A stretch of 63,621 nucleotides of DNA, the filler included. It is 6 parts of 6 records of this genome, joined end to end, with 100 filler letters (N's around TTAATTAATTAA, not from the genome) between each part and the next. Parts side by side here need not be neighbours in the genome. Positions count along the whole stretch, not along the records: positions 11,477 to 23,112 come from SRR31156797_8945; 5 more parts are not named here. One strand, written 5' to 3'. The position numbers and the translations under genes are program-made. Under the pieces are notes generated by a model. The model did not search any database and was not told where the DNA came from. It saw nothing but the letters and a program-made list of their open reading frames with translations. Position 1 is the stretch's first letter; every line of letters starts with the position of its first letter. Below are positions 1 to 63,621 of this stretch, one piece after another.

Positions 1-68
1 GGAAAAATAGCCATTTATGGACAGGCACTACCTATAATTATTAAGAGTGCGCATGGGGTGGAAAAAGT

Positions 69-96
69 TTGACACTCCGAACCTATGTCCTATACT
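69..96 (+). promoter_or_regulatory. sigma70-type promoter for the MetE-like gene
   Basis: TTGACA (69-74) - 16 nt - TATACT (91-96), about 60 nt upstream of the ATG at 159; GAGAGGA RBS precedes the ATG. Confidence 0.7.
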
Positions 97-158
97 GAAT
101 TATTAAGTCCGTGGAACTGACGGCAACAGCTGAATCCGGATTCTGAGAGAGGACAATC

Positions 159-1214
159 ATGAAGGAAATACAGCCCCTCGCTACAACAGGTATTGGCTCG
201 GTCCCATTCGACGATGTCGAAGCGACCATAGATCTGATCGCCCAAAAATGCCCAACAATACCCCATTGGCCGCAAATGGTGCGTCTGGCGGTCCGCGAGG
301 ATATGACGCTCCAGGCCGTGGACGGACTGCCCTGCCTGGAAATGGATGAACAAGAGCACACCATTTCGGTGAACCTGGACAGCAAGGAAGAAATGCTTAC
401 CGCTTTTTACGAGCGGGTGATGGCCGGCGACTACGATTTCTTTGCCGTGCCCGATGAAGCCGGTTCGGCTCTTAAGCCGTTTTTGGAACGCGCAGCAATA
501 GACAAGTCGTTCGGGCCGGATTTCATCAAGGCTCAGATAATCGGGCCTGTCAGTTTCGGGCAATCCATACGCACGCCTGATGATAAAACTATTCTGGACG
601 ACCCCGAATTGGCCGACACCGTGATCAACGGGCTCGGTTGCAAGGGCGCCTGGCTGGCCCGTCAGATCAGAAGTATCGGACGAACTCCGATTGTTTTCTT
701 TGACGAGCCGTCACTGACCGGGTTCGGCTCCGCGTTTTCATCTCTTAATAGAGAGGCCGTCATTCAAATGCTCAATGACGTGGCCGCCTTGGCCCGATCC
801 GAAGGAGAAGTGCTGGTCGGAACGCACATTTGCGGAAATACGGATTGGGGCATGATCACGGAAACGAACATCGATATTATCAACCTGGACGCTTTTAATA
901 ATGCCGAGCATATTCAGCTATATCCAAAGGAAGTTAAATCTTTCCTGGAACGGGGCGGATATATTGCCTGGGGTATAGTGCCCACTTTAAATTTTACCGG
1001 AGAAGAGACAGTCGAACAGATGGCGGGCATTTTAATAAACGCCTGGAAGGCCCTCTCGAACCATGGGATCGACCGTGAACTGATTTACAGTCGCGCTATT
1101 ATTTCTCCGGCTTGCGGCACTGGAACCATTTCTCCGGATCAAGCGGACGCCGTATACAATCTATTGCCGTTGACTGCCGAAAGGATCGGTAACGATTACC
1201 TGGAAATGAAATAA
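159..1214 (+). CDS. core (single-barrel) cobalamin-independent methionine synthase-like protein, MesB-like / URO-D-CIMS family
   Basis: 351 aa; N-terminal TTGIGSVP, FFDEPS, Zn-ligand HxC (GTHICGNTDW), GGYIAWGIVPT and C-terminal SPACG; no N-terminal folate-binding barrel. Confidence 0.75.
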   Translation: MKEIQPLATTGIGSVPFDDVEATIDLIAQKCPTIPHWPQMVRLAVREDMTLQAVDGLPCLEMDEQEHTISVNLDSKEEMLTAFYERVMAGDYDFFAVPDEAGSALKPFLERAAIDKSFGPDFIKAQIIGPVSFGQSIRTPDDKTILDDPELADTVINGLGCKGAWLARQIRSIGRTPIVFFDEPSLTGFGSAFSSLNREAVIQMLNDVAALARSEGEVLVGTHICGNTDWGMITETNIDIINLDAFNNAEHIQLYPKEVKSFLERGGYIAWGIVPTLNFTGEETVEQMAGILINAWKALSNHGIDRELIYSRAIISPACGTGTISPDQADAVYNLLPLTAERIGNDYLEMK

Positions 1215-1254
1215 TTACGGCTGCAGACAAACCGGAAAATCACCATTTTAAATT

Positions 1255-1281
1255 AAAAAATCCCTGCCGTGAGGCGGGGAT
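1255..1281 (-). terminator. probable intrinsic terminator between convergent genes
   Basis: hairpin ATCCCTGCC-GTGA-GGCGGGGAT next to A6, which is a U-run on the minus strand. Confidence 0.5.
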
Positions 1282-1306
1282 CTCAAATTACAGGCAATTA
1301 TTATAT

Positions 1307-1780
1307 TTAAAATGATTGGTTAAAATCCCGGCTTAGCGTCACCATCAACCTCGTGCCCCCGTCATTCCACCCTACGTGGTCGGCAAAGTGCTTCATGATA
1401 AAAACGCCTCGACCGTTGGGCTTGGTCAGGTTTTCAGCTTTTGTAGGGTCAGGGATGCGGGTATAATCAAAACCCTGCCCTTCATCAATTACTTCAATAT
1501 GGCATTCCTGGTCGTAATGCCAACGCACGGTTATCGACTTGGTGAAATCTTCCTTGTTCCCATGCAGCCAGGCGTTGACGATGGCTTCTTCCAAAACAGT
1601 TCTGACCCGCATTTCGCATTCTTCAAACCCGCGTTCGTTCAGTTCGGGTTTGATCATTTTTACCAAATCGGAAATTAAAAAAGATACGTCGCTCTTGTTT
1701 TCGGGCTTCCAGACAATTTTATAATAACCGTCTTCATCATAGGCGGGGATATCGTTCGACTCTTGTCCAGTATTAGACAT
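1307..1780 (-). CDS. RsbW-like anti-sigma factor Ser/Thr kinase (HATPase_c_2)
   Basis: EEAIVNAWLHGN (N box), VIDEGQGFD (G1), GRGVFIM (G2); ATG at 1780 preferred over the track's non-ATG start at 1813. Confidence 0.85.
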   Translation of the reverse strand: MSNTGQESNDIPAYDEDGYYKIVWKPENKSDVSFLISDLVKMIKPELNERGFEECEMRVRTVLEEAIVNAWLHGNKEDFTKSITVRWHYDQECHIEVIDEGQGFDYTRIPDPTKAENLTKPNGRGVFIMKHFADHVGWNDGGTRLMVTLSRDFNQSF

Positions 1781-2065
1781 TTTAGCGGGTAGCGACACGG
1801 CCTTCCTCGTCAAAAAAACAACATTACCGGTTCAATAAGACCTTTGGGTAACAGCATCGCCAACGCTGAATCCAAGCATTAGCGGCTGGAATGTTAATAT
1901 CATGTTACATGTCGTGTCAAGTGATATATCGCATTCAATCAAACAATGTTTTATCCCGGCGGTAATTATACTTGTGACAATGTGAGACAAGCCTTCAAAA
2001 CCAATGCCAAACCGCATATTACACTTTGGACTGTCTTTTGATTTCCTTTACTTGGCGGCGCGTTT

Positions 2066-3334
2066 TTACCATGGAGAGATCAGCCGGTCTTCATTATCAA
2101 AACTCATGGGCGTCTTGGCATCCTTAATTTTGAGTGAGTTTATTTGGCGGGCTTCTTCAAGGAAAGCAGTTGAAATGGACATGATCTCCATGTGGAGAGT
2201 ATTTTTTATGTGGATTACACGGGCCTGTTCAGGCGGCGTCAATCCGATGGTTCTCAGGGCAGTGGCAATCGCTTCCCTGTCAGTATCAAAATATGGAGGT
2301 ATGGCGGCCATGGCCGGTTCGCATGAGCAAAGACAATTTGTATATGTTGTATGGCGGTCGATTTTTTTGATAAGCCGGGTGGTGGTAAAGTCGGCATTTG
2401 CCAATCCCGTGGCCGTACCATGACTTGCCGGCGTGATATCACGGACAAATATCCGACGTATTTTAGGGACGTGCGGGACTGTACCAACTTTAATAGCGGT
2501 TCTGGCGATGATATTTTGATCCATGCCCGTTCCCGAGATATCCTTTCCCATTTCGTCAACGATTAGCAGGTCGATCTTATCAAAGGGCAGCCTTGGAAAC
2601 ACCGACTTTGCCTTGATCAGGAGACGTCGATCCAGAGCGGGAATATCCTCCTTCCAGGCTATGCCGATTTGTTCAGTATTATCCACCTGGTTTTCCACGA
2701 TGCCGACGCCCATGACGACCGGTGCTTTTTCAAGGACGACATCAGCGACCGTAGTGAAGGTCTCGTAATATCCCTGGTCCAGGATGGCGTTATGGTAGGT
2801 TTCAGCCCCGTGTCGCTTGCCAAGTCCGATGGCCGCCATTTTAGTCAACCCGCTTTCAATATCCCCTTCAAAATCCGTGTGGGGTTTAACCCGGTTGACC
2901 AGAATTATGTGATCGGCTTGAAAGGCATTCTTGTCCACGTAAACCGGTACATTGTGGATGGTGTCGCCGATGTTGACAACATCCATACTGGACCGGATGG
3001 GAGCGCCCGTGGTCTCGAAAGTAATATTATAATCCCGCAAGATGGCTTCCTGACCCTCATCCGTGGCGCCGCCGTGGGAACCCATGGCCGGTATGATAAA
3101 CGGTTTTGCCCCGATTTTTATTAATTCCGTCACCAGGATTTTCAGAACAATCGCCAGGTCGGTGATGCCTCTACTACCGGCGGTAATGGCTACGGCCTGA
3201 CCGGGTAGGATGCGCCTGTCGAGTCCCAGGGCCGCAAGTTTATCTTTTAAATCAGAGGCTGCGTCTTTAATCGCATTGTTCTTAAACTCCTGTTTAGCCA
3301 GGACCATTTCCGGAAATTTTATTTTTGTTGTCAT
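2066..3334 (-). CDS. LarA-superfamily (DUF2088 / lactate racemase domain) protein
   Basis: AITAGSRGI, PAMGSHGGAT, NRVKPHTDF, SGLTKMAAIGLGK and GKDISGTGMD motifs; 422 aa; overlaps the upstream gene by 4 nt. Confidence 0.75.
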   Translation of the reverse strand: MTTKIKFPEMVLAKQEFKNNAIKDAASDLKDKLAALGLDRRILPGQAVAITAGSRGITDLAIVLKILVTELIKIGAKPFIIPAMGSHGGATDEGQEAILRDYNITFETTGAPIRSSMDVVNIGDTIHNVPVYVDKNAFQADHIILVNRVKPHTDFEGDIESGLTKMAAIGLGKRHGAETYHNAILDQGYYETFTTVADVVLEKAPVVMGVGIVENQVDNTEQIGIAWKEDIPALDRRLLIKAKSVFPRLPFDKIDLLIVDEMGKDISGTGMDQNIIARTAIKVGTVPHVPKIRRIFVRDITPASHGTATGLANADFTTTRLIKKIDRHTTYTNCLCSCEPAMAAIPPYFDTDREAIATALRTIGLTPPEQARVIHIKNTLHMEIMSISTAFLEEARQINSLKIKDAKTPMSFDNEDRLISPW

Positions 3335-4668
3335 ATCGTTATAGTCTCTTTTGTCTTTTGTGTGAGATGTTGTCCAAAATTTTCATCTGCTTGGCCGGCC
3401 AGCAATTCCATGGGGTGCTTCACCCGGATATCCAGGCCGGCCATACGCAACCCTGTGCTAAGCTGCAGGGTGCATGAGGGGCATGAGGTCGCCACAATCC
3501 CGGCGCCGGTCGCTCTAATGGCTTCCACCTTTCGTTCCATGATTCGGGTGGACATATCCGAATGACGAAAGGCATAGGAACCGGCTCCGCCGCAACAGGA
3601 ATCCGCACCTTCCATCTCAACCAACTCAATCCGCGGAATGCCTGTCAGGATATTCCTGGGAGCGGTTGTCCCACCCAAGCCTCTGACGGCATGACAGGGA
3701 TCATGATAGGTGACCCGGATGGGGGATTTATCTGTATTTAATTGTCTGCTTACGGCGTTCGGCGCCATGTGCGACAACACAAAGGAATTGATGTCCATTA
3801 TTTTGTCAGTGATTTCGGCGAGCGGCTTCTGCACGGGATCCGATGATTTAAAAAAGGATGGATATTCGTTGAGGGTATGGCCGCAGGTGGCGCAGTCGCT
3901 GACGATAAACTCATAATTCCCCGCGGCTAACAACGCTATGTTTTTTCGGGCCAGGTCCCTTGCCCGATCGCCGTCGCCGGCCGCCCAATGGGGACCCCCG
4001 CAGCAATAAACCTCCGGGATCTCCACGGCAAATCCCAGGCTTTCAAGAACCGTTACCGTAGACAGGGCCGCACTCGGCGTGAACAAGTTGGCGCCGCATC
4101 CTAAAAAGTAGCAGATCCGGGGGCGTCCTTCTTGCATCGGGCTTCTGTACGCTTTTCCCAGAACCTGCCGCGCCGGTTTTTCCAGAACTCCAGGCAGAAA
4201 ATTAAATGCCCGGGATAACAGAGAGAATGCGGATTTAGCGGCGTGCTTTGCCACATTACTACGGATATTGGTCCGGTCTAAAAGACGGATAAGGTCGGTG
4301 ATTTTTTCCAGGCGTTGTTGGTGAGAGAGCATGCCCCGATAAATAAGGTTGTGAAAGAGGGTAAATCCCTTTTTCTTAAAGAGTTGCTCGCGGGTCAGGC
4401 GCATGATGGCATCCGTGGGAACCTGGGACGGGCAGTTTTCTACACAGGCTCCGCAGAGCAGGCATTGATCCGCCTGGAGCAATATCACTTTGTCTTCGAC
4501 CTGGTTGCAAAGGCCCTCCTCTTTCATTTGCATCATCCGCACCCGTCCTCTGGCAACATCAAATTCGTTTTTAGATATCTGGTAGGTGGGGCAGACATCC
4601 TGGCAGAAGCCGCATCGGTTGCATTTTAAGATCAGGGCCTTTAGGTCCTTTTTCGTCAATTGGAACAT
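3331..4668 (-). CDS. glcF: GlcF-like Fe-S subunit (two 4Fe-4S motifs + two CCG domains)
   Basis: CNRCGFCQDVCP, CLLCGACVENCP, YFLGC...YCCGG, YHDPCH...SCCGGAG...TSCPSC. Confidence 0.8.
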   Translation of the reverse strand: MFQLTKKDLKALILKCNRCGFCQDVCPTYQISKNEFDVARGRVRMMQMKEEGLCNQVEDKVILLQADQCLLCGACVENCPSQVPTDAIMRLTREQLFKKKGFTLFHNLIYRGMLSHQQRLEKITDLIRLLDRTNIRSNVAKHAAKSAFSLLSRAFNFLPGVLEKPARQVLGKAYRSPMQEGRPRICYFLGCGANLFTPSAALSTVTVLESLGFAVEIPEVYCCGGPHWAAGDGDRARDLARKNIALLAAGNYEFIVSDCATCGHTLNEYPSFFKSSDPVQKPLAEITDKIMDINSFVLSHMAPNAVSRQLNTDKSPIRVTYHDPCHAVRGLGGTTAPRNILTGIPRIELVEMEGADSCCGGAGSYAFRHSDMSTRIMERKVEAIRATGAGIVATSCPSCTLQLSTGLRMAGLDIRVKHPMELLAGQADENFGQHLTQKTKETITI

Positions 4669-7049
4669 CTCAACCTCTCCAGCCTTTTGAAGACCTCGCT
4701 TGTCCGGATCTTCCCGGATTCTTCCACATAAAATTCACCCGCTGCAGCACTCAGGCCGGCCAGGGATGATTCTTTTAAGGCGGCGCGGCTCGGCCCGAAG
4801 ACGCCAAGGTTAGGATATCCAATGTCCACTTCCACCCGGCAGGGGCCGGGATTCTTAAAAGCATGGTCATGCCCGGAAAGAAGTTTGAACATGGGGGATC
4901 GAAGCCCTCTGCCCTGGAGTAGTGAAATTCCATAGCTGTCCCTATCCAGAGCATCCCGTACTAAAAATGCTCCAAGGTCATCAGGGCCAAACACCTGAAG
5001 GCCGGCATTCCTGGAACCCAAAAGTGATAGAATATTTTGTGTGTGGGCGTCCACTGCGGCTGTTGAGCCTGAAAGACCTGTGATCAGCTCCCAGCCCCTC
5101 TCCCTGCCAACAGCCTTGAGGGTGCAAAGGCAAGTGTTGGTTTTCAGTATGCTTTCGGCAGCGGCCAGGCAGTCCTTCAGGGATGAATAGGCCCGGACAA
5201 TGAACTGCTCTTTTTCCGGACAGGGTAGAAGTTTAAGCGTCACCGACTTGATTTCGCCAAAGGCCTTGCCGGATATCCAGAACAACCTTGTAAAGTCAAA
5301 GCCGGCCACATTCTTGGCTGTATGCCCGCCTGAGGAAATTTTTTCACCGGAAGGTATCGTAAATTCAAGACCGTAAATATATTCCTTGAGGCTGCCATAG
5401 GTCATGGCTCCATAACCGTACGCCCCGGTTTCAATCAAATGATCCATGGTAAACTTGCCCTGGGTATATGGGCATAGGGGAAGAAAGGAGTTGATCTCGG
5501 CGGCCTTGTTCCGGACCGCATAAAAAGGAGTCTCTCCCGAAACCTGAATGCTCAGGTTGTCAGGATAGAAGCATAGAATATTACCGTCTGAATCAATATC
5601 AGGGACGGCGCCCGGTTTTTTTTCAGCGATATTGTTGGAAACGTCGCCAGATTCGATTTGCTTGTCGGCGTTCGGGGTGCATTCGGGAAAGATTTTTCCT
5701 GGATTGAGAATGCCTTTGGGGTCCATGATATTTTTTATTTTTGACATATAATCCAGGTCGGCCCGGGAAAACTGCATACCCATATAATCCTTTTTTTCCA
5801 GACCTATGCCGTGTTCACCGGTAATGGTCCCTCCCAGGGCGAGCGCGGCTTTAAATATTTCTTCCGAAGTTTTATGAAGTTTCTCCTGGATGTTTTTCTC
5901 ATCCGGGTAATAGAGCAGGTGAGGGTGGGCATTGCCGTCTCCGGCATGGGCCATTTGGGTGATAATAATATTGTTGTCCTCTCCAATGTCCCGAATTTCG
6001 GCCAGAAGCCGGGTGAGATGATGACGGGGCACAGTGACGTCATGGACCATATAGGCCGGCCGTATCCGGCCCAAGGCGCCGTTCCCCGATCGTCTGGCCT
6101 TCCATAACTTCTCCCGTTCCATATCATCGGCGGCCTGCCTTACATCTCCTGCGCCGTTATTCCTGCAAATTTCCACCATGAGACCCAATTGTCGGTCCAG
6201 GTCGACTTCGTAGCCGTCTACCTCCAAAAGCAGCACCGCTTCCGCGTCCGTTGGAAACCCAACCCCGATATAATCGTCCACGGCACGAAGCATGGCCTGG
6301 TCCATAAGCTCCAATGCTGTGGGTACAATACCCTGTTTTATGATGGCGGAAACGGCGTTGGCCGCATGGTCCAAACCGGGAAAAGCGGCCAGGGCCGTAC
6401 GTACGGCTTCAGCCTTGGGAATGCATCTGACCAGGATTTTTGTCATCAAGGCAAAAGCGCCTTCCGAGCCGTTGAAGATTCCGGTCGTATCAGGTCCCAG
6501 AGTCTCGGCAGCCGATAGCAGGCCCGTTGTGGTTATTGCGCCGTCGCTTAATACAAGTTCCAGGCCCAATACATAATTCTTGGTCACGCCGTATTTTACC
6601 CCTTGGATCCCGCCTGCGCATTCGGCTACATTGCCTCCGATAGTCGCCGCCTTTTGGGAGGCGGGATCCGGTGGAAAGAACAAGCCGTGCGGCGCCAGGG
6701 CTCGCTGAAGATCCAGGTTTACAACACCGGGTTCCACCAGGGCTGTGCGGCTGAGGGGATCAATCTCAAGGACGGAGTTCATCCGGGTTGTCACCAGGCT
6801 GATGCCGCCCGTAACGGGCACGGACCCCCCGCTAATATTAGTGCCGGCGCCCCGGGGGACTACCGGAATCCCTTCCGCAGCCGCCAGCGCCATGACCCGG
6901 GCCGCGTCCTCTGTGGATTCAGGAAAGACAACCAGATCGGGCGCCGAGATAAAGGGAGAAGAGTCATAAGCGTACATTTGGCGCACAGCAGGGGAGATAG
7001 CTACTTTGTCCTTGCCAAGGGCGGTTGTCAATCTGCTTTCGATGCTCAT
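4656..7049 (-). CDS. FAD-linked oxidase, GlcD-like domain fused to a degenerate GlcE-like domain
   Basis: aa 1-~455: PRGAGTNISGG, FPPDPAS, TIGGNVAECAGG, AHAGDGNAHP, TGEHGIG, LNPGK; C-terminal part: SGGHTAKNVAGFDFTRLF, as in GlcE. Confidence 0.8.
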   Translation of the reverse strand: MSIESRLTTALGKDKVAISPAVRQMYAYDSSPFISAPDLVVFPESTEDAARVMALAAAEGIPVVPRGAGTNISGGSVPVTGGISLVTTRMNSVLEIDPLSRTALVEPGVVNLDLQRALAPHGLFFPPDPASQKAATIGGNVAECAGGIQGVKYGVTKNYVLGLELVLSDGAITTTGLLSAAETLGPDTTGIFNGSEGAFALMTKILVRCIPKAEAVRTALAAFPGLDHAANAVSAIIKQGIVPTALELMDQAMLRAVDDYIGVGFPTDAEAVLLLEVDGYEVDLDRQLGLMVEICRNNGAGDVRQAADDMEREKLWKARRSGNGALGRIRPAYMVHDVTVPRHHLTRLLAEIRDIGEDNNIIITQMAHAGDGNAHPHLLYYPDEKNIQEKLHKTSEEIFKAALALGGTITGEHGIGLEKKDYMGMQFSRADLDYMSKIKNIMDPKGILNPGKIFPECTPNADKQIESGDVSNNIAEKKPGAVPDIDSDGNILCFYPDNLSIQVSGETPFYAVRNKAAEINSFLPLCPYTQGKFTMDHLIETGAYGYGAMTYGSLKEYIYGLEFTIPSGEKISSGGHTAKNVAGFDFTRLFWISGKAFGEIKSVTLKLLPCPEKEQFIVRAYSSLKDCLAAAESILKTNTCLCTLKAVGRERGWELITGLSGSTAAVDAHTQNILSLLGSRNAGLQVFGPDDLGAFLVRDALDRDSYGISLLQGRGLRSPMFKLLSGHDHAFKNPGPCRVEVDIGYPNLGVFGPSRAALKESSLAGLSAAAGEFYVEESGKIRTSEVFKRLERLRCSN

Positions 7050-8575
7050 AAAACCGCTCCAATGTGCCAGGGAACAAATTCGTGATTGCCGTACCCGAAG
7101 GCTTCACTCCGGGTTTTTTTACCGGATGCAGTCTCTAAAATGGCGTCATAGATTGCCTGCCCCATTTTCGCGACTTCGACGCCCTCATCGATGATAGGGC
7201 CGCAATTGATATCCATATCGTCTTTCATTCGGTTGTACATGGCGGTATTCGAGGCAAGTTTCAGGCAGGGCGCGGGCTTGAAGCCAACCACGGTTCCGCG
7301 GCCCGTGGTAAAGCTGATCATATTGGCGCCGCCGGCAATCATGCCGGTGATGGAAACTATGTCATAACCAGGGGTGTCCATGAAAACCATACCCCTGCTG
7401 GTGACGGATTCCGCATAACCATAAACATCATTCAAAGGCGCGGCGCCGGCCTTGGCCACTGCGCCCAATGATTTTTCAAGGATGGTGCTCAGCCCACCGT
7501 CTTTATTCCCGGGCGTAGGGTTGTTGTTTATCCTGGCGCCGTGTTTTTCCGTATATTCTTCCCACCATTTGATTTTTTCAACGAGCTTATCAGCCACGTC
7601 GCCGCTGACAGCGCGGCGGATGAGTAAATGCTCGGCCCCATATATTTCCGGTGTTTCAGAAAGGATAACAGTGCCGCCGTTGTGCACCAACAGATCCGCC
7701 GCGGCGCCTAAAGCCGGATTGGCTGTAATTCCGGAATAGGCGTCAGACCCGCCGCATTCAAGGCCGAGGACCAGGTTTTCCACGGAAACCGTCTCCCTCC
7801 CGGCAGCCGTGACCCGGGGGAGCATTTCATGGATCATGGCCATGGCCCTGTCCATGGTTTTCTCCGTTCCGCCGCTTTCCTGAATATCAAGGGTTTTCAA
7901 CAAGGGGCCGGAGACAAGGTTCATATTGGCGAAGAAATCCGAAATCCTGTTGACTTCACAACCCAGGCCCACCACCAGGACGCCCCCGAAATTGGGATGC
8001 CCGGCAAACCCTGCCATGGTCCGCTGGAGAATCTCCAGGCCTTCCCCGCCAATGGTCATGCAGCACCCGGCTCCATGGCCCAGACCGACGATCCCGTCCA
8101 GGGTTTCATACTTCCCGGCCAGTTCTTTATCGGCTTTATCAGCGATAAAGCTTGTGAGACTTGCCGAACAATTTACCGTTGACAGAATCCCGATATAATT
8201 TCGGGTCCCGACGGCGCCGTTTTCCCGTACATAGCCTTCAAAGGTTGACCGGTCCTGACGCTCCGCCGGTGATAAATTTTCCGACGGATTATCACGGGTA
8301 TATTGCTTTGAAACTGTTTTTACATAAAGGTTATGGGAATGAACATGGTCGCCCTTTCGTATGGCTTCAAGAGCATGGCCGATAATATCTCCGTATTTAT
8401 AAACCGGTTCGTCCTTGGCGATATCCTTGACGGCCGTCTTGTGGCCGGCCGGTATAAAAGTATTGCACACAAGGTCATGGGCGGCAATCCGAGTTCCTTG
8501 TTCCAGGGGGCCGCGGGCCATGGCCACATTGTCGTTTGAATTGAGCAGTATAAGTTCCGACATGGTTTCCTTCAT
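7046..8575 (-). CDS. UxaA/GarD-family sugar-acid dehydratase (SAF + GD_AH domains)
   Basis: DNVAMA, IPAGHK, VHSHNL, GTRNYIGILSTVNCS, LECGGSD, NPTPGNKDGGLSTILEKSLG, FTTGRG. Confidence 0.9.
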   Translation of the reverse strand: MKETMSELILLNSNDNVAMARGPLEQGTRIAAHDLVCNTFIPAGHKTAVKDIAKDEPVYKYGDIIGHALEAIRKGDHVHSHNLYVKTVSKQYTRDNPSENLSPAERQDRSTFEGYVRENGAVGTRNYIGILSTVNCSASLTSFIADKADKELAGKYETLDGIVGLGHGAGCCMTIGGEGLEILQRTMAGFAGHPNFGGVLVVGLGCEVNRISDFFANMNLVSGPLLKTLDIQESGGTEKTMDRAMAMIHEMLPRVTAAGRETVSVENLVLGLECGGSDAYSGITANPALGAAADLLVHNGGTVILSETPEIYGAEHLLIRRAVSGDVADKLVEKIKWWEEYTEKHGARINNNPTPGNKDGGLSTILEKSLGAVAKAGAAPLNDVYGYAESVTSRGMVFMDTPGYDIVSITGMIAGGANMISFTTGRGTVVGFKPAPCLKLASNTAMYNRMKDDMDINCGPIIDEGVEVAKMGQAIYDAILETASGKKTRSEAFGYGNHEFVPWHIGAVL

Positions 8576-8589
8576 TTATTCATGGTGAT

Positions 8590-10509
8590 CTATCGATATA
8601 TTAGATTGGGTAAAAACAGGGAAAAGCTTTCTACATAAGTGATCAACAGCAGTACCGCCACCAGGGGGATGAAAAACGGAGCGGTTCCCGCCAGGCACCG
8701 TTCAAATTTTATTCCCGACACACGGCTGAGTACATAGAGCACCGTTCCCACCGGAGGGGTTAGCAGGCCGATCATCAGGTTCAATACCATGATCACTCCC
8801 AGGTGAATCACATCCAGGCCCACCAGCTTGGCCAGCGGCATCAATACAGGCACCATGATGGTGATGGCGGCGATAGGCTCCAGAAAACAGCCCACTACCA
8901 GAAGGATCAGGTTGATGGTCAACAGTATCATGAATTTGGAAGTAAAATTGGTCATCACGAATTCGGCGAACAGGTTGGCCACCTGGTTACTGGTGAGAAT
9001 CCAGGCAAAGACGGCCGCGGCGCCGATGATCATCATGATAGTGGCGCTGGTGTCAATTGTTTCCATGCTGATGCTTACAAATCGTTTAATAGTCAGGGTT
9101 CGGTAAAACAGCCCCAGCAGGATGCCGTAAACCACGGCGCCGATGGCTGCTTCCGTTGGGGTGAAGATGCCGGTGAGAATTCCGCCGACGATAATGGCCG
9201 GCGTCATAAGGCTTAAAAAAGAACGTTTGAAACTGGTTGCCAGAAAATTCAGACGAAAACGGTCTTCTCTGGGATAATTCCTCTTGTGGGCCATGTAAGC
9301 CACCATGCCCATGAGGGACAAACCCATGAGCATGCCCGGAATAAATCCGGCTGCAAAGAGCTGACCCACCGAACAGGAGGCCATAACCCCGAAGGCGACC
9401 ATGGGCAGACTGGGCGGGATGATGGGGCCGATAGTGGAAGACCCGGCCGTAATGCCCACGGAGAATTCAGGATCGTACCCGGCGTCTTTCATGGCCTTGA
9501 TCTCTATCGTCCCCAGTCCGCCGGCATCGGCCACGGCCGCCCCGCTCATGCCGGCAAAGATGATGGATGCGCCCACATTGACATGGCCTAATCCGCCCGG
9601 GAGCCAGCCCACTATGGATTTGGCAAAATCAAAAAGCCGGTCCGTGATTCCCACGGAATTCATCAATGTGCCGGCCAATATGAAAAACGGGATGGCCAGC
9701 AAAGGAAAACTGTCCATCCCGTTAATCAACCGGTGTGCAATGACTACATCCGGCGCCATGCCCGAAACGAGCACATAAATATAAGCGGATCCGGCCAGGC
9801 AGAAAGCCACGGGCAGGCCGATGATAATAATTGTAAAAGCCAGGGCGAACATGAAATACAGGTTGTTGCCGCACAGGAGGGCCCAGATGGCCAAAAGGCT
9901 TAGACCGAGTATCACCAGGGGGGCGATCCAGTCGGTGAAAGAAGCTTTATAGGCAGGGTTGGCAGCCGGGGGCGCGGTGAGGTTAAGGCTGCTGCCGCCG
10001 TTCTTCCAATTTAATACGGCCACATGAATTGACCGAATCAGGTTGACCGCAATCATACCGGTGAAGATATAATAAAGGACCTTTTTGGGGACATCCACGG
10101 AGACCAGGGCGCCGAAGGTCTTGCCGGCCAATTTATGGGATACGATCATGAGAACGATGAAAAATGCAATCCTGAGCAGGTCCACCACATGTGAAAAGAT
10201 GACGCCGCCCCTGGGGCTGAGATAACGGTAAAAAAACTCCACGGAAATATGGGAATTCTTTCGGATAGCCAGGGTGGATCCCATGAGAGAACAGGCCACC
10301 AGCAGCATCCGGGCGATCTCCTCCGTCCATCCCATTGAATTGTTCAAAAAATAGCGGGTAAAAAACTGCAGGAACACCACAAGTCCCAGGGACCAGAATA
10401 GAGCCAGGGACAGATAATCTTCCAGCGCTTCCGGCCGGCTTAGTGGTTGCTCTTCCGCATCCGGCCTGGAAGTTTTGCCGGAACCTGTTTCTTTTAAGCC
10501 CATGTTCAT
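8590..10509 (-). CDS. TRAP transporter fused small+large permease (DctQ-DctM)
   Basis: N-terminal DctQ (FFTRYFLN..WTEEIAR..HISV), then DctM (SFPLLAIPFFILAG, GPIIPPS, TPTEAA, GLLTPPVG). Confidence 0.9.
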   Translation of the reverse strand: MNMGLKETGSGKTSRPDAEEQPLSRPEALEDYLSLALFWSLGLVVFLQFFTRYFLNNSMGWTEEIARMLLVACSLMGSTLAIRKNSHISVEFFYRYLSPRGGVIFSHVVDLLRIAFFIVLMIVSHKLAGKTFGALVSVDVPKKVLYYIFTGMIAVNLIRSIHVAVLNWKNGGSSLNLTAPPAANPAYKASFTDWIAPLVILGLSLLAIWALLCGNNLYFMFALAFTIIIIGLPVAFCLAGSAYIYVLVSGMAPDVVIAHRLINGMDSFPLLAIPFFILAGTLMNSVGITDRLFDFAKSIVGWLPGGLGHVNVGASIIFAGMSGAAVADAGGLGTIEIKAMKDAGYDPEFSVGITAGSSTIGPIIPPSLPMVAFGVMASCSVGQLFAAGFIPGMLMGLSLMGMVAYMAHKRNYPREDRFRLNFLATSFKRSFLSLMTPAIIVGGILTGIFTPTEAAIGAVVYGILLGLFYRTLTIKRFVSISMETIDTSATIMMIIGAAAVFAWILTSNQVANLFAEFVMTNFTSKFMILLTINLILLVVGCFLEPIAAITIMVPVLMPLAKLVGLDVIHLGVIMVLNLMIGLLTPPVGTVLYVLSRVSGIKFERCLAGTAPFFIPLVAVLLLITYVESFSLFLPNLIYR

Positions 10510-10574
10510 CCTCCTGCAGTCAAAATTGACCCGGGAAGGAAGCCAATGTCCCTCCCGGTATATCTGTAATGTGG

Positions 10575-11376
10575 TTATTTAATTGCCTGGAGACGGTTCC
10601 AGAGTGCTTCATCCCAGGGCATTTCCTTCTGGTTCTTCTTGTAAAACTCAGCTACTTTTTTACCCATGGCCTCTTTATCAACATCTTTTATGACAATGTT
10701 GCCTTGCTGTTCAAACCAGGCAACCAGCTCGGCCTCGGCACTTTCAATACTCTTGCTGATTTTGTCGCTCATTTCCAGCATGACCTGGGTGAAAATCTTC
10801 TGTTCTTCCTTGGAAAGACTGTTCCAGAGATGTCCGCCGGTAATGGTCACCAGGTTATCCTGCATGTGCTGGGTCAGGCATATATATTTCTGGACTTCAT
10901 AGAACTTCTTGAACTTGATAATGGTCAGGGGGTTTTCCTGTGCATCCACCACGCCCTGCTGCAGGGCCAGGTAGACTTCGGCAAAAGCAATGGGTGTCGG
11001 ATTGGCGTCTACCGCTTTTGGGAATATGCCGTAGGACGGGGCGTTGGGAATACGGATTTTCAGGTTTTTCATATCTTCGGGGGTCCGAACGGCCAGATCC
11101 GTGGTGGTCACGTTTCTGGAGCCATAATAGGAAGTGCAGAAAACATGGCTTCCCGTAATCTTTTCGTATTCATCCGCAAATTCCCGGAACAGGCTGCTCT
11201 TGGCGAATTTATAGAAATGATCCAGGTTCCTGAACACATACGGGTACGAGGAAATTGCCAGAGGGGCATAGGTCCTGCCGGTAAAAGCGGCCGATGTATG
11301 AACTATATCCACGGTCCCCAGGGTCAGGCCTTCATTGATATCCACTTCCTTCCCCAAGGAAGATGCCGGAAAGACC
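10575..11376 (-). CDS. dctP: TRAP substrate-binding protein DctP (5'-partial, cut by contig end)
   Basis: frame open to the contig edge (VFPASSLGKE); LKIRIPNA, EVYLALQQGVVDAQENP, KFYEVQKY. Confidence 0.9.
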
Positions 11377-11476
11377 NNNNNNNNNNNNNNNNNNNNNNNN
11401 NNNNNNNNNNNNNNNNNNNNTTAATTAATTAANNNNNNNNNNNNNNNNNNNNNNNNNNNNNNNNNNNNNNNNNNNN
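11377..11476. other. artificial contig-joining spacer
   Basis: 44 N + TTAATTAATTAA (stop codons in all six frames) + 44 N. Confidence 0.98.
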
Positions 11477-11851
11477 CAGGCCATACCTGTAAATGGCAGC
11501 CATTTCTTCTTTCAGGTTTCCGAACAGATAGGGCGCGCTTTCCAGCTCTCCCACAGGGACTGAGCCCATCTGGTAATCAGGATGCGTATGCCCCATCTGA
11601 AGCGTACCGGCCGCGACGGCGTCGCAAAGCTTTTCCACATTCACAAGTTCGCCGTCCGCAAAAACCTTAATATCGATTTCACCTTTGGTCATTTCTTTAA
11701 CGATTTTAGCATAGTGTTCAAAAAAGTGATTTTCAGCGGCACCCCATGAATGTTGCATTCTCCACTTTGTTCCGGCACTCGCTTGAAAGGAAAACGCTGT
11801 TACCATAAAAATTGCAAATGCCAATTTGACCAACCATTTTCTGGATTTCAT
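11477..11851 (-). CDS. TRAP substrate-binding protein, TakP-like (3'-partial)
   Basis: signal peptide, KWRMQHSW, MTKGEIDIKVFADGELV, DAVAAGTLQMGH; runs into the spacer; ATG at 11851, alternative TTG at 11860. Confidence 0.8.
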
Positions 11852-12047
11852 TTTTCCCAATCTCCTTTTTTAATGTGAACTGATCTATGTTTACGATAGT
11901 CTTGCCGCTTTCAGGCCGTCTCAACGTGACGGCCCGGTAAAGCCGACCCCTTAATATCTCATCGTCAGACTCATAAACGCCGGTATATAATTTTTATCTC
12001 CTTTTTCTCAGATTTGTCCATATTATACCCGTCTATGCAAGAATAAA

Positions 12048-12593
12048 TTACCCCATATAATTTACCGTACGCGGCACCCTGACGGCATCCTTGAGAATGA
12101 CAGAGGCAAGGTTGCGTCTTTTCTGGTCCGGCCTGCCATCGGCCTGGCGCTGTTTCATCTGCTGCCCCCGAAGCTTTTTGGAAACCTTATCTGCCTCTTT
12201 GAAAACCAGTGCACCGAAATTGCACTCACTGACACAAGCCGGGCTGCCGCCGCACAGATCGCATTTATACGGAATACCAGACGCATATTGCTCTATCATT
12301 CCGTACTGGCAGGCGGAGACACACTCTCCGCAGCCGGTGCATTTATTTACGTTCACGGCAATGACACCCCGGTCATTTTTAATGATGGCTTCTTCCGGGC
12401 AGGCCTTCATACAGTCTGCATTGGGGCACTGAAAACAGACACTGGGCACGGAGTACCCTTCATGGGGAAAGTTGTTGATTTTTATCCTGGCCTTTGAGGG
12501 AATGAACATCCCTTCCTTCACGGCGGAACAGGCATAGGAACATCTGTTGCAGCCGGTGCACCGGTTCGGGATAACCAAAAGTAACTTTTCCAT
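12048..12593 (-). CDS. 4x[4Fe-4S] electron-transfer subunit (AorA/DmsB/CooF-like)
   Basis: CTGCNRCSYAC, CFQCPNADCMKACP, CTGCGECVSACQ, KCDLCGGSPACVSEC. Confidence 0.9.
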   Translation of the reverse strand: MEKLLLVIPNRCTGCNRCSYACSAVKEGMFIPSKARIKINNFPHEGYSVPSVCFQCPNADCMKACPEEAIIKNDRGVIAVNVNKCTGCGECVSACQYGMIEQYASGIPYKCDLCGGSPACVSECNFGALVFKEADKVSKKLRGQQMKQRQADGRPDQKRRNLASVILKDAVRVPRTVNYMG

Positions 12594-12636
12594 TTATATT
12601 CTCCTTATCATCGGTATAATTTATTAACGGCCTGTG

Positions 12637-15600
12637 TTAGGCATCCAGAAGATCCAGTTCCGATAATTTTTCCTCACCGGGTATTCCGTTTTCATCCCAG
12701 CCCCTGATCCGGTATAAAAGTGTCTTCATCTGTTCAAGGGCATCCACATCAAACTTGCGGCCTTCGTGGGGCCCGTTTTCAAGTGCCTTTGTCAATATTT
12801 TTTGTGAAATGGTATCGTCGGAACCGGTAATACCCGCCTTTATATTGAATAGCTTGTTCAGGTTCCAGATCCGTTCCCCGGCCTTGTTCAGGTCCATGGC
12901 AGAGATCTTTTTACCCAGCCCCTTTGTAAGGAAATCCGCCATGATTTCTGTGTCAACGGTTCCCCAGAAATCACAGAGCCCCATGGAAAATTTGACCGCA
13001 TTCAAATTCTGGTTGTTCATCACGGCCCGGCTCATTTCTTTTACTTTAAAAGGTTCTTCTTCAAACAGGGTAAAGGACCGCAGGTGACACGCCCCTCTTT
13101 CGCTGGTGGCATATCCCAGGGCCATTCCGTAGTTTCCGCGGGGATCATAGGCCGGCATTTCAAGGTTTTTGGAATGGGCTGCCTTTTCCTCGGCATCGTG
13201 TTTGGCCGCCAACTTTTGGGCGCCCAATGCCAGGTCCTTCCCCCTTGGGGTGGACCGGGTGGCGATTTCTTCGATCAGGGAAAGAAATTCCTTGGTATCG
13301 CCGAATCTGATGCCGTAATCGTGGAGTTCGGACTCGGTGATATCCATTGCAAGTCCGATGATATTACCGGTGGACATGGTATCAAGGCCGAAATCGTCAC
13401 AGAGCCGGTTAAACTTCATTACCGTCTCAAGATCATCTATCTCGCAGTTTGATCCGCCCAGGCACAGGGTCTCGTATTCAGGCCCTTCCACACTGGTGCC
13501 GTTAATGGAGGTGAACTTGCCGCAGCCCATGGGGCATGAGGCGCAGGAACGGTCACCGATTTTCACATCATCAACCGCATCTGAGTTCAGGTTCTGGCGG
13601 CCGGAACTGACGCCTTTGGTGAAGTTCCGTGTGGGATGGATACCCATCTCATTGGTCACATCAACCAGAAGGGGAGTGCCATGGGTTTTTGCCCACATGT
13701 TATCGTCGGTCAGCAGGTTGCCATAAGTATGTTCGGCCACTTTTTCATAGAAAGAACCGATCTCATTGACCTGAACACCACCGGTTCCCCTGCAGACAAC
13801 CGCCTTTAAATTTTTAGATCCGAACAGGGCCCCGGCGCCGCCCCGCCCCATCTGGCGGTAAGATTCGGAACCGATGCAGGCGAAATCGATCAAATTTTCT
13901 CCGGCAGGTCCGATGGCAAGCGTCTTGGCCTCTGCATGGATTTCATTTTTCAGCCATTCCTCGGTTTCAAAAATGCCTTTTCCGGCCAGGACACCGGCAT
14001 CTTCCAGGGTAACGCTGTTGTTTTCAATCCTGAGATACACCGGACTCTTTGCTTTTCCGGTAATAAGGATCCCGTCATATCCGGCAAATTTCAATTCAGG
14101 CCCGAAAGATCCGCCGATGTTCGACTCAAATATGGTATTGGTTTTGGGTGATTTGGACACCAAACAGGTTCGAGATGATGTGGGCACCAGGGTGCCGCAT
14201 ACCGGGCCTGTCATGATGACAACGGCATTGTCTTCGGATAAGGGGTCGACTTTCGGGTCCACGGTATCGTACAGGTACTTGGTGGCAAGACCCCAGCCGC
14301 CGATATACTTTTCCCTCAGATCTTTGGGGATTGTCTTTGCCTGGATATCGTTTTTGCTCAGATCCACATGGAGCATCTGACCGGTATACAGATATTCGTC
14401 GGGCTTTCCTTTGGGAAGTTCAATGGATTTAAACACATCTTCAATCCGGTTCAGGGATTCGTCAAGAATTTCCCAGGGCACGTTCAGGGCCGGCTCAAAA
14501 CGGATATTTTTTGCATTTGTCAGGGTTCCGGCTGTGATCACCCCCCGTGAAAAAAGGCCGGAGGCCACTTTATAGCCGATGCCGTCCGTATGGAATTCCA
14601 TGCCCAGAAGAAGCCCTAAGCCCCGTTTCTTAGCCAGGATACCGGGATACCGCTCCTGGAGATCTCCCAGTTTTTCCAGGACATACTCACCCTTTTTCTT
14701 TGCCTGGCCAGCCAAATCCTCCTCAAGGAGAACCGAGATGGCGGCAAGGGCGGATGCACATGCCAGCGGGTTGCCGCCGGTGGTGGTGGTATGCATGAAG
14801 GGGTTGGGTTCCATGCACTGCCAGATTTCAGGGGTTGCCATGAATGCTGACATGGGCACGACGCCGCCGCCAAGGGCCTTGCCGAAGCACATGATATCCG
14901 GTTTAACCTCCCAATGATCCACACCAAACAATTCTCCGGTTCTGCCGAACCCGGTCTGGACTTCATCGCAGATCATCAATACCCCGTAATGATCACACAG
15001 CTCCCTTACGCCGGGAAGATAGTCGTCCGGCGGCACAATGGCACCGGCTTCCCCCTGGATGGGCTCAAGTACGATGGCGGCGATGTCATCGCCAACGGCT
15101 CTGGCCGAGGTCAGCTCCTGTTCCATGGCTTTTAAATCTCCGAAGGGCGCCTGGCGGATACCGTCGAGAAGGGGGAGGAGCGGTTTTCTGAAAACCTGTT
15201 TTCCCATGAGGGAAAGGGCGCCCAGGGATTTACCGTGAAAAGCCTTAAGCGTTGAAATAAACCCTTTCTTGCCGGTGTAAAGCTTGGCAAGCTTCATGGC
15301 CCCGTCCACGGCTTCCGTTCCGGAATTGGCAAAAAAACCGTACTGGATCTTACCCGGCGTCAACAGCGCCAGCACTTTTGCCAGCTGGGCCCGGAGGGGA
15401 TCCAGCATCTCCTGGCTGTACTGGGGAGACCGGTCCAGCTGGGATTTAACCGCGGCCACGATTTTAGGGTGACGGATACCGTAGGAGTAAAGCCCGAACC
15501 CGCCCAGCAGATCCAGAAACTGCCTGTCCAGGGCATCCACCAGAATAGATCCCTGGCCGGTCCATTCCGTTACGGCAAATCCGGTTGCCTCTGTGACGGA

Positions 15601-15801
15601 CTTTCTATAGTCAAGGAACCCCTTATTTATATGGTCTCGAAAATTGCGGACTGTTTTTTTAGATATGTCTTCTCTTGTTTTAAGAGAAATGTCTTCGGTC
15701 GGCATAGTGATGATATCAACGATATCATCAACTTCCTTTTTGGCTGATTTGATATCTCTTATTTTATAATCATCCGGATGATATTCTTCTGTATCGATCA
15801 T
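12637..15801 (-). CDS. putrescine aminotransferase (PatA/YgjG-like) fused to an aldehyde:ferredoxin oxidoreductase (AOR)
   Basis: aa 1-~460 PatA-like: FRDHINKGFLDYRKSVT, SGTEAV, FHGKSLG, DEVQTG, PLP lysine in PDIMCFGKALGGG, HTTTTGGNP; aa ~470-1054 AOR: YTGQMLHVDL, YIGGWG, IGPAGE, GRGGAGA, CASCPMGC, GPEYET, DDFGLD, ERGACH, GLCDF, RGWDENG. Confidence 0.9.
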   Translation of the reverse strand: MIDTEEYHPDDYKIRDIKSAKKEVDDIVDIITMPTEDISLKTREDISKKTVRNFRDHINKGFLDYRKSVTEATGFAVTEWTGQGSILVDALDRQFLDLLGGFGLYSYGIRHPKIVAAVKSQLDRSPQYSQEMLDPLRAQLAKVLALLTPGKIQYGFFANSGTEAVDGAMKLAKLYTGKKGFISTLKAFHGKSLGALSLMGKQVFRKPLLPLLDGIRQAPFGDLKAMEQELTSARAVGDDIAAIVLEPIQGEAGAIVPPDDYLPGVRELCDHYGVLMICDEVQTGFGRTGELFGVDHWEVKPDIMCFGKALGGGVVPMSAFMATPEIWQCMEPNPFMHTTTTGGNPLACASALAAISVLLEEDLAGQAKKKGEYVLEKLGDLQERYPGILAKKRGLGLLLGMEFHTDGIGYKVASGLFSRGVITAGTLTNAKNIRFEPALNVPWEILDESLNRIEDVFKSIELPKGKPDEYLYTGQMLHVDLSKNDIQAKTIPKDLREKYIGGWGLATKYLYDTVDPKVDPLSEDNAVVIMTGPVCGTLVPTSSRTCLVSKSPKTNTIFESNIGGSFGPELKFAGYDGILITGKAKSPVYLRIENNSVTLEDAGVLAGKGIFETEEWLKNEIHAEAKTLAIGPAGENLIDFACIGSESYRQMGRGGAGALFGSKNLKAVVCRGTGGVQVNEIGSFYEKVAEHTYGNLLTDDNMWAKTHGTPLLVDVTNEMGIHPTRNFTKGVSSGRQNLNSDAVDDVKIGDRSCASCPMGCGKFTSINGTSVEGPEYETLCLGGSNCEIDDLETVMKFNRLCDDFGLDTMSTGNIIGLAMDITESELHDYGIRFGDTKEFLSLIEEIATRSTPRGKDLALGAQKLAAKHDAEEKAAHSKNLEMPAYDPRGNYGMALGYATSERGACHLRSFTLFEEEPFKVKEMSRAVMNNQNLNAVKFSMGLCDFWGTVDTEIMADFLTKGLGKKISAMDLNKAGERIWNLNKLFNIKAGITGSDDTISQKILTKALENGPHEGRKFDVDALEQMKTLLYRIRGWDENGIPGEEKLSELDLLDA

Positions 15802-15835
15802 TTAGCTTAACCCTCCTTTGTGAATTGTCTTGAAA

Positions 15836-15876
15836 GGCAAAAATCAGACCGGCAAAAATCAAACCGGCAAAAACCG
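15836..15876. repeat. 15-bp tandem repeat, about 2.7 copies, intergenic
   Basis: GGCAAAAATCAGACC GGCAAAAATCAAACC GGCAAAAACCG. Confidence 0.8.
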
Positions 15877-15884
15877 TTTTTGCG

Positions 15885-17636
15885 TCAATCCCTTGGAATC
15901 CCCTCGGCATCCCATCCTCTGAGTTTATAGTAATCAGACACAAGCCTGTTCAGCTCGTCCCTGGTTATTCCCTTGTCGCCGGGCAGGGCCTGGTCAAAAA
16001 ACCGCGGCGGAAGGGTATCATCCTTCCTCGTCAGCCCTTCTCTCAGGTTATACCGCCGGGTATCGTCCTTGATCCGGTTGGAGATTCTTTCAAGATCTCC
16101 TCGTTGATACTGAACGCCGGTGGCAAGGAAGAGGCTTTTTGCCAACTCTTCCCAGGTATAAATGTCCCTGAAAAAACGGCAGAGGATCAGGGAATCAAAC
16201 AGGGTGCACCGGTTTTCAAAATCAATGAACAGTTCTGCTTTTCCCTCTATGGCATCAGGTGAAATCATCCCGGCCAGCTCCGGCTTGTAAAAGGTGGCGC
16301 GAAGGTGGCAGGCCCCGCGCTCACAAACGGCATAGGCAAGCCCCATTCCCTTTAACACCCTGGGATCGTACCCTGCCGGCTCCATGCCCTTGACATGGAC
16401 GGCCTCTTTTTCCATATTCAATTTCCGGGCGGCGTCTTTAATTCCTGAGGCCAGAATATCCCCCAGCCCCTGGCGGCGGGAGATGTCCTGGATAAGTGCG
16501 GCCGCGGCATCTGGGGAACCATAATCTATTTCAGACCTGATCCTGCCCTTCCGGGAGGCCTCCATGGCCAGCGCCACAAGATTTCCCGATGAGATCGTAT
16601 CAACACCGAGGCGGTCGCACAGTTCATTTAAATAGACGATCTCCTCAATGTCGTCTATCAGGCACAATCCGCCGAAGGCATACAGGGTCTCATACTCCGG
16701 TCCTTCAAGTGTGAGCCCTTTATGGCGTCCCCGGCCCACCCGTACGTTTTTGCCGCAGCCTAAAAAGCAGTCCATGCAGGCATGGGGCTGGGGATTGATC
16801 CGTTGGGCAATGGCCGGTGCATTAATTTTATCCTTTGTGGCCAGTTCCCCTTTGTTCCAGTATTCTGTCGGAAAGGCCCCGGCCTTGTTCATGATATCCA
16901 CCATCATGGGCGTACCCATTGTGCGGTAGGCATGAACCACCGGATCATCCTTCAGGCGGCGGAACATCTCTTTTTTATACTGCTTGATACCGGAAGGATC
17001 ATGAAATTGCCTTTTCCTGTCCCCGTGGCACACAATCCCTTTTATCTTTTTGGACCCCAGGACCGCTCCCATTCCCGTGCGGCCCGCCACCCGGTGTTTG
17101 TCGTTTTTGATAACCGCAAAGGCAACCAGGTTCTCTCCTGCAGGTCCGATGACCATGATCCCGGGCCGTTTTGCCTCAACCTTGTTTTTTAAAAGGGTCT
17201 CCGTTTCAAATGTATCTTTCCCCCACAGGTCCCGGGCATCATGAAAGACAACCGTTTCAGGCGTAATTTCCAGCCACAGGGGGGTGTCTGACGCCTCCCG
17301 TATGGTGATGATGTCAACACCTGTCCGGCTTAAGGGGGTGGCAAAACTTCCCCCGGAGTATGACTCGCCGTATCCGCCTGTCAAAGGGGATTTGGCAAAA
17401 ACACCGTACCGGCATGAGCCGAAAATCGAACTTCCCGAAAAAGGGCCTGCCGCGATCAGCAATTGATTATCAGGCCCCAGGGGATCAACACCTGAAGGGC
17501 AGTTTTCCAGCATTAAACGGGTGGCAAGACCTTTCCCCCCCAGGGTTTCGCGGACAAGGTCCCTGTCCAGATCCTCATAAAAGAAAGCCTTTTTACAAAC
17601 GTCGACGATCAGGTGCCTATAAAAAAAACCTTTCAT
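15885..17636 (-). CDS. aldehyde:ferredoxin oxidoreductase family protein (stand-alone AOR)
   Basis: LGGKGLA, KSPLTG, IGPAGE, AGRTGMGAVLGSK, CMDCFLGC, GPEYET, DRLGVD, ERGACH, RGWD; start MKGFFY at 17636, just after the gabT stop. Confidence 0.9.
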   Translation of the reverse strand: MKGFFYRHLIVDVCKKAFFYEDLDRDLVRETLGGKGLATRLMLENCPSGVDPLGPDNQLLIAAGPFSGSSIFGSCRYGVFAKSPLTGGYGESYSGGSFATPLSRTGVDIITIREASDTPLWLEITPETVVFHDARDLWGKDTFETETLLKNKVEAKRPGIMVIGPAGENLVAFAVIKNDKHRVAGRTGMGAVLGSKKIKGIVCHGDRKRQFHDPSGIKQYKKEMFRRLKDDPVVHAYRTMGTPMMVDIMNKAGAFPTEYWNKGELATKDKINAPAIAQRINPQPHACMDCFLGCGKNVRVGRGRHKGLTLEGPEYETLYAFGGLCLIDDIEEIVYLNELCDRLGVDTISSGNLVALAMEASRKGRIRSEIDYGSPDAAAALIQDISRRQGLGDILASGIKDAARKLNMEKEAVHVKGMEPAGYDPRVLKGMGLAYAVCERGACHLRATFYKPELAGMISPDAIEGKAELFIDFENRCTLFDSLILCRFFRDIYTWEELAKSLFLATGVQYQRGDLERISNRIKDDTRRYNLREGLTRKDDTLPPRFFDQALPGDKGITRDELNRLVSDYYKLRGWDAEGIPRD

Positions 17637-17637
17637 C

Positions 17638-18942
17638 CTAGCGCTCCAGTTCGTGGAAACTTTCTTCCAGTATGGCCAGCCCTCTTTCCAGCTCCTCATC
17701 AGAGATGACAAAGGGCATCAGGGTCCGGATGACATTTCCGAAATTACCGCAGGAAAGAATGATCAATCCTTTTTCATAGCAGAGCCGAACCAGTTTTTTG
17801 GCCTCTTCGGCAGCAGGTTCCCTGGTCTCCCTGTCCTTTACCAGCTCCATGCCCAGCATGGGGCCTTTTCCCCTGACGTCACCGATGATTTCAAACTGAT
17901 GGGCAAGGGTTGTAAACCGGTCCCAAAGGATCTTTCCAAGGGATTCAGCCTTGGACAAAAGATTGTCTTCAATCAGGATGTCCAGCACGGCCAGGGCTGC
18001 GGCACAGGAGACCGGGTTGCCGCCGTAGGTTCCGCCCAGGCCGCCGACATGGGGTTTATCCATCAGATCTGAACGGCCGGTGACGGCGCTTAAAGGCATG
18101 CCGCCTGCAAAACTTTTTGCCAGGGTGATCATATCCGGTTCAACACCCCAGTGCTCAATGGCGAAGAACTTTCCTGTTCTTCCCGCACCGGCCTGAATTT
18201 CATCAATGATCAGGGGAATGTCGTATTTTTCACATATGGTTTTCAGCCTGGGGAAATATTCCGGGGGCGGGGTGATGAACCCGCCCTCTCCCTGGATGGG
18301 TTCTGCGATGACGGCAGCCGTATTCTCAGGGGCGACATTGCCGATGAAAAAGTCTTCCAGATGGTCTGCGCAGGCGGTATTGCAGGCAGGATATTTCAAA
18401 TTAAACGGACAGCGGTAACAATAGGCATAGGGCATTCTGTATATTTCAGGTACAAAGGGCCCGAAATTCAACTTGTAAGGTTTAACTTTACTGGTCAGGC
18501 TCATGGCCATCTGGGTACGTCCGTGAAAGGCATTCTCAAAACAGATGATCCCTGTTCTCTTTGTGGCATATCTGGCTATTTTAACGGCATTTTCCACGGC
18601 TTCGGCCCCGGAATTGGCAAACATCGTCATCTTGTCAAAATTACCGGGGGCAAGGGCGTTTAATTTTTCCGCAAGCTCCACATAGGGTTCATACATGGCC
18701 ACATGAAAGCAGGTATGGATATACGATTCTGCCTGATCCGCTATGGCCTTTACAACTTTCGGATGGCTGTGGCCGACGTTGTTGACGCCGATACCGCCTG
18801 CAAAATCGATATACGTCTTCCCGTCCACATCCGTCATACTTGCCCCTTGAGCCCTCTTAATGAACGCAGTGGTGGTATTAAAAGGACCCTGGGGAATATT
18901 TTTGTTTCTTCGTTCGATGAGCTCGCAGCTTAGCGACGACAT
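17638..18942 (-). CDS. gabT: 4-aminobutyrate--2-oxoglutarate transaminase
   Basis: DFAGGIGVNNVGH, HTCFHV..YEPY, NSGAEAVENAVKIAR, EPIQGEGGF, AKSFAGG, GGLGGTYGGNP. Confidence 0.9.
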   Translation of the reverse strand: MSSLSCELIERRNKNIPQGPFNTTTAFIKRAQGASMTDVDGKTYIDFAGGIGVNNVGHSHPKVVKAIADQAESYIHTCFHVAMYEPYVELAEKLNALAPGNFDKMTMFANSGAEAVENAVKIARYATKRTGIICFENAFHGRTQMAMSLTSKVKPYKLNFGPFVPEIYRMPYAYCYRCPFNLKYPACNTACADHLEDFFIGNVAPENTAAVIAEPIQGEGGFITPPPEYFPRLKTICEKYDIPLIIDEIQAGAGRTGKFFAIEHWGVEPDMITLAKSFAGGMPLSAVTGRSDLMDKPHVGGLGGTYGGNPVSCAAALAVLDILIEDNLLSKAESLGKILWDRFTTLAHQFEIIGDVRGKGPMLGMELVKDRETREPAAEEAKKLVRLCYEKGLIILSCGNFGNVIRTLMPFVISDEELERGLAILEESFHELER

Positions 18943-18967
18943 AATAGTCTCCCAAAATAATTGAGTA

Positions 18968-19009
18968 CGGCTGTTCCAGCCCGGCTGTTTCAGCCCGGCC
19001 GTTCCAGCC
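18968..19009. repeat. three tandem 14-bp units, each a GGCTG-N3-CAGCC mini-palindrome, in the gabT leader
   Basis: CGGCTGTTCCAGCC CGGCTGTTTCAGCC CGGCCGTTCCAGCC. Confidence 0.85.
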
Positions 19010-19103
19010 TATTTATGCAGCAAGTTTGATTTTTGTCGATTTTGCCGATTTGATGGCTTGACTTTGCAATATCAAATCGACGAGACGACCCCTATCGACC
19101 CAA

Positions 19104-19130
19104 ATAATACTATTAATATTCGATTGTCAA
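19104..19130 (-). promoter_or_regulatory. possible sigma70 promoter of the gabT operon
   Basis: minus strand TTGACA - 15 nt - TATTAT; the spacing is short, so this is tentative. Confidence 0.4.
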
Positions 19131-19320
19131 CCATTATTTCCATATTCACGTACGAAAACATCACTTTTGTATGTTAAAATCGAATATTCGAAATTCGAAC
19201 TTGTTTTCCAATCCCCTGCCGTGCTAATACGTCAATTAACAGACCGCCGTGTCAGAGACTGACAAAATAATGGCCTAAAAATTTCTTTTAAACCCTGTTA
19301 CAAAATTATTGAGGTGATTT

Positions 19321-19770
19321 TTGAATTTAAATGTCGATGATATTGATGCCCAAATTATAAAAATACTGAATGCAGACGGCAGAACCCGCAATACGGAAAT
19401 TGCAAAACAACTGAACTTATCGGAAACAGCCATCCGGAAACGGATTAAGAAACTTCTTGATGATGAAGTGATTCAAATCGTAGCCGTTATCAACCAGGAA
19501 AAACTGGGATATATAATCGGAGGCAATATAAAAATTAAAACCGACATCAAAAAAACGGATGTGGTGATCAACAACCTGAACAACCTGGAAGGAATCTGGT
19601 ACATTGCCCAGCTTACCGGGGCCTACGACTTTGATGTGGAATTCAGGGCAAGATCCAATGAAGAGCTCAATAAATTGATCCAGAAAATCAATTTAACCGA
19701 AGGCGTTCTGGAAACCCACGTATCCTTCCGGCTCAAGTTAATCAGGAACCGGAACGACTGGGAAAAATAG
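19321..19770 (+). CDS. Lrp/AsnC family transcriptional regulator
   Basis: DDIDAQIIKILNADGR..IAKQLNLSETAIRKRIKKL HTH; TGAYDF in the RAM domain; TTG start with GAGGTG RBS; divergent from gabT. Confidence 0.92.
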   Translation: MNLNVDDIDAQIIKILNADGRTRNTEIAKQLNLSETAIRKRIKKLLDDEVIQIVAVINQEKLGYIIGGNIKIKTDIKKTDVVINNLNNLEGIWYIAQLTGAYDFDVEFRARSNEELNKLIQKINLTEGVLETHVSFRLKLIRNRNDWEK

Positions 19771-19832
19771 AATGACCGGCACTGGCGGATCAACCTGCCG
19801 ATCATGGAATTAGCAGATAAAAACGGCCGAAA

Positions 19833-22790
19833 ATGAAACCGACACCAATGAATCAAAAATCGTCTCGGTACAAAGTATTCCATAAACTGATGCAGAAAAA
19901 AGTCAGGCAGATCCTCCTGGTCTCCACCTCCTATGAGGCCTGGGTTCTGGAGGAGGACGGCCGGCTTTCAGAGCAGATTACAAACGAATATAAGGGGTTG
20001 AATCTAAGCCACCCCCCGCAGTTGAACTGGGTTTCCTCCCTACCCTGCGCCCTGGAACAAATTGAGCATACCCGGTATGACCTTGTGATCATCATCAGCC
20101 GCACCATAGACACCAAGGTGTATGAAACAGGAGCCCGGATCAAAGACAAAGCCCGGGACATGCCTGTGGTCGTATTGTCTCATCAGGAATCCCCGCCTGA
20201 AAACCATACCCGGTTTCACGCCATGTCCTCGCATATTGACCAGATTTTTTTCTGGTCCGGGGATGCCGGTATCCTGCTGGCCATTATCAAGTGTATCGAA
20301 GACCGGATGAATGTATTTGATGACACCCGCCGTGCAGGCATCAGGGTGATCATCTTTGTTGAAGATTCACCGTTTTACCGGTCATCCATCCTGCCGATCT
20401 TATACAAAGAGCTGGTGGTAGAGACCCAGGCGGTCATTGATGACGGCCTGAACGAGGAACACAGGATCCTGTATATGCGTGCCCGTCCCAAAATCCTTTT
20501 GGCCGGATCATACGAGCAGGCCAAAAGGTTATACGAACAATTCAAACCCTATGTCCTGGGCGTAATCTCCGATGTAAGATTTCCCTCAAACGGCGGTATT
20601 GATGCCAAAGCCGGGCTTAAACTTCTCCGCTACATTAAAGGGGATCGATTTGACATCCCCTTGCTCCTGGCCAGTTCCGAACCGGAAAATGCCCTGCCGG
20701 CATCAAAAATCCCTGCGGTTTTCATCGATAAAAACGCCCGGACCCTCAGAGAAAAAATCGCAGCCTTCCTTATGGACCATCTCGGATTCGGATCTTTTAT
20801 CTTCAAGCTGCCCGACGGTCGGAAAATAGGAACGGCAACCGACCTGTATACCCTTGAACAGCAGCTGCGGACCATTCCGGATGAGTCTTTTGTATTTCAC
20901 TGCCAATGCAATGATTTTTCCAGGTGGTTGTTTTCCCTTGCTGAAGTCGAACTGGCATCAAGACTGAGGCCCCTGAGGAATACCGATTTCAAAAGTGTCG
21001 AAAACCACAGGCAGCACCTGATCAGTCTCATCCAACACCATCGGAAAAACCGCTTAAAAGGGGTTATTGTAGACTTTGACCCGGACAGGTTCGATCCGGA
21101 CACAAACTTTTCCAAAATAGGGAAAGGCTCCCTGGGGGGTAAAGCCAGGGGGCAGGCCTTTATATCATCCCTGCTGAACAGATCCCCTGAACTGTTGCAG
21201 GAGGCTGAAACCGTGGATATCTTCGTCCCCCAGACCCTTGTGGTCACCACCCAAGGATTTGACACCTTTATCCGGATGAACCGTTTTGAAAATTTCGTTC
21301 TGGAAGACAATAGCGATGACGTCATTGCAGACCGGTTTATGGCGGCGGATTTTCCGGAACCGCTCCGTTCAAAACTTGCGGCATATCTTAAGACCATAGG
21401 CTACCCTCTGGCCGTCAGGTCGTCCAGCCTTTTGGAAGATGCGCAATTCAAGCCCTATGCCGGATTATACAGCACCTATTTCCTTGCCAATGACCATGAA
21501 GACCTTGACTGCCGTGTCAACCAGCTGGTCGATACCATCAAGATGGTATATGCCTCCACGTATTTCAAGGCACCAAAGGCCTTCTCCGCCAGTGTGGGAA
21601 ACAGGATGGAAAATGAGAAAATGGCTGTCATCATTCAGCAGGTGGTTGGCCGCCGTTACCAAGACTCTTTTTATCCCGCCGTCTCCGGTGTTGCCCAGTC
21701 AACAAATTACTACCCGTTTTCAAAAATGAAGCCTGAAGACGGGGTTGTCAGCATGGCAATGGGGCTGGGTAAGGCTGTAATGGAAGGGGAAAGAACTTTG
21801 CGCTGCTGCCCGCGGTTCCCCGGGATCCTGCCTGACCGCTCGACCATTGAGGACATCCTGGAAAACGCTCAGCATGAATTCTACACCCTGAGAATGAACG
21901 ATCCGGAATGCCGTATCGGAATGAACCAAGCGGTCACCCTTGAAAAAAAAGAGATTTATGCGGCAAAACACCATGATGTGGTGCCGCTTCTGACCAGCAC
22001 CTATTTTCCCCAGGACAACCGCATCCGGGATATTTCCTCTTCATCCGGCTATCCGGTACTGACCTTTGCCCCACTGCTGAAACAGAGGCGGTATCCGTTC
22101 CTGAGCATCATTACCAAATTGCTTGACACGGCAAAAAACGAGTTCGGATGCCCTGTTGAAATGGAATTTGTCCTGGATCTGCCCTCAAATAGTAATGCAG
22201 CGGCCGGATTTGCAGTGGTCCAGGTCCGTCCCATGAGTGCAAAGCAAGACACTGCCGACATCCATATCACCGATAAAGAGAAAACCTTGGCATTCTGCCT
22301 TTCGCATATGGCTTTGGGAAACACGGCTGATGATAAAATAAGGGATGTGGTATACGTCAGGCCCGATAATTTTGATCCCGCTAGAACAAAAGAAATTGCA
22401 GATGAGATTTCCGGGATCAACGCCTCATTAAAGAGGGCAGGCAGAAAATACATACTCATCGGACCGGGACGGTGGGGATCTTCAGACCCCTGGCTGGGCA
22501 TCCCGGTAAACTGGGAAGCCATCAGTCATGCGGGATCCATTGTTGAAGCAACCCATCCTTTGATAAAAGCCGATCCCTCCCAGGGATCCCATTTTTTCCA
22601 TAACATCATTGCCCTTGGGATCAATTATCTCACCCTGGTTGACGGCCCCTCCGACCGCATGGATTACGGACATCTCAACGGTTTGGAGCGCATCTGCTCA
22701 ACCCGGCATGTGATCCATGCCAGATCATCTTCCGGCCTTATCCTTAAAGTCGACGGCCGAAAAGGTATCGGAGTCCTCTATGAAACCTGA
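19833..22790 (+). CDS. PEP synthase/PPDK nucleotide-binding-domain protein with receiver-like N-terminus
   Basis: GSLGGKARG, PLAVRSSSLLED, YAGLYST, EKMAVIIQ, PVEMEF, VQVRP, IGPGRWGSSDPWLGIPV, PSQGSHFFHN; no phospho-His swivel domain or PEP-binding barrel recognised. Confidence 0.8.
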   Translation: MKPTPMNQKSSRYKVFHKLMQKKVRQILLVSTSYEAWVLEEDGRLSEQITNEYKGLNLSHPPQLNWVSSLPCALEQIEHTRYDLVIIISRTIDTKVYETGARIKDKARDMPVVVLSHQESPPENHTRFHAMSSHIDQIFFWSGDAGILLAIIKCIEDRMNVFDDTRRAGIRVIIFVEDSPFYRSSILPILYKELVVETQAVIDDGLNEEHRILYMRARPKILLAGSYEQAKRLYEQFKPYVLGVISDVRFPSNGGIDAKAGLKLLRYIKGDRFDIPLLLASSEPENALPASKIPAVFIDKNARTLREKIAAFLMDHLGFGSFIFKLPDGRKIGTATDLYTLEQQLRTIPDESFVFHCQCNDFSRWLFSLAEVELASRLRPLRNTDFKSVENHRQHLISLIQHHRKNRLKGVIVDFDPDRFDPDTNFSKIGKGSLGGKARGQAFISSLLNRSPELLQEAETVDIFVPQTLVVTTQGFDTFIRMNRFENFVLEDNSDDVIADRFMAADFPEPLRSKLAAYLKTIGYPLAVRSSSLLEDAQFKPYAGLYSTYFLANDHEDLDCRVNQLVDTIKMVYASTYFKAPKAFSASVGNRMENEKMAVIIQQVVGRRYQDSFYPAVSGVAQSTNYYPFSKMKPEDGVVSMAMGLGKAVMEGERTLRCCPRFPGILPDRSTIEDILENAQHEFYTLRMNDPECRIGMNQAVTLEKKEIYAAKHHDVVPLLTSTYFPQDNRIRDISSSSGYPVLTFAPLLKQRRYPFLSIITKLLDTAKNEFGCPVEMEFVLDLPSNSNAAAGFAVVQVRPMSAKQDTADIHITDKEKTLAFCLSHMALGNTADDKIRDVVYVRPDNFDPARTKEIADEISGINASLKRAGRKYILIGPGRWGSSDPWLGIPVNWEAISHAGSIVEATHPLIKADPSQGSHFFHNIIALGINYLTLVDGPSDRMDYGHLNGLERICSTRHVIHARSSSGLILKVDGRKGIGVLYET

Positions 22791-23112
22791 AAAAAGGACT
22801 GGATATAACATCCGGCAATCAGGTAAACAGACCACATAATTACGAATGTCATTAAAGTATCAGAACCCGGCTTCACTGGTCGTCATCACTTGGATAATAC
22901 ATCATGTGCACAAAACTGGGTTTGATTCGAAAAAACCGCCCTCTGTCTGTAAGAGCCCCGATTTTGGGTTTTAGGCCCACCACAATCATGGGGCCGGTCT
23001 GTCCGGCCATCCCACCCCGGTGAGGATGAGATCGTATTCTATACAGACCTTTGGATGGGAGAGGACACCGGCCGGAGGGGCAGCGGTTTCCCCTGCCGGC
23101 ACCAGGCCCGGC

Positions 23113-23212
23113 NNNNNNNNNNNNNNNNNNNNNNNNNNNNNNNNNNNNNNNNNNNNTTAATTAATTAANNNNNNNNNNNNNNNNNNNNNNNNNNNNNNNN
23201 NNNNNNNNNNNN
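23113..23212. other. artificial contig-joining spacer
   Basis: N44-TTAATTAATTAA-N44. Confidence 0.98.
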
Positions 23213-23213
23213 G

Positions 23214-23738
23214 GCCACCCAGAACCCCATCGAACAGGAAGGGACCTATCCCCTGCCTGAAGCCCAGGTGGACCGGTTCATGCTCAAGGTGGTCATATCC
23301 TACCCGTCGGTCTCCGAGGAACGGATCATCCTGGACGTAGTGGATACAACCGAGCCGGCACCCAAGGTGAATCCCGTGGTCCAGGTGGAAGACATCCTGA
23401 GGTCCAGGCAGGTGGTGAACACCATCTACATGGATGACAAGGTCAAAGACTATATTGTGAGCCTCGTCTACGCCACAAGGGAACCGGAAAGCTACGGTCT
23501 CGACCTCTCACCCTATATAGAGAACGGCGCATCTCCCCGGGCCACCATCAACCTGAAAACCGCCAGCAAATCGCTGGCCTTTCTTCAGGGAAGGGGTTAC
23601 GTCACCCCGGAAGATGTGAAATCCATCGCCATGGATGTGTTGAGGCACCGGGTGAGCATCACCTATGAAGCGGAGGCCGAATCGCTTACCAGCGAAGATA
23701 TGGTCACAAAAATCCTGGAAACCATTCCGGTCCCCTGA
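23214..23738 (+). CDS. moxR: MoxR family AAA+ ATPase (5'-partial)
   Basis: frame from the contig edge reads [34 protein letters not shown]. Confidence 0.92.
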
Positions 23739-23782
23739 GGGAGTCGGCAAAAGCCCGCACACTGTAAAAAAAGGAAGGCATC

Positions 23783-24694
23783 ATGGATACCCACATCAGC
23801 AAGGAAATTCTTCAAAAGGTCAGGCAGGTGGAGATCAGGACCAACCGTCTGGTGGATGACACCCTGGCCGGCCATTACCACTCGGTCTTCAAGGGCCGGG
23901 GAATGGATTTTGACGAGGTTCGGGAGTATGTGCCCGGCGACGACGTCAGAACCATTGACTGGAACGTGACGGCCAGAACCGGCAGAACCTATATCAAAAA
24001 ATTCACGGAGGAGCGGGAATTGACCATCATGCTCATCATTGATGTGAGCGCTTCGGGTGAATTCGGATCCGCCTCACACAGTAAACGGGAAATGATGGCC
24101 GAGATCGGCAGCGTATTGGCCTTTTCCGCCATGCGTAACAACGATAAGGTGGGGCTGGTACTCTTCACGGACGATGCGGAGCTCTACATTCCACCGGGCA
24201 AAGGCCGTTCCCATATTCTAAGGATCATCCGGGAAATCCTCTTTTTCCAGCCCACCGGAACCGGTACCAACATGGCGGCCGCCATGGATTTCACCAACCA
24301 GGTGATCAAACGACGGGCCGTGGCGTTCCTCATTTCGGATTTCTGTCTACCGGGGGATTTTGACGCAACCCTGAAAGATCTTAGACCCAAGCTTCGAATT
24401 ACCGGACGTCGTCACGACCTGGTGGCCGTTTCGGTGGGCGATCAACGGGAACGGGAACTTCCCGATATCGGATTGATCACCATTGAGGATTCGGAGACCG
24501 GTGAACAGGTGGAACTGGACACATCCCGCCCGGACATCCGGTCCGGATTCAAGAAGCTTTCGGAAAGCCGCCGGAACAGTCTCAGACGGGCCATCCGTTC
24601 AGTGGGCGTGGATATGCTGGAACTTTCCACGGAACGTTCCTATCTGGCGGACTTGCGACAGTTTTTCAGTTCCAGGGAAAGGAGACGCCACTGA
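23783..24694 (+). CDS. DUF58 domain protein
   Basis: SVFKGRGMDFDEVREYVPGDDVRTIDWNVTAR, EEREL, DVSAS, ISDF. Confidence 0.92.
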   Translation: MDTHISKEILQKVRQVEIRTNRLVDDTLAGHYHSVFKGRGMDFDEVREYVPGDDVRTIDWNVTARTGRTYIKKFTEERELTIMLIIDVSASGEFGSASHSKREMMAEIGSVLAFSAMRNNDKVGLVLFTDDAELYIPPGKGRSHILRIIREILFFQPTGTGTNMAAAMDFTNQVIKRRAVAFLISDFCLPGDFDATLKDLRPKLRITGRRHDLVAVSVGDQRERELPDIGLITIEDSETGEQVELDTSRPDIRSGFKKLSESRRNSLRRAIRSVGVDMLELSTERSYLADLRQFFSSRERRRH

Positions 24695-25659
24695 TGACGC
24701 GGAACACTTTCAAACAATCGGCCATAGGGGCCATTTTGATCCTGGCCATGGGGTTGTTTCTGGGTGAAGGGATGGCCTTTAGTGCGGTGGGAGCCGAGGC
24801 AGCACCCCAAAAGGCCCCAAACAATACCGTTACAGCCCCGATTCCGTCAAAACCGGGGGCCGCCATAACGGTGCCCAATACGAACCCTTCCGGACAGGCC
24901 ATTTCACCCCAAACCGCAACCCCCAATTTGAACGGCGCCCCCTCATCCTGCCCCCTTTCCCTATCAACGGGGCCCAAAGGGGATATTCGAGACATACGGG
25001 GGCCCATTCATATTCCGGACCCACGACTCTGGCTCTTTTATGCATTGGGTGGCATCCTGTTGCTTTTTCTGGCCTGGGCGGTCTGGAAATGGTTCAAACA
25101 GCGAAAAACATTCCGGTCCAGGGAAGCCTTTGAGATTGCATTTAAGGAGTTGGAAAAGGCCAAAGCCTTCATGAGGCCCGAAACGGCGGAAAGATTTTCA
25201 GTGATGGTATCCGGAACCATACGGACCTACATTGAAAAACGGTTCGGGATGATAGTAACGCGTAAGACCACACACGAATTTATCACCCGGGTCGCAGCCG
25301 AACCCTCCAGCGAACTGAACCAACACCGGGAACCGTTGCGGGAATTCTTAAACCACTGTGATCTGGCCAAATTTGCCCGCCGGGCTTTCAGCGAAAAGGA
25401 GATGCTGAAGATGCACCAAAGCGCCTGGCGGTTTGTGGAGGAAACCCGGCCGAAACCCGAAGAAAAAGAAGTGGAAGATAAGGCTTCACCCGCTAATGTT
25501 GACCCCATGGACACGAAAACCCTTCGGGACAACCATAGGGGCAAAAAAAGATTGTTCAAAGGGGGTCTTAAGGAAAGGTTTCCGTGGAGCATGGGAAAGG
25601 GCACCGGAGAGCGGGGTTTCAACGGCTCCCATCAAGTTGTAACGGCAGGAGGTAGATAA
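24694..25659 (+). CDS. bat-operon membrane protein (DUF4381-like) with Pro-rich N-terminus
   Basis: signal peptide, P/A/T-rich linker, IRDIRGP, TM helix, RTYIEKRF..TTHEF..DLAKFA. Confidence 0.7.
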   Translation: MTRNTFKQSAIGAILILAMGLFLGEGMAFSAVGAEAAPQKAPNNTVTAPIPSKPGAAITVPNTNPSGQAISPQTATPNLNGAPSSCPLSLSTGPKGDIRDIRGPIHIPDPRLWLFYALGGILLLFLAWAVWKWFKQRKTFRSREAFEIAFKELEKAKAFMRPETAERFSVMVSGTIRTYIEKRFGMIVTRKTTHEFITRVAAEPSSELNQHREPLREFLNHCDLAKFARRAFSEKEMLKMHQSAWRFVEETRPKPEEKEVEDKASPANVDPMDTKTLRDNHRGKKRLFKGGLKERFPWSMGKGTGERGFNGSHQVVTAGGR

Positions 25660-26658
25660 ATGTTTCATTTCGATCATCCGGAAGTTTTGTGGTTGCTGGC
25701 GCTGCTACCGCTCCTGGCCCTTCTAAAGGGCCGGAAAGGGAAGGCGGCGGCCATACGGTATTCATCGGCCCAAACCGCCAAGGCCATCGCGGGCGCCCGG
25801 AAATCACGGGCCGGAAAATGGCTGGGGACCTTGCGAATCCTTGCCCTCTCGGCACTGGTGATAGCTTTGGCACAACCTCAAATGGTTCATGGCACATCCC
25901 AAGTGGACGTGGACGGCATCGATATTATCCTGGCGGTGGATGTCTCAGGCTCCATGGAGGCCCTTGATTTTACCATCAACAACGAACCGGCCAACCGGGT
26001 GGAGGTGGTCAAGCAGGTGGTGTCCAAATTCATTGAAGAGCGGCCCAATGATCGTATCGGCCTGGTGGCTTTTGCGGGAAGGCCCTATATGGTCAGCCCG
26101 CTCACATCGGATCACAACTGGCTTCAAAGGCGCCTTCAAACCATCCGTCCCGGCATGGTGGAGGACGGAACAGCCATCGGTTCGGCCCTGGGCGCCGGCA
26201 TCAATCGGCTGAGGGATCAGATAGCCAAATCGAAAATCGTCATTCTCCTGACCGACGGCATGAACAATGCGGGCAAAATCCTGCCGGTGACGGCGGCCGA
26301 AGCGGCGGAAACCCTGGGGATTAAAATATACACCATCGGGGCCGGTTCGCGGGGAGAAGTGCCCGTTCCCGTGACCGATCAATTCGGCAATCAAAAAATC
26401 GTTCGCGCCAAAGTGGACATTGATGAAAAAACCCTGAAACAGGTGGCGCAAATGACCGATGCCGAGTATTACCGGGCCACGGACACCGACTCGCTGGAAA
26501 AAATATACAATGATATCAATAAACTTGAAACAACCACCCGAAAAATAAAGAAATTTGAGCATCGAAACGAGATGTTTTGGTGGGCTGCCCTGGGAGCGCT
26601 CCTGCTCATGGGAATTGAGTTGACACTGAATCAGACCCGGTTTCGGAGATTGCCTTAA
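25660..26658 (+). CDS. batA: BatA vWA domain protein
   Basis: FDHPEVLWLL, ALAQPQ, MIDAS DVSGSM, DRIGLVAF, GTAIG, LLTDG, IDEKTL. Confidence 0.88.
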   Translation: MFHFDHPEVLWLLALLPLLALLKGRKGKAAAIRYSSAQTAKAIAGARKSRAGKWLGTLRILALSALVIALAQPQMVHGTSQVDVDGIDIILAVDVSGSMEALDFTINNEPANRVEVVKQVVSKFIEERPNDRIGLVAFAGRPYMVSPLTSDHNWLQRRLQTIRPGMVEDGTAIGSALGAGINRLRDQIAKSKIVILLTDGMNNAGKILPVTAAEAAETLGIKIYTIGAGSRGEVPVPVTDQFGNQKIVRAKVDIDEKTLKQVAQMTDAEYYRATDTDSLEKIYNDINKLETTTRKIKKFEHRNEMFWWAALGALLLMGIELTLNQTRFRRLP

Positions 26659-26684
26659 AACGCTTTAAGAAAGGAAATAGAACC

Positions 26685-28715
26685 ATGCAATTCGCAAATT
26701 CCATCTGGTTGTTGGCAGGGGTGGCGGCCTGCGGAATCCTGGCTTTAAGTTTCTACCATTTTCAGAAAAAGAGCACCGCGGCATTACGGGAATTCGCCTC
26801 CGGCCGCCTTTTGGAAAAACTAACGCAAGGGGTTTCCCACAAAAAACGGATGATCAAACGGGTCATCCTGGTGCTGGCGGTGGCCGCTGTTTTTTTGGCC
26901 CTGGCCCGTCCTCAAATGGGCTTTCAATGGAAAGAGGTCAAGCGAAAGGGGATCGATATCCTGGTGGCGGTGGACACATCCAAAAGCATGCTGGCCGAGG
27001 ATGTGAAACCCAATCGTCTCGAACGCAGCAAATTCGGGATCATGGATTTTGTTTCCAAGCTGGAAGGAGACCGGGTGGGACTCCTCCCCTTTGCCGGAAC
27101 GGCCTTTCTCATGTGCCCTCTGACCCTTGATTATGACGCTTTCAGGAACTCTCTTGAAACCCTGGATACGGAAATTATTCCTCAAGGAGGGACAGATCTG
27201 GCCAGCGCCATTTATGAAGCGGAAGCCGCCTTTTCAAACGATGCCAACCATAAGATTCTGCTCCTGGTGACCGATGGGGAAGATCTGGAAGGGGAAGCCC
27301 TTTCCGCGGCCGCGGCGGCCCAAAAAAGAGGGTTGACCATTTACACTGTGGGTGTGGGAACCCCTTCAGGGGAACTGATTCCCCTTGTGAGCGGCGGAAA
27401 AAAAGGGGCCTTCGTAAAAGATGAAGCCGGTCAACCGGTAAAATCCCGACTGGATGAAACCATGCTTCAAAAAATCGCCGAGGCCACGGGAGGACGTTAT
27501 GAGCCGCTGGGACAACAGGCCGAAGGGCTGGAAGCCATCTATCGGGAAAAACTGAGTCTGGTGCCGAAACAGGATCTCGCGGAGAGGATGCAGCAAGTCC
27601 CCATTGAAAGATTCCAATGGCCCCTCATGTTGGCGATCATCCTGCTGCTGGCCGAGTTTGCCATTAGCGACCGCAAAAGAGCCGGGAAAACCTTTCCCGT
27701 CATTAAAACCGCCTATAGACGCATTCCAAAAATCGGACGGGCCACCGGCGCCACGACCATCGCATTGCTGCTCCTGCTGACCATTCTCCTTCTGGGATAT
27801 GGGGGTGCCCATGCTTCACCGGGTAAGGCCGAGGCCGCATACAAGGCCGGAAACTATGATCTGGCAATTGATGAGTACCGATCCGAAACAAAGAAGGCGC
27901 CCCGGGACCCCCAGTTACAATTCAACCTGGGGGCGGCAGCCTACAAGGGCAAAAAATATCCGGAGGCCATAAAATCATTCGAGCAGTCTCTCAATGTTCA
28001 GGACATCCATATGCAAAACCGATCCTATTACAACATTGGAAACACCCTGTACCGACAAGGGGAACAAACGGAAAAACAGAATCCTCAAGAGACCATCAAG
28101 AACTGGCAGGCTTCAATAAAAGCGTACGATAACGCTTTAAAACTGAAACCAAAGGATCAAGATGCCGAATTTAACCGGGACTTTGTGAAAAAGCGGCTTG
28201 AGGCACTCAAAAAGGATCAGAAACAGAAAGACTGCAATAAATGTGACAACAAGAATAACAAGGATCAAAAGAAGGACGATAAACAAAAAAACCAACAAGC
28301 CGACAAAAAAGATTCTCAACAAAACCGGAATAAAGATCAAAAGCAGAATAAAGATCAAAAACAAAATAACGGCGGACAGGATAAAAAATCCGCACAAAAC
28401 AAGAATCGAGGGAATAAGGACAAGCAACAGAACAAAAACGCAAAAGCAGAGCAACAAAAAGATGAGCCTGGAAAGAGGAACCCAAAACAGGCAAATTCCA
28501 ATGAAAATAAAAAAGGCCGGATAAAACCGTCACAAAAACCGGATCAAACCCGGTCGGCCCGGGCACCCAAGCCCAGGCGACCCGGACAGATGACCGAAGA
28601 ACAGGCTAAAAATTTACTGGATTCTCTTAAAGGCGATGAAAAAGCCATGCCCATGACCGCTCAGAACACAGGGCTGGGCGGGAAACCCCGAGATCAAAAA
28701 AGGAGGGACTGGTAA
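26685..28715 (+). CDS. BatB (vWA) - BatC (TPR, Q/K/N-rich tail) fusion protein
   Basis: DTSKSMLAEDVKPNRL, PLTLDY, VTDGE; then TPRs (FNLGAAAYK, YNIGNTLY, AEFNRDF), a low-complexity tail, QMTEEQAKNLL and a C-terminal RDW. Confidence 0.85.
   Translation: MQFANSIWLLAGVAACGILALSFYHFQKKSTAALREFASGRLLEKLTQGVSHKKRMIKRVILVLAVAAVFLALARPQMGFQWKEVKRKGIDILVAVDTSKSMLAEDVKPNRLERSKFGIMDFVSKLEGDRVGLLPFAGTAFLMCPLTLDYDAFRNSLETLDTEIIPQGGTDLASAIYEAEAAFSNDANHKILLLVTDGEDLEGEALSAAAAAQKRGLTIYTVGVGTPSGELIPLVSGGKKGAFVKDEAGQPVKSRLDETMLQKIAEATGGRYEPLGQQAEGLEAIYREKLSLVPKQDLAERMQQVPIERFQWPLMLAIILLLAEFAISDRKRAGKTFPVIKTAYRRIPKIGRATGATTIALLLLLTILLLGYGGAHASPGKAEAAYKAGNYDLAIDEYRSETKKAPRDPQLQFNLGAAAYKGKKYPEAIKSFEQSLNVQDIHMQNRSYYNIGNTLYRQGEQTEKQNPQETIKNWQASIKAYDNALKLKPKDQDAEFNRDFVKKRLEALKKDQKQKDCNKCDNKNNKDQKKDDKQKNQQADKKDSQQNRNKDQKQNKDQKQNNGGQDKKSAQNKNRGNKDKQQNKNAKAEQQKDEPGKRNPKQANSNENKKGRIKPSQKPDQTRSARAPKPRRPGQMTEEQAKNLLDSLKGDEKAMPMTAQNTGLGGKPRDQKRRDW
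28328..28363 (+). repeat. 18-bp coding tandem repeat (NKDQKQ x2)
   Basis: GAATAAAGATCAAAAGCA GAATAAAGATCAAAAACA. Confidence 0.7.
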
Positions 28716-30724
28716 TGGACATCCCCAAAAAAAACCCGGGAGTAAAAGTCATATCCCCGAGGCGAATGGTAATGGCCGGAGCCATGTTCCTGCTGGCCGC
28801 CGCGGCAGTGGCGTTCTTTTCCAGCGGCAGCCAGGCGGGTTGGGGCAAAGGGAATGGAAACAACAGTTCAGATATTTCCCGCGGCCGGGTCACCGCCGCC
28901 GTTGAACCCGGGGCCATTGCCATGGGTGAAGCGGCCATCCTGGTTGTTCAGGTGTCAGGTGAACAGGCCGGCCCTCCGGAACTGACGGCAGTGGACGGGC
29001 TCCGGTTTTATGCCATGGGTCGTAGCAGCCAATATCAATCCATTAACGGCCGCGTCTCCGCCACCACAAGCTACCTGTTTCAGGTTCAACCGGAACATGC
29101 GGGGGATTTTGTGATCCCTCCCATTCAAGCCCACATGGATGGAAATGTTCAGAAGTCCGAACCGGTCACCCTCCGCGTGACCCAAGGGGCATCCCGGCAC
29201 TCAAGGGGGAGCGCCCTTCCCTCCTCCCGGCAGCCTGCTCAAAACAGGGGTTCCGGTCAGGCCGGCGGCCATATGAAAACCGGGCGGCTTATGAGCTGGG
29301 AAGAAGGCAAACCGGCCTTTCTGAGGGTTCTTCCCCGGGCTGGAAAGGCTTATGTGGGCGAACTGCTCCCCATGGAAATCAAGGCCTACTTTCATCAGGG
29401 TGTTCAGGCCAGTTTGAGAACACTGCCGGTTATCACAGGGGGCGCATTTGCCTGTCGCGAGTTGAAGGACAAACCGGCACAAACGGAGGAGATCCTGGAC
29501 GGGGTTCCATATAATGTGCTGACCTGGTATACGGCCATGAGTGCCGTAAAAGAGGGAGAGCACCCGGTGTCGGCGGAACTCAATGCAACCCTGGGCATCC
29601 CGGAGCAGTCCCGTCGGCGCAGCTCCCTTGGTCGCGGCCTTTTCGATGATGATTTCTTCAGCGGTTTTTTCCAAAATATCCGGGAAGAATCGGTCAAGCT
29701 GACCAATCCCCGGCTTAAAATCCGCGTACTGCCCCTGCCGAAAATGGGTCGGCCGAAGGATTTCGCCGGTGCCGTGGGTCAATTTAAATTATCCGCCACG
29801 GCAACGCCCCAAAAAGCGATGGTGGGAGACCCCATCACAATCAGGATGCGCATCAAGGGAACCGGAAATTTTGACCGCGTGTCCACGCCTGCGCTGAAAA
29901 TGGATGAAGCATGGAAAACCTACAGACCATCCAGCTCATTCAAACCCCTGAACAGCGCGGGATACAAAGGAGAAAAGTCTTTCGAACAGGCCGTTATCCC
30001 CATGGACAGCGACATCAAGACCGTTCCGCCCATTACATTTTCCTATTTTGATACGGAAAAGGAAATATATATCACATTGAAAACAGAAGCGATCCCTCTG
30101 ATCTTAACCGCGGCACGAACGCAGCCCGGACATTCAACGACCGCCAAGGCGACAGCAAAAACAAATGAATCCGAAGAACCGGTTTCAACCGGAGAGAAAA
30201 ATCCGGGCAACAAAGAACTCGCGCCCCTTCACGTGGCCATGGGATCTCCGGTAAAAAACCTGCGGCCGCTGGTTGAAAACCCCTGGTTCATGGGGGCCCA
30301 GGGTCTTCCCGTGGGTGCCCTTTTCCTCGGTCTTTTTTTCAGTCACCGACAGAAAAGAAGGTTAAACGATCCGGGCCTCATTCGAAAAAAGCAGGTCAAA
30401 CAAAAAATCACCCTGTCCATCAGGAAAATGGACCGGGCCATCACGGCCCATGATGTACACGAGTTTTTTAATGCCTGCAGAACGGCCTCCCGGGAGCGAT
30501 TGGGGGAACTCTGGGGGCAACCCCCCGACAGCATTACCCAGGCGGAAATCAAGCTTCATTTGGGAGACAAGGGTAAAGGCATGGCAAGAGTATTTGAAAA
30601 TGCCGATGCGGTTGCTTACTCGGGCCGGTCATTCACACAGGAAGAACTTCAAGCATTTAGGGACCTGTTGGTCCGTGAGTTGAAGGATCTAGGCCATGAC
30701 CGACGGGTATCTCACCACCGATAA
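28715..30724 (+). CDS. batD: BatD family protein
   Basis: SSQYQSING, AYVGE, DFAGAVGQF, VGDPIT..IKGTGN, FSYFD; position in the bat operon. Confidence 0.8.
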   Translation: MDIPKKNPGVKVISPRRMVMAGAMFLLAAAAVAFFSSGSQAGWGKGNGNNSSDISRGRVTAAVEPGAIAMGEAAILVVQVSGEQAGPPELTAVDGLRFYAMGRSSQYQSINGRVSATTSYLFQVQPEHAGDFVIPPIQAHMDGNVQKSEPVTLRVTQGASRHSRGSALPSSRQPAQNRGSGQAGGHMKTGRLMSWEEGKPAFLRVLPRAGKAYVGELLPMEIKAYFHQGVQASLRTLPVITGGAFACRELKDKPAQTEEILDGVPYNVLTWYTAMSAVKEGEHPVSAELNATLGIPEQSRRRSSLGRGLFDDDFFSGFFQNIREESVKLTNPRLKIRVLPLPKMGRPKDFAGAVGQFKLSATATPQKAMVGDPITIRMRIKGTGNFDRVSTPALKMDEAWKTYRPSSSFKPLNSAGYKGEKSFEQAVIPMDSDIKTVPPITFSYFDTEKEIYITLKTEAIPLILTAARTQPGHSTTAKATAKTNESEEPVSTGEKNPGNKELAPLHVAMGSPVKNLRPLVENPWFMGAQGLPVGALFLGLFFSHRQKRRLNDPGLIRKKQVKQKITLSIRKMDRAITAHDVHEFFNACRTASRERLGELWGQPPDSITQAEIKLHLGDKGKGMARVFENADAVAYSGRSFTQEELQAFRDLLVRELKDLGHDRRVSHHR

Positions 30725-30754
30725 ACCCGAAATTTGTTTTCAGGGAGATAAAAA

Positions 30755-31630
30755 ATGAACCCACCTACAATATGCAAAAGAAGTAGCCACTTGATTTTCA
30801 TCCCGGTTTTGGGCATGATGTTACTGCTTGCATGGACCGGGAATACCGCTGCAGAGGATGCCATGGGTCAAAATCTTTTTGCTCTCGGTAATGAAGCCTA
30901 TGTGAAAGGGGACTACGATCAGGCCATTGCGCATTACAAGGGAGCCCTGGACCGGGATGGATACACGCCATCTTTACTGTATAACCTGGGTAACGCCTAT
31001 TACATGAATAATGAAATCGGGCAATCGATCCTCAACTACCAACGGGCCCTTTACCTGGATCCGGGGAATGTTCATATAAAGGAAAATCTGGCACTTGCCA
31101 GAAAAAAAGCGGGTCTGGGAATACCGGAACAAACTTCCTGGATGGTTTTTTTTAAACACTTGACCCTGAACGGATGGACATGGGCCGGTGTTATTGCCTT
31201 GTGCACCTTTTCAATGATGACCCTCATAAATGGGCTACGCCCCGGCACTCTCAAGGGCCCGGCGACGAAAATAACGGGTTGCATCTGCTTTCTGCTTTTC
31301 ATTGCAGCCGGCACCGGTGTGGCGGTACAATACGAAAACTTGAACCGGGGGGTCGTCACCGGTGAAAACTCCCGGCTCCGGGTTTCCCCATTCGATTCAG
31401 CAGCCGATTCTGGCGTTGTAAAGAATGGAAAAGAGGTTAATCTGGGCGATACTTACGAAGGATATGTTTTTGTCCAGGAGCCAAATGGCCAATCCGGATG
31501 GATACCGGAAAACACGGTGGATGCCATCCTGCCGACAGACCATATTCTAAAAACCAAAACGTCGACCACGCAATCCACCATTGGGAAGATCAATGGAAGG
31601 GGCGCAGCGCCTAACATAAACAAAACCTAA
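30755..31630 (+). CDS. batE: BatE-like TPR + SH3 protein
   Basis: FALGNEAY, LYNLGNAYY, ILNYQRALYLDP, two TM helices, C-terminal SH3-like GWIP. Confidence 0.8.
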   Translation: MNPPTICKRSSHLIFIPVLGMMLLLAWTGNTAAEDAMGQNLFALGNEAYVKGDYDQAIAHYKGALDRDGYTPSLLYNLGNAYYMNNEIGQSILNYQRALYLDPGNVHIKENLALARKKAGLGIPEQTSWMVFFKHLTLNGWTWAGVIALCTFSMMTLINGLRPGTLKGPATKITGCICFLLFIAAGTGVAVQYENLNRGVVTGENSRLRVSPFDSAADSGVVKNGKEVNLGDTYEGYVFVQEPNGQSGWIPENTVDAILPTDHILKTKTSTTQSTIGKINGRGAAPNINKT

Positions 31631-31646
31631 ATTAAAGGAGTATGTC

Positions 31647-33122
31647 ATGGAAATAACGATACTGAAAAAGACATTTTCATCAACACCGACCACAAGGCGC
31701 CTGATTTTTCTCATGGCCGCCCTGTTTACGGTGTCTTCCATTTACTTCATTTCAGCGACCCGTGCGGCAGCAGCAAAACAGCAGGACCATGTGCGGTGGG
31801 TACCTGAGAGTTTTTCGGAATTGGCCGAGAAATACAGTCCGGCCGTGGTTAACATCCGTTCGGAGAAAAACGGCAAACGTCGCATGGAAATGGATCCCCA
31901 CTACAGGGGAGGCCCCTTTGAAAAGAATGACCCCTTTCGCGATTTTTTTGAGAAATTTTTTGGAGGTCGCCCCCAGCAGGGATTTAAGCAAAGGAGTCTG
32001 GGTTCCGGTTTCATCATCGACCAGTCCGGCTTCATTGTCACCAACAATCACGTGGTGGAGGACGCCGATAAAATCAAAGTAATTTTAAATGACGACCGGG
32101 AGTTTGATGCGGAAGTCAAAGGGCGGGATCCCAATACGGATCTGGCACTCATCAAGATCAAATCGGACGGCAACCTACCCACCATTCAGTTTGGTAATTC
32201 CGACAATATCAAGGTCGGGGAATGGGTCATGGCCATCGGGAATCCTTTTGGTCTGGAACATACGGTCACCGTGGGCATCATCAGCGCCAAAGGTCGGGTG
32301 ATCGGTTCAGGACCCTATGATGATTTCATTCAAACCGATGCATCCATCAACCCGGGTAACAGCGGCGGCCCCCTCATTAACATGCAGGGGAAGGTGGTGG
32401 GCATCAATACGGCCATTATCGCAGGCGGCCAGGGCATCGGATTTGCCATTCCCGTCAATATGGCCAAAGGCATCATAGAGCAGCTACAGACCAAAGGTGA
32501 AGTCACCCGCGGCTGGCTGGGCATCGGCATCCAGGACCTTAACAAAGAATTAAAAGACTATTACGGCGTTAAGGGGAATGCGGGCGTTCTGGTCACCAAG
32601 GTTTTTCCGGGTGATCCCGCGGAAAAAGCCGGAATTCGCGACAAGGACATCATACTGGAAGTCAATGGCAAAAAAGTGGACAGCAGTCGTGAATTAAGCC
32701 GCACCATCGCCGAGTCCCCCGTGGGTCAGGAAACCGAACTTCTGGTGCTGCGCGACGGGGCTGAAAAAAAATTCACCATCGGGCTGGGGAAAAGGCCGGA
32801 GACCATGATGGCCGCCCAGGGTCCTGAAGTTGAGAAAAAGAACCCTTTGGGCATTGCCGTCAGCAACCTGACGCCGGAAATCATTCAGCAGTTCAGGCTT
32901 CAGGCTGAAAAAGGCGTCATGGTGGTGGGGGTTGAACCGGACAGTAAAGGAGATAAGGCCGGTGTGCTGCCGGGAGACCTTATCAAAGAGATCAATCACC
33001 GGCCGGTGGAAGATGTGGATCAATATCTGAAAGAAATTGGAAAATTTAAAGAAGGAGAGACCATTTCTCTTTATATTTTGAGAAGCAACAGGGGGTTCAT
33101 GGCCATCAAACTGACCAAATAG
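31647..33122 (+). CDS. DegP/DegQ (HtrA) serine endoprotease with two PDZ domains
   Basis: SLGSGFII, TNNHVV, TDLALIK, QTDASINPGNSGGPL, two PDZ domains. Confidence 0.95.
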   Translation: MEITILKKTFSSTPTTRRLIFLMAALFTVSSIYFISATRAAAAKQQDHVRWVPESFSELAEKYSPAVVNIRSEKNGKRRMEMDPHYRGGPFEKNDPFRDFFEKFFGGRPQQGFKQRSLGSGFIIDQSGFIVTNNHVVEDADKIKVILNDDREFDAEVKGRDPNTDLALIKIKSDGNLPTIQFGNSDNIKVGEWVMAIGNPFGLEHTVTVGIISAKGRVIGSGPYDDFIQTDASINPGNSGGPLINMQGKVVGINTAIIAGGQGIGFAIPVNMAKGIIEQLQTKGEVTRGWLGIGIQDLNKELKDYYGVKGNAGVLVTKVFPGDPAEKAGIRDKDIILEVNGKKVDSSRELSRTIAESPVGQETELLVLRDGAEKKFTIGLGKRPETMMAAQGPEVEKKNPLGIAVSNLTPEIIQQFRLQAEKGVMVVGVEPDSKGDKAGVLPGDLIKEINHRPVEDVDQYLKEIGKFKEGETISLYILRSNRGFMAIKLTK

Positions 33123-33187
33123 ACCCCACAAATGGGATCCGTAAATTCATAGAGTTTGCAAAATAATAATCAGTGTATTGTTTACAC

Positions 33188-33231
33188 AAAAAAAAGGACC
33201 ATAAGTTTTTTTCTTATGGTCCTTTTTTTTT
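33188..33231. terminator. bidirectional intrinsic terminator
   Basis: AAAAAAAAGGACCATAAG-T7-CTTATGGTCCTTTTTTTTT. Confidence 0.85.
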
Positions 33232-33233
33232 AC

Positions 33234-33297
33234 TGGAGGCGGCAACCGGATTGCGCCGGTTCATAACGGTTTTTCAAACCGTTGTATTTGCTTACCA
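33234..33297 (-). pseudogene. decayed tRNA-Cys copy / att-like remnant
   Basis: 33234-33252 is identical to the tRNA 3' end at 35145-35163; the T-loop is mutated, the anticodon arm ACGGT-TTGAAAA-ACCGT is retained, a TGGTAAG D-loop remnant is present, and the 5' acceptor strand is missing. Confidence 0.75.
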
Positions 33298-33317
33298 TCC
33301 TTTTTCATTACAAATAT

Positions 33318-34364
33318 TTATGGATTAATATAGGATTCCAAAATCGCGTCCCAGTTCGCAGATGCCCCTGAAGTAGGTTGAACGTTGGTGATGGAAAAGG
33401 CGTACGCCTGCCAGTCGGAATTCTCGCCGGCGATGTTCCGTATGGAGACAAAGCCATTCTCTGTTCCGGCAACGTCGATGACATTGACCACATGATCAAG
33501 CCTAAAGGTTGTATCCTGCTGAACCCGGGTGCCGCTTTCGTTGTAGCGGTTATATGTGTATGTTGCGTCACAAGCTCCCGCACCATCGCACCACGGTGAA
33601 ACACCCTCCGTTATACCCGGTTGCCAATAAAACACGATTATCCGAGTTGAAGCGTTAAGCGAACTATCATCAAGGAATATTCTCGAGCGTATGGAATGGA
33701 GAGCCCCTTGGTCCGAACAAGTTCCGCCTGTTGCCAATGAAGCCGCACAGGCCCTTGCATTAACATCAATTTCCTCTCGGCCATCGGAGGAGCCATAGAA
33801 CCCACGCAAAAAAGTACTTATGCCGGTGGTTCCCACCTCTTCAATGGGAACCATTGCCATGCTGTTTGAGGAACCCTCGGCAATGCGGACGTAGTAAATC
33901 CATCCTTCAAGACGGTTATTGGTACCCAATGGATAGCCGGTTTCCAGAGGATTCAGGGTCGTATCCGCCGTGACCACGTCAATGGTGATAAATCCCCGAT
34001 AATAATTACCCGTGGAATCGATAAGGGCGTTTTTTACCGCGGTGGAAGCCGAACCCAAGAGACCCCTTACGGAGGTATTCCAGCTCTCCGTATCCAGAAG
34101 GTTTTGGTTGCCGTACAGGTTCACGGCATTTCCATCAATATCCCATACATGATAATGAAATCTTGCACCACCGCTTACCGCCCAAAGAACCAACAATGTA
34201 TCATGGGGATGCGTTGATGAATCGACGCCCACTTCAAAAAAAGGTACCAAAAGGGTGGCGGCCGTCACCTTATCCGTCGCCCCGGGAATCCCGGCGGCGA
34301 ATCCCACGCCGGCAAACCAAAAAATAACGAAAGAAACCATGAGCCCACACATTGTTCTTTTCAT
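33318..34364 (-). CDS. uncharacterised secreted/surface protein
   Basis: Sec signal peptide ending GFA-A, N-terminal AATLLVPFFEV motif, G/S/T-rich beta-type composition, two close Cys pairs; GGAGG RBS favours the ATG at 34364. Confidence 0.7.
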   Translation of the reverse strand: MKRTMCGLMVSFVIFWFAGVGFAAGIPGATDKVTAATLLVPFFEVGVDSSTHPHDTLLVLWAVSGGARFHYHVWDIDGNAVNLYGNQNLLDTESWNTSVRGLLGSASTAVKNALIDSTGNYYRGFITIDVVTADTTLNPLETGYPLGTNNRLEGWIYYVRIAEGSSNSMAMVPIEEVGTTGISTFLRGFYGSSDGREEIDVNARACAASLATGGTCSDQGALHSIRSRIFLDDSSLNASTRIIVFYWQPGITEGVSPWCDGAGACDATYTYNRYNESGTRVQQDTTFRLDHVVNVIDVAGTENGFVSIRNIAGENSDWQAYAFSITNVQPTSGASANWDAILESYINP

Positions 34365-34447
34365 ACCCAAATCCTCCCCTGCCTAAATTAAAACATTGAA
34401 ATTCCTAATTTAAATTCAAGTTGAAATTACGAAGGCCTGAATAGCTT

Positions 34448-34483
34448 AAGCCTTCAAGGGACGGCCTTATCCCTTGAAGGCTT
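34448..34483. promoter_or_regulatory. perfect 14-bp inverted repeat in the leader of the islet gene
   Basis: AAGCCTTCAAGGGA-8 nt-TCCCTTGAAGGCTT. Confidence 0.6.
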
Positions 34484-34829
34484 CATATGGGTAGTCTTAA
34501 ATACCTTCTTCTCATAAATTCAAACCTCCGTTCCAACAATTTTCAAACTAAATTGACCTTTTTCATGAAAGATCCAGCGGCTCTGATTAAGATCATTTCA
34601 TAAAATTTCGACAGGTGCAAAAAGGTTAGTGATGTAAAAGATAAATTGGGCTCATAACAGCCATATTTAATAACAACTTTGGAGGAGTGCGTTCTGAAAA
34701 ACACCGGTGGCGGCAGGCAATGGAAAGATAAAAGAATTTCAGTGTGTAAGGAGAAATTCAAAAAGACCAAAGCCTTTATCATTCTGCCAGCGGCTTGGAA
34801 AAAAAGAAATTTCGAAAACTTTTTCATTT

Positions 34830-34910
34830 ACAGGCAACCCGGCTATCCCTCAGGAAATGGGACCCGCAGCTTTCCGTCCCCACCTTACGATGAGTTTGGC
34901 ATTTTTCTGT
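34830..34910 (-). ncRNA. cyclic di-GMP-I (GEMM-I) riboswitch
   Basis: minus strand ACAG-AAAAAU-GCCAAA-CUCAUC-GUAA-GGUGGG-GACGGAAAGCUGCGGGUCCC...GGGAUAGCCGGGUUGC-CUGU: P1 ACAG/CUGU, P2 with GNRA loop, GACGGAAAG junction, P3. Confidence 0.9.
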
Positions 34911-35099
34911 TTAGTATTTGAATGTTCAGTTTCTAAATCGAATAAAATACTAATTTTTTAATAAAATTAAGATTTCCATAAACAATATCACAATTTCTAA
35001 AAAAAAATAAGAAAAAAAGCGAAATTCGCGTTTAACCAGGATGCTGCCCCATAACTCGGAAATGCTATTTTGAACAGGGTGGTAACAAAATGGTATCAG

Positions 35100-35135
35100 A
35101 AAAAAAAAGGAGCTATGTCTTGAGACATAGCTCCT
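35100..35135 (-). terminator. intrinsic terminator downstream of the tRNA
   Basis: AGGAGCTATGTCT-TG-AGACATAGCTCCT hairpin next to an A-run, which is a U-run on the minus strand. Confidence 0.8.
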
Positions 35136-35144
35136 CAATTAACG

Positions 35145-35173
35145 TGGAGGCGGCAACCGGATTCGAACCGGTG
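35145..35173 (-). tRNA. tRNA 3' portion, probably tRNA-Cys (truncated by contig end)
   Basis: minus strand CACCGGTTCGAATCCGGTTGCCGCCTCCA: T-arm with GTTCGAATC, acceptor 3' strand, U73 discriminator and CCA; anticodon not in the contig. Confidence 0.8.
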
Positions 35174-35273
35174 NNNNNNNNNNNNNNNNNNNNNNNNNNN
35201 NNNNNNNNNNNNNNNNNTTAATTAATTAANNNNNNNNNNNNNNNNNNNNNNNNNNNNNNNNNNNNNNNNNNNN
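35174..35273. other. artificial contig-joining spacer
   Basis: N44-TTAATTAATTAA-N44. Confidence 0.98.
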
Positions 35274-35319
35274 CAAGGTTTTTTATTCGTGCGTCAGTAC
35301 TGTCCGCATCAAAAGCATT

Positions 35320-35348
35320 TTGCAACGGAATTCATTTTATGCTAGCAT
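35320..35348 (+). promoter_or_regulatory. sigma70-type promoter of pcm
   Basis: TTGCAA - 17 nt - TAGCAT with an extended TG. Confidence 0.5.
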
Positions 35349-35391
35349 GCCCATTGCTTTTGACCGTGTATGCATAAATTGAGAGAGAATC

Positions 35392-36045
35392 ATGAACCTT
35401 CATCCCGATTACCGGTTGGCCAGAGAAAAAATGGTCAGAGGCCAGTTGATTTCACGCGGCATCAAAGACAACCTTGTCCTCGATGCCATGGGAAAGATCC
35501 CCAGGGACCGATTTGTGGAAGAAGCCCTTGCCGGGGAAGCCTACAACGACCATCCGTTGCCCATCGGCCATAAACAGACCATCTCCCAGCCCTATATGGT
35601 CGCCCTCATGACGGAAGCGCTGATGCTCACGGGAGGGGAAAAGGTGCTTGAAATCGGAACGGGAAGCGGGTATCAGACGGCGGTTCTGGCGCAGCTGGCC
35701 GAAAAGGTTTACACGGTTGAAAGGATCCGGGTGCTCATGGTCAAAGCCAGGACCATTCTTGCGGAACTGGAATGCAACAACGTGCTTTTCAAAGCGTACG
35801 ACGGCACATTGGGATGGGAGGAGTTCGCCCCCTATGATGCCATCATGGTCACAGCGGGGGCCCCGGGAATCCCCGGGCCGCTCATGGATCAACTGGCCGA
35901 GGGGGGAAGGCTGGTGATCCCCATCGGGGACAGAAGCAGCCAGGAACTTAAACGCATCACCAAGAAAAAAGGAAAGTACCGCCAGGAGAACCTGGGCGGC
36001 TGCCGCTTTGTGAATCTCATCGGTCTCCACGGCTGGAAAGAATAG
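35392..36045 (+). CDS. pcm: protein-L-isoaspartate O-methyltransferase
   Basis: [39 protein letters not shown]. Confidence 0.95.
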
Positions 36046-36055
36046 AACCAATGGT

Positions 36056-37546
36056 TTATCGCCAACCCGCCATGATCCTCATGCAGATTTCGTTCATGGC
36101 CTCCGCCCTTTCCGCCGTATCCGCCTCGTTATAACAACGGAATTCAGGGGCATTGCCCGAAGGTCTCAGGTGCACCACCTCGTCATTTTGAAACGTCATG
36201 CGCAAACCATCGGTGGTATCAACGGACCTCACCCGACCGAAATAAGATCCGAATACGGTTTCAATGGCCTCTCTGCCTTTTTCCGCATCGCCCCCGTAGA
36301 GGTTTTTCATGGCCTCTAGACTTTTCCCGGTGGGGAACTCCTTCAAGCGGTTGCTGTGGGTGAACCGCTGGGGCAAATCATTCATGAGTTCACTGATCCT
36401 CTTCCCTTTCTTAATGGAAAGCAGCAAAATTGCCAGGTGTACGATAATGGCGTCACGGGTGGGTAAAGCCCGCAATGTTTTTCCGTTTTCAGACAGGGTC
36501 GAAGCAATCAAAAAACCGCCGTTGGCTTCATACCCCACCACCCGTTGCCCGCCCGCTTCCAAGGCCTCTTGCATTCCCTCGATCACATAGGGCGAACCGA
36601 TCCTTGTGCGATAAACAGACTCAAACAACCCGCATTTTTCGAGTGCCGTATTGCAGGAAACAGGTGTCACCACCGCATCCGCACCGAAATAGGCAGCCGT
36701 AAGGATGCCCGCCACATCCCCCCGCAACCATTTTCCCGCCTCATCGCTGATGAGGGGCCGATCGGTGTCACCATCCGTTGAAACAATGGCGTCAAAACCG
36801 TATTCTCCGGCCCATTCTTGAGCGGCATTCACGTCTTCGGGCCGAATGGCCTCCGTATCCACCGGCACAAAAACATCTGAAAACCCCAAGGGTATCACAT
36901 GGGCTCCCAGACCTTTTAGGATCTCCACCATCAATTCCCGCCCCACGGCCGAGTGCTGGTAAACCCCGACTTTTTTTCCCTTCAGACAATTTTCAGGAAA
37001 AAAATCGAGATGCCTGGCCATATACATCTCCACCGCCTCACGGTCTTCCGAAAGCGGCGCCGGGATCCCTATGAACATGCCTTCATCATCAAAAAGCCCA
37101 TCCGGCGCAACAACCTTCTCCCCTTTGATGGCGGCCTCATCCGCTTTGAGGATTTCCCCCATTTTCCTTGTATATTTGATGCCGTTCCGATCATCGGGGA
37201 TATGACTACCGGTCACCATAACCGTCGGCAAACCGTAAACCAGGCCATAATAGGCCAGAGCCGGCGAGGGAAGCTTGCCGCACCCCACAGGCGTGTATCC
37301 CCTATCCCGCACGGCCCGGGCCGCCGCGCCCATGATGCGGTCCGTGCTGGGCCGCAAGTCACCCCCCACGGCCATTGGACCTCGGCCCTTGAGCTCGCCC
37401 ATACGCTCAAGGTGCTGGATAAACGCCACCGTATACAGATAGCAAACTTCATCCGTCATCGCTGATGCCAAACCGCGGGCGCCGCTGGTGCCGAATTTGA
37501 CACCGCTTTCAGCCATCAACGCTTCAATCTTAATGGATTTTGCCAT
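36056..37546 (-). CDS. phosphomannomutase / phosphohexomutase
   Basis: FGTSGARG, VTGSH (phospho-Ser), DGDTDR metal loop, GYEANGG, HLRPSGNAPE. Confidence 0.9.
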   Translation of the reverse strand: MAKSIKIEALMAESGVKFGTSGARGLASAMTDEVCYLYTVAFIQHLERMGELKGRGPMAVGGDLRPSTDRIMGAAARAVRDRGYTPVGCGKLPSPALAYYGLVYGLPTVMVTGSHIPDDRNGIKYTRKMGEILKADEAAIKGEKVVAPDGLFDDEGMFIGIPAPLSEDREAVEMYMARHLDFFPENCLKGKKVGVYQHSAVGRELMVEILKGLGAHVIPLGFSDVFVPVDTEAIRPEDVNAAQEWAGEYGFDAIVSTDGDTDRPLISDEAGKWLRGDVAGILTAAYFGADAVVTPVSCNTALEKCGLFESVYRTRIGSPYVIEGMQEALEAGGQRVVGYEANGGFLIASTLSENGKTLRALPTRDAIIVHLAILLLSIKKGKRISELMNDLPQRFTHSNRLKEFPTGKSLEAMKNLYGGDAEKGREAIETVFGSYFGRVRSVDTTDGLRMTFQNDEVVHLRPSGNAPEFRCYNEADTAERAEAMNEICMRIMAGWR

Positions 37547-37696
37547 GGGTCCTGTCTTTCCTTTATGAGCTTTCCTCGATGGATTTCATATCTGAATTTC
37601 CGGAAAATACGCAATAATAAATGATGCCATTAAGCAAATGAAAAAAGCATAAAACAGAAACGGTTTAGTGTCAACCGGTGGCCAATTAAGGGTTCA

Positions 37697-38800
37697 TTAT
37701 CGAGAATTCGTCCTCATTTTCAGAGGAATCAAAGATTTGCCTCTCTTCTTCGCCATATTCACCATGGCGTCGGTGAACTTGGGCGGAGGTTCGCGCCGCA
37801 TGTCTTCCGGTTTGGACCTGAGACCCAACGCCCCGGTCTCGCAGGTGGTCACGCAAAGACCACAACCGATGCACCGGTCCAGGTTTACCACGGCAACATC
37901 CGCCGCTCCCATATCAATGGCCTCCATCTGGCAGCGATCCAGGCAGACCTCGCAGGCGCAGCACAAGTCCTCCTCCACCTCGACGTAGTAGTTGGATACC
38001 ACCAACTCCGCCGGACGGGGATGCCGCTTCATGTTGGCCAGCACGCCGCAGCAGTCCCCACAGCAATTGCATATGGCAAGGGGCCTCCGGGAATTGTCCG
38101 GCTGGGGCACCAGTCCCGCCTCTTCGCAGCACTCCAGGATATCGAGAGCTTCCTTTTGGGAAATATAACGGGCCATTCCCAGATCCACGTAGTACCGGGC
38201 CTGGGGCCCGAATGAGAGGCACACCTCCAGGGGTTTTTCGCATGCCTTCCCGAGAAGGCCCTTTTCCTTTCTGCAGATGCAGTCGGCTGCCGCAATCATC
38301 TTCTGTCCCCTGACGATCTCCCGAGTATCGTCATACGGGGCCACCGGGCGCAGGACTTCCACCGAACGGTTGACCGCGATGGGCCTCAGGGGCATTGTCT
38401 GTTCCGCCATATGCGAGCCGAATCCTTCATCAAAATACCGGTCCACCAGTTCCGCCAATTCCCGGTCCATGCTCTTGAGCTGAAACTCGTAGATACCCAC
38501 AATAAAGGGGATGGCCGAGTAAAGGGCCGATCCCCCCTTTCGCAGGCGGAAGAGGAGCCCCTTTCCGGTCATGCGCTCCAGGAGGGCGGCCACCGTCTCC
38601 GGGTCCCGACCGATCCTTTCCGCCACCGTCTCGGGGGGTTCCGGAGAAAGACTCAGGTTGAGAAACATCTCCCCCTCCTCCTCGGTGAAGATCTTCTCCA
38701 GGATCTTTATTTCCACACCGGAATCGGTGCTCGGAAAACCCACGGAATACTGATCCAACTGCTCCCTTAACAAATTATAAACCTCGTCTGACATAGACAT
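37697..38800 (-). CDS. 4Fe-4S binding protein with N-terminal winged-helix-like region
   Basis: CICR..C..C, ICNCCGDCC, CCACEVCLDRC, CIGCGLCVTTC. Confidence 0.8.
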   Translation of the reverse strand: MSMSDEVYNLLREQLDQYSVGFPSTDSGVEIKILEKIFTEEEGEMFLNLSLSPEPPETVAERIGRDPETVAALLERMTGKGLLFRLRKGGSALYSAIPFIVGIYEFQLKSMDRELAELVDRYFDEGFGSHMAEQTMPLRPIAVNRSVEVLRPVAPYDDTREIVRGQKMIAAADCICRKEKGLLGKACEKPLEVCLSFGPQARYYVDLGMARYISQKEALDILECCEEAGLVPQPDNSRRPLAICNCCGDCCGVLANMKRHPRPAELVVSNYYVEVEEDLCCACEVCLDRCQMEAIDMGAADVAVVNLDRCIGCGLCVTTCETGALGLRSKPEDMRREPPPKFTDAMVNMAKKRGKSLIPLKMRTNSR

Positions 38801-38829
38801 CCCCTCCTTTCCATGCTTTCTTCACAAGC

Positions 38830-39990
38830 TCATATGACGATTTCAAGATCTTCCAGCGGATAGGAAACACACGAGTGGACATACCCGAACTTTCGGTCCG
38901 ACCGCCTGACAGGCGTTCCCGAAGGCTGAAAGACCTTTCCCGAAACCAGTTTCACCCTGCACATGCTGCACTGCCCGGACCGGCATCGGGAAGGCGCCTT
39001 GAGCCCGTTTTTCTCCAGGGCCACCAGAAGCGGTTGACCGGCCACGGTCTCAAATGTGCCGGTTTCATTCACCTTCACACTGAAAACCTGCTCCGCTTGG
39101 ATCTCCTTGGGCCAGCCGGGTTGATCAGCAGCATTTACCGGAGCGCCGTAAACCTCTCTCCTTGTCTTCCTTGGGGGAACGCCCAGTTGCTCCAATTCCT
39201 TAAGGCAAAAATCATACATGGCCCGGGGTCCGCAGAGGTAGAAGGTCTTGTCATGGACATCACCGACCACATCCTTTATCAACCTGCCCGTGATCAGCCC
39301 GGTTGCCCCTTCGTATCCCTCCTCCGGCTCTTCGATCACCGGTATATAGCGGATGTTATGGAATTTCCCCGCGATGCTTCGCAATTTGTCATGGAAAATA
39401 ACATCAGAGGATGATCTGTTTCCGTAAAAAAGATATAGGGTCCTGTCGATACCGCAATCAACAACCTCCTGGATCATGCTCATGAAGGGGGTAATACCGC
39501 TCCCCCCGGCGATACACACCATGGTCTTGTCATGAAAGATGGGATTGTAATGGAAAAGTCCGCAGGGCCCCGAGCTTTCCAGTACGTCTCCCCTTTTCAC
39601 CTGATCCAGCAGGTATCCGGACACAAGGCCGTTCTTCACCCGTCTCACGGTGATTTCATAATAGCCGGTCTGGTTGGGCGGCGAAGAGATGCTGTAGGGC
39701 CTGGAAGTTCGAATTCCGCCTCTCTCAACAAAAAGGGATAGATACTGGCCCGCCTGAAAGGGAGGGAGGTCCCGGTCCATGGAAACCAGTCGAAGGGTCC
39801 GGGCAGAATCCGTCTCATCTATAATATCTGAGACCTTTAGCCTCATTCGGACGGGATGGAGCCGTCTTATGCAATCTTCCACCAAACCCTTGTCAAGGGT
39901 AAAGTCGGTTCCGTACTTTCTGCAGACCTGAATTTCATTAATGATTTCGTTGTATCCGTCAAATCCCTGAATCAGTTCTTTTTTCATCAT
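38830..39990 (-). CDS. FAD/NAD(P)-binding oxidoreductase with C-terminal 2Fe-2S domain (PaaE/Hcr-like)
   Basis: RPYSISS, GLVSGY, IAGGSGITP, YLCGP, CRSGQCSMC...C. Confidence 0.88.
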   Translation of the reverse strand: MMKKELIQGFDGYNEIINEIQVCRKYGTDFTLDKGLVEDCIRRLHPVRMRLKVSDIIDETDSARTLRLVSMDRDLPPFQAGQYLSLFVERGGIRTSRPYSISSPPNQTGYYEITVRRVKNGLVSGYLLDQVKRGDVLESSGPCGLFHYNPIFHDKTMVCIAGGSGITPFMSMIQEVVDCGIDRTLYLFYGNRSSSDVIFHDKLRSIAGKFHNIRYIPVIEEPEEGYEGATGLITGRLIKDVVGDVHDKTFYLCGPRAMYDFCLKELEQLGVPPRKTRREVYGAPVNAADQPGWPKEIQAEQVFSVKVNETGTFETVAGQPLLVALEKNGLKAPSRCRSGQCSMCRVKLVSGKVFQPSGTPVRRSDRKFGYVHSCVSYPLEDLEIVI

Positions 39991-39997
39991 CTGCCCC

Positions 39998-41491
39998 CTA
40001 TGCCTTAAGCGCCCGCATGATGGCGCCGGCCGCCGAAACGCCCGATTTCAATGTGGGTTCAAACCCGCAGTCGGTCACCCATCCCCCGGCCGTGTAGAGT
40101 CCCTTTATGGATGAAACCCTTGGCGCCTCGAAGAAAAGGGAATCCTTGTTGTATTGTTCAAACCCGTAGATGGCGCCCCTGGGGGAACCCAGATACCGCA
40201 TGAAGGTGAGCGGCGTCCCAACCTCGACCTCCTCAATGTGATCCCTCACATCCGGGCAGAGCAATTCCATCCGGTCAATCATGTGGTTGGCGCATTCATA
40301 TTTAACCTCCGCATACCGGTGGAGGGGCACCTGAAGCCATGGTTCGATGTACTTGAGCGTGACAAGCGCCGCCTGGCAGGTGCCCTTTGGAGAAAATTCG
40401 GGATCCGCCACATCGTAGCAGCTGAATGCCACAAGATTATTCTCGGTACTCAATTCCCGCATGCGGTTGTAATGCTTGTCGGAAAGATCCTCGTCCGGCA
40501 GGATGAAGTTGGTGGATACCGTGATGCCCAGGTCCTCCGGTTCGCAATCCAGTCCCAGGTAAACATTGAAGCCCGAAGGGCTGGCCGTTCTCCCACCCAT
40601 CTCGGTGAGCACATCTTCCGGCACGTGCTCGCGATCTATCAGTTCCACATAGGTGGCCACCTTGGATGCATTTGAAACTACGTTTTCCGCAGTTATTTCC
40701 TCATCACTATCGGTAATAACGCTTTCAGCCTTTCCATCTTTCACCACAATCTTTTTTACGCCACAATTATAGCGTATGGCGCCGCCGCTTGCCATGAACC
40801 TGTTTGCAAGGGCGTTTGAAAGGGCCTGGGAGCCGCCCTTTATGTGGCAGGGCATAAATTCCATGTAGCTGAAAAAAAGCATTGCCAGATAGGAAAAAGG
40901 AAGCCGGTAGGGCGTCAAACCGATGTAGCCCCAGTAAGCGCCTGGCACCGCCTTTAGTAGCGGATTTTTGAAAAATTCATCCAGGACCTCACCTGCGCTT
41001 TTAAAGGCGTACCGGTGAACCAGCGGAAACCTGTCCCTCGACGGTGCAGGATTCTTGAAAAAGGTATATAGCTCCATGGCATAACCGTAGACAAGATCGA
41101 AAAATTTGGCGATTCCCTCTTTCTCCTCGGGAAAATTCGCCTGGAGCGTCTCAACCACCTCGGCACGATTGGCGTTCAGCGTTATGTCCAGTTTGTCCGG
41201 GATGAACACCCGGTATAAATCCGACATCTCGGTGAATTCCACATCATCCATCACCCCCAGCCTTCCCAGAAGGCCTCGAAGCGGGCCTGGGCGCTCTGCC
41301 GTGCCCATGCCGCTCAACTGGTGAAGTGCCACTTCAAATTCAAAACGGCCCCGACAGAAACTGGTAGCCGAACCTCCCGGGATATTGTGCCTTTCCAGGA
41401 TCAGGACTTTGAGTCCGTTCATGGCCAGCGTGAGGCCGGCCGAAAGCCCTCCGTTGCCGGCGCCCACCACGATTGTGTCATAGTCTTTCAT
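39998..41491 (-). CDS. phytoene dehydrogenase-like (CrtI family) FAD-dependent oxidoreductase
   Basis: VVGAGNGG, LERHNIPGGSATSF.RG.F.F, KGGSQALSNAL, TPLTF..Y, GLYTAG; start at 41491 with GGAGG RBS. Confidence 0.8.
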   Translation of the reverse strand: MKDYDTIVVGAGNGGLSAGLTLAMNGLKVLILERHNIPGGSATSFCRGRFEFEVALHQLSGMGTAERPGPLRGLLGRLGVMDDVEFTEMSDLYRVFIPDKLDITLNANRAEVVETLQANFPEEKEGIAKFFDLVYGYAMELYTFFKNPAPSRDRFPLVHRYAFKSAGEVLDEFFKNPLLKAVPGAYWGYIGLTPYRLPFSYLAMLFFSYMEFMPCHIKGGSQALSNALANRFMASGGAIRYNCGVKKIVVKDGKAESVITDSDEEITAENVVSNASKVATYVELIDREHVPEDVLTEMGGRTASPSGFNVYLGLDCEPEDLGITVSTNFILPDEDLSDKHYNRMRELSTENNLVAFSCYDVADPEFSPKGTCQAALVTLKYIEPWLQVPLHRYAEVKYECANHMIDRMELLCPDVRDHIEEVEVGTPLTFMRYLGSPRGAIYGFEQYNKDSLFFEAPRVSSIKGLYTAGGWVTDCGFEPTLKSGVSAAGAIMRALKA

Positions 41492-41517
41492 AATACCTCC
41501 TCGGACAGGGGAACGGT

Positions 41518-41548
41518 AAAAAAACGGGCGGCCCCAGGCCGCCCGTTT
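41518..41548 (-). terminator. intrinsic terminator after the ABC substrate-binding protein gene
   Basis: AAACGGGCGGCC-CCA-GGCCGCCCGTTT next to an A-run, which is a U-run on the minus strand. Confidence 0.75.
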
Positions 41549-41594
41549 ATGATTTTTTTCAACACCTTTCAGGAAAAAAACAAAAAAAACGCCC

Positions 41595-42905
41595 CTATTT
41601 CTTATTCTTCCAGTACTTGACCATCCAGGGAGAAAACTGGAATTCTTCGACCCCCTCATAGGTCACACCTTTCCATTTATGGGGCCAATAGGTGCCGATC
41701 TTTTCTCCCGGCAGCCACTGGATGCCCACACCGGTCAGATATCCCGGAGCAAAGGTGGCATCATGGTTCTTGTCAAATACCACACGGCCCATGGTCCCGT
41801 TGAAATCGGTTTTCTCGAGAGCTGCCACAACCTTGTCCGGATCGAGGGAACCGGCCTTTTCAATACCCTCTTTCAGTATCAACATAGAGTCATAGGAACC
41901 GCTGGTGAGTGTGGGACGCATTTTGTATTTTTCCTGGAACTTCCTGTAAAACGGCAGGGTGCGCTCCGTCATGGCCACGTCCGACCTCTGGGCGGTTACA
42001 CCGCCGTAAACACACATGCCGCCGGTCGCTTCCCAGAACTTGGCGCCCTCGGCCTCAACATTCACGCCGGTTACGGCGGCCGGGATCTCCAGTTCTCCAA
42101 TCTGTCTGTAAAGGGGTATGGCAACCGGTCCGGAAGTCATGGCAAGAATGATATGGGCGCCTGAGGCGCGGATGGCCTGGAGCTGTGCCGAGACATCCAT
42201 GGCCTTTATGGACATGCGCCACAGGCCCGCCACTTCGATTCCCATCTTGGGAAACAGCTTCTGATAGTAGGGGATCTGGGGATCCAGCCACTTGGCTGCC
42301 TCGAAAAGGAGAGCGACTTTCGGCTTTTTTATGCCCAGGTTCTTTTTTGCCACCCGTGCTATTTCAGCGACATTCGCAAGTTCCAATGTAACGATATTTC
42401 GGGCGTTGATGGGGGCGGGCCTGAAAAAATACTTGTGCGTCTCGTAGTCCTTTCCCACACGATCGGTAATCTCCGGGTGGGAACCGGATCCGCAAATCAA
42501 AAAGATCTTCTTATACTCCGCCGTCACATCCTGCATGGCCAGTATGGCCCCGGAACTGCACCCTCCCACTATGAAATCGACCTTGTCGGAGGTAATGGCC
42601 CTTTCAACTGCGCTGGTGGCATCCACAACACTCAGAATTTCGTTGGTGTCCACCTTGACCAGTTCCACTTTCATCTTTTCCTTGCCCACCTGGATGCCCC
42701 CGGCCGCATTTATCTCCTCTGCCGCCATCTCGGCCCCGAACCAGGCATGCTCCCCCTGCACGAATTTCATGGGACCGATAATCCCGATCTTGATGGACTT
42801 TGCCGCTTGTGCGCAAACGGGCATGGCAAAAAGAAAGATTACCAGGGCCACGGCCAGTAAAATCGATATGGATCGATTTTTTTTCTGATTTTTCTTCATC
42901 TTCAT
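41595..42905 (-). CDS. LivK-type ABC transporter substrate-binding protein
   Basis: signal peptide, IKIGIIGP, AAEEINAAGG, DKVDFIVGG, YFFR; start at 42905 or 42899. Confidence 0.88.
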   Translation of the reverse strand: MKMKKNQKKNRSISILLAVALVIFLFAMPVCAQAAKSIKIGIIGPMKFVQGEHAWFGAEMAAEEINAAGGIQVGKEKMKVELVKVDTNEILSVVDATSAVERAITSDKVDFIVGGCSSGAILAMQDVTAEYKKIFLICGSGSHPEITDRVGKDYETHKYFFRPAPINARNIVTLELANVAEIARVAKKNLGIKKPKVALLFEAAKWLDPQIPYYQKLFPKMGIEVAGLWRMSIKAMDVSAQLQAIRASGAHIILAMTSGPVAIPLYRQIGELEIPAAVTGVNVEAEGAKFWEATGGMCVYGGVTAQRSDVAMTERTLPFYRKFQEKYKMRPTLTSGSYDSMLILKEGIEKAGSLDPDKVVAALEKTDFNGTMGRVVFDKNHDATFAPGYLTGVGIQWLPGEKIGTYWPHKWKGVTYEGVEEFQFSPWMVKYWKNKK

Positions 42906-43043
42906 TTCCCCCTTTTTTTGGTTGCGGTTGAAAAAAAACATCTCGTGGTACATACAACGCCACAAATACCGGTTTCAAAACGCTAAGGGTCCATCACCTC
43001 CTTTTTTTTTAATATCATCACACAGGGCTCCACCGGGGACTGG

Positions 43044-43793
43044 TTACAGGCCCAGATAGCTCTTCCTCACGGTCTCGTCCGCAAGCAATTCCTCCGGTGT
43101 TCCCTCCGCCATCATCTGTCCCTGTGAGAGCACATAGTTCCTTGCGGCCAGGTCGAAAGCAAATCCGATATCCTGCTCGGTTAAAAGAACGGTAATCCCC
43201 ATGCCGTGGACATCTTTTATACGTTCAAACAGGTCTTCCTTGACTCTGGGGGCAAGCCCCACCGAGGGCTCATCCACCAGTAGAAACCTGGCCCGTGCCA
43301 TGAGTGATCTGCCGATGGCGAGCATGGTGCGCTCCCCCCCGGATATGGTTCCCGATACCTGCTTTTCCCTCTTTTTCAGAACCGGAAAAAGCTGGTAGAC
43401 CTTCTCCAGATTCTCTTCCATGACACGCTTGTCCCTGCAAAGATACGCTCCCGCCACCAGGTTTTCCTTTACGGTCATCTCCCTGAAAGGCCTTCCCCTC
43501 TCGGGAGACAGGATGAGACCCCTTCCGACGATCTCATGGGCGTCCAGATCGGTCAGTTCTTCGCCTCCCAGTCTGACGCTGCCGCGAATGGTGATCTTAC
43601 CCCCCACCGTACCCTTAAGCGCTTCCCTTCTCCACTTCACCAGGCCCGAAACCGCATGAAGGAGGGTGGTCTTACCGGCGCCGTTGGGACCCACGAGGCT
43701 GACCATTTCCCCATCGTCCACATGGAGACTCACCCTGTTCAGAACCATGGCCCGATCATACAACACCGTCAAATCCTTCACCTCAAGACGCAA
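43044..43793 (-). CDS. LivF-type ABC ATP-binding protein
   Basis: GPNGAGKTT, SGGERTMLA, LLVDEPSVGLAP. Confidence 0.92.
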   Translation of the reverse strand: MRLEVKDLTVLYDRAMVLNRVSLHVDDGEMVSLVGPNGAGKTTLLHAVSGLVKWRREALKGTVGGKITIRGSVRLGGEELTDLDAHEIVGRGLILSPERGRPFREMTVKENLVAGAYLCRDKRVMEENLEKVYQLFPVLKKREKQVSGTISGGERTMLAIGRSLMARARFLLVDEPSVGLAPRVKEDLFERIKDVHGMGITVLLTEQDIGFAFDLAARNYVLSQGQMMAEGTPEELLADETVRKSYLGL

Positions 43794-44562
43794 GGGTCTT
43801 CACCTCCTTCCCGATATAGGCCTTCACGACCTCCTTGTTATTGACCACCTCCTCGGGCGTACCCACGGCAATGATCTGCCCGAAGCTCACCACAATGACC
43901 TTGTCAACGATGGGCATGAGCTCTGAGAGTTTATGTTCCACAATCATCATGGCGGGACCCTCACTGTGCAACCTTCCGAAACGGCCCCCTTTATGAAGTC
44001 TTTTGAGAGACTTGGCAACGAGGCTGGTTTCCGCCGGGTTCAAACCTCCGAAAGGCTCGTCCAGCAGAAGCAAGTCCGGCTCCGTTGCAATGGCACGGGC
44101 CAACTCCAGCCTTTTCAGGTCGCCGTGGGAAAGCACCGATGCCTGTTCAAGGGCCAGATCCGAAATCCCGCAGAACTCCAGGGCATCGCGCGCCCTCAAC
44201 TCCACCGTCTTCACCCACTCCCCCTTTCTTTTTGCCCTGTTGGAGAGGCAGGGGACCATCACATTGGAAATGACCGGCAGGCTCCTGAACGGCTTCACGA
44301 TCTGGAACGTGGAAGCGAGCCCCATGTTGACGGTCTTGGACACGGCCTGCCCCGTTATGTCCCTCCCCTTGAAATACACCTCTCCGGAGGAAGGCTTGAG
44401 AATGCCGGTGATCAGTCTTATGAGGGTGGACTTCCCCGCTCCGTTGGGACCGATAACGCCCACCATTTCATTCCGGCCGATCTGAAAGCTCGCGTCATTG
44501 ACGGCCCTCAATCCTCCAAAATTCTTGGTCAGGCCGTTGACCTCCAAAAAGGCTTTTGCCAT
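43783..44562 (-). CDS. LivG-type ABC ATP-binding protein
   Basis: FGGLRAV, GPNGAGKST, LLLDEP, IVEH; start MAKAFL at 44562. Confidence 0.92.
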   Translation of the reverse strand: MAKAFLEVNGLTKNFGGLRAVNDASFQIGRNEMVGVIGPNGAGKSTLIRLITGILKPSSGEVYFKGRDITGQAVSKTVNMGLASTFQIVKPFRSLPVISNVMVPCLSNRAKRKGEWVKTVELRARDALEFCGISDLALEQASVLSHGDLKRLELARAIATEPDLLLLDEPFGGLNPAETSLVAKSLKRLHKGGRFGRLHSEGPAMMIVEHKLSELMPIVDKVIVVSFGQIIAVGTPEEVVNNKEVVKAYIGKEVKTLAS

Positions 44563-44563
44563 T

Positions 44564-46261
44564 TCATTCAGCCTCCTCTCTGATCTCCCGTCGCGACACC
44601 TTGCCGATATCCGTCTTGGGAATCTCCCCAACGAATTCAACTATCTTGGGAATCTTGTAGTGGCTCAGCTTGTCCTTGCAATACGCTATGATATCCGTTT
44701 CGGATATCTTCCCCCGCGCATCACTCTCAAGCACGATCACGGCCTTTACATTCTCCCCCACCCGTTGATCCGGGACACCGACAACACCCACTTCCTTGAT
44801 CCGGGGATGGGTCTTCAAGACCTCCTCCACCTCCCTGGCAAAGACCCTCAGGCCCTTGTATTTGATCAGATCCCTTTTTCGATCATACACATAGAAGTAT
44901 CCATCCTCCTCCATCCTTCCGATATCGCCGGTTCGCCACCAGGTCTTGCCGTCAATCTCAGCCTCACACTCCCCGGTGGCCCCCTCGTTTTGCCAGTATC
45001 CCAGACTCACCTGCGGCCCCATGGATACGATTTCTCCCATTTCTCCCGCAGGGAGATACTGATCCTCATCCGGATCCAGTATGGCGGACATGGTTCCCGG
45101 AATGGGGAACCCTATGGATCCCGGTCTCTCGCTTCCCATGGGCCCCATATGGGTTGTGGCGGTGGTTTCGGTCATGCCGTAACCCTCGGTGATGGTCACG
45201 CCGGTCCTCTCCTTCCATTCCCCGGCCGTATCGTCATGAAGGGAATCGGCACCGGACAGAATAACCTTGAGCTTCTTCCACGCCACCCGGTCCGTCTTCT
45301 CATAGTCCTTGAGCATCTCGTACATGGTGGGAGCCCCCATAAAAAAGGTGGCCTTGTATTTAACAATTGAATTAAGGATGTCGTCGATCTCGGGGGTGGT
45401 AATGGTCACCTGGGTATACCCCAAAAGCACGCCGATAAGCACCCCGACGCTCTGGCCCGCCGCATGATAATACGGCATATAGGAGATAAGCGTCTCCTTC
45501 CCTTCACTGAGCGCAGGCAGATATGCCGCCACCTGCATGACGTTTGAGATGGCGTTAAAATGTGTTACCATCACGCCCTTGGGGAGGCCGGTGGTGCCCC
45601 CGGTATAGGGGAGCACCATCAGGTCCTCTTTGGGATCGATCTTCACTTGGGGAGGATTGGGATCGTATGAACCCATAAGATCATGCAGTTGGTAAAAACC
45701 CTGCCTGGCGACGATGTCGGGGGACGGGGCCGCCATCTTCTGGTACACGCCCCGGAGGATGCTCTTTCCCATCATCTTTTTCATCTTGGGAAGAGAATCG
45801 GCGATGCTCGTCAGGATGACGTTCTCCAGCTCGACCCCGCTCCGTTCCACGCCCTCATAGAGGATATCCTGACAGATGATGCTCTTGGCGCCGCTGTCCT
45901 TGAGCTGATGGGCAATCTCGCCCGACACATAGACAGGACTGATGGGCGTCAATATGGCCCCTATCTTTGCGGCAGCGTAAAAACTGATGATATATTCCGG
46001 TGAGTTGAGCAGCAGAAGGGCTATCCTGTCCCCTTTCTTTATGCCGATGGATGCCAGGGCATTGGCCAGCCTGTCCACCTTTTCCCTCAACTCCTTGAAA
46101 CTTATCTTTCTCCCGTAGAATACCACTGCGGTCCTCTTCCGCCATGTTTCAGCGGCTTCATCAAAGACGTCTCCCACGGACCTGACGGGGAACTCAATAT
46201 TCGAAGGTACGCCCTCGGGGTAGTGCTCCAGCCAGGGTGCTTGTTCGTAAATGGATGTCAA
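44564..46261 (-). CDS. long-chain fatty acid--CoA ligase-like AMP-binding enzyme
   Basis: PWLEHYP, YTGGTTGLPKG, EGYGMTE, RTGDIG, PKTDIGK. Confidence 0.9.
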   Translation of the reverse strand: MTSIYEQAPWLEHYPEGVPSNIEFPVRSVGDVFDEAAETWRKRTAVVFYGRKISFKELREKVDRLANALASIGIKKGDRIALLLLNSPEYIISFYAAAKIGAILTPISPVYVSGEIAHQLKDSGAKSIICQDILYEGVERSGVELENVILTSIADSLPKMKKMMGKSILRGVYQKMAAPSPDIVARQGFYQLHDLMGSYDPNPPQVKIDPKEDLMVLPYTGGTTGLPKGVMVTHFNAISNVMQVAAYLPALSEGKETLISYMPYYHAAGQSVGVLIGVLLGYTQVTITTPEIDDILNSIVKYKATFFMGAPTMYEMLKDYEKTDRVAWKKLKVILSGADSLHDDTAGEWKERTGVTITEGYGMTETTATTHMGPMGSERPGSIGFPIPGTMSAILDPDEDQYLPAGEMGEIVSMGPQVSLGYWQNEGATGECEAEIDGKTWWRTGDIGRMEEDGYFYVYDRKRDLIKYKGLRVFAREVEEVLKTHPRIKEVGVVGVPDQRVGENVKAVIVLESDARGKISETDIIAYCKDKLSHYKIPKIVEFVGEIPKTDIGKVSRREIREEAE

Positions 46262-46282
46262 TTTTACCTCCCTTCTTCTGCC

Positions 46283-47347
46283 TTACTCTTCCTTGGGACG
46301 CAGGACGGCCCGGCAGGCCCTGCACTTTTTCCTTGTAAAAACATTAACGATCTTACACCTGGGACATTTCACCTCCAGCTTATCCAGCACCCATACGGTT
46401 ATGCCCTCCGGCATGAACAGAAGCGTTAAAATCAGTATCAGGGCAATAATAATGAATCGCAGTTGCCCTCCCCACTCGGTACACGCCATTATCTCCAGAA
46501 GCGGGAACAGGATGAAGACGCCGACCACTGCACCGTATATGGTGGTAATACCGCCAAATATGGTCCATAGAATGGCCTGAAAGGAGAAAAAGAGGTCCAG
46601 GGTGGAAGGTGCCGCAATCCTCATAAAATGGACGTAAAGACCGCCGGCGATACCTGCGAAGAAGCCGCTCATGCCAAAAGCGAGCATCTTGTATCGGGTA
46701 GTGCTTATCCCGGAAACCCGCGCAGTGATCTCATCTTCACGTATGGCATGAAGGATAACGCCGGTTCTGAACATCTTGCTCTTTGCGTCGGTGAACTTCC
46801 ACATGATAAATATGGAAACGGTAAATACCATTACCACGATGTAGTAATTCATGATACGCGAAGAAGATAGCTTCTTTATTCCGGATATACCCAACTCCCC
46901 TCCGGTAAATTCCGGAAACACGAAAAGCAGCCCGGACAGGATCAGGGGAAACGACAATGTGACCAACCCCAGGTAGAAACCCCTGAGCCTCAGGGCGGGA
47001 ATACCGGCAATGAGACCCACAAACACCGCGGCAACGGCCCCACAGGGAATGGTGACCCAGGGGGGCATGTCCAGATAGAGGTTCAACAGGCCGGCCGTAT
47101 AGCCTGCAACCCCGAAGAAAAGGGCGTGTCCGAGATTAAGCTGCCCCGTAAATCCCGACAGCACGTCCCAACTGGCCGCAAAGAGAGAGAATATGGCAGC
47201 CAGGGTGATGATGCGCAGGTAATAGGGATCCTGGGTGAAAAGCGGGGCCGAAAGCAGGCATATGAAAAAACAAAGCGCTATGACCCTTCCCGGAATCGCC
47301 AGTATCCCCCCCTTGAACCAACCGTACCATAGATAAAAATAGCTCAT
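46283..47347 (-). CDS. LivM-type ABC permease with C-terminal Cys4 ribbon
   Basis: GFTGQLNLGHALFFG, LRLRGFY, AIREDE; C-terminal CPRC-x9-CRAC. Confidence 0.88.
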   Translation of the reverse strand: MSYFYLWYGWFKGGILAIPGRVIALCFFICLLSAPLFTQDPYYLRIITLAAIFSLFAASWDVLSGFTGQLNLGHALFFGVAGYTAGLLNLYLDMPPWVTIPCGAVAAVFVGLIAGIPALRLRGFYLGLVTLSFPLILSGLLFVFPEFTGGELGISGIKKLSSSRIMNYYIVVMVFTVSIFIMWKFTDAKSKMFRTGVILHAIREDEITARVSGISTTRYKMLAFGMSGFFAGIAGGLYVHFMRIAAPSTLDLFFSFQAILWTIFGGITTIYGAVVGVFILFPLLEIMACTEWGGQLRFIIIALILILTLLFMPEGITVWVLDKLEVKCPRCKIVNVFTRKKCRACRAVLRPKEE

Positions 47348-47348
47348 A

Positions 47349-48221
47349 TTACAGCCGCTCCTCCTCAAAAATCACGCCGAAAAGCCCCTCGGGCCTTATC
47401 AGCAGTACACAAACCATTATGCTCAACGAAACGGCGCCGCTCAGGAAAGCACCACCCGGAACAAGAAAGTTGACCATGGTTTCCGTATACCCCAGGATAA
47501 GGGCCCCCGCAACGCACCCCCCGATACTCCCCAGACCGCCCAGCACCACTGCCGCCAGGATGATGGTAAGGGGCTGTATCCACATGAGCGGTCCCACCAT
47601 GTATATGGGAGCGACCACCGCACCCGCCAACCCCGCCAGGGACACGGAGATGGCCATGACGATCATGAAAATGCGGTTGACGTTTATCCCCATCAGATTG
47701 GCAACCTCCCGGTCCTGCGCCACCGCCCGTATGGCGTTTCCAAGTCTCGTCTTTGACAGCAGCAACCACAGACCCAAGAGGATCAGTCCGCTGGTACCGA
47801 TGGCAAAGAGATGCTGATATGAAACCCTGCTCCCCAAGATATCCACGAATCCCTTTGAAAAGGGAGGGATACCGCGATAATGCCCTCCGAAGGTAAGGAG
47901 CAGGATTTCCTGAAAAAGCATGGCCAGGGCAACCGATATGATCATCACAGCCGTTTCGTGCTGCTTGATTCGGTCAAACAAAAGCTTGTAGCTGATGATT
48001 CCGATGATGGTTGTAATGATGATGGCACCGAGGATTGCCACGGGAAGGGGGATGGAAAGCGTTTTGGTGGCATATAGAATAAAAAAGGCCGTAAGCATAT
48101 AGAACGCGGTGTGGGCCATATTTAGAATCTTGGCCACTCCGAAGATCAAAGAAAACCCCACCGCCAGTACGGCATAAGTCCCGCCTATCACTAATCCGTT
48201 CACCAAAATATTGACTAACAT
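47349..48221 (-). CDS. LivH-type ABC permease
   Basis: AVGFSLIFG..LNMAH, TRLGNAIRAVAQD, VVLGGLGS, RPEGLFG. Confidence 0.92.
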   Translation of the reverse strand: MLVNILVNGLVIGGTYAVLAVGFSLIFGVAKILNMAHTAFYMLTAFFILYATKTLSIPLPVAILGAIIITTIIGIISYKLLFDRIKQHETAVMIISVALAMLFQEILLLTFGGHYRGIPPFSKGFVDILGSRVSYQHLFAIGTSGLILLGLWLLLSKTRLGNAIRAVAQDREVANLMGINVNRIFMIVMAISVSLAGLAGAVVAPIYMVGPLMWIQPLTIILAAVVLGGLGSIGGCVAGALILGYTETMVNFLVPGGAFLSGAVSLSIMVCVLLIRPEGLFGVIFEEERL

Positions 48222-48271
48222 GGATGCGTCCCTTTCAAATCTTAGGAGGCTTATGTTCAGCGTAATGGCCG

Positions 48272-48289
48272 TACCTGCCTAGGCAGGTA
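48272..48289. promoter_or_regulatory. perfect 18-bp palindrome upstream of the livH-like gene
   Basis: TACCTGCCTAGGCAGGTA. Confidence 0.5.
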
Positions 48290-48314
48290 TCAATAATCAC
48301 CGTTTTCCAGGCCT

Positions 48315-49463
48315 TCAGAAAAGCTGGGAAAGATCCCTTACGGCTATCTTTTCTTCCGCGCCTTCCGTCTTAACAGCGTCATCGAGCATATTGAAACACT
48401 TTGGGCATGCCGTGGCTATGACCTGAGCCCCCGCTTCAAGAGCCTCTCTTATCCGGATCCTGCTCGGGCTGTTCTCCCCCGCACCCAGCATATCGGTGAA
48501 GAAGTTCCCTCCGCCGCCGCCGCAGCAGAAGGCATCTCCCTTTGATCGCTCCATCTCCACCGTATCAAAACCGGGAATCGCCTTCAGAACCTTTCTGGGC
48601 GCCTCATATTCATGGTTGTGCCTCCCCAGGAAGCAGGGATCGTGAAAAACAATCCGCAAATCTCCTTTACCGGACGGCTTGATCTTCCCCTCTTCCAGGA
48701 CCCGGGCCAGAACCTGGCTGTAGTGTAAAACCTCGTACCGGCCCCCCCACCGGGCATAATCATTCCTGAATGCGTTGTAGGCATGGGGCGACAGGGTGAT
48801 GATCCTGCCGATCCCAAGCTCCCTGAAGAGTTCGATATTGGCCTTTGCCATATACTCGTAGAGACCTCTTTCACCGACCCGGTTTACTTCGTTTCCGTCA
48901 CTCAGCTCCCGCTCCCCCAGGATCCCGAAAGAGATGCCCGATTCCAGCAGAAGTTCCGCAACCGACCTTGTAATCTTTTGAGCCCTTTCGTCGTATGCAC
49001 CCACATCTCCCACATAGAAAAGGTATTCCTGACCGGAAAATCTCTTGACTTTTGTGCCTTCGGCCCATTTCCCCCGATCCCCGGAGGGGAGAAGATAGGG
49101 GTTGCCGTGAACGTTCATGTGTTTGAGGAAATCCCTCACCTCCGGAGGAATCATGCCCACTTCCACGGCCGCGTATTTCAGCTCTTCTATGACCTGGAGC
49201 GGATCAACGCCCACCGCATCGTGGCACTGCTCGTCACAGGCACCGCAGCTGGTGCAGGTGTAAACGCGTTTCATGAGGTTCGAATCGATCTTGATCTCGT
49301 CATCAAGCACCGCCCTGGCCAGGCTGATGCGGCCGACGGCATAGTGGGAATCGAATCCGAACTTGATGCCGGAAGGGCAGATGGGGGCATAGGCCCCGTA
49401 GGCGACCCTGCAGGCGCCGCATTTGAGGCAGTGGTAGATGGTATCTCTGTAGTCCTTCAGCAT
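48315..49463 (-). CDS. HdrD/GlpC-like Fe-S oxidoreductase (CCG domains)
   Basis: CLKCGAC..CP, CTSCGACDEQC, FHDPCFLGRHN, FCCGGGGG, TACPKC. Confidence 0.85.
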   Translation of the reverse strand: MLKDYRDTIYHCLKCGACRVAYGAYAPICPSGIKFGFDSHYAVGRISLARAVLDDEIKIDSNLMKRVYTCTSCGACDEQCHDAVGVDPLQVIEELKYAAVEVGMIPPEVRDFLKHMNVHGNPYLLPSGDRGKWAEGTKVKRFSGQEYLFYVGDVGAYDERAQKITRSVAELLLESGISFGILGERELSDGNEVNRVGERGLYEYMAKANIELFRELGIGRIITLSPHAYNAFRNDYARWGGRYEVLHYSQVLARVLEEGKIKPSGKGDLRIVFHDPCFLGRHNHEYEAPRKVLKAIPGFDTVEMERSKGDAFCCGGGGGNFFTDMLGAGENSPSRIRIREALEAGAQVIATACPKCFNMLDDAVKTEGAEEKIAVRDLSQLF

Positions 49464-49526
49464 TTATTTCTCCTTTTCGACCATATTGCACTCATCCCTG
49501 CTTGGACCTCAGCCGAACGCCTTTCC

Positions 49527-51008
49527 CTATTCAAGGGAATAGGGGCCTCCCGGAAGCATGATCCCCTTGGGATCCACCATCTTCTTGAAACCCTTGAGGA
49601 TGGCTGCATATGACGGAACCATCATCTTCATCAGGGTCTTGTTGGGAATCGTATGGGAAGCGCCGTACTTGCCTACAATGGAGGCATAGCACTCCCTGAG
49701 GCATTGCATTACCGGCTCCAGAGTGCGCCGGTCGGCTGCAGGATCATACAGGATTTCCTGTTCCACGTATACGGTTGAGCAGCGGTCGTAGGGCAACACG
49801 ATCAGTTCGTGCTCCTGGGGTTCACCCGAGATGGGGTCCCGAACATCATGTTTCTTTACGATCCCTTTTACGATATCGTTGATCTCGGCCACATAAGTTA
49901 TGGGCAAACATCCTATTACGGCCGCGAACCCGCTCAACGGCGCGTACATGTGCATGATTCCGCGGCTGGCGCCTTCGCTAACCTGATCCAGCAGTACCTT
50001 TTCTTCACCCTCGAACAACACCGGGTAACCGTCCCACCTTGCCGCCTCTTCCCCTGCAATCTTTTCAAACAGGGCAACCATCTCCTCGGTTCCTCCCAGA
50101 CCAAGGTTCATCTGAAAAGGGGGAAGCTTCTTGAGAAGGGCCTCCCTTTCACCCGGAATGCCGATCCTGTTCGGCGCCAGAAGAATATGGGCGGTGAGGA
50201 TATTGTTGTAAGCCTGGCAGGTCCTGGTGAATTCCAGGCGCTCAATGGCCTGCATGGCCTTCATGCAGTCCTCCAGCCTGTCAAAACCGAAGGTGATATT
50301 GGTCTCCAACGGCGCCACCGGCCTGAGCCTTTCCACCATCTCGACGATGATGCCGAAGTTGCCCATGCTACCCCGGAACATCCCCGTGATGTCGGGACCG
50401 TAGGCGTATCTGAAATAGGGATTCACGTCGCCGCCCTGGGCGCTTGCCCATGAACCGGTACGCAGCATTTCACCGTTGGGCAGTACCGCCTTCAGGGTAA
50501 CGGCGCGGTCGCAGTGATATTTTGATGAGTAGGGGGTAATATTGGTGAGCAGGTGATTGCCCACCGGGCTGGTCTGGTATGGCCCTCCTATGGGAATAAC
50601 ATCAAGCCCCTTCTTGTTGGCCTCCTTTCGAAGCCTGCCCCACGTTACGCCCGGCTCGATGGTGGCGGTCATGGTCTCTTCATTTATCTCCACAATCCGG
50701 TCCATGCGCTTCAAGTCCAGAACGACACCCCCTCCCTTGTAGGGAAGCGCCGAGCCCGCGATATTCACGCCGTAGCTCCTGGGATAAATGGGGATCCCGT
50801 GCTTGTTGGCCAGCAGCACGATCTTCTGCACTTCATCCCCGGTCTTGGGAAGGATCACGAAATCGGGAAGGGGAATTTCCCTGCCCATCATGGTGGAGTA
50901 TGAATCCTTGAGATAGGGGATCAGATCCGGTGCGTCCGACGACACATTGTCCGGACCCACAATGGATTCAATCTCTCTCTTTACGGCGCCCCTGTTCTCC
51001 ATTGTCAT
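49527..51008 (-). CDS. FAD-binding oxidoreductase (VAO/PCMH, GlcD-like)
   Basis: PDFVILP, DLKRMDRI, ATIEPGV, VLPNGEMLRTGS, YGPDITG, DPKGIM. Confidence 0.82.
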   Translation of the reverse strand: MTMENRGAVKREIESIVGPDNVSSDAPDLIPYLKDSYSTMMGREIPLPDFVILPKTGDEVQKIVLLANKHGIPIYPRSYGVNIAGSALPYKGGGVVLDLKRMDRIVEINEETMTATIEPGVTWGRLRKEANKKGLDVIPIGGPYQTSPVGNHLLTNITPYSSKYHCDRAVTLKAVLPNGEMLRTGSWASAQGGDVNPYFRYAYGPDITGMFRGSMGNFGIIVEMVERLRPVAPLETNITFGFDRLEDCMKAMQAIERLEFTRTCQAYNNILTAHILLAPNRIGIPGEREALLKKLPPFQMNLGLGGTEEMVALFEKIAGEEAARWDGYPVLFEGEEKVLLDQVSEGASRGIMHMYAPLSGFAAVIGCLPITYVAEINDIVKGIVKKHDVRDPISGEPQEHELIVLPYDRCSTVYVEQEILYDPAADRRTLEPVMQCLRECYASIVGKYGASHTIPNKTLMKMMVPSYAAILKGFKKMVDPKGIMLPGGPYSLE

Positions 51009-51063
51009 GGGTTCTCCTTAATTGGATTCTTTCAATCGGATTTTTTTTCTGAAAGGCGGTCGT

Positions 51064-51591
51064 TCACAGTTCCAATATCGCACCGCACCAGTCGTCATCC
51101 GGATGGGGATCAAGGGGAGCATAGACCTTTTCCACCTTGATATCCGGGTTGATCACCCCTGCGATCGCCTTCCACATGGCCGTAAAGGCCGGCTTACAGT
51201 TGAGTTCGTCCCAACCCTCTTCCCTCCTTTTCATCTGCATGGGGCATCTGGTGACCCTGAAGGCAATCCGCTTGTCAGTAAATTCCACGTATTCCGCCTC
51301 AGGCCCCTCTTCGGCCCCGAGAGAAAGGGTTACCACCTTGGCCACGTCCTCCAGAGAACTGCCGAGATTGAACAGCTCCTTGAAACGGTACGCCTCCACC
51401 GCGGGCCATTTTTTCCAGAGCAGTTCGTCGAATTCCGCAGCCACTTTCGATCCGTACCGCATGGTCACGTTACCCATCCAATTGTTCTGAACCGTCCAGA
51501 AATTACGACTCAGTACGTCAATATAGTCTATTAGCTTTTCCTTGCTGAGCCCCATGAGCTCGGCCCTTCTATCGGGCCTCTTTCCGGTCAT
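51064..51591 (-). CDS. DUF6125-like protein
   Basis: NFWTVQNNW, RCPMQ, CKP, INPDIKV, PHPDDDWC. Confidence 0.6.
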   Translation of the reverse strand: MTGKRPDRRAELMGLSKEKLIDYIDVLSRNFWTVQNNWMGNVTMRYGSKVAAEFDELLWKKWPAVEAYRFKELFNLGSSLEDVAKVVTLSLGAEEGPEAEYVEFTDKRIAFRVTRCPMQMKRREEGWDELNCKPAFTAMWKAIAGVINPDIKVEKVYAPLDPHPDDDWCGAILEL

Positions 51592-51670
51592 GGCATTTGT
51601 CTCCTGATCCTGGTTGTAACATCCATGTCGCCACCTCTTTTACACCTTGGGCCCGGCCCTTTTAACCGTC

Positions 51671-52454
51671 CTATTCCCTACCCAAGGCTTCCGTTACGAT
51701 CTCGGCCACGTCTTTGACCGCAAGAATATCTTCCAAACCCTCGTCCCGGATGCCGTCTTCCATCATCTTGGCGCACAGGGGACACGCAACCACCAGGATT
51801 TCAGCGCCGGTTTCGGCAGCTTCCCTCACACGTATGCGGTTTGCGCTGTTACCACCGCCTCCCAACATGTCCGTGTAGAAATTGCCGCCGCCACCGCCAC
51901 AGCAGAAAGCGTTCTTTTTGTTTCGTTTCATCTCCACCAGCTCAAGACCGGGGACAAGGTTCAATATCTCTCTTGGCGCCTGGTATATGTCATTGTGTCT
52001 TCCCAGATAACATGGGTCGTGATAGGTCGCCTTTACCCCGTAGTCCCGAACCGGAAGATCACCCGATTTCACCACATCCGCCAGGATTTGTGTATAGTGC
52101 ATGACCTCAAATTCGGCGCCCATGGCCGGATAATCGTTCCTGAATGCGTTGTAGCTGTGCGGGTCCAGGGATATTATTTTTTTGATTCCCATCTTTTTAA
52201 AGACGTTGATATTGGCTTCCGCCAGGTATGCAAAGAGGCCTGACTCCCCGAGGGCGTAGGCATCGTTCCCGTCGCACATCTCCTGGCCGCCCAGTATTCC
52301 GAAGTCCACCCCCCCCTCATCCAGAGCCGCCGCCACGAAACGGACCATCTTCACGCCCCTCTCGTCAAAAGCGCCCACATCCCCCACGTAAAGGAGATAT
52401 TCCTGGCCGGAATAGGGTCCAACGTTCGTCCCTTGGGCCCACTTGCCCCTCTCC
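51671..52454 (-). CDS. HdrD/GlpC-like CCG protein, paralog of 48315-49463 (5'-partial)
   Basis: frame open to the contig edge (RGKWAQG..EYLLYVGD); YHDPCYLGRHN, FCCGGGGG, VACPLC. Confidence 0.85.
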
Positions 52455-52554
52455 NNNNNNNNNNNNNNNNNNNNNNNNNNNNNNNNNNNNNNNNNNNNTT
52501 AATTAATTAANNNNNNNNNNNNNNNNNNNNNNNNNNNNNNNNNNNNNNNNNNNN
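52455..52554. other. artificial contig-joining spacer
   Basis: N44-TTAATTAATTAA-N44. Confidence 0.98.
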
Positions 52555-52556
52555 TC

Positions 52557-54593
52557 ATATCGGCAAACTTTGTTTTTTTTACTTCAGCTCTTGGTTTGAT
52601 CTTACTGAGAAATACTATTCCAGATGTTTTTTCCATAGTTTTGGCTAATTTCCTAATCTATTTTGGTCTTTTCTTTGGGTTTAAGGGCCTGGTGAGATTT
52701 GCAGGGCTTAAACTGTCTGCCCAGTTAAAGGTCTTTAATTATTTCTATTTATCTTTAGCATGTTTGATCCAGATATATTTTACATATTTTTACATTTCTC
52801 TTCAATTAAGAAATTTCAATGGTGCAGTTGCTATGATAGTTTTCTGCGGACAGATAGTATGGCTTTTGACTAAAAAGGTCGATCCAAGTCTCAAAGAAAT
52901 GTTAAAACTTGTTGCATACGTATTCCTGCTGGTTATTTTTGTGAGTTTTTTAAGGATAGGTGACTTTTTCTATGGGGTTCATACAACGGAAAGTTATTTT
53001 GATTCCGGATCGTTCCAGACCTTTATGTTCGTATCCTATCAAATGCTGTATGTCATGCTTACCTACAGTGTAGTTCTTCTTGTGAATCAGCGCCTTGTCG
53101 GAGATATCAAAGCACAGGAAAAGAAATTCTTTGCTGCTTTTAACTCCTCTCCCTATGCCATAATTCTTACACGTCTTGAAGATGGCTTGATCTTTGATGT
53201 TAATGCCGGGTTTCAAAATATCATGGGTTTTTCAAAAGAAGAGGTGCTTGGTAAAAGTACGGTTGAGCTTGATATCTGGGAAAATAATGATGACAGGGGC
53301 GTTTTTCTAAAAAACTTATCTGAAAAAGGGAAAATAGGTGGTGTTGATCTACGATTTATTACAAAAAAAGGAGAAAAGTTAATAGGTCATGTTATGGCTG
53401 ATATTATTGAAATAGATGGTGAGAAGTGTCTTCTGGCAAGTGTTGATGACGTAACGGAAAAGCGTAAGATGCATCAGGTTCTGCAAAAGACTGCAAAGCT
53501 AGACTCTTTAGGTGTTCTTGCGGGTGGAATTGCGCATGATTTTAACAATCTGCTCGGTGGAATTTTTGGATATATTGATATTGCTGAGAATAAATCACAG
53601 GACACAGTAGTTTCAGGTTATTTAGTGAAAGCATTAAATACGATCGAAAGAGCGAAAAGGTTGACACTTCAGCTTCTGACTTTTGCAAAGGGAGGTGCGC
53701 CGATAAGGAAAACCGGAGCCCTTTTTCCCTTTGTCAAAGAAACTGCTGAGTTTGCGCTGAGTGGATCAAATGTTGCCTGTAGTTTCGAACATCCCGATGA
53801 TCTGTGGATGTGTAACTACGACAAAGAGCAGATAGCCCAGGTGATAGATAATCTTATTATTAATTCCAAACAGGCAATGTCATCCGGCGGGAATATACAG
53901 ATTGTTGCTTTAAATGTTGATCTAGGTGAAGATGAGCATCCAAACCTTAGAAAAGGGAGTTATATAAGAATAGAGCTTTCTGACACGGGAAAAGGAATTC
54001 CGGAAGAACTTGTTGAAATGATATTTGATCCCTTCTTTACAACAAAAAGTCATGGTCATGGACTTGGACTTGCTACCAGCTATTCTATTGTGAAGAGGCA
54101 TAACGGTACAATAGATGTAGACTCAGTAGAAGGACAGGGAAGTGTGTTTACAATTTATCTGCCGGCAGAGAAACAAGAAAAGTTGATCGAAGAAGAAATT
54201 ACAACCTCAAAGTATCTTGGAGACGGAACAGTTATTATAATGGATGATGAAGAATTGATCAGAGAAATACTCACTGAAATGCTTGAGTCTTTTGGTTTTG
54301 AAGTTATTTCTACATCTGAGGGAAATGAAGCTGTTGCTAAATACAAACAAGAAACTGCTGAAGGAAGAAATATATCCTGCATGATCTTTGATCTGACAGT
54401 TCCCGGTGGCGTGGGAGGGAAAGAAGCCATTATGGAAATAAGAGATATTAATCCAGCTGTTCCAGTCTTTGTTGCAAGTGGTTATGCTGATGATCCGGCA
54501 ATATCTGAACCTGTGAAATATGGTTTTACGGACAGTATGTCAAAACCTTTTTCAATGAGTAAACTATCTGAAATGCTTAAAAGAAATCTTTGA
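52557..54593 (+). CDS. membrane hybrid sensor histidine kinase (TM-PAS-HisKA-HATPase-REC), 5'-partial
   Basis: GGIAHDFNN, NLIINS, DTGKG, FFTTK, GLGLA, MDDE, FDLT, SGY, KPF; frame open to the contig edge. Confidence 0.9.
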   Translation: MSANFVFFTSALGLILLRNTIPDVFSIVLANFLIYFGLFFGFKGLVRFAGLKLSAQLKVFNYFYLSLACLIQIYFTYFYISLQLRNFNGAVAMIVFCGQIVWLLTKKVDPSLKEMLKLVAYVFLLVIFVSFLRIGDFFYGVHTTESYFDSGSFQTFMFVSYQMLYVMLTYSVVLLVNQRLVGDIKAQEKKFFAAFNSSPYAIILTRLEDGLIFDVNAGFQNIMGFSKEEVLGKSTVELDIWENNDDRGVFLKNLSEKGKIGGVDLRFITKKGEKLIGHVMADIIEIDGEKCLLASVDDVTEKRKMHQVLQKTAKLDSLGVLAGGIAHDFNNLLGGIFGYIDIAENKSQDTVVSGYLVKALNTIERAKRLTLQLLTFAKGGAPIRKTGALFPFVKETAEFALSGSNVACSFEHPDDLWMCNYDKEQIAQVIDNLIINSKQAMSSGGNIQIVALNVDLGEDEHPNLRKGSYIRIELSDTGKGIPEELVEMIFDPFFTTKSHGHGLGLATSYSIVKRHNGTIDVDSVEGQGSVFTIYLPAEKQEKLIEEEITTSKYLGDGTVIIMDDEELIREILTEMLESFGFEVISTSEGNEAVAKYKQETAEGRNISCMIFDLTVPGGVGGKEAIMEIRDINPAVPVFVASGYADDPAISEPVKYGFTDSMSKPFSMSKLSEMLKRNL

Positions 54594-54651
54594 TTTTAAA
54601 GCAGAATCCGGTGATTTTGAGTGCCTTGACTGGGGGCTCTGTTATAAAACT

Positions 54652-55275
54652 CTAACTGCTAAAGACAACCAGTTTTTTATCAATAACAACTGAACTGAAT
54701 TCAAAGTAATCTGCAATAAATTCAATAGTTTTCTTCTGGTATATAAAAACATGTGTCTGGTCATTTTTATAGTACCAGTTATCAAAAGGAATATCCAAAG
54801 TATAGATATGTGTCATGCAGACAAGTTTCCCATTAACTTTGAGCATTTCCTTTAACTTTTTAAACTCTTCTTTTGGGTGATGAAAATGTTCAATGACCTC
54901 ACAGCAGACAATGTAATCATATTTTTCTTTGAGATGATCCACATCGTTCTTAAAGAACGGATCGAACAGTTTGATGCTATAACCGTTATCGATGAGAACT
55001 TTTGCAACCACAGGACCTGGTCCGCAACCATAATCAAGTCCAGAATCCTGCTCTCTAAAATGGCTCATCACAAAAGATGTGATCGGAGAAACGAACTTTT
55101 GATATCCGGGATCAAAAACGTCATTGTTATGTTCTTCGTAACGACTTTTTTCTGAATTTAGATCAGGATAGCTGTCAGGACTTCTAAAAAGACCTTTACA
55201 GTTTATGCACTCAAAGAATTCGTCTTTAAAAAAGGGTTTGCCCGAATTTCCGCAGAGCGGACAGATGTTTTTCAA
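54652..55275 (-). CDS. class I SAM-dependent methyltransferase with N-terminal Zn ribbon
   Basis: CPLC..CINC, GLDYGCGPGP, CCEVIEHF, WYYKNDQTHV; TTG start overlaps the upstream TGA. Confidence 0.85.
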   Translation of the reverse strand: MKNICPLCGNSGKPFFKDEFFECINCKGLFRSPDSYPDLNSEKSRYEEHNNDVFDPGYQKFVSPITSFVMSHFREQDSGLDYGCGPGPVVAKVLIDNGYSIKLFDPFFKNDVDHLKEKYDYIVCCEVIEHFHHPKEEFKKLKEMLKVNGKLVCMTHIYTLDIPFDNWYYKNDQTHVFIYQKKTIEFIADYFEFSSVVIDKKLVVFSS

Positions 55276-56978
55276 TTTTTTACAAAAGGATTCTTAAGTG
55301 GATCAGGGCTGTCTGAATAATTCTTGCTGAATGTTTCGATCATTGAAAGGAGATAGCTGATCCTGTCAGAAGATTTTGAAGAATAAAAATCAAAGAGTTC
55401 CTTTTTATCTTCATTTTCTCTGGCAACAGGAACAAAAAGTGCCATTCTGTAGAGAATAGAAGAGATCTCAACAATATAGTTTCCACAATAATCAATGAGC
55501 TCTTTATTGTCTGCTCCCTTAAGGGTTTCAACAACGATCATGAGCTTTTCTATCTCACCGAATATCTTTTCGCAGATCACGGGTGACAGAGCTTTTTCTT
55601 CTTCAAGAAGTTCGTGAACCATTTCTTTAAAAAGTCCGTTTGAAATTCTTGGAAGTGCTGCTACGACCTGAAGCTGAGTTGTTCCTTCATAAATATTTGT
55701 AATCCTTGCGTCTCTTGAAAGCCTTTCAACTGGGAAGTCCTTCATAAATCCGCAACCACCATGGATCTGAACTGCGTCATAAGCTGCCTTATTAGCCATT
55801 TCAGTTGATGTGAATTTTGCAAGAGGAGTGAGAAAGTCTGCTTTTGCTGTCCATTTTTTGATATCTGCTCTAACTTTTTCGCCTTTTTCAGCCTTTCTTT
55901 CATACATATCCATGTAATCAACAGCAAGAGATGTGTGATAAAGAAGAATTCTTGTTGTTTCGATCTCTGCTCTCATATCAGCAAGCATCTGATAAACTGC
56001 CGGGAAATGAACGATAGCCTTTCCAAACTGTTCTCTTTCGTTTGCATATTTTACAGCCTCTTCATAAGCTGCCTGAGCTATTCCCAGGGCCTGAGCTGAA
56101 ACTGCAAGTCTAGCTCCGTTCATGAGGCTCATAACATATTTAATGAGTCCGAACCTTCTTTTTCCGACAAGCTCACACTCAGCTTTATTAAACTGAAGCT
56201 CACAAGTTGGTGATCCATGTATTCCATGCTTGTCTTCAATTCTTCTGATGATCATGTTGTCATCAGTATATCTTTCATAAAGGAACATTGAGAGTCCGCG
56301 ACCATCTTTCGTTCCTTCTTCACTTCTAGCAAGAACAAGAGAAACTTCGCCGCATCCATTGGTGATAAATCTCTTCACACCGTCAAGATACCATTTTCCG
56401 TCCTCTTCAAAAGCTTTAAGCATAACTGCCTGAAGATCACTGCCTGCATCAGGTTCGGTAAGGGCCATTGAGCCACTCACTTCACCACTACAGAATTTTG
56501 GAAGAACTCTATCCTTCTGTTCCTGAGTTCCGAACTTGAAAAGAGTGACAGCAATATCCTGAAGTCCAACAAGATTCATTAGACTGGCATCTGCCTGTGA
56601 GACCATTTCAACAATGATGTTGTTAACAGTAACAGGCATATTAAGTCCGCCGTATTTTCTTGGGAGAGTTCCGCCCATGTATCCGGACTGAGCAAGGATA
56701 TTCATGTTTTCCTGAGTTCCCTTTGCCCACTTAACAGTTGAACTGTCACAGTGACAAGCGCCGTTAGCATCAACATCTTCAGCTCTTGGTGCGATGAACT
56801 CTTCACAGATCTTACCGGCATTATCAAGAACCATCTTGTACCATTGATGCGCCTCTTCAAGACTTGCAGGAGAGTCTCCTGTGATCTCTGTAAAATCATT
56901 TTCAAGGTCATTTATTATATCGTTAATTTTTAGTTGCTTTAAGAAAAATTCACGGTTATCTGTATAAAATCCGGCCAT
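55272..56978 (-). CDS. acyl-CoA dehydrogenase
   Basis: MALTEPDAGSD, GVKRFITNG, REQFGK, QIHGG.G, IYEGTTQ. Confidence 0.92.
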   Translation of the reverse strand: MAGFYTDNREFFLKQLKINDIINDLENDFTEITGDSPASLEEAHQWYKMVLDNAGKICEEFIAPRAEDVDANGACHCDSSTVKWAKGTQENMNILAQSGYMGGTLPRKYGGLNMPVTVNNIIVEMVSQADASLMNLVGLQDIAVTLFKFGTQEQKDRVLPKFCSGEVSGSMALTEPDAGSDLQAVMLKAFEEDGKWYLDGVKRFITNGCGEVSLVLARSEEGTKDGRGLSMFLYERYTDDNMIIRRIEDKHGIHGSPTCELQFNKAECELVGKRRFGLIKYVMSLMNGARLAVSAQALGIAQAAYEEAVKYANEREQFGKAIVHFPAVYQMLADMRAEIETTRILLYHTSLAVDYMDMYERKAEKGEKVRADIKKWTAKADFLTPLAKFTSTEMANKAAYDAVQIHGGCGFMKDFPVERLSRDARITNIYEGTTQLQVVAALPRISNGLFKEMVHELLEEEKALSPVICEKIFGEIEKLMIVVETLKGADNKELIDYCGNYIVEISSILYRMALFVPVARENEDKKELFDFYSSKSSDRISYLLSMIETFSKNYSDSPDPLKNPFVKN

Positions 56979-57974
56979 TTATTCCTCCCTCAGGTACTTT
57001 ATCATTACAGGGATAATTTCGTTAATATCGCCAACAATCCCCATGTGTGCCACATCAAAGATCGGAGCATCAGGGTCTTTATTTATTGCGATTATCTTTT
57101 TTGATTCTTCCATTCCGGCTCTGTGTTGGATAGACCCTGAAATTCCACAGGCTATATAAAGCTTGGGTCTTACAACTGAACCAGTCTGACCGATCTGATG
57201 ATCTTTTTCAATGAATCCAAAATCCACTGCAGCTCTACTTGCTCCAACTTCACCACCAAGAACTGCGGCAAGTTGTTCAAGAAGTCTGAAGTTTTCCTTT
57301 GATCCAACTCCGGCTCCACCTGCAACGATTATGTCAGCGTGGTCAAAATTAACCTTGGAAACTTTAGGAACTATATTAAGAAACTCATTTTGTACCCATG
57401 AATTGTTAAAATCCATTGTAAACTCTTCAAGTTTTACAGGTTTTTTAACACTTTCTTCAGGAAGAAGCATAACGCCTTCTCTAACAGTTGCCATCATAGG
57501 TCTATGATCAGGAGTGATGATAGTTGCAAGGATGTTTCCGCCAAAAGCAGGTCTTATCTGAAAGAGAATATTTCCCTTATCTTTATAATCGTCAATCAAA
57601 AGCTGTGTACAGTCTGCAGTCAGTCCGGTCTTAAGCTTTGAAGCAACTAAAGGAGCGACATCTCTTCCAGTATGAGTTGCACCGAAAAGAACAATGTCAG
57701 CCTCTTCTTTTTTAACCATTGCAGAAAGAATATGCTTCATTGCAGTTGACTGAAGGTTTTTAAGTGAGGGATTCTTAAAATAAAGAACTCTGTCAATACC
57801 GTAGCTGAAAAGTTCGTCCTTATCACTAGGAAGCTCATCTCCGGCAAAAATTCCGACAACTTCGCCACCAAAAGGCTTTACAAGTGAGTGTGCTTTCCAT
57901 GCAAGTTCCAGGGAAACTGCACGGAGCTTTCCAGTCTGATTATTTTTTTCTATAAATACGAGTGCTTTCATCAT
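56979..57974 (-). CDS. etfA: electron transfer flavoprotein alpha subunit
   Basis: GLTADCT, RPAFGG, GASRAAVD, QIGQTG, GISGSIQH. Confidence 0.95.
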   Translation of the reverse strand: MMKALVFIEKNNQTGKLRAVSLELAWKAHSLVKPFGGEVVGIFAGDELPSDKDELFSYGIDRVLYFKNPSLKNLQSTAMKHILSAMVKKEEADIVLFGATHTGRDVAPLVASKLKTGLTADCTQLLIDDYKDKGNILFQIRPAFGGNILATIITPDHRPMMATVREGVMLLPEESVKKPVKLEEFTMDFNNSWVQNEFLNIVPKVSKVNFDHADIIVAGGAGVGSKENFRLLEQLAAVLGGEVGASRAAVDFGFIEKDHQIGQTGSVVRPKLYIACGISGSIQHRAGMEESKKIIAINKDPDAPIFDVAHMGIVGDINEIIPVMIKYLREE

Positions 57975-58183
57975 TACACCTCAACGTAGTCTTTCATGAT
58001 GTCACGGATAAGAGCTTTAATGCCGTCATTTTCCGCGCCGTATATTTTTAGATCTCCACCGGTAAGAGTGATGCTTTTAATGTTATGAACTTTTGTAGGA
58101 CTGCCTTTAAGACCGCATCTTTCGGGCTCCAGTTCAAGCATGTCGTTAGTAACAAGTGGAATAATACGACCGCTTTTTTCTGC
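57974..58183 (-). CDS. etfB: electron transfer flavoprotein beta subunit, C-terminal part (5'-partial; not in ORF track)
   Basis: translates AEKSGRIIPLVTNDMLELEPERCGLKGSPTKV...YVEV*; its stop overlaps the etfA start. Confidence 0.85.
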   Translation of the reverse strand, partial: AEKSGRIIPLVTNDMLELEPERCGLKGSPTKVHNIKSITLTGGDLKIYGAENDGIKALIRDIMKDYVEV

Positions 58184-58184
58184 A

Positions 58185-58284
58185 NNNNNNNNNNNNNNNN
58201 NNNNNNNNNNNNNNNNNNNNNNNNNNNNTTAATTAATTAANNNNNNNNNNNNNNNNNNNNNNNNNNNNNNNNNNNNNNNNNNNN
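58185..58284. other. artificial contig-joining spacer
   Basis: N44-TTAATTAATTAA-N44. Confidence 0.98.
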
Positions 58285-58571
58285 ACCAACAACCAATTTG
58301 TTGTTAATTATACCGTAGAACAAACCACTACAGATACCACAACCTTAACCGGGCATCTTTCAGCACATGAAAAATTATATGGAGAGCTTCCCGATGTGGC
58401 TACGGCTGACTCAGGCTATGGAAGCGAAGAAAACTACGAGTTCCTTGAAAAGAACCGAATTGAATCTTTTGTGAAGTTTAACTATTTCAAAAAAGATAAA
58501 CCAAACCTCAAAAACAACAAAACAGGGCTAAAACAAAAAACCGCCTCATAAACTTGTTATGAGACGGCCTC
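58285..58571 (+). mobile_element. IS1182-family transposase remnant with right end
   Basis: 58285-58551 translates TNNQFVVNY..QTTTDTTTL..TADSGYGSEENY..FVKFNYF...; followed by terminal hairpin CCGCCTCATAA/TTATGAGACGG ending GAGACGGCCTC. Confidence 0.75.
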
Positions 58572-58594
58572 TTTTTGCATCTAAAATGCTTTTG

Positions 58595-59269
58595 TTACTG
58601 GTTTACTACCTTTTTGCTTAGTAGTTGTTTCGCAATAATGTATGCTAATTTTTTTGCTTCTTCTTCAACCGACTCAACATTTTTTGATTTGGTTTGAGCC
58701 CTCCAGATCAACTTCTCGGATTCTATATCATAAAGGTTACACTCAATAAAATAGTTAATATCATCGGTGTAATAACCATTATTATAAATAGTTCCCATAC
58801 TATAGGCATAATAATCGTAGTATGCTCCGTGCATTCCGTATGGTGTTCCGTAAAATCCTGTGCCTCCCATGTTCAAAGCTCTGTCATTAACCCAGCGCTT
58901 CTCTTTGGTCATATCAAAAAGCGTAATAATCATTAACGCATCAATATTACTTTCCGTAACTTTTTCTTTTACTTTATTTCGAATAGTCTCCGATTTTTTC
59001 AGTAACTCGTCACCCTGGTTAACTCTTCCTGCCAAAGGGAATACATCAACTGTTGGCATTGCTTTTAATCCTTTTTCTTTTAAATGATCAACAACTGCAT
59101 GTTCTGTTACATATCGGTTCGATGAGTTTGGAAAAAGCACAGTAACACCAATTTTTTCATATGTGTTAGGTGTATTTTCCTTGTCAGACCAAGAGTTAAT
59201 GAGTTTTGTAGATGAGCAGCTGCTAAATATAAAGCAAACCACTAAAAATGCATAACTAAACTGTTTCAT
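58595..59269 (-). CDS. lipoprotein, DUF4136-like
   Basis: lipobox FSSC, Y/G-rich insert, ECNLYD..KLIWRAQT. Confidence 0.6.
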   Translation of the reverse strand: MKQFSYAFLVVCFIFSSCSSTKLINSWSDKENTPNTYEKIGVTVLFPNSSNRYVTEHAVVDHLKEKGLKAMPTVDVFPLAGRVNQGDELLKKSETIRNKVKEKVTESNIDALMIITLFDMTKEKRWVNDRALNMGGTGFYGTPYGMHGAYYDYYAYSMGTIYNNGYYTDDINYFIECNLYDIESEKLIWRAQTKSKNVESVEEEAKKLAYIIAKQLLSKKVVNQ

Positions 59270-59445
59270 AGTTTTTATATTGTGTTTTAGATTCTTACAA
59301 TATTACGAAAATAATAGAAAGGGTAACATAAAATCAATTAAATTCCCTGACGCTTGAATGATGTTTTATTGTAGAATTCTGATAAAAATACTGTAATTTT
59401 AGATCAGCTTAAAAATCATTTTTTGTTAAATAAAATCCAAACTTC

Positions 59446-60519
59446 ATGAAAATTCTTTTTGCACTTTTATTTATCCTGATAAATGTTGGGTGTGTTGTTG
59501 CTCAAAATAATGACAACAATTCCTTGTTTGAACCTATTGAAGAAACTGTAAACAGCCAGTCTGTATTTAATAACACTGCGCCTTTGGTATTAACCTTAGA
59601 ATATGACATTACATCGTTTATTCGACATAAAAGTAAAGGAGAATACCTTGATGCTAAAATGTTAATTCATTTAAATGAAACGGACTCAATTATAAAAGAT
59701 ATTCGTCTTAAAGCACGTGGAAACTTCAGAAGAGGGCATTGTTTTTTCCCACCCATTTATCTTAATTTTAAAACCGACCCGATTAAAAATACCGATTTAA
59801 AAGATATGCGTAAAATTAAGATGGTAACACATTGTTCCGGAGGGAAAGCTTACCAGGGTTATGTTATGCGCGAGTACCTGGCGTATAAAATCTATAATAT
59901 CTTAACTGAGAATAGTTTTCGGGTTCGTTTGCTTGATATCAACTATATTGATACGGGGAAACGGAAAAGACATTATCAGAACTATGGTTTTTTGCTGGAA
60001 CCGGTTGATTTGGTGGCCAAACGCAATAATGCAATCGAAGTGGATTCTGAAGTCATAAAGGGGCCGGATGTATTTCCTGAAACTGGATGTGTAGTGGCAT
60101 TGTTTGAGTATTTTGTAGGCAATACAGATTGGCGGTTTAAAAGCGGGCACAACATGAAATATGTAAAATCGTTGGAAGAGGTGTCGACTAAAGTTATTCC
60201 GGTGCCGTATGATTTTGATCATGCCGGATTTGTGAATACGAGTTATGGAATGCCCCAGGAATGGGCCAGCATTGAAAGTATAACCGAAAGAGAATATCTG
60301 GGTTATTGTCAAAACACAAATGAGAATTATAAAGCTGCAATTGAACTTTTTGTGGAACATAAAGACGAGATATTAAATACGATTACTAATTTTGAATACA
60401 TTACGAACAGAGATCGAAATCAACTGTTGTCGTTTGTAAACGACTTTTATGTTTTAGCCGAAAAACCGAATACCCTGATTCGTATTATGGAAGATGAGTG
60501 TAGGAACCTTGATTTTTAA
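59446..60519 (+). CDS. secreted CotH-like (atypical kinase fold) protein
   Basis: signal peptide; LKARGNFR, REYLAYKIY, GNTDW..HN, PYDFD resemble CotH kinase motifs. Confidence 0.55.
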   Translation: MKILFALLFILINVGCVVAQNNDNNSLFEPIEETVNSQSVFNNTAPLVLTLEYDITSFIRHKSKGEYLDAKMLIHLNETDSIIKDIRLKARGNFRRGHCFFPPIYLNFKTDPIKNTDLKDMRKIKMVTHCSGGKAYQGYVMREYLAYKIYNILTENSFRVRLLDINYIDTGKRKRHYQNYGFLLEPVDLVAKRNNAIEVDSEVIKGPDVFPETGCVVALFEYFVGNTDWRFKSGHNMKYVKSLEEVSTKVIPVPYDFDHAGFVNTSYGMPQEWASIESITEREYLGYCQNTNENYKAAIELFVEHKDEILNTITNFEYITNRDRNQLLSFVNDFYVLAEKPNTLIRIMEDECRNLDF

Positions 60520-60531
60520 TTCGCATAAAAA

Positions 60532-61224
60532 ATGGATGAACTAAACATAGTCTATATAAGCGGAGAACCTTGGGGCGATTTTATTATTCGTTTGTTGGTA
60601 AATATCGTTTCCATCTTTCTTTTAATCAGATTTGTTTATTATCCCCACAACAACCGGTTAAGGTATTTATTTACCTTTTTTTTAATGGGAATGATGATCT
60701 TTTTGATTGCATCGATTCTTGATCGTGTTAGCCTGGACATGGGATTTGCTTTAGGTCTGTTTGCAATCTTTGGAATTGTCAGGTATCGTTCGCCATCAAT
60801 CGATTTAAAAGAAATGACCTATTTATTTCTGATGATTGGGGTTTCCATTATTAATGCCCTGGTTGAGTTTCGTGTTCAAACCCTGTGGGGGCTTTTTATT
60901 GCCAACCTGATTATTATTGGTTCGGCCTTAATAATGGAGCGTTATAAACCCAGAAATCATGTTCTGAAAAGATCATTGGTGTTTACCCCAACCAATTTTT
61001 CAGTTTTAAACAGTAACCACTTGTTAATTGAGGAAATAAGAAACATAACCGGCATTAATGTATTGCGGGTTGAGATTGCGAAAATAAACAAAACTAAAAA
61101 CGAAGTATCTGTTTGGATCTATTTTCGTGATAATGAACCTGGTAAACTACTGGAAGAAAATGTGGAACCGGTTGAAGAAAAACAAACGCTTGATTGGCAA
61201 AGCACCAGCAGCGGGGATTGGTAA
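60532..61224 (+). CDS. DUF4956 membrane protein
   Basis: GFALGLFAIFGIVRYRS..KEMTYLF. Confidence 0.85.
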   Translation: MDELNIVYISGEPWGDFIIRLLVNIVSIFLLIRFVYYPHNNRLRYLFTFFLMGMMIFLIASILDRVSLDMGFALGLFAIFGIVRYRSPSIDLKEMTYLFLMIGVSIINALVEFRVQTLWGLFIANLIIIGSALIMERYKPRNHVLKRSLVFTPTNFSVLNSNHLLIEEIRNITGINVLRVEIAKINKTKNEVSVWIYFRDNEPGKLLEENVEPVEEKQTLDWQSTSSGDW

Positions 61225-61259
61225 AAAAAAGGTTCAGATAAGCTCTGAACCTTTTTTTT
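61223..61259. terminator. bidirectional intrinsic terminator
   Basis: A8-GGTTCAGA-TAAGC-TCTGAACC-T8 between convergent genes. Confidence 0.9.
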
Positions 61260-61261
61260 CA

Positions 61262-61849
61262 TTATTTAATTCCTATTCCAAGTCCGAGACTAATAAAAGA
61301 CTGGCTGGGGAAACTACCGGCCTTAGGACTATAGTTATATTTTAGTTTTACCGAAAGAAAGCTTTTGTAGTTCATATCGTATAGCATTCCAATTTCGGGA
61401 GCAACATTAAAAAGCCATTTATTTTCGGTTAGGTTAAACACTCCAACATCGTTTCGTTTTTCATTATACGAAGTACCGAGTCCTACTCCCAGGTAAGGAA
61501 TGTAATCGCTTTCGCCCGAGAAATACTTTTTTATGTTAATGTTTAAAGGAACGATGTTAGTGTATCTAAACTGAATGCCTGTAATCGTTAAATCCTCATA
61601 ATAAAAAGTGCTCTCAGGCATTTTTTGTCTGAATAAATTCCAGCCAATGTTAAAGCCAACAGAAAGGTCTTCCGAAATAAATTTTTGAACTTCAAAGTCA
61701 ATACCTCGCGGACTAATGTTGTCTGTAAAATCCGCTGTTTCTCCAAGTGGAACCGAAGGGAGATAATTCACAAAAAAAGTTGTTCCTTCTTGTGCTTTTA
61801 AGCCTATAGTGGCTAAAAACAGTAGTGAGATAATTATCGTTTTCTTCAT
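61262..61849 (-). CDS. 8-stranded outer-membrane beta-barrel protein (OmpW/OmpA-like)
   Basis: start MKKTII at 61849 with signal peptide; amphipathic strands, PYLGVGLG, C-terminal SLGLGIGIK. Confidence 0.75.
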   Translation of the reverse strand: MKKTIIISLLFLATIGLKAQEGTTFFVNYLPSVPLGETADFTDNISPRGIDFEVQKFISEDLSVGFNIGWNLFRQKMPESTFYYEDLTITGIQFRYTNIVPLNINIKKYFSGESDYIPYLGVGLGTSYNEKRNDVGVFNLTENKWLFNVAPEIGMLYDMNYKSFLSVKLKYNYSPKAGSFPSQSFISLGLGIGIK

Positions 61850-61862
61850 CGTAATTCGGTTT

Positions 61863-62555
61863 TTATTTCTGTAAATAAGGGCTTTGCGTAAATACTTGAT
61901 TAATCTCAGTAGTAATTCGGCTTTCCATAAAATCATCCGATCCGGCAAGAATTCCAATAACTGCGCCTTTCCAGGGCATTGGAACTTTAAAAGAAGTTTC
62001 GTTACCGTCAGGAAGAACCACTTCATCCATGTTCCACATATCAATAAATAGTGTACCTACTGTATATCCATAAGTTGGATAGGTTGGATAACCCGGCCAA
62101 ATTGGGTAGCCCGGATATCGTGGCGACTCTGCATACCAAGGATACCACCAGTCCCAGGGATACCAATACCACCAATCCCACCAGTAGTAATAATAAAAGT
62201 ATACGTCTGTTTCCAATACCGATAATACAATTGATACATCCGCGTCAATTTCTCCGTTTGTTGGGCCGGTTACCTCTGTCCACCCCATGTCTAGAAAATT
62301 TTGTCTTACCTGCGACAAAATATGATCTTCATGCGAATGATCTACACTGATTAAAGAATTAGATTCTTCATCATTAATGTAGATGATACTGTCTTCAAGA
62401 TAAAATGTTTGTAGTTTACCAAAGTCCTGATCTTCGTCATACTGTGTAATTGCCAAATCCAGCTCCTCAACTGTGGCATCATATTCAGGATGACAAGCCA
62501 TTACCAGTAATAATACCGGTAATACGAAAAAAAATAAGCGTAATAATTTTTTCAT
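61863..62555 (-). CDS. DUF4136-like lipoprotein with W/Y/P-rich insert
   Basis: lipobox VMAC; YTVGTLFIDM, WKG, INQVFTQSPYL. Confidence 0.7.
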   Translation of the reverse strand: MKKLLRLFFFVLPVLLLVMACHPEYDATVEELDLAITQYDEDQDFGKLQTFYLEDSIIYINDEESNSLISVDHSHEDHILSQVRQNFLDMGWTEVTGPTNGEIDADVSIVLSVLETDVYFYYYYWWDWWYWYPWDWWYPWYAESPRYPGYPIWPGYPTYPTYGYTVGTLFIDMWNMDEVVLPDGNETSFKVPMPWKGAVIGILAGSDDFMESRITTEINQVFTQSPYLQK

Positions 62556-62887
62556 GAAATTTTGTTTATGTTAACATTTAATTTTTTTTGAAAAATTCTG
62601 TACCTGCTATATTACAGAAAATTAATGGATTTAGTGTTTGTTATTATGTATATTTTATGCTTTGCTGATATTTTTCCAATCAATGAGTGATGTTTGCTGT
62701 ACAACAAATTTTTAGCTAAATTTACGTCATATTAGGTTATTAATCAAGTGGTCATTAAGCAACATATATCAAATCTTCTTATCTCTTACCGATGCTTGTT
62801 CGAGTGTTGGATCATCTATGCTTAAACACTTTTTGACGTTAATCCTTTTCTCTAATTCTTTATTTGTTAAACTAAAATTTTGGTCAA

Positions 62888-63621
62888 ATGTCTTTTGCTG
62901 AAGAAACCATTATAAAAAAACCAGAGCGTCCGGCCGATGCAGAAGGAAATTTCTATACGAAAAAAGAAAATAAGATAGGTCCGGGTATGAATGAACGCAT
63001 CCAACGTTTACGAAAACTTAGTGTAGAAACTCCGGAATCTCTTTCAATCGAAAGAGGATTAATAACCACCCAATTTTATATAGAAAATTACGGAAAGTAC
63101 TCCGAACCGGTAATGCGAGCCCTTAATTTTCTTGAAATTTGCAAACAAAAAACCATCTATATTGGCGATGATGAGTTGATTGTTGCCGAACGCGGACCGG
63201 TTCCTAAGTCAGTTCCTACTTTTCCTGAATTAACCTGTCATAGTGTTGAAGATTTTCATGTGTTGAATACACGCGACCAGCAACGATACACTATTTCACA
63301 GGAGGATATTGATACCTACGAGCAGGAAGTAATCCCATATTGGAAAGGCCGCACAATGCGGGAACGTATTTTTAGTCATGTTCCTGAAGAATGGAAAAGA
63401 GCGTATGAAGCTGGCGTTTTTACCGAATTTATGGAGCAGCGTGCACCGGGGCATACAGCCCTGGATGGTGCCATTTATAAAAAAGGAATGCTCGATTATA
63501 AAAAGGATATTCAGGATCATATTAATCGGTTGGATTTTTTGAACGATCCGGAAGCAACAGCAAAACTTGAGCAACTTAAAGCGATGGACATTTCTTGTGA
63601 TGCTGCTATTGTTTTTGCTGA
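62888..63621 (+). CDS. hypD: glycyl radical enzyme, trans-4-hydroxy-L-proline dehydratase-like (3'-partial; absent from ORF track)
   Basis: translates MSFAEE...MNERIQRLR..LSIER..ELIVAERG..PTFPELTCHS..AYEAGVFTEFMEQRAPGHT..IYKKG..LDFLNDP..AMDISCDA; these segments match HypD as I recall it; open to the window end. Confidence 0.85.
   Translation, partial: MSFAEETIIKKPERPADAEGNFYTKKENKIGPGMNERIQRLRKLSVETPESLSIERGLITTQFYIENYGKYSEPVMRALNFLEICKQKTIYIGDDELIVAERGPVPKSVPTFPELTCHSVEDFHVLNTRDQQRYTISQEDIDTYEQEVIPYWKGRTMRERIFSHVPEEWKRAYEAGVFTEFMEQRAPGHTALDGAIYKKGMLDYKKDIQDHINRLDFLNDPEATAKLEQLKAMDISCDAAIVFA

What the first reader, a model, noticed from the sequence alone, without database searches (positions are those of the whole stretch)
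11477..19770. Candidate undescribed anaerobic polyamine catabolic pathway built on aldehyde:ferredoxin oxidoreductases
Seen: the operon gabT - AOR - patA::AOR - 4x[4Fe-4S] subunit - TRAP SBP, divergent from an Lrp/AsnC regulator. Known: in E. coli, putrescine goes via PatA, PatD, GabT and GabD to succinate, and both aldehyde steps are NAD(P)-dependent. Inference: here each transaminase is paired with a W/Mo-pterin AOR, giving putrescine to 4-aminobutanal to GABA to succinic semialdehyde to succinate (or cadaverine to 5-aminovalerate to glutarate). Electrons would be captured at ferredoxin potential through the AorA-like subunit, which is more valuable to a sulfate reducer than NADH. No aldehyde dehydrogenase gene is present in the cluster. 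I know of no description of this route.
Basis: partly seen in the sequence, partly recalled or inferred. Interest (0 to 1): 0.9.

Follow-up and report, generated by a model that had tools for sequence, protein, structure and literature searches.

The report
Tungsten-type aldehyde oxidoreductases in polyamine breakdown operon
A marine sulfate-reducer relative carries an operon that most likely burns agmatine or putrescine to succinate, using two ferredoxin-linked aldehyde oxidoreductases, one fused to the putrescine aminotransferase, in place of the usual NAD-dependent aldehyde dehydrogenases.

Summary
On one 11.6-kb contig piece (11477-23112) the minus strand encodes a GABA transaminase, an AOR, a 1054-aa putrescine-aminotransferase::AOR fusion, a 16-Cys AorA/WorS-type subunit and the start of a TRAP binding protein. 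An Lrp/AsnC gene lies divergent. No aldehyde dehydrogenase is present.

Two corrections. The window is concatenated contigs, so the TRAP gene is cut at 11477 and the DctP piece beyond the linker is a different gene. AOR1 probably starts at ATG 17636.

Of 80 related loci:
- PatA is fused to an AOR in 44, followed by another AOR clade in 14, and followed by a PatD-type aminobutyraldehyde dehydrogenase in 11.
- GabT is followed by AOR1 in 18 of 35 cases and by an SSADH-like dehydrogenase in 4.
- Agmatine deiminase, N-carbamoylputrescine amidase, agmatinase and PotABCD-like or TRAP transporters flank these genes.

All 12 named putrescine-site residues of E. coli YgjG and the AOR cofactor and catalytic residues are conserved. 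None of five fusion-bearing genomes has a PatD orthologue.

Nine literature searches found no description. This scan has noted the same theme before on other DNA (Chloroflexota, Bacillota). New here are the widespread covalent fusion and a TRAP binding protein that lacks the carboxylate-binding arginine. No biochemical evidence exists.

The parts
17638..18942 (-). gabT-like 4-aminobutyrate:2-oxoglutarate transaminase (434 aa)
   Evidence: Pfam Aminotran_3 at 5e-135. TIGR00700 scores 554.3 bits against a cut-off of 506.65. Top PDB hits are GABA transaminases, including E. coli GabT 1sf2 at 419.8 bits.
15885..17636 (-). AOR1: stand-alone aldehyde:ferredoxin oxidoreductase (583 aa from ATG 17636). 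Proposed succinic-semialdehyde oxidising enzyme.
   Evidence: AFOR_N + AFOR_C. PDB hits 9mqx_D and 1aor at about 1e-104. Thr243, Glu313, Tyr427, His448 and the four cluster Cys are conserved in alignment A2. Start read. It is the next gene after GabT in 18 of 35 GabT instances.
14407..15801 (-). PatA (putrescine aminotransferase) domain of the fusion, residues 1-465
   Evidence: NF008570 scores 641.5 bits against a cut-off of 612. E. coli YgjG 4uox scores 479 bits, against 251 for the next non-PatA chain and about 218 for acetylornithine aminotransferases. All 12 named YgjG active-site and entrance residues are identical (alignment, residues from PMC4244111). 11 of the 12 are invariant in 12 fusion homologues; position 102 is Phe in 10 and Tyr in 2.
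12637..14406 (-). AOR2 domain of the fusion, residues 466-1054. Proposed 4-aminobutanal oxidising domain.
   Evidence: AFOR_N + AFOR_C. 9mqx_D at 2.6e-130 and PfAOR 1aor at 3.7e-119. Thr243, Glu313, Tyr427, His448 and Cys288/291/295/494 equivalents are present and invariant in A1. One open frame with the PatA domain in 44 of 80 loci.
12048..12593 (-). AorA/WorS-type small subunit with four [4Fe-4S] motifs (181 aa)
   Evidence: 16 Cys in four Cys4 motifs. Fer4 families. Best PDB hits 8c0z_C (AOR Fe-S subunit, 6.3e-29), 9mqx_E, 6x6u_B. It follows the fusion in 42 of 44 fused loci.
11477..11860 (-). 5' part (128 codons; likely start ATG 11850) of a DctP-family TRAP solute-binding protein, cut by the contig end
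   Evidence: DctP profile positions 14-85. 94% identical to the start of the full-length gene in L001. In L001 it is followed by dctQ, dctM, aguA and aguB.
18943..19320 (.). 378-nt AT-rich divergent intergenic region between gabT and lrp (presumed promoters and operators)
   Evidence: GC 0.41. Sequence read. No Rfam family. No convincing consensus promoter found there.
19321..19770 (+). Lrp/AsnC-family regulator, divergent from the operon
   Evidence: HTH_AsnC-type + AsnC_trans_reg. The same divergent arrangement, at 64-85% identity, occurs in L002-L007 and L010.
11377..11476 (.). Artificial contig linker (N44-TTAATTAATTAA-N44), not biology
   Evidence: The DNA run X1 has a contig that begins exactly at 11477 (table 8).

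Best explanation
The operon encodes an anaerobic, ferredoxin-linked version of the transaminase route for agmatine and putrescine catabolism.

Proposed steps:
1. Agmatine or putrescine is imported. In this lineage the importer is a TRAP system whose binding protein lacks the carboxylate-binding arginine. In other lineages a PotABCD-like ABC system sits at the same position.
2. Agmatine is converted to putrescine by AguA and AguB. These genes lie just beyond the contig end in the nearest relatives.
3. The PatA domain of the 1054-aa fusion transaminates putrescine to 4-aminobutanal.
4. The covalently attached AOR domain oxidises 4-aminobutanal to GABA. Electrons pass through its own [4Fe-4S] cluster and the four-cluster AorA/WorS subunit to ferredoxin.
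5. GabT converts GABA to succinic semialdehyde.
6. AOR1, which is translationally coupled to gabT, oxidises succinic semialdehyde to succinate.

Shown here: gene identities, conserved residues, conserved linkage, positional displacement of PatD and SSADH by AORs, and absence of a PatD orthologue in five fusion-bearing genomes.

Inferred: which aldehyde each AOR oxidises, ferredoxin as the acceptor, tungsten as the metal, induction by amines, and the idea that the fusion exists to capture 4-aminobutanal before it cyclises to 1-pyrroline. Succinic semialdehyde cannot cyclise, which would fit GabT and AOR1 staying separate.
For: **Gene identities**
- PatA domain: NF008570 scores 641.5 against a cut-off of 612. 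GabT: TIGR00700 scores 554.3 against 506.65.
- YgjG is by far the best PDB hit for the PatA domain (479 bits).
- All 12 YgjG residues named for putrescine binding or the entrance are identical: F91, Q119, F180, K183, E243, Q274, K300, F327, T332, Y402, L419, R426.
- Both AORs keep Thr243, Glu313, Tyr427, His448 and the four cluster Cys. These residues are named in PMC13328260, section 5.
- The Fe-S subunit has 16 Cys. Its best PDB hits are AOR Fe-S subunits.

**Context in 80 related loci, taken from one genome per species**
- PatA is fused to an AOR in 44, followed by AOR3 in 14, followed by PatD in 11, and split as PatA-SpeB-AOR2-FeS in 2. PatD is above the NF010000 cut-off in two checked examples.
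- GabT's next gene is AOR1 in 18 of 35 cases and an SSADH-like ALDH in 4.
- AguA is present in 36 of 80, AguB in 36, agmatinase in 7, PotA and PotD in 37 each, and the TRAP binding protein in 6. The L001 AguA and AguB are above equivalog cut-offs.
- Of 33 fused loci with at least 3 kb after the Fe-S gene, 23 carry agmatine genes and 28 carry a transporter.
- Nearest relative L001 (95% identical fusion): gabT-AOR1-fusion-FeS-TRAP PQM-aguA-aguB.

**Genome-wide and phylogenetic checks**
- None of 5 fusion-bearing large genomes has a hit above the cut-off for aminobutyraldehyde dehydrogenase. The best is 457.7 against 615. The E. coli control passes.
- AOR1, AOR2 and AOR3 are three separate clades, each at 100 support on a FastTree of 100 rows. 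This points to repeated recruitment.

**Weak support**
- A marine-sediment RNA library holds short contigs, 90-99% alike, on 23 of 30 bins of the operon. Such a library can also contain DNA.
Against: - There are no biochemical, genetic or growth data for any member.
- The window's own contig ends inside the TRAP gene. aguAB and dctQM are inferred from relatives, and no whole genome is held.
- AORs are typically broad in substrate range, so linkage does not fix which aldehyde each one takes.
- One of five fusion-bearing genomes (G002) also has an SSADH above the cut-off elsewhere on its chromosome (734.5 bits). All five have generic ALDHs.
- AOR1-type genes are not directly behind GabT in 10 of the 28 loci that hold one.
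- 10 of 33 well-flanked fused loci show no agmatine gene within the fetched flank.
- The loci were fetched through patterns in the PatA domain, and only the best 80 of 157 were kept. The proportions are therefore not population estimates.
- The fused family is one 50%-identity cluster, so the fusion is probably a single event inherited by many.
- Most RNA contigs are only 90-95% alike (53 of 79), so they come from relatives.
Confidence: 0.72

Rival explanations
1. The same enzyme logic applies, but the physiological substrates are cadaverine and 5-aminovalerate from lysine, giving glutarate. The neighbouring CoA-transferase would then activate glutarate.
For: YgjG accepts cadaverine as well as putrescine (PMC4244111, passages read). 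A two-subunit family-I CoA-transferase lies beside GabT-AOR1 or AguAB in 10-11 of 80 loci, with an SDR in 4. Its substrate is unknown.
Against: AguA, AguB and agmatinase make putrescine, not cadaverine. They are the commonest accessory genes (45 of 80 loci carry at least one). GabT passes the GABA-transaminase equivalog cut-off. No lysine decarboxylase or glutaryl-CoA dehydrogenase was seen in the flanks.
Confidence: 0.1
2. The AORs are general aldehyde scavengers that merely sit beside amine-catabolic genes. The pathway aldehydes are oxidised by unlinked NAD(P)-dependent ALDHs.
For: Characterised class I WORs are broad aldehyde detoxifiers (PMC13328260 abstract). All five tested genomes have 2-8 generic ALDH hits, and one has an SSADH above the cut-off.
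Against: A covalent PatA::AOR fusion is conserved across at least 120 90%-identity clusters and 44 species-level loci. That is hard to explain by chance neighbourhood. AOR occupies exactly the slot that PatD or SSADH occupies in sister operons. None of 5 genomes has a PatD orthologue.
Confidence: 0.08
3. The module acts on another omega-amine, for example 3-aminopropanal from spermidine or norspermidine cleavage, beta-alanine, or taurine or hypotaurine. Putrescine would not be the substrate.
For: Saccharopine-dehydrogenase-like genes, distantly like carboxynorspermidine synthase, occur in 6 of 80 loci. The P. furiosus class II WOR is active on taurine (PMC13328260 section 9). The ligand of the TRAP binding protein is unknown.
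Against: All 12 putrescine-site residues of YgjG are conserved. The agmatine-to-putrescine genes dominate the context.
Confidence: 0.06
4. The AORs run in reverse, as carboxylate reductases, to make amino-aldehydes and diamines. The module would be biosynthetic.
For: AORs can reduce acids in some organisms (abstract of PMC10816221, listed).
Against: The context is uptake transporters plus hydrolytic agmatine-degrading enzymes and repressor-type regulators. PatD-type catabolic dehydrogenases occupy the same slot in sister operons.
Confidence: 0.02

Closest known systems
E. coli putrescine transaminase pathway (PatA/YgjG, PatD/YdcW, GabT or PuuE, GabD or Sad)
   Same: It has the same two aminotransferases. 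The PatA domain is above the NF008570 cut-off with all 12 named YgjG site residues identical, and GabT is above the TIGR00700 cut-off. The order of chemistry is the same: putrescine, 4-aminobutanal, GABA, succinic semialdehyde, succinate.
   Different: Both NAD(P)-dependent aldehyde dehydrogenases are missing from the contig, and AOR-family enzymes sit in their places. One AOR is fused to PatA. A four-cluster Fe-S subunit is added. The electron acceptor is presumably ferredoxin.
Agmatine deiminase route (AguA, AguB, with a TetR-type AguR in Pseudomonas; the regulator is recalled, not checked)
   Same: AguA and AguB, above equivalog cut-offs, follow the transporter in the nearest relatives. A TetR gene precedes the fusion in 26 of 44 fused loci.
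   Different: These genes are not visible in the window itself because the contig ends. This lineage uses an Lrp/AsnC regulator instead of TetR. The downstream oxidation is AOR-based.
Class II tungsten oxidoreductases (WorL + WorS; P. furiosus ASOR/WOR5, C. bescii GOR) and Aromatoleum aromaticum AorABC (PDB 8c0z)
   Same: There is a large pterin subunit with AFOR_N and AFOR_C plus an adjacent small subunit with four [4Fe-4S] motifs. The best PDB hits of both subunits are such complexes. The class definition was read in PMC13328260 section 9.
   Different: The large subunit carries an N-terminal PLP aminotransferase domain. No AorC-type FAD/NAD subunit was found nearby. The proposed physiological substrates are an amino-aldehyde and a semialdehyde of polyamine catabolism. 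I found this in none of the paper's abstract, sections 5 and 9, or its term hits.
AOR in anaerobic phenylalanine catabolism of Aromatoleum aromaticum (Debnar-Daumler et al. 2014; seen only as a reference in PMC12041015)
   Same: A tungsten AOR oxidises an aldehyde that arises from an amino compound after transamination. It acts alongside or instead of an NAD-dependent dehydrogenase.
   Different: The substrate there is phenylacetaldehyde. There is no fusion, no polyamine genes and no dedicated operon with the aminotransferase.
Fermentative putrescine and GABA degradation in strict anaerobes (Clostridium aminobutyricum-type route via 4-hydroxybutyrate; recalled from memory, not checked here)
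   Same: It is anaerobic catabolism that begins with the same transaminations.
   Different: That route reduces succinic semialdehyde to 4-hydroxybutyrate and proceeds through CoA esters. It uses pyridine-nucleotide enzymes and no AOR.

Membership tests
Putrescine transaminase pathway (PatA-PatD-GabT-GabD) | PatA-type putrescine:2-oxoglutarate aminotransferase | tested here: met
   NF008570 scores 641.5 against a cut-off of 612. YgjG 4uox scores 479 bits. All 12 of 12 named site residues are identical.
Putrescine transaminase pathway (PatA-PatD-GabT-GabD) | NAD(P)-dependent 4-aminobutyraldehyde dehydrogenase (PatD/YdcW) | tested here: not met
   No Aldedh gene lies on 11477-23112. None of 5 fusion-bearing genomes has a hit above the NF010000 cut-off. 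The window's own genome could not be searched.
Putrescine transaminase pathway (PatA-PatD-GabT-GabD) | GABA transaminase | tested here: met
   TIGR00700 scores 554.3 against a cut-off of 506.65. PDB hits are GABA transaminases.
Putrescine transaminase pathway (PatA-PatD-GabT-GabD) | NAD(P)-dependent succinate-semialdehyde dehydrogenase (GabD/Sad) | tested here: not met
   It is absent from the contig. In related fusion-bearing genomes, 1 of 5 has one above the TIGR01780 cut-off elsewhere.
AOR / tungsten oxidoreductase (WOR) family | AFOR_N plus AFOR_C domains | tested here: met
   Both AORs match at E <= 1e-67 for each domain.
AOR / tungsten oxidoreductase (WOR) family | Four Cys for the [4Fe-4S] cluster, and Thr243, Glu313, Tyr427, His448 (PfAOR numbering) | tested here: met
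   The fusion was aligned to 1aor. AOR1 and AOR3 were aligned to the fusion. The positions are invariant in 12 fusion homologues. Positions were counted by hand on the printed alignment.
AOR / tungsten oxidoreductase (WOR) family | Tungsten (or molybdenum) bis-pyranopterin cofactor and aldehyde-oxidising activity | not testable with these tools
   This needs metal analysis and enzyme assays.
Class II WOR (WorL + WorS) | Adjacent small subunit with four [4Fe-4S] clusters | tested here: met
   The 181-aa protein has 16 Cys in four motifs. Best PDB hits are AOR Fe-S subunits. It is adjacent in 42 of 44 fused loci.
Class II WOR (WorL + WorS) | Ferredoxin as electron carrier | not testable with these tools
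   This is inferred from the class definition in PMC13328260 section 9.
DctP-type TRAP transporter for organic acids | DctP-family binding protein | tested here: met
   PF03480 matches the window fragment. NF037995 matches the full-length L001 orthologue.
DctP-type TRAP transporter for organic acids | Conserved arginine equivalent to SiaP Arg-147 that binds the ligand carboxylate | tested here: not met
   The window gene is cut before this position. In 5 of 5 full-length orthologues (L001, L003, L006, L012, L032) the position is Asn. It aligns to Arg in 5 of 5 printed PDB alignments, which cover four distinct proteins. The significance comes from PMC4646407.
Agmatine deiminase pathway | AguA and AguB in the operon | tested here: inconclusive
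   They are not on the window's contig, which ends. They are present directly after the TRAP genes in L001, L003, L006, L010 and L032. The L001 copies are above the TIGR03380 and TIGR03381 cut-offs.

The most novel reading that the evidence does not exclude
The PatA::AOR polypeptide with its four-cluster subunit is a single channelling machine, a putrescine:ferredoxin oxidoreductase (deaminating). It joins PLP and pyranopterin chemistry, captures 4-aminobutanal before it cyclises, and delivers electrons at ferredoxin potential. With GabT-AOR1 this would make polyamines an energy-rich, tungsten-dependent substrate for marine sulfate reducers.

Three separate AOR clades would thereby gain a physiological role. 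In addition, the arginine-less TRAP system beside aguAB would be the first TRAP importer of a cationic amine such as agmatine or putrescine.
Probability: 0.4. Interest if true: 0.8.

Novelty: new variant of a known kind. Interest (0 to 1): 0.66.

Why it matters
Polyamines and agmatine are abundant nitrogen-rich products of decaying biomass in anoxic sediments. How strict anaerobes such as sulfate reducers oxidise them has hardly been worked out.

If the reading is right, several things follow.
- Both aldehyde steps yield low-potential electrons instead of NAD(P)H, which changes the energy yield of the pathway.
- Polyamine turnover becomes dependent on tungsten or molybdenum supply.
- Three clades of the AOR/WOR family gain a defined physiological function. 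A 2026 survey states that only five of 92 clades have one (PMC13328260 abstract).
- A natural PLP-aminotransferase::pyranopterin-oxidoreductase fusion becomes a tractable model for substrate channelling of an unstable amino-aldehyde.
- The TRAP binding protein without the carboxylate-binding arginine would widen the known substrate range of TRAP transporters.

Tried and rejected
- **Whole-genome search of the window's own assembly.** Not possible, because none is held.
- **Crude ORF calling and clustering of the 80 loci.** It gave usable families but also antisense artefacts (cluster 7) and merged the aminotransferase and AOR families through the fusion. I replaced it with tblastn against named representatives.
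- **Promoter and terminator scan.** It found 16 promoter-like sites against 8.6 +/- 2.6 expected. None was convincing in the divergent region on the operon strand. Terminator-like sites were at the chance level (11 against 11.9). No conclusion was drawn.
- **Sigma-54 -24/-12 motif.** I thought I saw one in the intergenic region. It does not fit the canonical spacing. The pattern scan found 5 sites in the window, none in the region, with 4.45 expected by chance.
- **Rfam on 11477-23112.** No family found.
- **Literature.** Searches found no paper linking AOR or tungsten enzymes with putrescine, aminobutyraldehyde, agmatine or class-III aminotransferases. Searches were swamped by unrelated papers because I allowed partial term matches. 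PMC5320631 and PMC13713477 held the terms in unrelated contexts.
- **Supplements of the WOR classification paper.** The three files held as text (46,045 characters) contain no aminotransferase term. Its large gene-neighbourhood dataset may not be held, so the fusion could be listed there unseen.
- **Structure prediction and complex prediction.** Not run. The outputs on offer (confidence values only) would not show an inter-domain channel. The AOR and Fe-S pair would pass by likeness to solved complexes.
- **RNA evidence.** Only one RNA run held a small share (0.08) of the words. The absence of RNA contigs on 18956-19770 is not interpreted.

Full report
**What is in the window.**

The 63,621-base window is not one piece of DNA. 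Five linkers of the form N44-TTAATTAATTAA-N44 join six contig pieces. The finding lies on the piece 11477-23112.

On its minus strand, Pfam and NCBIfam identify five genes.
- A class-III aminotransferase at 17638-18942. It passes the equivalog cut-off for 4-aminobutyrate transaminase (TIGR00700, 554.3 bits against 506.65). Its 14 PDB hits at E <= 1e-90 are named 4-aminobutyrate transaminases (or hypothetical ones) except one generic PLP-dependent aminotransferase.
- An aldehyde:ferredoxin oxidoreductase, AOR1. The listed ORF is 15885-17711. Homologues align only from residue 26, and an ATG at 17636 sits one base after the gabT stop behind a GGAG. The two genes are therefore probably translationally coupled.
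- One 1054-aa open frame at 12637-15801. It holds Aminotran_3, AFOR_N and AFOR_C.
- A 181-aa protein at 12048-12593 with 16 cysteines in four Cys4 motifs.
- The first 128 codons of a DctP-family TRAP binding protein, cut by the contig end at 11477.

An Lrp/AsnC regulator (19321-19770) is divergent across a 378-nt AT-rich spacer. No aldehyde dehydrogenase family gene is on this piece.

The DctP fragment on the other side of the linker (10575-11357) overlaps the same profile positions. It is followed by a fused DctQM. It is a different gene, and its adjacency is an artefact of concatenation.

**Identity of the parts.**

The aminotransferase domain of the fusion passes the NCBIfam equivalog for putrescine aminotransferase (NF008570, 641.5 bits against 612). 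It does not reach the stricter TIGR03372 cut-off (502 against 659).

Its best PDB match is E. coli YgjG/PatA at 479 bits. The next non-PatA chain (4ppm) scores 251 bits, and acetylornithine aminotransferases score about 218.

I took the residues named in the YgjG structure paper (PMC4244111; passages read). I counted them on the printed alignment. All twelve are identical in the fusion: Phe91, Gln119, Phe180, Lys183, Glu243, Gln274, Lys300, Phe327, Thr332, Tyr402, Leu419 and Arg426. Eleven are invariant in twelve fusion homologues; position 102 is Phe in ten and Tyr in two. This argues against an ornithine or acetylornithine enzyme.

The fused AOR domain aligns end to end with P. furiosus AOR (1aor, 3.7e-119) and with 9mqx_D (2.6e-130). 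It keeps Cys288, Cys291, Cys295 and Cys494 and also Thr243, Glu313, Tyr427 and His448. The 2026 WOR classification paper names those four residues as conserved in aldehyde-oxidising members (PMC13328260 section 5).

AOR1 is only 35% identical to the fused domain. It keeps the same positions.

The best PDB hits of the small subunit are the Fe-S subunits solved together with AORs: 8c0z_C, 9mqx_E and 6x6u_B. In the terms of that paper, the fusion plus small subunit is a Class II WOR (WorL+WorS, ferredoxin-linked; section 9) with an extra N-terminal PLP domain. AOR1 has no small subunit of its own.

**Related loci.**

The fusion is not a one-off. All 120 best listed relatives in the 5.8-billion-protein collection carry all three Pfam domains, at 68-93% identity. 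Most are about 1054 aa. The names that sources give point to Desulfobacula, Desulfotignum, Desulfosarcina and other Desulfobacterales.

At 50% clustering, only one full-length fused representative appears among the best 150. The family is a single, fairly tight clade.

A scan of one genome per species gave 157 confirmed places, of which the best 80 were kept. I annotated them by tblastn with the window's proteins and with representatives of recurrent neighbours. Those representatives were identified by Pfam and NCBIfam.

What follows PatA in the 80 loci:
- fused in frame to an AOR in 44;
- a different AOR clade (AOR3) as the next gene in 14;
- a PatD-type aminobutyraldehyde dehydrogenase as the next gene in 11, with NF010000 at 625.6 and 647.8 bits against a cut-off of 615 in the two examples checked;
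- the split order PatA-agmatinase-AOR2-FeS in the two Desulfacinum loci;
- cut by the contig end in 2;
- a transporter or aguB in the remaining 7.

What follows GabT-like genes with an intact 3' end, 35 instances:
- AOR1 in 18;
- PatA in 5;
- an aldehyde dehydrogenase whose best family is succinate-semialdehyde dehydrogenase in 4, of which L071 is above the TIGR01780 cut-off and L050 and L051 are below their best model's cut-off;
- PotA in 3;
- nothing within 400 nt in 5.

So the AORs occupy exactly the slots that the two NAD(P)-dependent dehydrogenases of the E. coli pathway occupy in sister operons. Some Desulfovibrionaceae are hybrids. L048 and L049 have GabT-AOR1 and PatA-PatD in one cluster.

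**Accessory genes.**

Accessory genes point to the substrate. Counts over all 80 loci are.

| Gene | Loci |
|---|---|
| Agmatine deiminase | 36 |
| N-carbamoylputrescine amidase | 36 |
| Agmatinase | 7 |
| PotA-like ATPase | 37 |
| PotD-like binding protein | 37 |
| TRAP binding protein of the window's type | 6 |
| TetR regulator | 38 |
| Lrp | 15 |

At least one agmatine gene is present in 45 loci. The L001 AguA and AguB copies are above their equivalog cut-offs. The Pot-like hits are below theirs, although polyamine transporters are their best matches.

Among the 33 fused loci with at least 3 kb after the Fe-S gene, 23 have agmatine genes and 28 have a transporter.

In the nearest relative (L001, fusion 95% identical) the order is gabT-AOR1-fusion-FeS-TRAP P, Q, M-aguA-aguB. 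This is very probably how the window's contig continues.

**Genome-wide and phylogenetic checks.**

In five large assemblies that carry the fusion, no hit reaches the cut-off of the aminobutyraldehyde dehydrogenase family. The best is 457.7 bits against 615. E. coli passes in the control set.

One of the five has a succinate-semialdehyde dehydrogenase above its cut-off, far from the locus. Replacement of that step is therefore not absolute.

On a FastTree of 100 AOR sequences (78 from the loci and window, 22 unrelated background AORs), AOR1, AOR2 and AOR3 each form one side of a branch with support 100. The 41 fused domains form a clade that excludes the two unfused Desulfacinum AOR2 genes, when the tree is rooted on a background leaf. 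This fits a single fusion event from a split ancestor, and three independent recruitments of AORs to this pathway. FastTree joins long branches readily, so the deep placements are not to be trusted.

**The transporter.**

The TRAP transporter looked like a problem for a polyamine reading. DctP-type binding proteins normally hold a ligand carboxylate with a conserved arginine. The Arg-147 equivalent is present in 96.8% of the family. A member that lacks it binds ethanolamine (PMC4646407, passages read).

The window's gene is cut before that position. In all five full-length orthologues the K-x-R position reads Asn. It aligns to Arg in all five printed PDB alignments, which cover four distinct proteins because 4nap and 4pgn are near-identical. 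The coordinate offset to SiaP points to the same residue.

This clade of binding proteins sits directly before aguA-aguB in five of six loci. It takes the place that a PotABCD-like system has elsewhere. An amine ligand such as agmatine or putrescine is therefore plausible. This is inference.

**Mechanism proposed.**

1. Agmatine is converted to N-carbamoylputrescine by AguA.
2. N-carbamoylputrescine is converted to putrescine by AguB.
3. Putrescine is converted to 4-aminobutanal by the PatA domain, with 2-oxoglutarate as acceptor.
4. 4-aminobutanal is oxidised to GABA by the fused AOR domain, with electrons passing through WorS to ferredoxin.
5. GABA is converted to succinic semialdehyde by GabT.
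6. Succinic semialdehyde is oxidised to succinate by AOR1.

Gene identities, conserved residues, linkage and displacement are shown. The substrate of each AOR, the acceptor, the metal and the regulation are inferred.

A rationale for the asymmetry is that 4-aminobutanal cyclises spontaneously to 1-pyrroline, whereas succinic semialdehyde cannot. This is established chemistry, recalled here. Only the first pair would then gain from being fused, across a linker of about ten residues.

Fusions of class-III aminotransferases with NAD-type aldehyde dehydrogenases also exist (P0187 and P0220). Joining the two activities is therefore a recurrent solution.

**Weak evidence of expression.**

One marine-sediment RNA library holds short contigs on 23 of 30 bins of the region. 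Of 79 contigs, 3 are at least 99% alike, 23 are 95-99% alike and 53 are 90-95% alike. Most come from relatives, and an RNA library can contain DNA. This is only a hint.

**Novelty.**

Nine literature searches found no paper that links AOR or tungsten enzymes with putrescine, aminobutyraldehyde, agmatine or class-III aminotransferases. The tenth search was for the TRAP arginine.

The 2026 WOR classification says that only five of 92 clades have a defined physiological role (abstract). It does not mention aminotransferases in its main text or in the three supplement files held as text. Its large neighbourhood dataset may not be among these. Subscription journals are not searched.

Earlier notes of this scan describe the same theme on other DNA. 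They cover Chloroflexota, Dehalococcoidia and Bacillota operons with aminotransferases next to AORs. One note mentions fusions in other anaerobes. These are unchecked AI notes and not independent evidence. They do mean that the idea is not new to this scan.

What this window adds:
- the Desulfobacterota case;
- the widespread covalent PatA::AOR fusion with its WorS partner;
- the slot-for-slot displacement table, and the absence of PatD in five fusion-bearing genomes;
- the arginine-less TRAP binding protein.

I class it as a new variant of a known kind. The transaminase route is known. The aldehyde-oxidising enzymes, the fusion and the electron acceptor are new.

**Limits.**

- There is no experiment.
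- The window's genome is not available.
- The loci were chosen through patterns in the PatA domain and cut to the best 80 of 157.
- Identity thresholds for calling each neighbour were mine.
- Residue positions were counted by hand on printed alignments.

Noticed in passing
window 11377-11476, 23113-23212, 35174-35273, 52455-52554, 58185-58284: The window is six contig pieces joined by N44-TTAATTAATTAA-N44 linkers. Gene neighbourhoods must not be read across these points. The TRAP SBP C-terminal piece (10575-11357), fused DctQM (8590-10509) and UxaA-type dehydratase (7046-8575) belong to another contig and another transport system.
   Followed up: yes
L001:6808-7839 (orthologue of window 11477-11860); also L003, L006, L012, L032: This clade of DctP-type TRAP binding proteins has Asn where solved DctP proteins have the carboxylate-binding Arg-147 equivalent. 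It sits directly before aguA-aguB in five of six loci. It is a candidate TRAP importer for a cationic amine such as agmatine or putrescine.
   Followed up: partly
window 19833-22790 (+): A 985-aa protein lies 63 nt after lrp. It has a PPDK_N (PEP-utilising, ATP-grasp) domain in its C-terminal half and a weak DUF5752 match. A 59% identical homologue lies after PatA-AOR3-NhaC-AguB in L072. Weaker ones (26-28%) lie in L061 and L064. It is absent from the nearest relatives L002-L004. Its function and any link to the pathway are unknown.
   Followed up: partly
L006, L010, L015, L020, L024, L027-L029, L032, L034, L069: A two-subunit family-I CoA-transferase recurs next to GabT-AOR1 or AguAB, in 10-11 of 80 loci, with an SDR dehydrogenase in 4. 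It might activate the succinate (or glutarate) product. The substrate is unknown.
   Followed up: no
proteins P0187 (989 aa) and P0220 (672 aa): These are fusions of an aldehyde dehydrogenase domain with a class-III aminotransferase. P0187 also has an N-terminal cyclic-nucleotide-binding domain. They are the NAD-type counterpart of the PatA::AOR fusion.
   Followed up: partly
proteins P0132 (992 aa) and P0172 (832 aa): These are AORs fused at the C-terminus to an OMP-decarboxylase/HUMPS-family domain, which is hexulose-phosphate-synthase-like. This may be a link between an AOR and formaldehyde or sugar-phosphate chemistry.
   Followed up: no
window 18965-19012: Upstream of gabT the spacer holds about three tandem copies of a roughly 13-nt motif (GGCTGTTCCAGCC-like). 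It may be an operator for the Lrp-type regulator or a chance repeat.
   Followed up: no
L007:79-6022 and L007:13397-19340: The PotA-PotBC-PotD-AguA-AguB block appears twice, with identical identity values, about 13.3 kb apart in this MAG contig. This is probably an assembly duplication, such as a wrapped repeat, rather than biology.
   Followed up: no
window 2066-7049 (-) and 48315-52387 (-): There are two clusters with FAD_binding_4/FAD-oxidase_C proteins next to CCG/Fer4 iron-sulfur proteins. They look like hydroxyacid or lactate dehydrogenases. One has a LarA-like protein. The other lies beside an acyl-CoA ligase, a branched-chain-type ABC transporter and a flavin amine-oxidase-like protein (39998-41659).
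   Followed up: no

What the first reader, a model, noticed from the sequence alone, without database searches (positions are those of the whole stretch)
12637..15801. Putrescine aminotransferase::AOR fusion protein (1054 aa)
Seen: one uninterrupted ORF with a PatA-like PLP enzyme, including the PatA-type N-terminal extension and the catalytic Lys, joined by ELPKGKPDE (~nt 14395-14425) to a complete AOR with pterin and 4Fe-4S motifs. The AOR N-terminal motif (YTGQMLHVDL) begins before the nearest Met and has no SD sequence, which argues for a true fusion. Known: 4-aminobutanal cyclises spontaneously to 1-pyrroline. Inference: the fusion channels the unstable aminoaldehyde from the PLP site to the metallopterin site, a PLP plus tungstopterin bifunctional architecture I do not recognise from characterised enzymes.
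Basis: partly seen in the sequence, partly recalled or inferred. Interest (0 to 1): 0.9.

Follow-up and report, generated by a model that had tools for sequence, protein, structure and literature searches.

The report
Putrescine aminotransferase fused to tungsten-type aldehyde oxidoreductase
A marine sulfate reducer carries one long gene that joins an enzyme making a reactive amino-aldehyde from putrescine to an oxygen-sensitive enzyme that should oxidise that aldehyde at once; the fusion is real and widespread in its relatives but has never been studied.

Summary
Confirmed. An uninterrupted 1054-aa ORF lies at 12637-15801 on the minus strand: a PatA/YgjG-type class III aminotransferase (residues 1-465), an ~8-residue linker and a complete AOR-family domain (469-1054). 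It is not an assembly artefact. The same fusion is in 117 of the 120 best database hits, in 19 of 301 sampled genomes of the order, in two single-contig genomes and in 50 of 80 metagenome loci. Catalytic residues of both halves are invariant in 105 of 105 full-length homologues.

An AorA-like four-cluster ferredoxin gene always follows the fusion. Here GabT and a second, stand-alone AOR precede it, and an Lrp-type regulator is divergent. Split relatives exist (L090/L091): patA stop, 9 nt, in-frame aorB start "MNLY". Half of the fused proteins still carry that Met, so the fusion arose by stop-codon loss. Other PatA relatives are followed by an NAD-type aldehyde dehydrogenase or by another AOR clade.

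Best reading: ferredoxin-linked putrescine to GABA, and with GabT and AOR2 on to succinate. Channelling is not shown; both structure attempts were uninformative. Databases call the protein only "putrescine aminotransferase", and ten literature searches found no description. Earlier notes of this scan saw split PatA-AOR operons on other DNA, and one mentions such fusions.

The parts
12637..15801 (-). Fusion gene, 1054 aa (P0001): PatA-type aminotransferase joined to an AOR
14407..15801 (-). PatA/YgjG-like PLP domain, residues 1-465. It carries Lys308, Asp279, Glu251, Gln282, Arg434, Thr340 and Phe188
   Evidence: 4uox, E 2.5e-143; residue list from PMC4244111; invariance
14395..14421 (-). Linker ELPKGKPDE (residues 461-469). 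Residue 469 aligns with the relic start Met of the ancestral AOR gene
12637..14394 (-). AOR domain (AFOR_N + AFOR_C), residues 470-1054, plus the stop codon. It carries Cys753/756/760/943, Glu777 and His906
12048..12593 (-). AorA-like polyferredoxin, 181 aa, 16 Cys in four cluster motifs
   Evidence: 8c0z_C, E 6.3e-29; 9mqx_E, E 1.3e-28; synteny
15885..17636 (-). Stand-alone AOR ('AOR2'), about 34% identical to the fused AOR domain. The likely start is the ATG at 17636, 1 nt after the GabT stop; the mechanical ORF call begins at TTG 17711
17638..18942 (-). GabT, 4-aminobutyrate--2-oxoglutarate transaminase, 434 aa
   Evidence: TIGR00700, 554.3 bits against a cut-off of 506.65
19321..19770 (+). 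Divergent Lrp/AsnC-family regulator
   Evidence: conserved position
15802..15884 (-). Spacer between AOR2 and the fusion, with three TTTTTGCC(GGT) direct repeats and the ribosome-binding site
   Evidence: read from the sequence; function not tested

Best explanation
The gene encodes a bifunctional enzyme of anaerobic diamine breakdown.

Proposed reaction sequence:
- The N-terminal PLP domain transfers one amino group of putrescine (probably cadaverine too) to 2-oxoglutarate, giving 4-aminobutanal.
- The C-terminal AOR domain (metallopterin plus a [4Fe-4S] cluster) oxidises that aldehyde to GABA.
- The AOR domain passes the electrons to the AorA-like four-cluster ferredoxin encoded directly downstream.
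- In this operon GabT then makes succinate semialdehyde, and the stand-alone AOR2 oxidises it to succinate.

This gives a putrescine-to-succinate route in which both aldehyde oxidations yield low-potential (ferredoxin-level) electrons instead of NAD(P)H.

Shown: the fusion is real, conserved and of single origin. Both active sites are intact. The ferredoxin gene is always linked. The fusion arose from an adjacent in-frame patA-aorB pair by loss of a stop codon.

Inferred: the substrates, the metal (W rather than Mo), the direction of the reaction, and the idea that the short fixed-length linker lets the aminoaldehyde be handed over before it cyclises to 1-pyrroline.
For: (1) Domains and residues. 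PatA equivalog NF008570 is above its cut-off. E. coli YgjG 4uox matches at E 2.5e-143. Every PLP and substrate residue named in PMC4244111 (passages read) is present and invariant in 105 of 105 full-length homologues. The AOR domain matches 9mqx_D at E 2.6e-130 and 1aor at E 3.7e-119, with the four cluster cysteines and the equivalents of Glu313 and His448 invariant.

(2) Conservation.
- 117 of the 120 best hits to the junction region carry PF00202 + PF02730.
- 19 of 301 sampled genomes of the order have an open frame of 987-1118 aa across the junction without stops.
- The fusion is present in a 3.76-Mb single contig and a 5.77-Mb chromosome.
- Of 80 metagenome loci, 40 are fused through to the end of the AOR, 10 are fused but cut by the contig end, 3 are broken, 4 are cut before the junction and 23 are stand-alone.

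(3) Ferredoxin. Its best PDB matches are the AorA subunits 8c0z_C and 9mqx_E. It follows the fusion in all 12 genome loci with an uninterrupted fused gene (L001-L012) and in 35 of 40 complete metagenome loci. The other 5 have under 400 nt of downstream sequence.

(4) Operon. GabT passes TIGR00700. AOR2 starts 1 nt after GabT.

(5) Origin. L090/L091 read patA ...KSIAV-stop, then GGAGGAGAC, then ATG-MNLYTG in the same frame, followed by aorA. The nearest stand-alone AORs start MNLYAGK. Position 469 is still Met in 55 of 105 fused proteins. The fused AOR domains form one group (support 96-99) inside a clade with support 100 that also holds the split and stand-alone forms. Only one 50%-identity cluster in 1.84 billion representatives spans the junction at full length.

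(6) Displacement logic. Of 23 stand-alone PatA relatives, 9 have an AOR gene directly downstream, from at least two distinct AOR clades. L079 has an NAD-type Aldedh gene 15 nt downstream. L100 has GabT plus a MoCo aldehyde oxidoreductase. L086 has a CN-hydrolase.
Against: - No activity, metal content or protein data exist for any member.
- The older PatA model TIGR03372 is below its cut-off (502 against 658.65), so substrate preference may differ from E. coli PatA.
- No polyamine transporter lies in the operon. The neighbouring transporter is a TRAP type.
- No AorC-like FAD subunit is adjacent, so the final electron acceptor is unknown.
- GabT and AOR2 are not always linked to the fusion. Of the 12 genome loci with an uninterrupted fused gene, both are seen beside it in 4, GabT alone in 2, AOR2 alone in 2 and neither in 4; two of those 4 (L004, L007) hold little or no upstream sequence.
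- The gene is interrupted in 3 of 80 metagenome loci, and L014 is frameshifted.
- RNA-library contigs from one marine-sediment study cover pieces of both halves, but none bridges the linker by 31 nt on each side, and DNA carry-over is not excluded.
- The AlphaFold model is poor (pLDDT 66.8, pTM 0.60; the PatA half is mostly below 50), so nothing is known about domain packing.
Confidence: 0.7

Rival explanations
1. Same chemistry, but no channelling. The fusion only fixes 1:1 stoichiometry and co-assembly of two enzymes that already worked side by side, and the aminoaldehyde or 1-pyrroline equilibrates with the bulk solution.
For: Split patA-aorB-aorA operons (L090/L091) and PatA followed by other AOR clades evidently work unfused. 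The fusion needed only the loss of a stop codon in an in-frame pair, which is a cheap event. No model supports an interface.
Against: Linker length is fixed, with 1 indel among 105 sequences, and the fusion has been kept across a family down to about 68% identity. That hints at a constrained geometry but does not prove it.
Confidence: 0.4
2. The main substrate is another omega-amine (cadaverine, another diamine or an amino-alcohol-derived amine), not putrescine. The downstream pair would then act on 5-aminovalerate and glutarate semialdehyde, or similar compounds.
For: TIGR03372 is below its cut-off. E. coli YgjG also takes cadaverine (PMC4244111, passages read). The AOR clade is only about 57% identical to its nearest stand-alone relatives, which sit in other amine-related contexts.
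Against: NF008570 is above its cut-off and all YgjG active-site residues are kept. GabT passes the GABA-transaminase model. One PatA relative sits beside a CN-hydrolase of the N-carbamoylputrescine-amidase family, a family assignment by Pfam only.
Confidence: 0.15
3. The enzyme runs in reverse as an acid-to-amine machine. Reduced ferredoxin drives the AOR domain to reduce GABA (or another acid) to the aldehyde, which the PLP domain aminates to a diamine.
For: AORs are known to reduce acids when supplied with low-potential electrons (PMC10816221, abstract seen and figure-legend passages). Transaminases are reversible.
Against: The operon pairs the fusion with GabT and a second AOR under an Lrp-type regulator, which is a catabolic layout. 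PatA relatives are followed by one-way NAD aldehyde dehydrogenases. Acid reduction is strongly uphill (general knowledge, recalled).
Confidence: 0.04
4. Artefact or decaying gene: an assembly join, a sequencing error that removed a stop codon, or a fusion with one dead half.
For: 3 of 80 metagenome loci, and L014, carry interrupted copies. The deep contig that spans the locus comes from the probable source run and so is not independent.
Against: There are many independent assemblies, including closed long-read genomes. Catalytic residues of both halves are invariant in 105 of 105 homologues.
Confidence: 0.01

Closest known systems
E. coli putrescine transaminase pathway: PatA/YgjG, PatD/YdcW, GabT/PuuE, GabD
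   Same: Same order of reactions. The PatA half matches YgjG (4uox) at E 2.5e-143 with all active-site residues. GabT is present in the operon.
   Different: Both NAD(P)-dependent aldehyde dehydrogenases are replaced by AOR-family enzymes, and the first of these is covalently fused to PatA.
Two-subunit and three-subunit bacterial AORs: AorAB(C) of Aromatoleum aromaticum (PDB 8c0z) and the AOR of PDB 9mqx
   Same: The catalytic domain is of the AorB type and a four-cluster AorA-like ferredoxin is encoded next to it.
   Different: It carries a 465-aa aminotransferase on its N-terminus. No AorC-like FAD subunit is in the operon. A narrow physiological substrate is predicted, rather than the broad aldehyde range reported for those enzymes (recalled).
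PutA (proline dehydrogenase fused to P5C dehydrogenase)
   Same: Works alike in principle: the enzyme that makes a cyclising amino-aldehyde or imine is fused to the enzyme that oxidises it (review PMC12041015, passages read).
   Different: Unrelated folds and cofactors. A tunnel is established for PutA (recalled) and is untested here.
Split patA-aorB-aorA operons in metagenomes (L090, L091)
   Same: Same three components in the same order. PatA is about 69.5% identical, the AOR about 58% and the ferredoxin about 53%.
   Different: A stop codon plus 9 nt (GGAGGAGAC) separates patA from aorB, in the same frame.

Membership tests
Putrescine aminotransferase PatA/YgjG (class III PLP aminotransferase) | Score above the curated equivalog cut-off | tested here: met
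   NF008570 scores 641.5 against 612. The older model TIGR03372 scores 502 against 658.65, which is not met.
Putrescine aminotransferase PatA/YgjG (class III PLP aminotransferase) | Schiff-base Lys and the PLP and substrate residues of YgjG (Lys300, Asp271, Glu243, Gln274, Arg426, Thr332, Phe180, Val273, Gly150, Thr151) | tested here: met
   The equivalents are K308, D279, E251, Q282, R434, T340, F188, V281, G161 and T162, by the alignment to 4uox. The residue list is from PMC4244111. All are invariant in the family.
Putrescine aminotransferase PatA/YgjG (class III PLP aminotransferase) | Extra N-terminal helix that adds to the dimer interface | tested here: inconclusive
   There is an N-terminal extension of about 43 residues. 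NF008570 aligns from residue 29. The model shows a helix at 17-32, but at low confidence.
Putrescine aminotransferase PatA/YgjG (class III PLP aminotransferase) | Activity with putrescine and 2-oxoglutarate | not testable with these tools
   Needs an enzyme assay.
AOR family (tungsten/molybdenum bis-pyranopterin aldehyde:ferredoxin oxidoreductases) | AFOR_N plus AFOR_C domains at full length | tested here: met
   PF02730 covers 1-199 of 199 positions and PF01314 covers 13-385 of 385. The domain aligns end to end with 1aor and 9mqx.
AOR family (tungsten/molybdenum bis-pyranopterin aldehyde:ferredoxin oxidoreductases) | Four Cys ligands of the [4Fe-4S] cluster and the active-site Glu and His (Cys288/291/295/494, Glu313 and His448 of P. 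furiosus AOR; residue roles recalled) | tested here: met
   C753, C756, C760, C943, E777 and H906 align with them and are invariant in 105 of 105 homologues.
AOR family (tungsten/molybdenum bis-pyranopterin aldehyde:ferredoxin oxidoreductases) | Tungsten (or Mo) pterin actually bound | not testable with these tools
   Needs metal analysis.
AorAB(C)-type multi-subunit AOR | Adjacent polyferredoxin subunit with four [4Fe-4S] motifs | tested here: met
   8c0z_C at E 6.3e-29 and 9mqx_E at E 1.3e-28. 16 Cys. Always linked to the fusion.
AorAB(C)-type multi-subunit AOR | FAD/NAD-binding AorC subunit in the operon | tested here: not met
   No such gene lies between 8590 and 22790. An FAD/NAD/2Fe-2S reductase lies far away at 38830-39990.
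Substrate-channelling bifunctional enzymes (PutA-like logic) | A defined interdomain interface or tunnel between the two active sites | tested here: inconclusive
   The model has pTM 0.60 and the PatA half has pLDDT below 50. No coordinates were available for measurement.

The most novel reading that the evidence does not exclude
The fusion is a true channelling machine, the first enzyme known to couple a PLP site to a tungstopterin site. 4-Aminobutanal would pass from one site to the other without release. The protein would assemble through the PatA dimer with AorA polyferredoxins into an electron-conducting complex. Together with GabT and AOR2 it would give sulfate reducers a putrescine-to-succinate route that captures four ferredoxin-level electrons per putrescine.
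Probability: 0.3. Interest if true: 0.75.

Novelty: new variant of a known kind. Interest (0 to 1): 0.6.

Why it matters
The physiological substrates of most AOR-family enzymes are unknown or broad. Here the fusion partner names the substrate, which makes the question directly testable.

It also points to an anaerobic, ferredoxin-linked way of burning polyamines. Polyamines are common products of decaying biomass in marine sediment, and this route conserves low-potential electrons that the textbook NAD-dependent pathway wastes.

The natural pair of fused and split forms (this gene and L090/L091) is a ready-made experiment on what a fusion buys for an unstable, self-cyclising intermediate.

For annotation: hundreds of database entries named "putrescine aminotransferase" are in fact two enzymes in one chain.

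Tried and rejected
- Complex prediction with the PatA domain (44-465) against the AOR domain (472-1049): no verdict, score 0.00 against a mark of 0.32; controls were not run. It says nothing either way.
- AlphaFold2 on the 105-row alignment: mean pLDDT 66.8 and pTM 0.60, with the PatA half mostly below 50. It cannot be used for an interface or a tunnel. The alignment is too shallow (68% identity or more).
- Read support: the only DNA run that holds the stretch is the probable source, so its 7.5-kb contig at about 105x depth is not independent.
- RNA-library contigs of one study (X2-X4) cover scattered pieces at 88-99% identity, but none bridges the linker. This is no proof of transcription or of habitat.
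- Rfam scan: no Moco or other riboswitch lies in front of the operon.
- Promoter and terminator scan of 11300-19900: nothing above chance that defines the operon ends.
- No whole genome is held for the window, so tungstate uptake, Moco synthesis and NAD-type aldehyde dehydrogenases of this organism could not be checked.
- L013, a stand-alone PatA, has DUF362 and polyferredoxin neighbours and no AOR. It is uninformative.
- The nine closest stand-alone AOR loci (L015-L023) have no PatA beside them: 0 of 9.
- A GabT-AOR fusion turned up only as a single sequence (P0339, covering 57% of GabT), so it is not a family.
- Literature: ten searches found nothing on this fusion (one search was a malformed term). 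Subscription journals and supplementary files were not searchable.
Full report
OBSERVATION. The window holds one uninterrupted ORF at 12637..15801 on the minus strand, 1054 aa. Its ATG follows AAAGGAGGG. Pfam finds Aminotran_3 (82-456), AFOR_N (474-673) and AFOR_C (699-1051), each far above its cut-off. NCBIfam's putrescine aminotransferase equivalog NF008570 is passed (641.5 against 612), while the older TIGR03372 is not (502 against 658.65). The linker ELPKGKPDE is residues 461-469 (nt 14395-14421). The first Met behind it (M476) is already inside the AOR fold, and that position is V, M, I or L in relatives.

NOT AN ARTEFACT.
- A search with the junction region (residues 380-620) listed 120 best hits. 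117 of them carry PF00202 and PF02730, and 104 are 1040-1100 aa long.
- A scan of species-representative genomes gave 14 loci. Twelve have an uninterrupted fused gene, one has it with frameshifts (L014), and one is a stand-alone PatA (L013).
- Two of the fused genes lie on a 3.76-Mb single contig and a 5.77-Mb chromosome, with open frames of 1054 aa.
- In a sample of 301 genomes of the same order, 19 have a junction-spanning match in an open frame of 987-1118 aa without stops. In 401 genomes of the phylum only two did, and both were already known from the order.
- Of 80 metagenome loci fetched with a PatA-domain alignment, 40 are fused through to the AOR end, 10 are fused but cut by a contig end, 3 are interrupted, 4 end before the junction, and 23 are stand-alone PatA genes.
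- At 50% clustering of about 15 billion proteins, a single full-length representative (P0044) spans the junction. Three fragments do as well, and the rest of the best 150 match only the AOR N-domain.
So this is one tight family.

BOTH HALVES LOOK ACTIVE. The PatA half matches E. coli YgjG (4uox) at E 2.5e-143. The YgjG structure paper (PMC4244111, passages read) names Lys300, Asp271, Glu243, Gln274, Arg426, Thr332*, Phe180, Val273, Gly150 and Thr151. Their equivalents (K308, D279, E251, Q282, R434, T340, F188, V281, G161, T162) are present and invariant in the family. The AOR half aligns end to end with 9mqx_D (E 2.6e-130), P. furiosus AOR 1aor (E 3.7e-119) and Aromatoleum AorB 8c0z_A (E 1.5e-97). 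The CxxCxxxC...C cluster ligands and the equivalents of Glu313 and His448 (roles recalled) are invariant in 105 of 105 homologues. The linker has a fixed length, with one indel among 105 sequences.

OPERON. The genes on the minus strand, in order, are:
- GabT (17638-18942), which passes TIGR00700 at 554.3 against 506.65.
- A stand-alone AOR, here called AOR2. It is only about 34% identical to the fused AOR domain. Its likely ATG lies 1 nt after the GabT stop.
- The fusion.
- A 181-aa protein with 16 cysteines in four cluster motifs. Its best solved relatives are the AorA subunits of the two bacterial AOR complexes: 8c0z_C at E 6.3e-29 and 9mqx_E at E 1.3e-28.
An Lrp/AsnC regulator is divergent. 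The ferredoxin gene follows the fusion in all 12 genome loci with an uninterrupted fused gene (L001-L012). It also follows in 35 of 40 complete metagenome loci, and the other five have under 400 nt of downstream sequence. GabT and AOR2 are variable: among those 12 genome loci both are seen beside the fusion in 4, GabT alone in 2, AOR2 alone in 2 and neither in 4, two of which (L004, L007) hold little or no upstream sequence. No AorC-like FAD subunit and no polyamine transporter lie in the operon. A TRAP system lies downstream.

ORIGIN. The nine closest stand-alone AORs (56-58% identical) all have the same type of ferredoxin downstream. None has a PatA gene beside it. They begin MNLYAGK. The fused family has the consensus ...KTIELPRRxxPMNLYAGQ. 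Position 469 is Met in 55 of 105 sequences and position 470 is Asn in 70 of 105. Two metagenome loci, L090 and L091, hold the split form. There patA ends ...KSIAV-stop, then comes GGAGGAGAC, then ATG-MNLYTG in the same reading frame, followed by aorA. In FastTree trees the fused, split and stand-alone AORs form one clade (support 100). The fused ones form a single group (support 96-99), and the order of the three groups is unresolved. I infer that an in-frame patA-aorB pair lost its stop codon once.

COMPARATIVE CONTEXT. Of the 23 stand-alone PatA relatives (66-75% identical), 9 have an AOR-family gene starting within 400 nt downstream. Two of these AORs belong to the fused clade's lineage. 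Six of the other seven match the window's AORs at only 27-29% identity; four of them were placed in a tree and form one distant clade. The ninth (L094) is a short, unplaced match at a contig end. Four of the 14 without an AOR have less than 250 nt of downstream sequence. Elsewhere the neighbours are:
- An NAD-type aldehyde dehydrogenase 15 nt downstream (L079).
- GabT plus a xanthine-dehydrogenase-family MoCo aldehyde oxidoreductase (L100).
- A GabT-like gene plus an Fe-alcohol dehydrogenase (L102).
- A CN-hydrolase (L086).
In the PatA relatives whose neighbours I read, the gene after PatA was most often an aldehyde oxidiser, and it came from interchangeable families (an AOR in nine loci, an NAD-type aldehyde dehydrogenase in L079). 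This is the strongest indirect argument that the fused AOR domain oxidises PatA's product. A relative's genome holds a third pair of aminotransferase and AOR beside a TRAP transporter (L024).

MECHANISM. Steps inferred from family knowledge:
- Putrescine + 2-oxoglutarate -> 4-aminobutanal + glutamate, in the PLP domain.
- 4-Aminobutanal + H2O -> GABA + 2 e-, in the AOR domain, with the electrons passed to the AorA-like ferredoxin.
- GABA -> succinate semialdehyde, by GabT.
- Succinate semialdehyde -> succinate, by AOR2.
The acid/aldehyde couple is very negative (recalled, about -580 mV), so ferredoxin can be reduced where the aerobic pathway makes NAD(P)H. 4-Aminobutanal cyclises to 1-pyrroline (recalled). 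A short, rigid link could favour capture before release, but this is not shown.

STRUCTURE AND EXPRESSION. The AlphaFold2 model from the 105-row alignment is poor (pLDDT 66.8, pTM 0.60, PatA half mostly below 50). It gives no interface. A contig of the probable source run spans 12000-18985 at about 105x with 3 differences, which is not independent evidence. Contigs of three RNA libraries from one marine-sediment study cover pieces of both halves, but none bridges the linker.

WHAT IS KNOWN. NCBI and JGI name these proteins "putrescine aminotransferase" or, more rarely, "aldehyde:ferredoxin oxidoreductase". One member comes from a record named Olavius sp. associated proteobacterium Delta 1. Ten full-text searches found no paper on the fusion or on an AOR in putrescine breakdown. 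For the review PMC12041015 and the papers PMC3543383, PMC10816221 and PMC5320631 I read only the matching passages, and none mentions it. Subscription journals and supplements were out of reach. Earlier notes of this scan describe split PatA-AOR polyamine operons in Chloroflexota, Bacillota and Dehalococcoidia, and one says such fusions exist. I did not inspect those loci, but my own metagenome loci show the same pairing. AOR fusions as such are not unique: two AOR representatives carry a C-terminal OMP-decarboxylase/HUMPS-family domain.

VERDICT. This is a real, conserved, single-origin fusion of two well-known enzyme families in a new arrangement, with a clear and testable predicted function. 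Channelling is open. It is a new variant of a known kind; interest 0.6.

Noticed in passing
window 34829-34909 (-): A c-di-GMP-I-GGC riboswitch aptamer (RF03167) scores 60.1 bits against a gathering score of 59.
   Followed up: no
window 10575-11860 (-): The DctP solute-binding gene of the TRAP system appears as two ORFs, 11429-11860 (profile positions 14-85) and 10575-11357 (profile positions 41-282). This may be a frameshift or a partial duplication. A fused DctQM gene lies at 8590-10509.
   Followed up: no
window 15805-15884 (-): The spacer between AOR2 and the fusion holds three direct repeats of TTTTTGCC(GGT). They may be a regulator site or an internal promoter element.
   Followed up: no
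P0129 (992 aa), P0211 (832 aa): Two AOR-family representatives carry a C-terminal OMP-decarboxylase/HUMPS-family domain (the hexulose-phosphate-synthase family). This may be another case of an aldehyde-handling enzyme fused to an AOR.
   Followed up: partly
P0342, P0343, P0349, P0360; P0339: Four single-member proteins join Aldedh to Aminotran_3 (819-987 aa), the NAD-type counterpart of the fusion studied here. One single-member protein, P0339 (915 aa), is an apparent GabT-AOR fusion.
   Followed up: no
L024 (G003:C32) 495-7930: A close relative's genome has a third module: a TRAP transporter, a class III aminotransferase (36% identical to GabT) and an AOR (about 30% identical) as separate genes.
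   Followed up: partly
L017 3166-6962; L020 1462-8548: The sister stand-alone AOR + AorA modules sit beside an MttB-family methyltransferase (L017), or beside a PotABCD-like ABC transporter and an EutQ-like cupin (L020). This hints at other amine-derived aldehydes as substrates.
   Followed up: partly
L088, L092, L095, L099: Three of these four loci (L088, L092, L099) have a stand-alone PatA followed by an AOR of another clade and then a Na_H_antiporter-family (NhaC-type) membrane protein; in L095 the NhaC-type gene follows PatA with no AOR. It is a candidate transporter for this pathway.
   Followed up: no
window 23268-30724 (+): A BatA-BatD-like cluster (AAA lid, DUF58, VWA, TPR, BatD) lies on the plus strand.
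   Followed up: no
window 38830-48221 (-): A cluster holds a flavin amine-oxidoreductase-like protein, an FAD/NAD/2Fe-2S reductase, a periplasmic binding protein, branched-chain-type ABC permeases and an AMP-binding enzyme.
   Followed up: no
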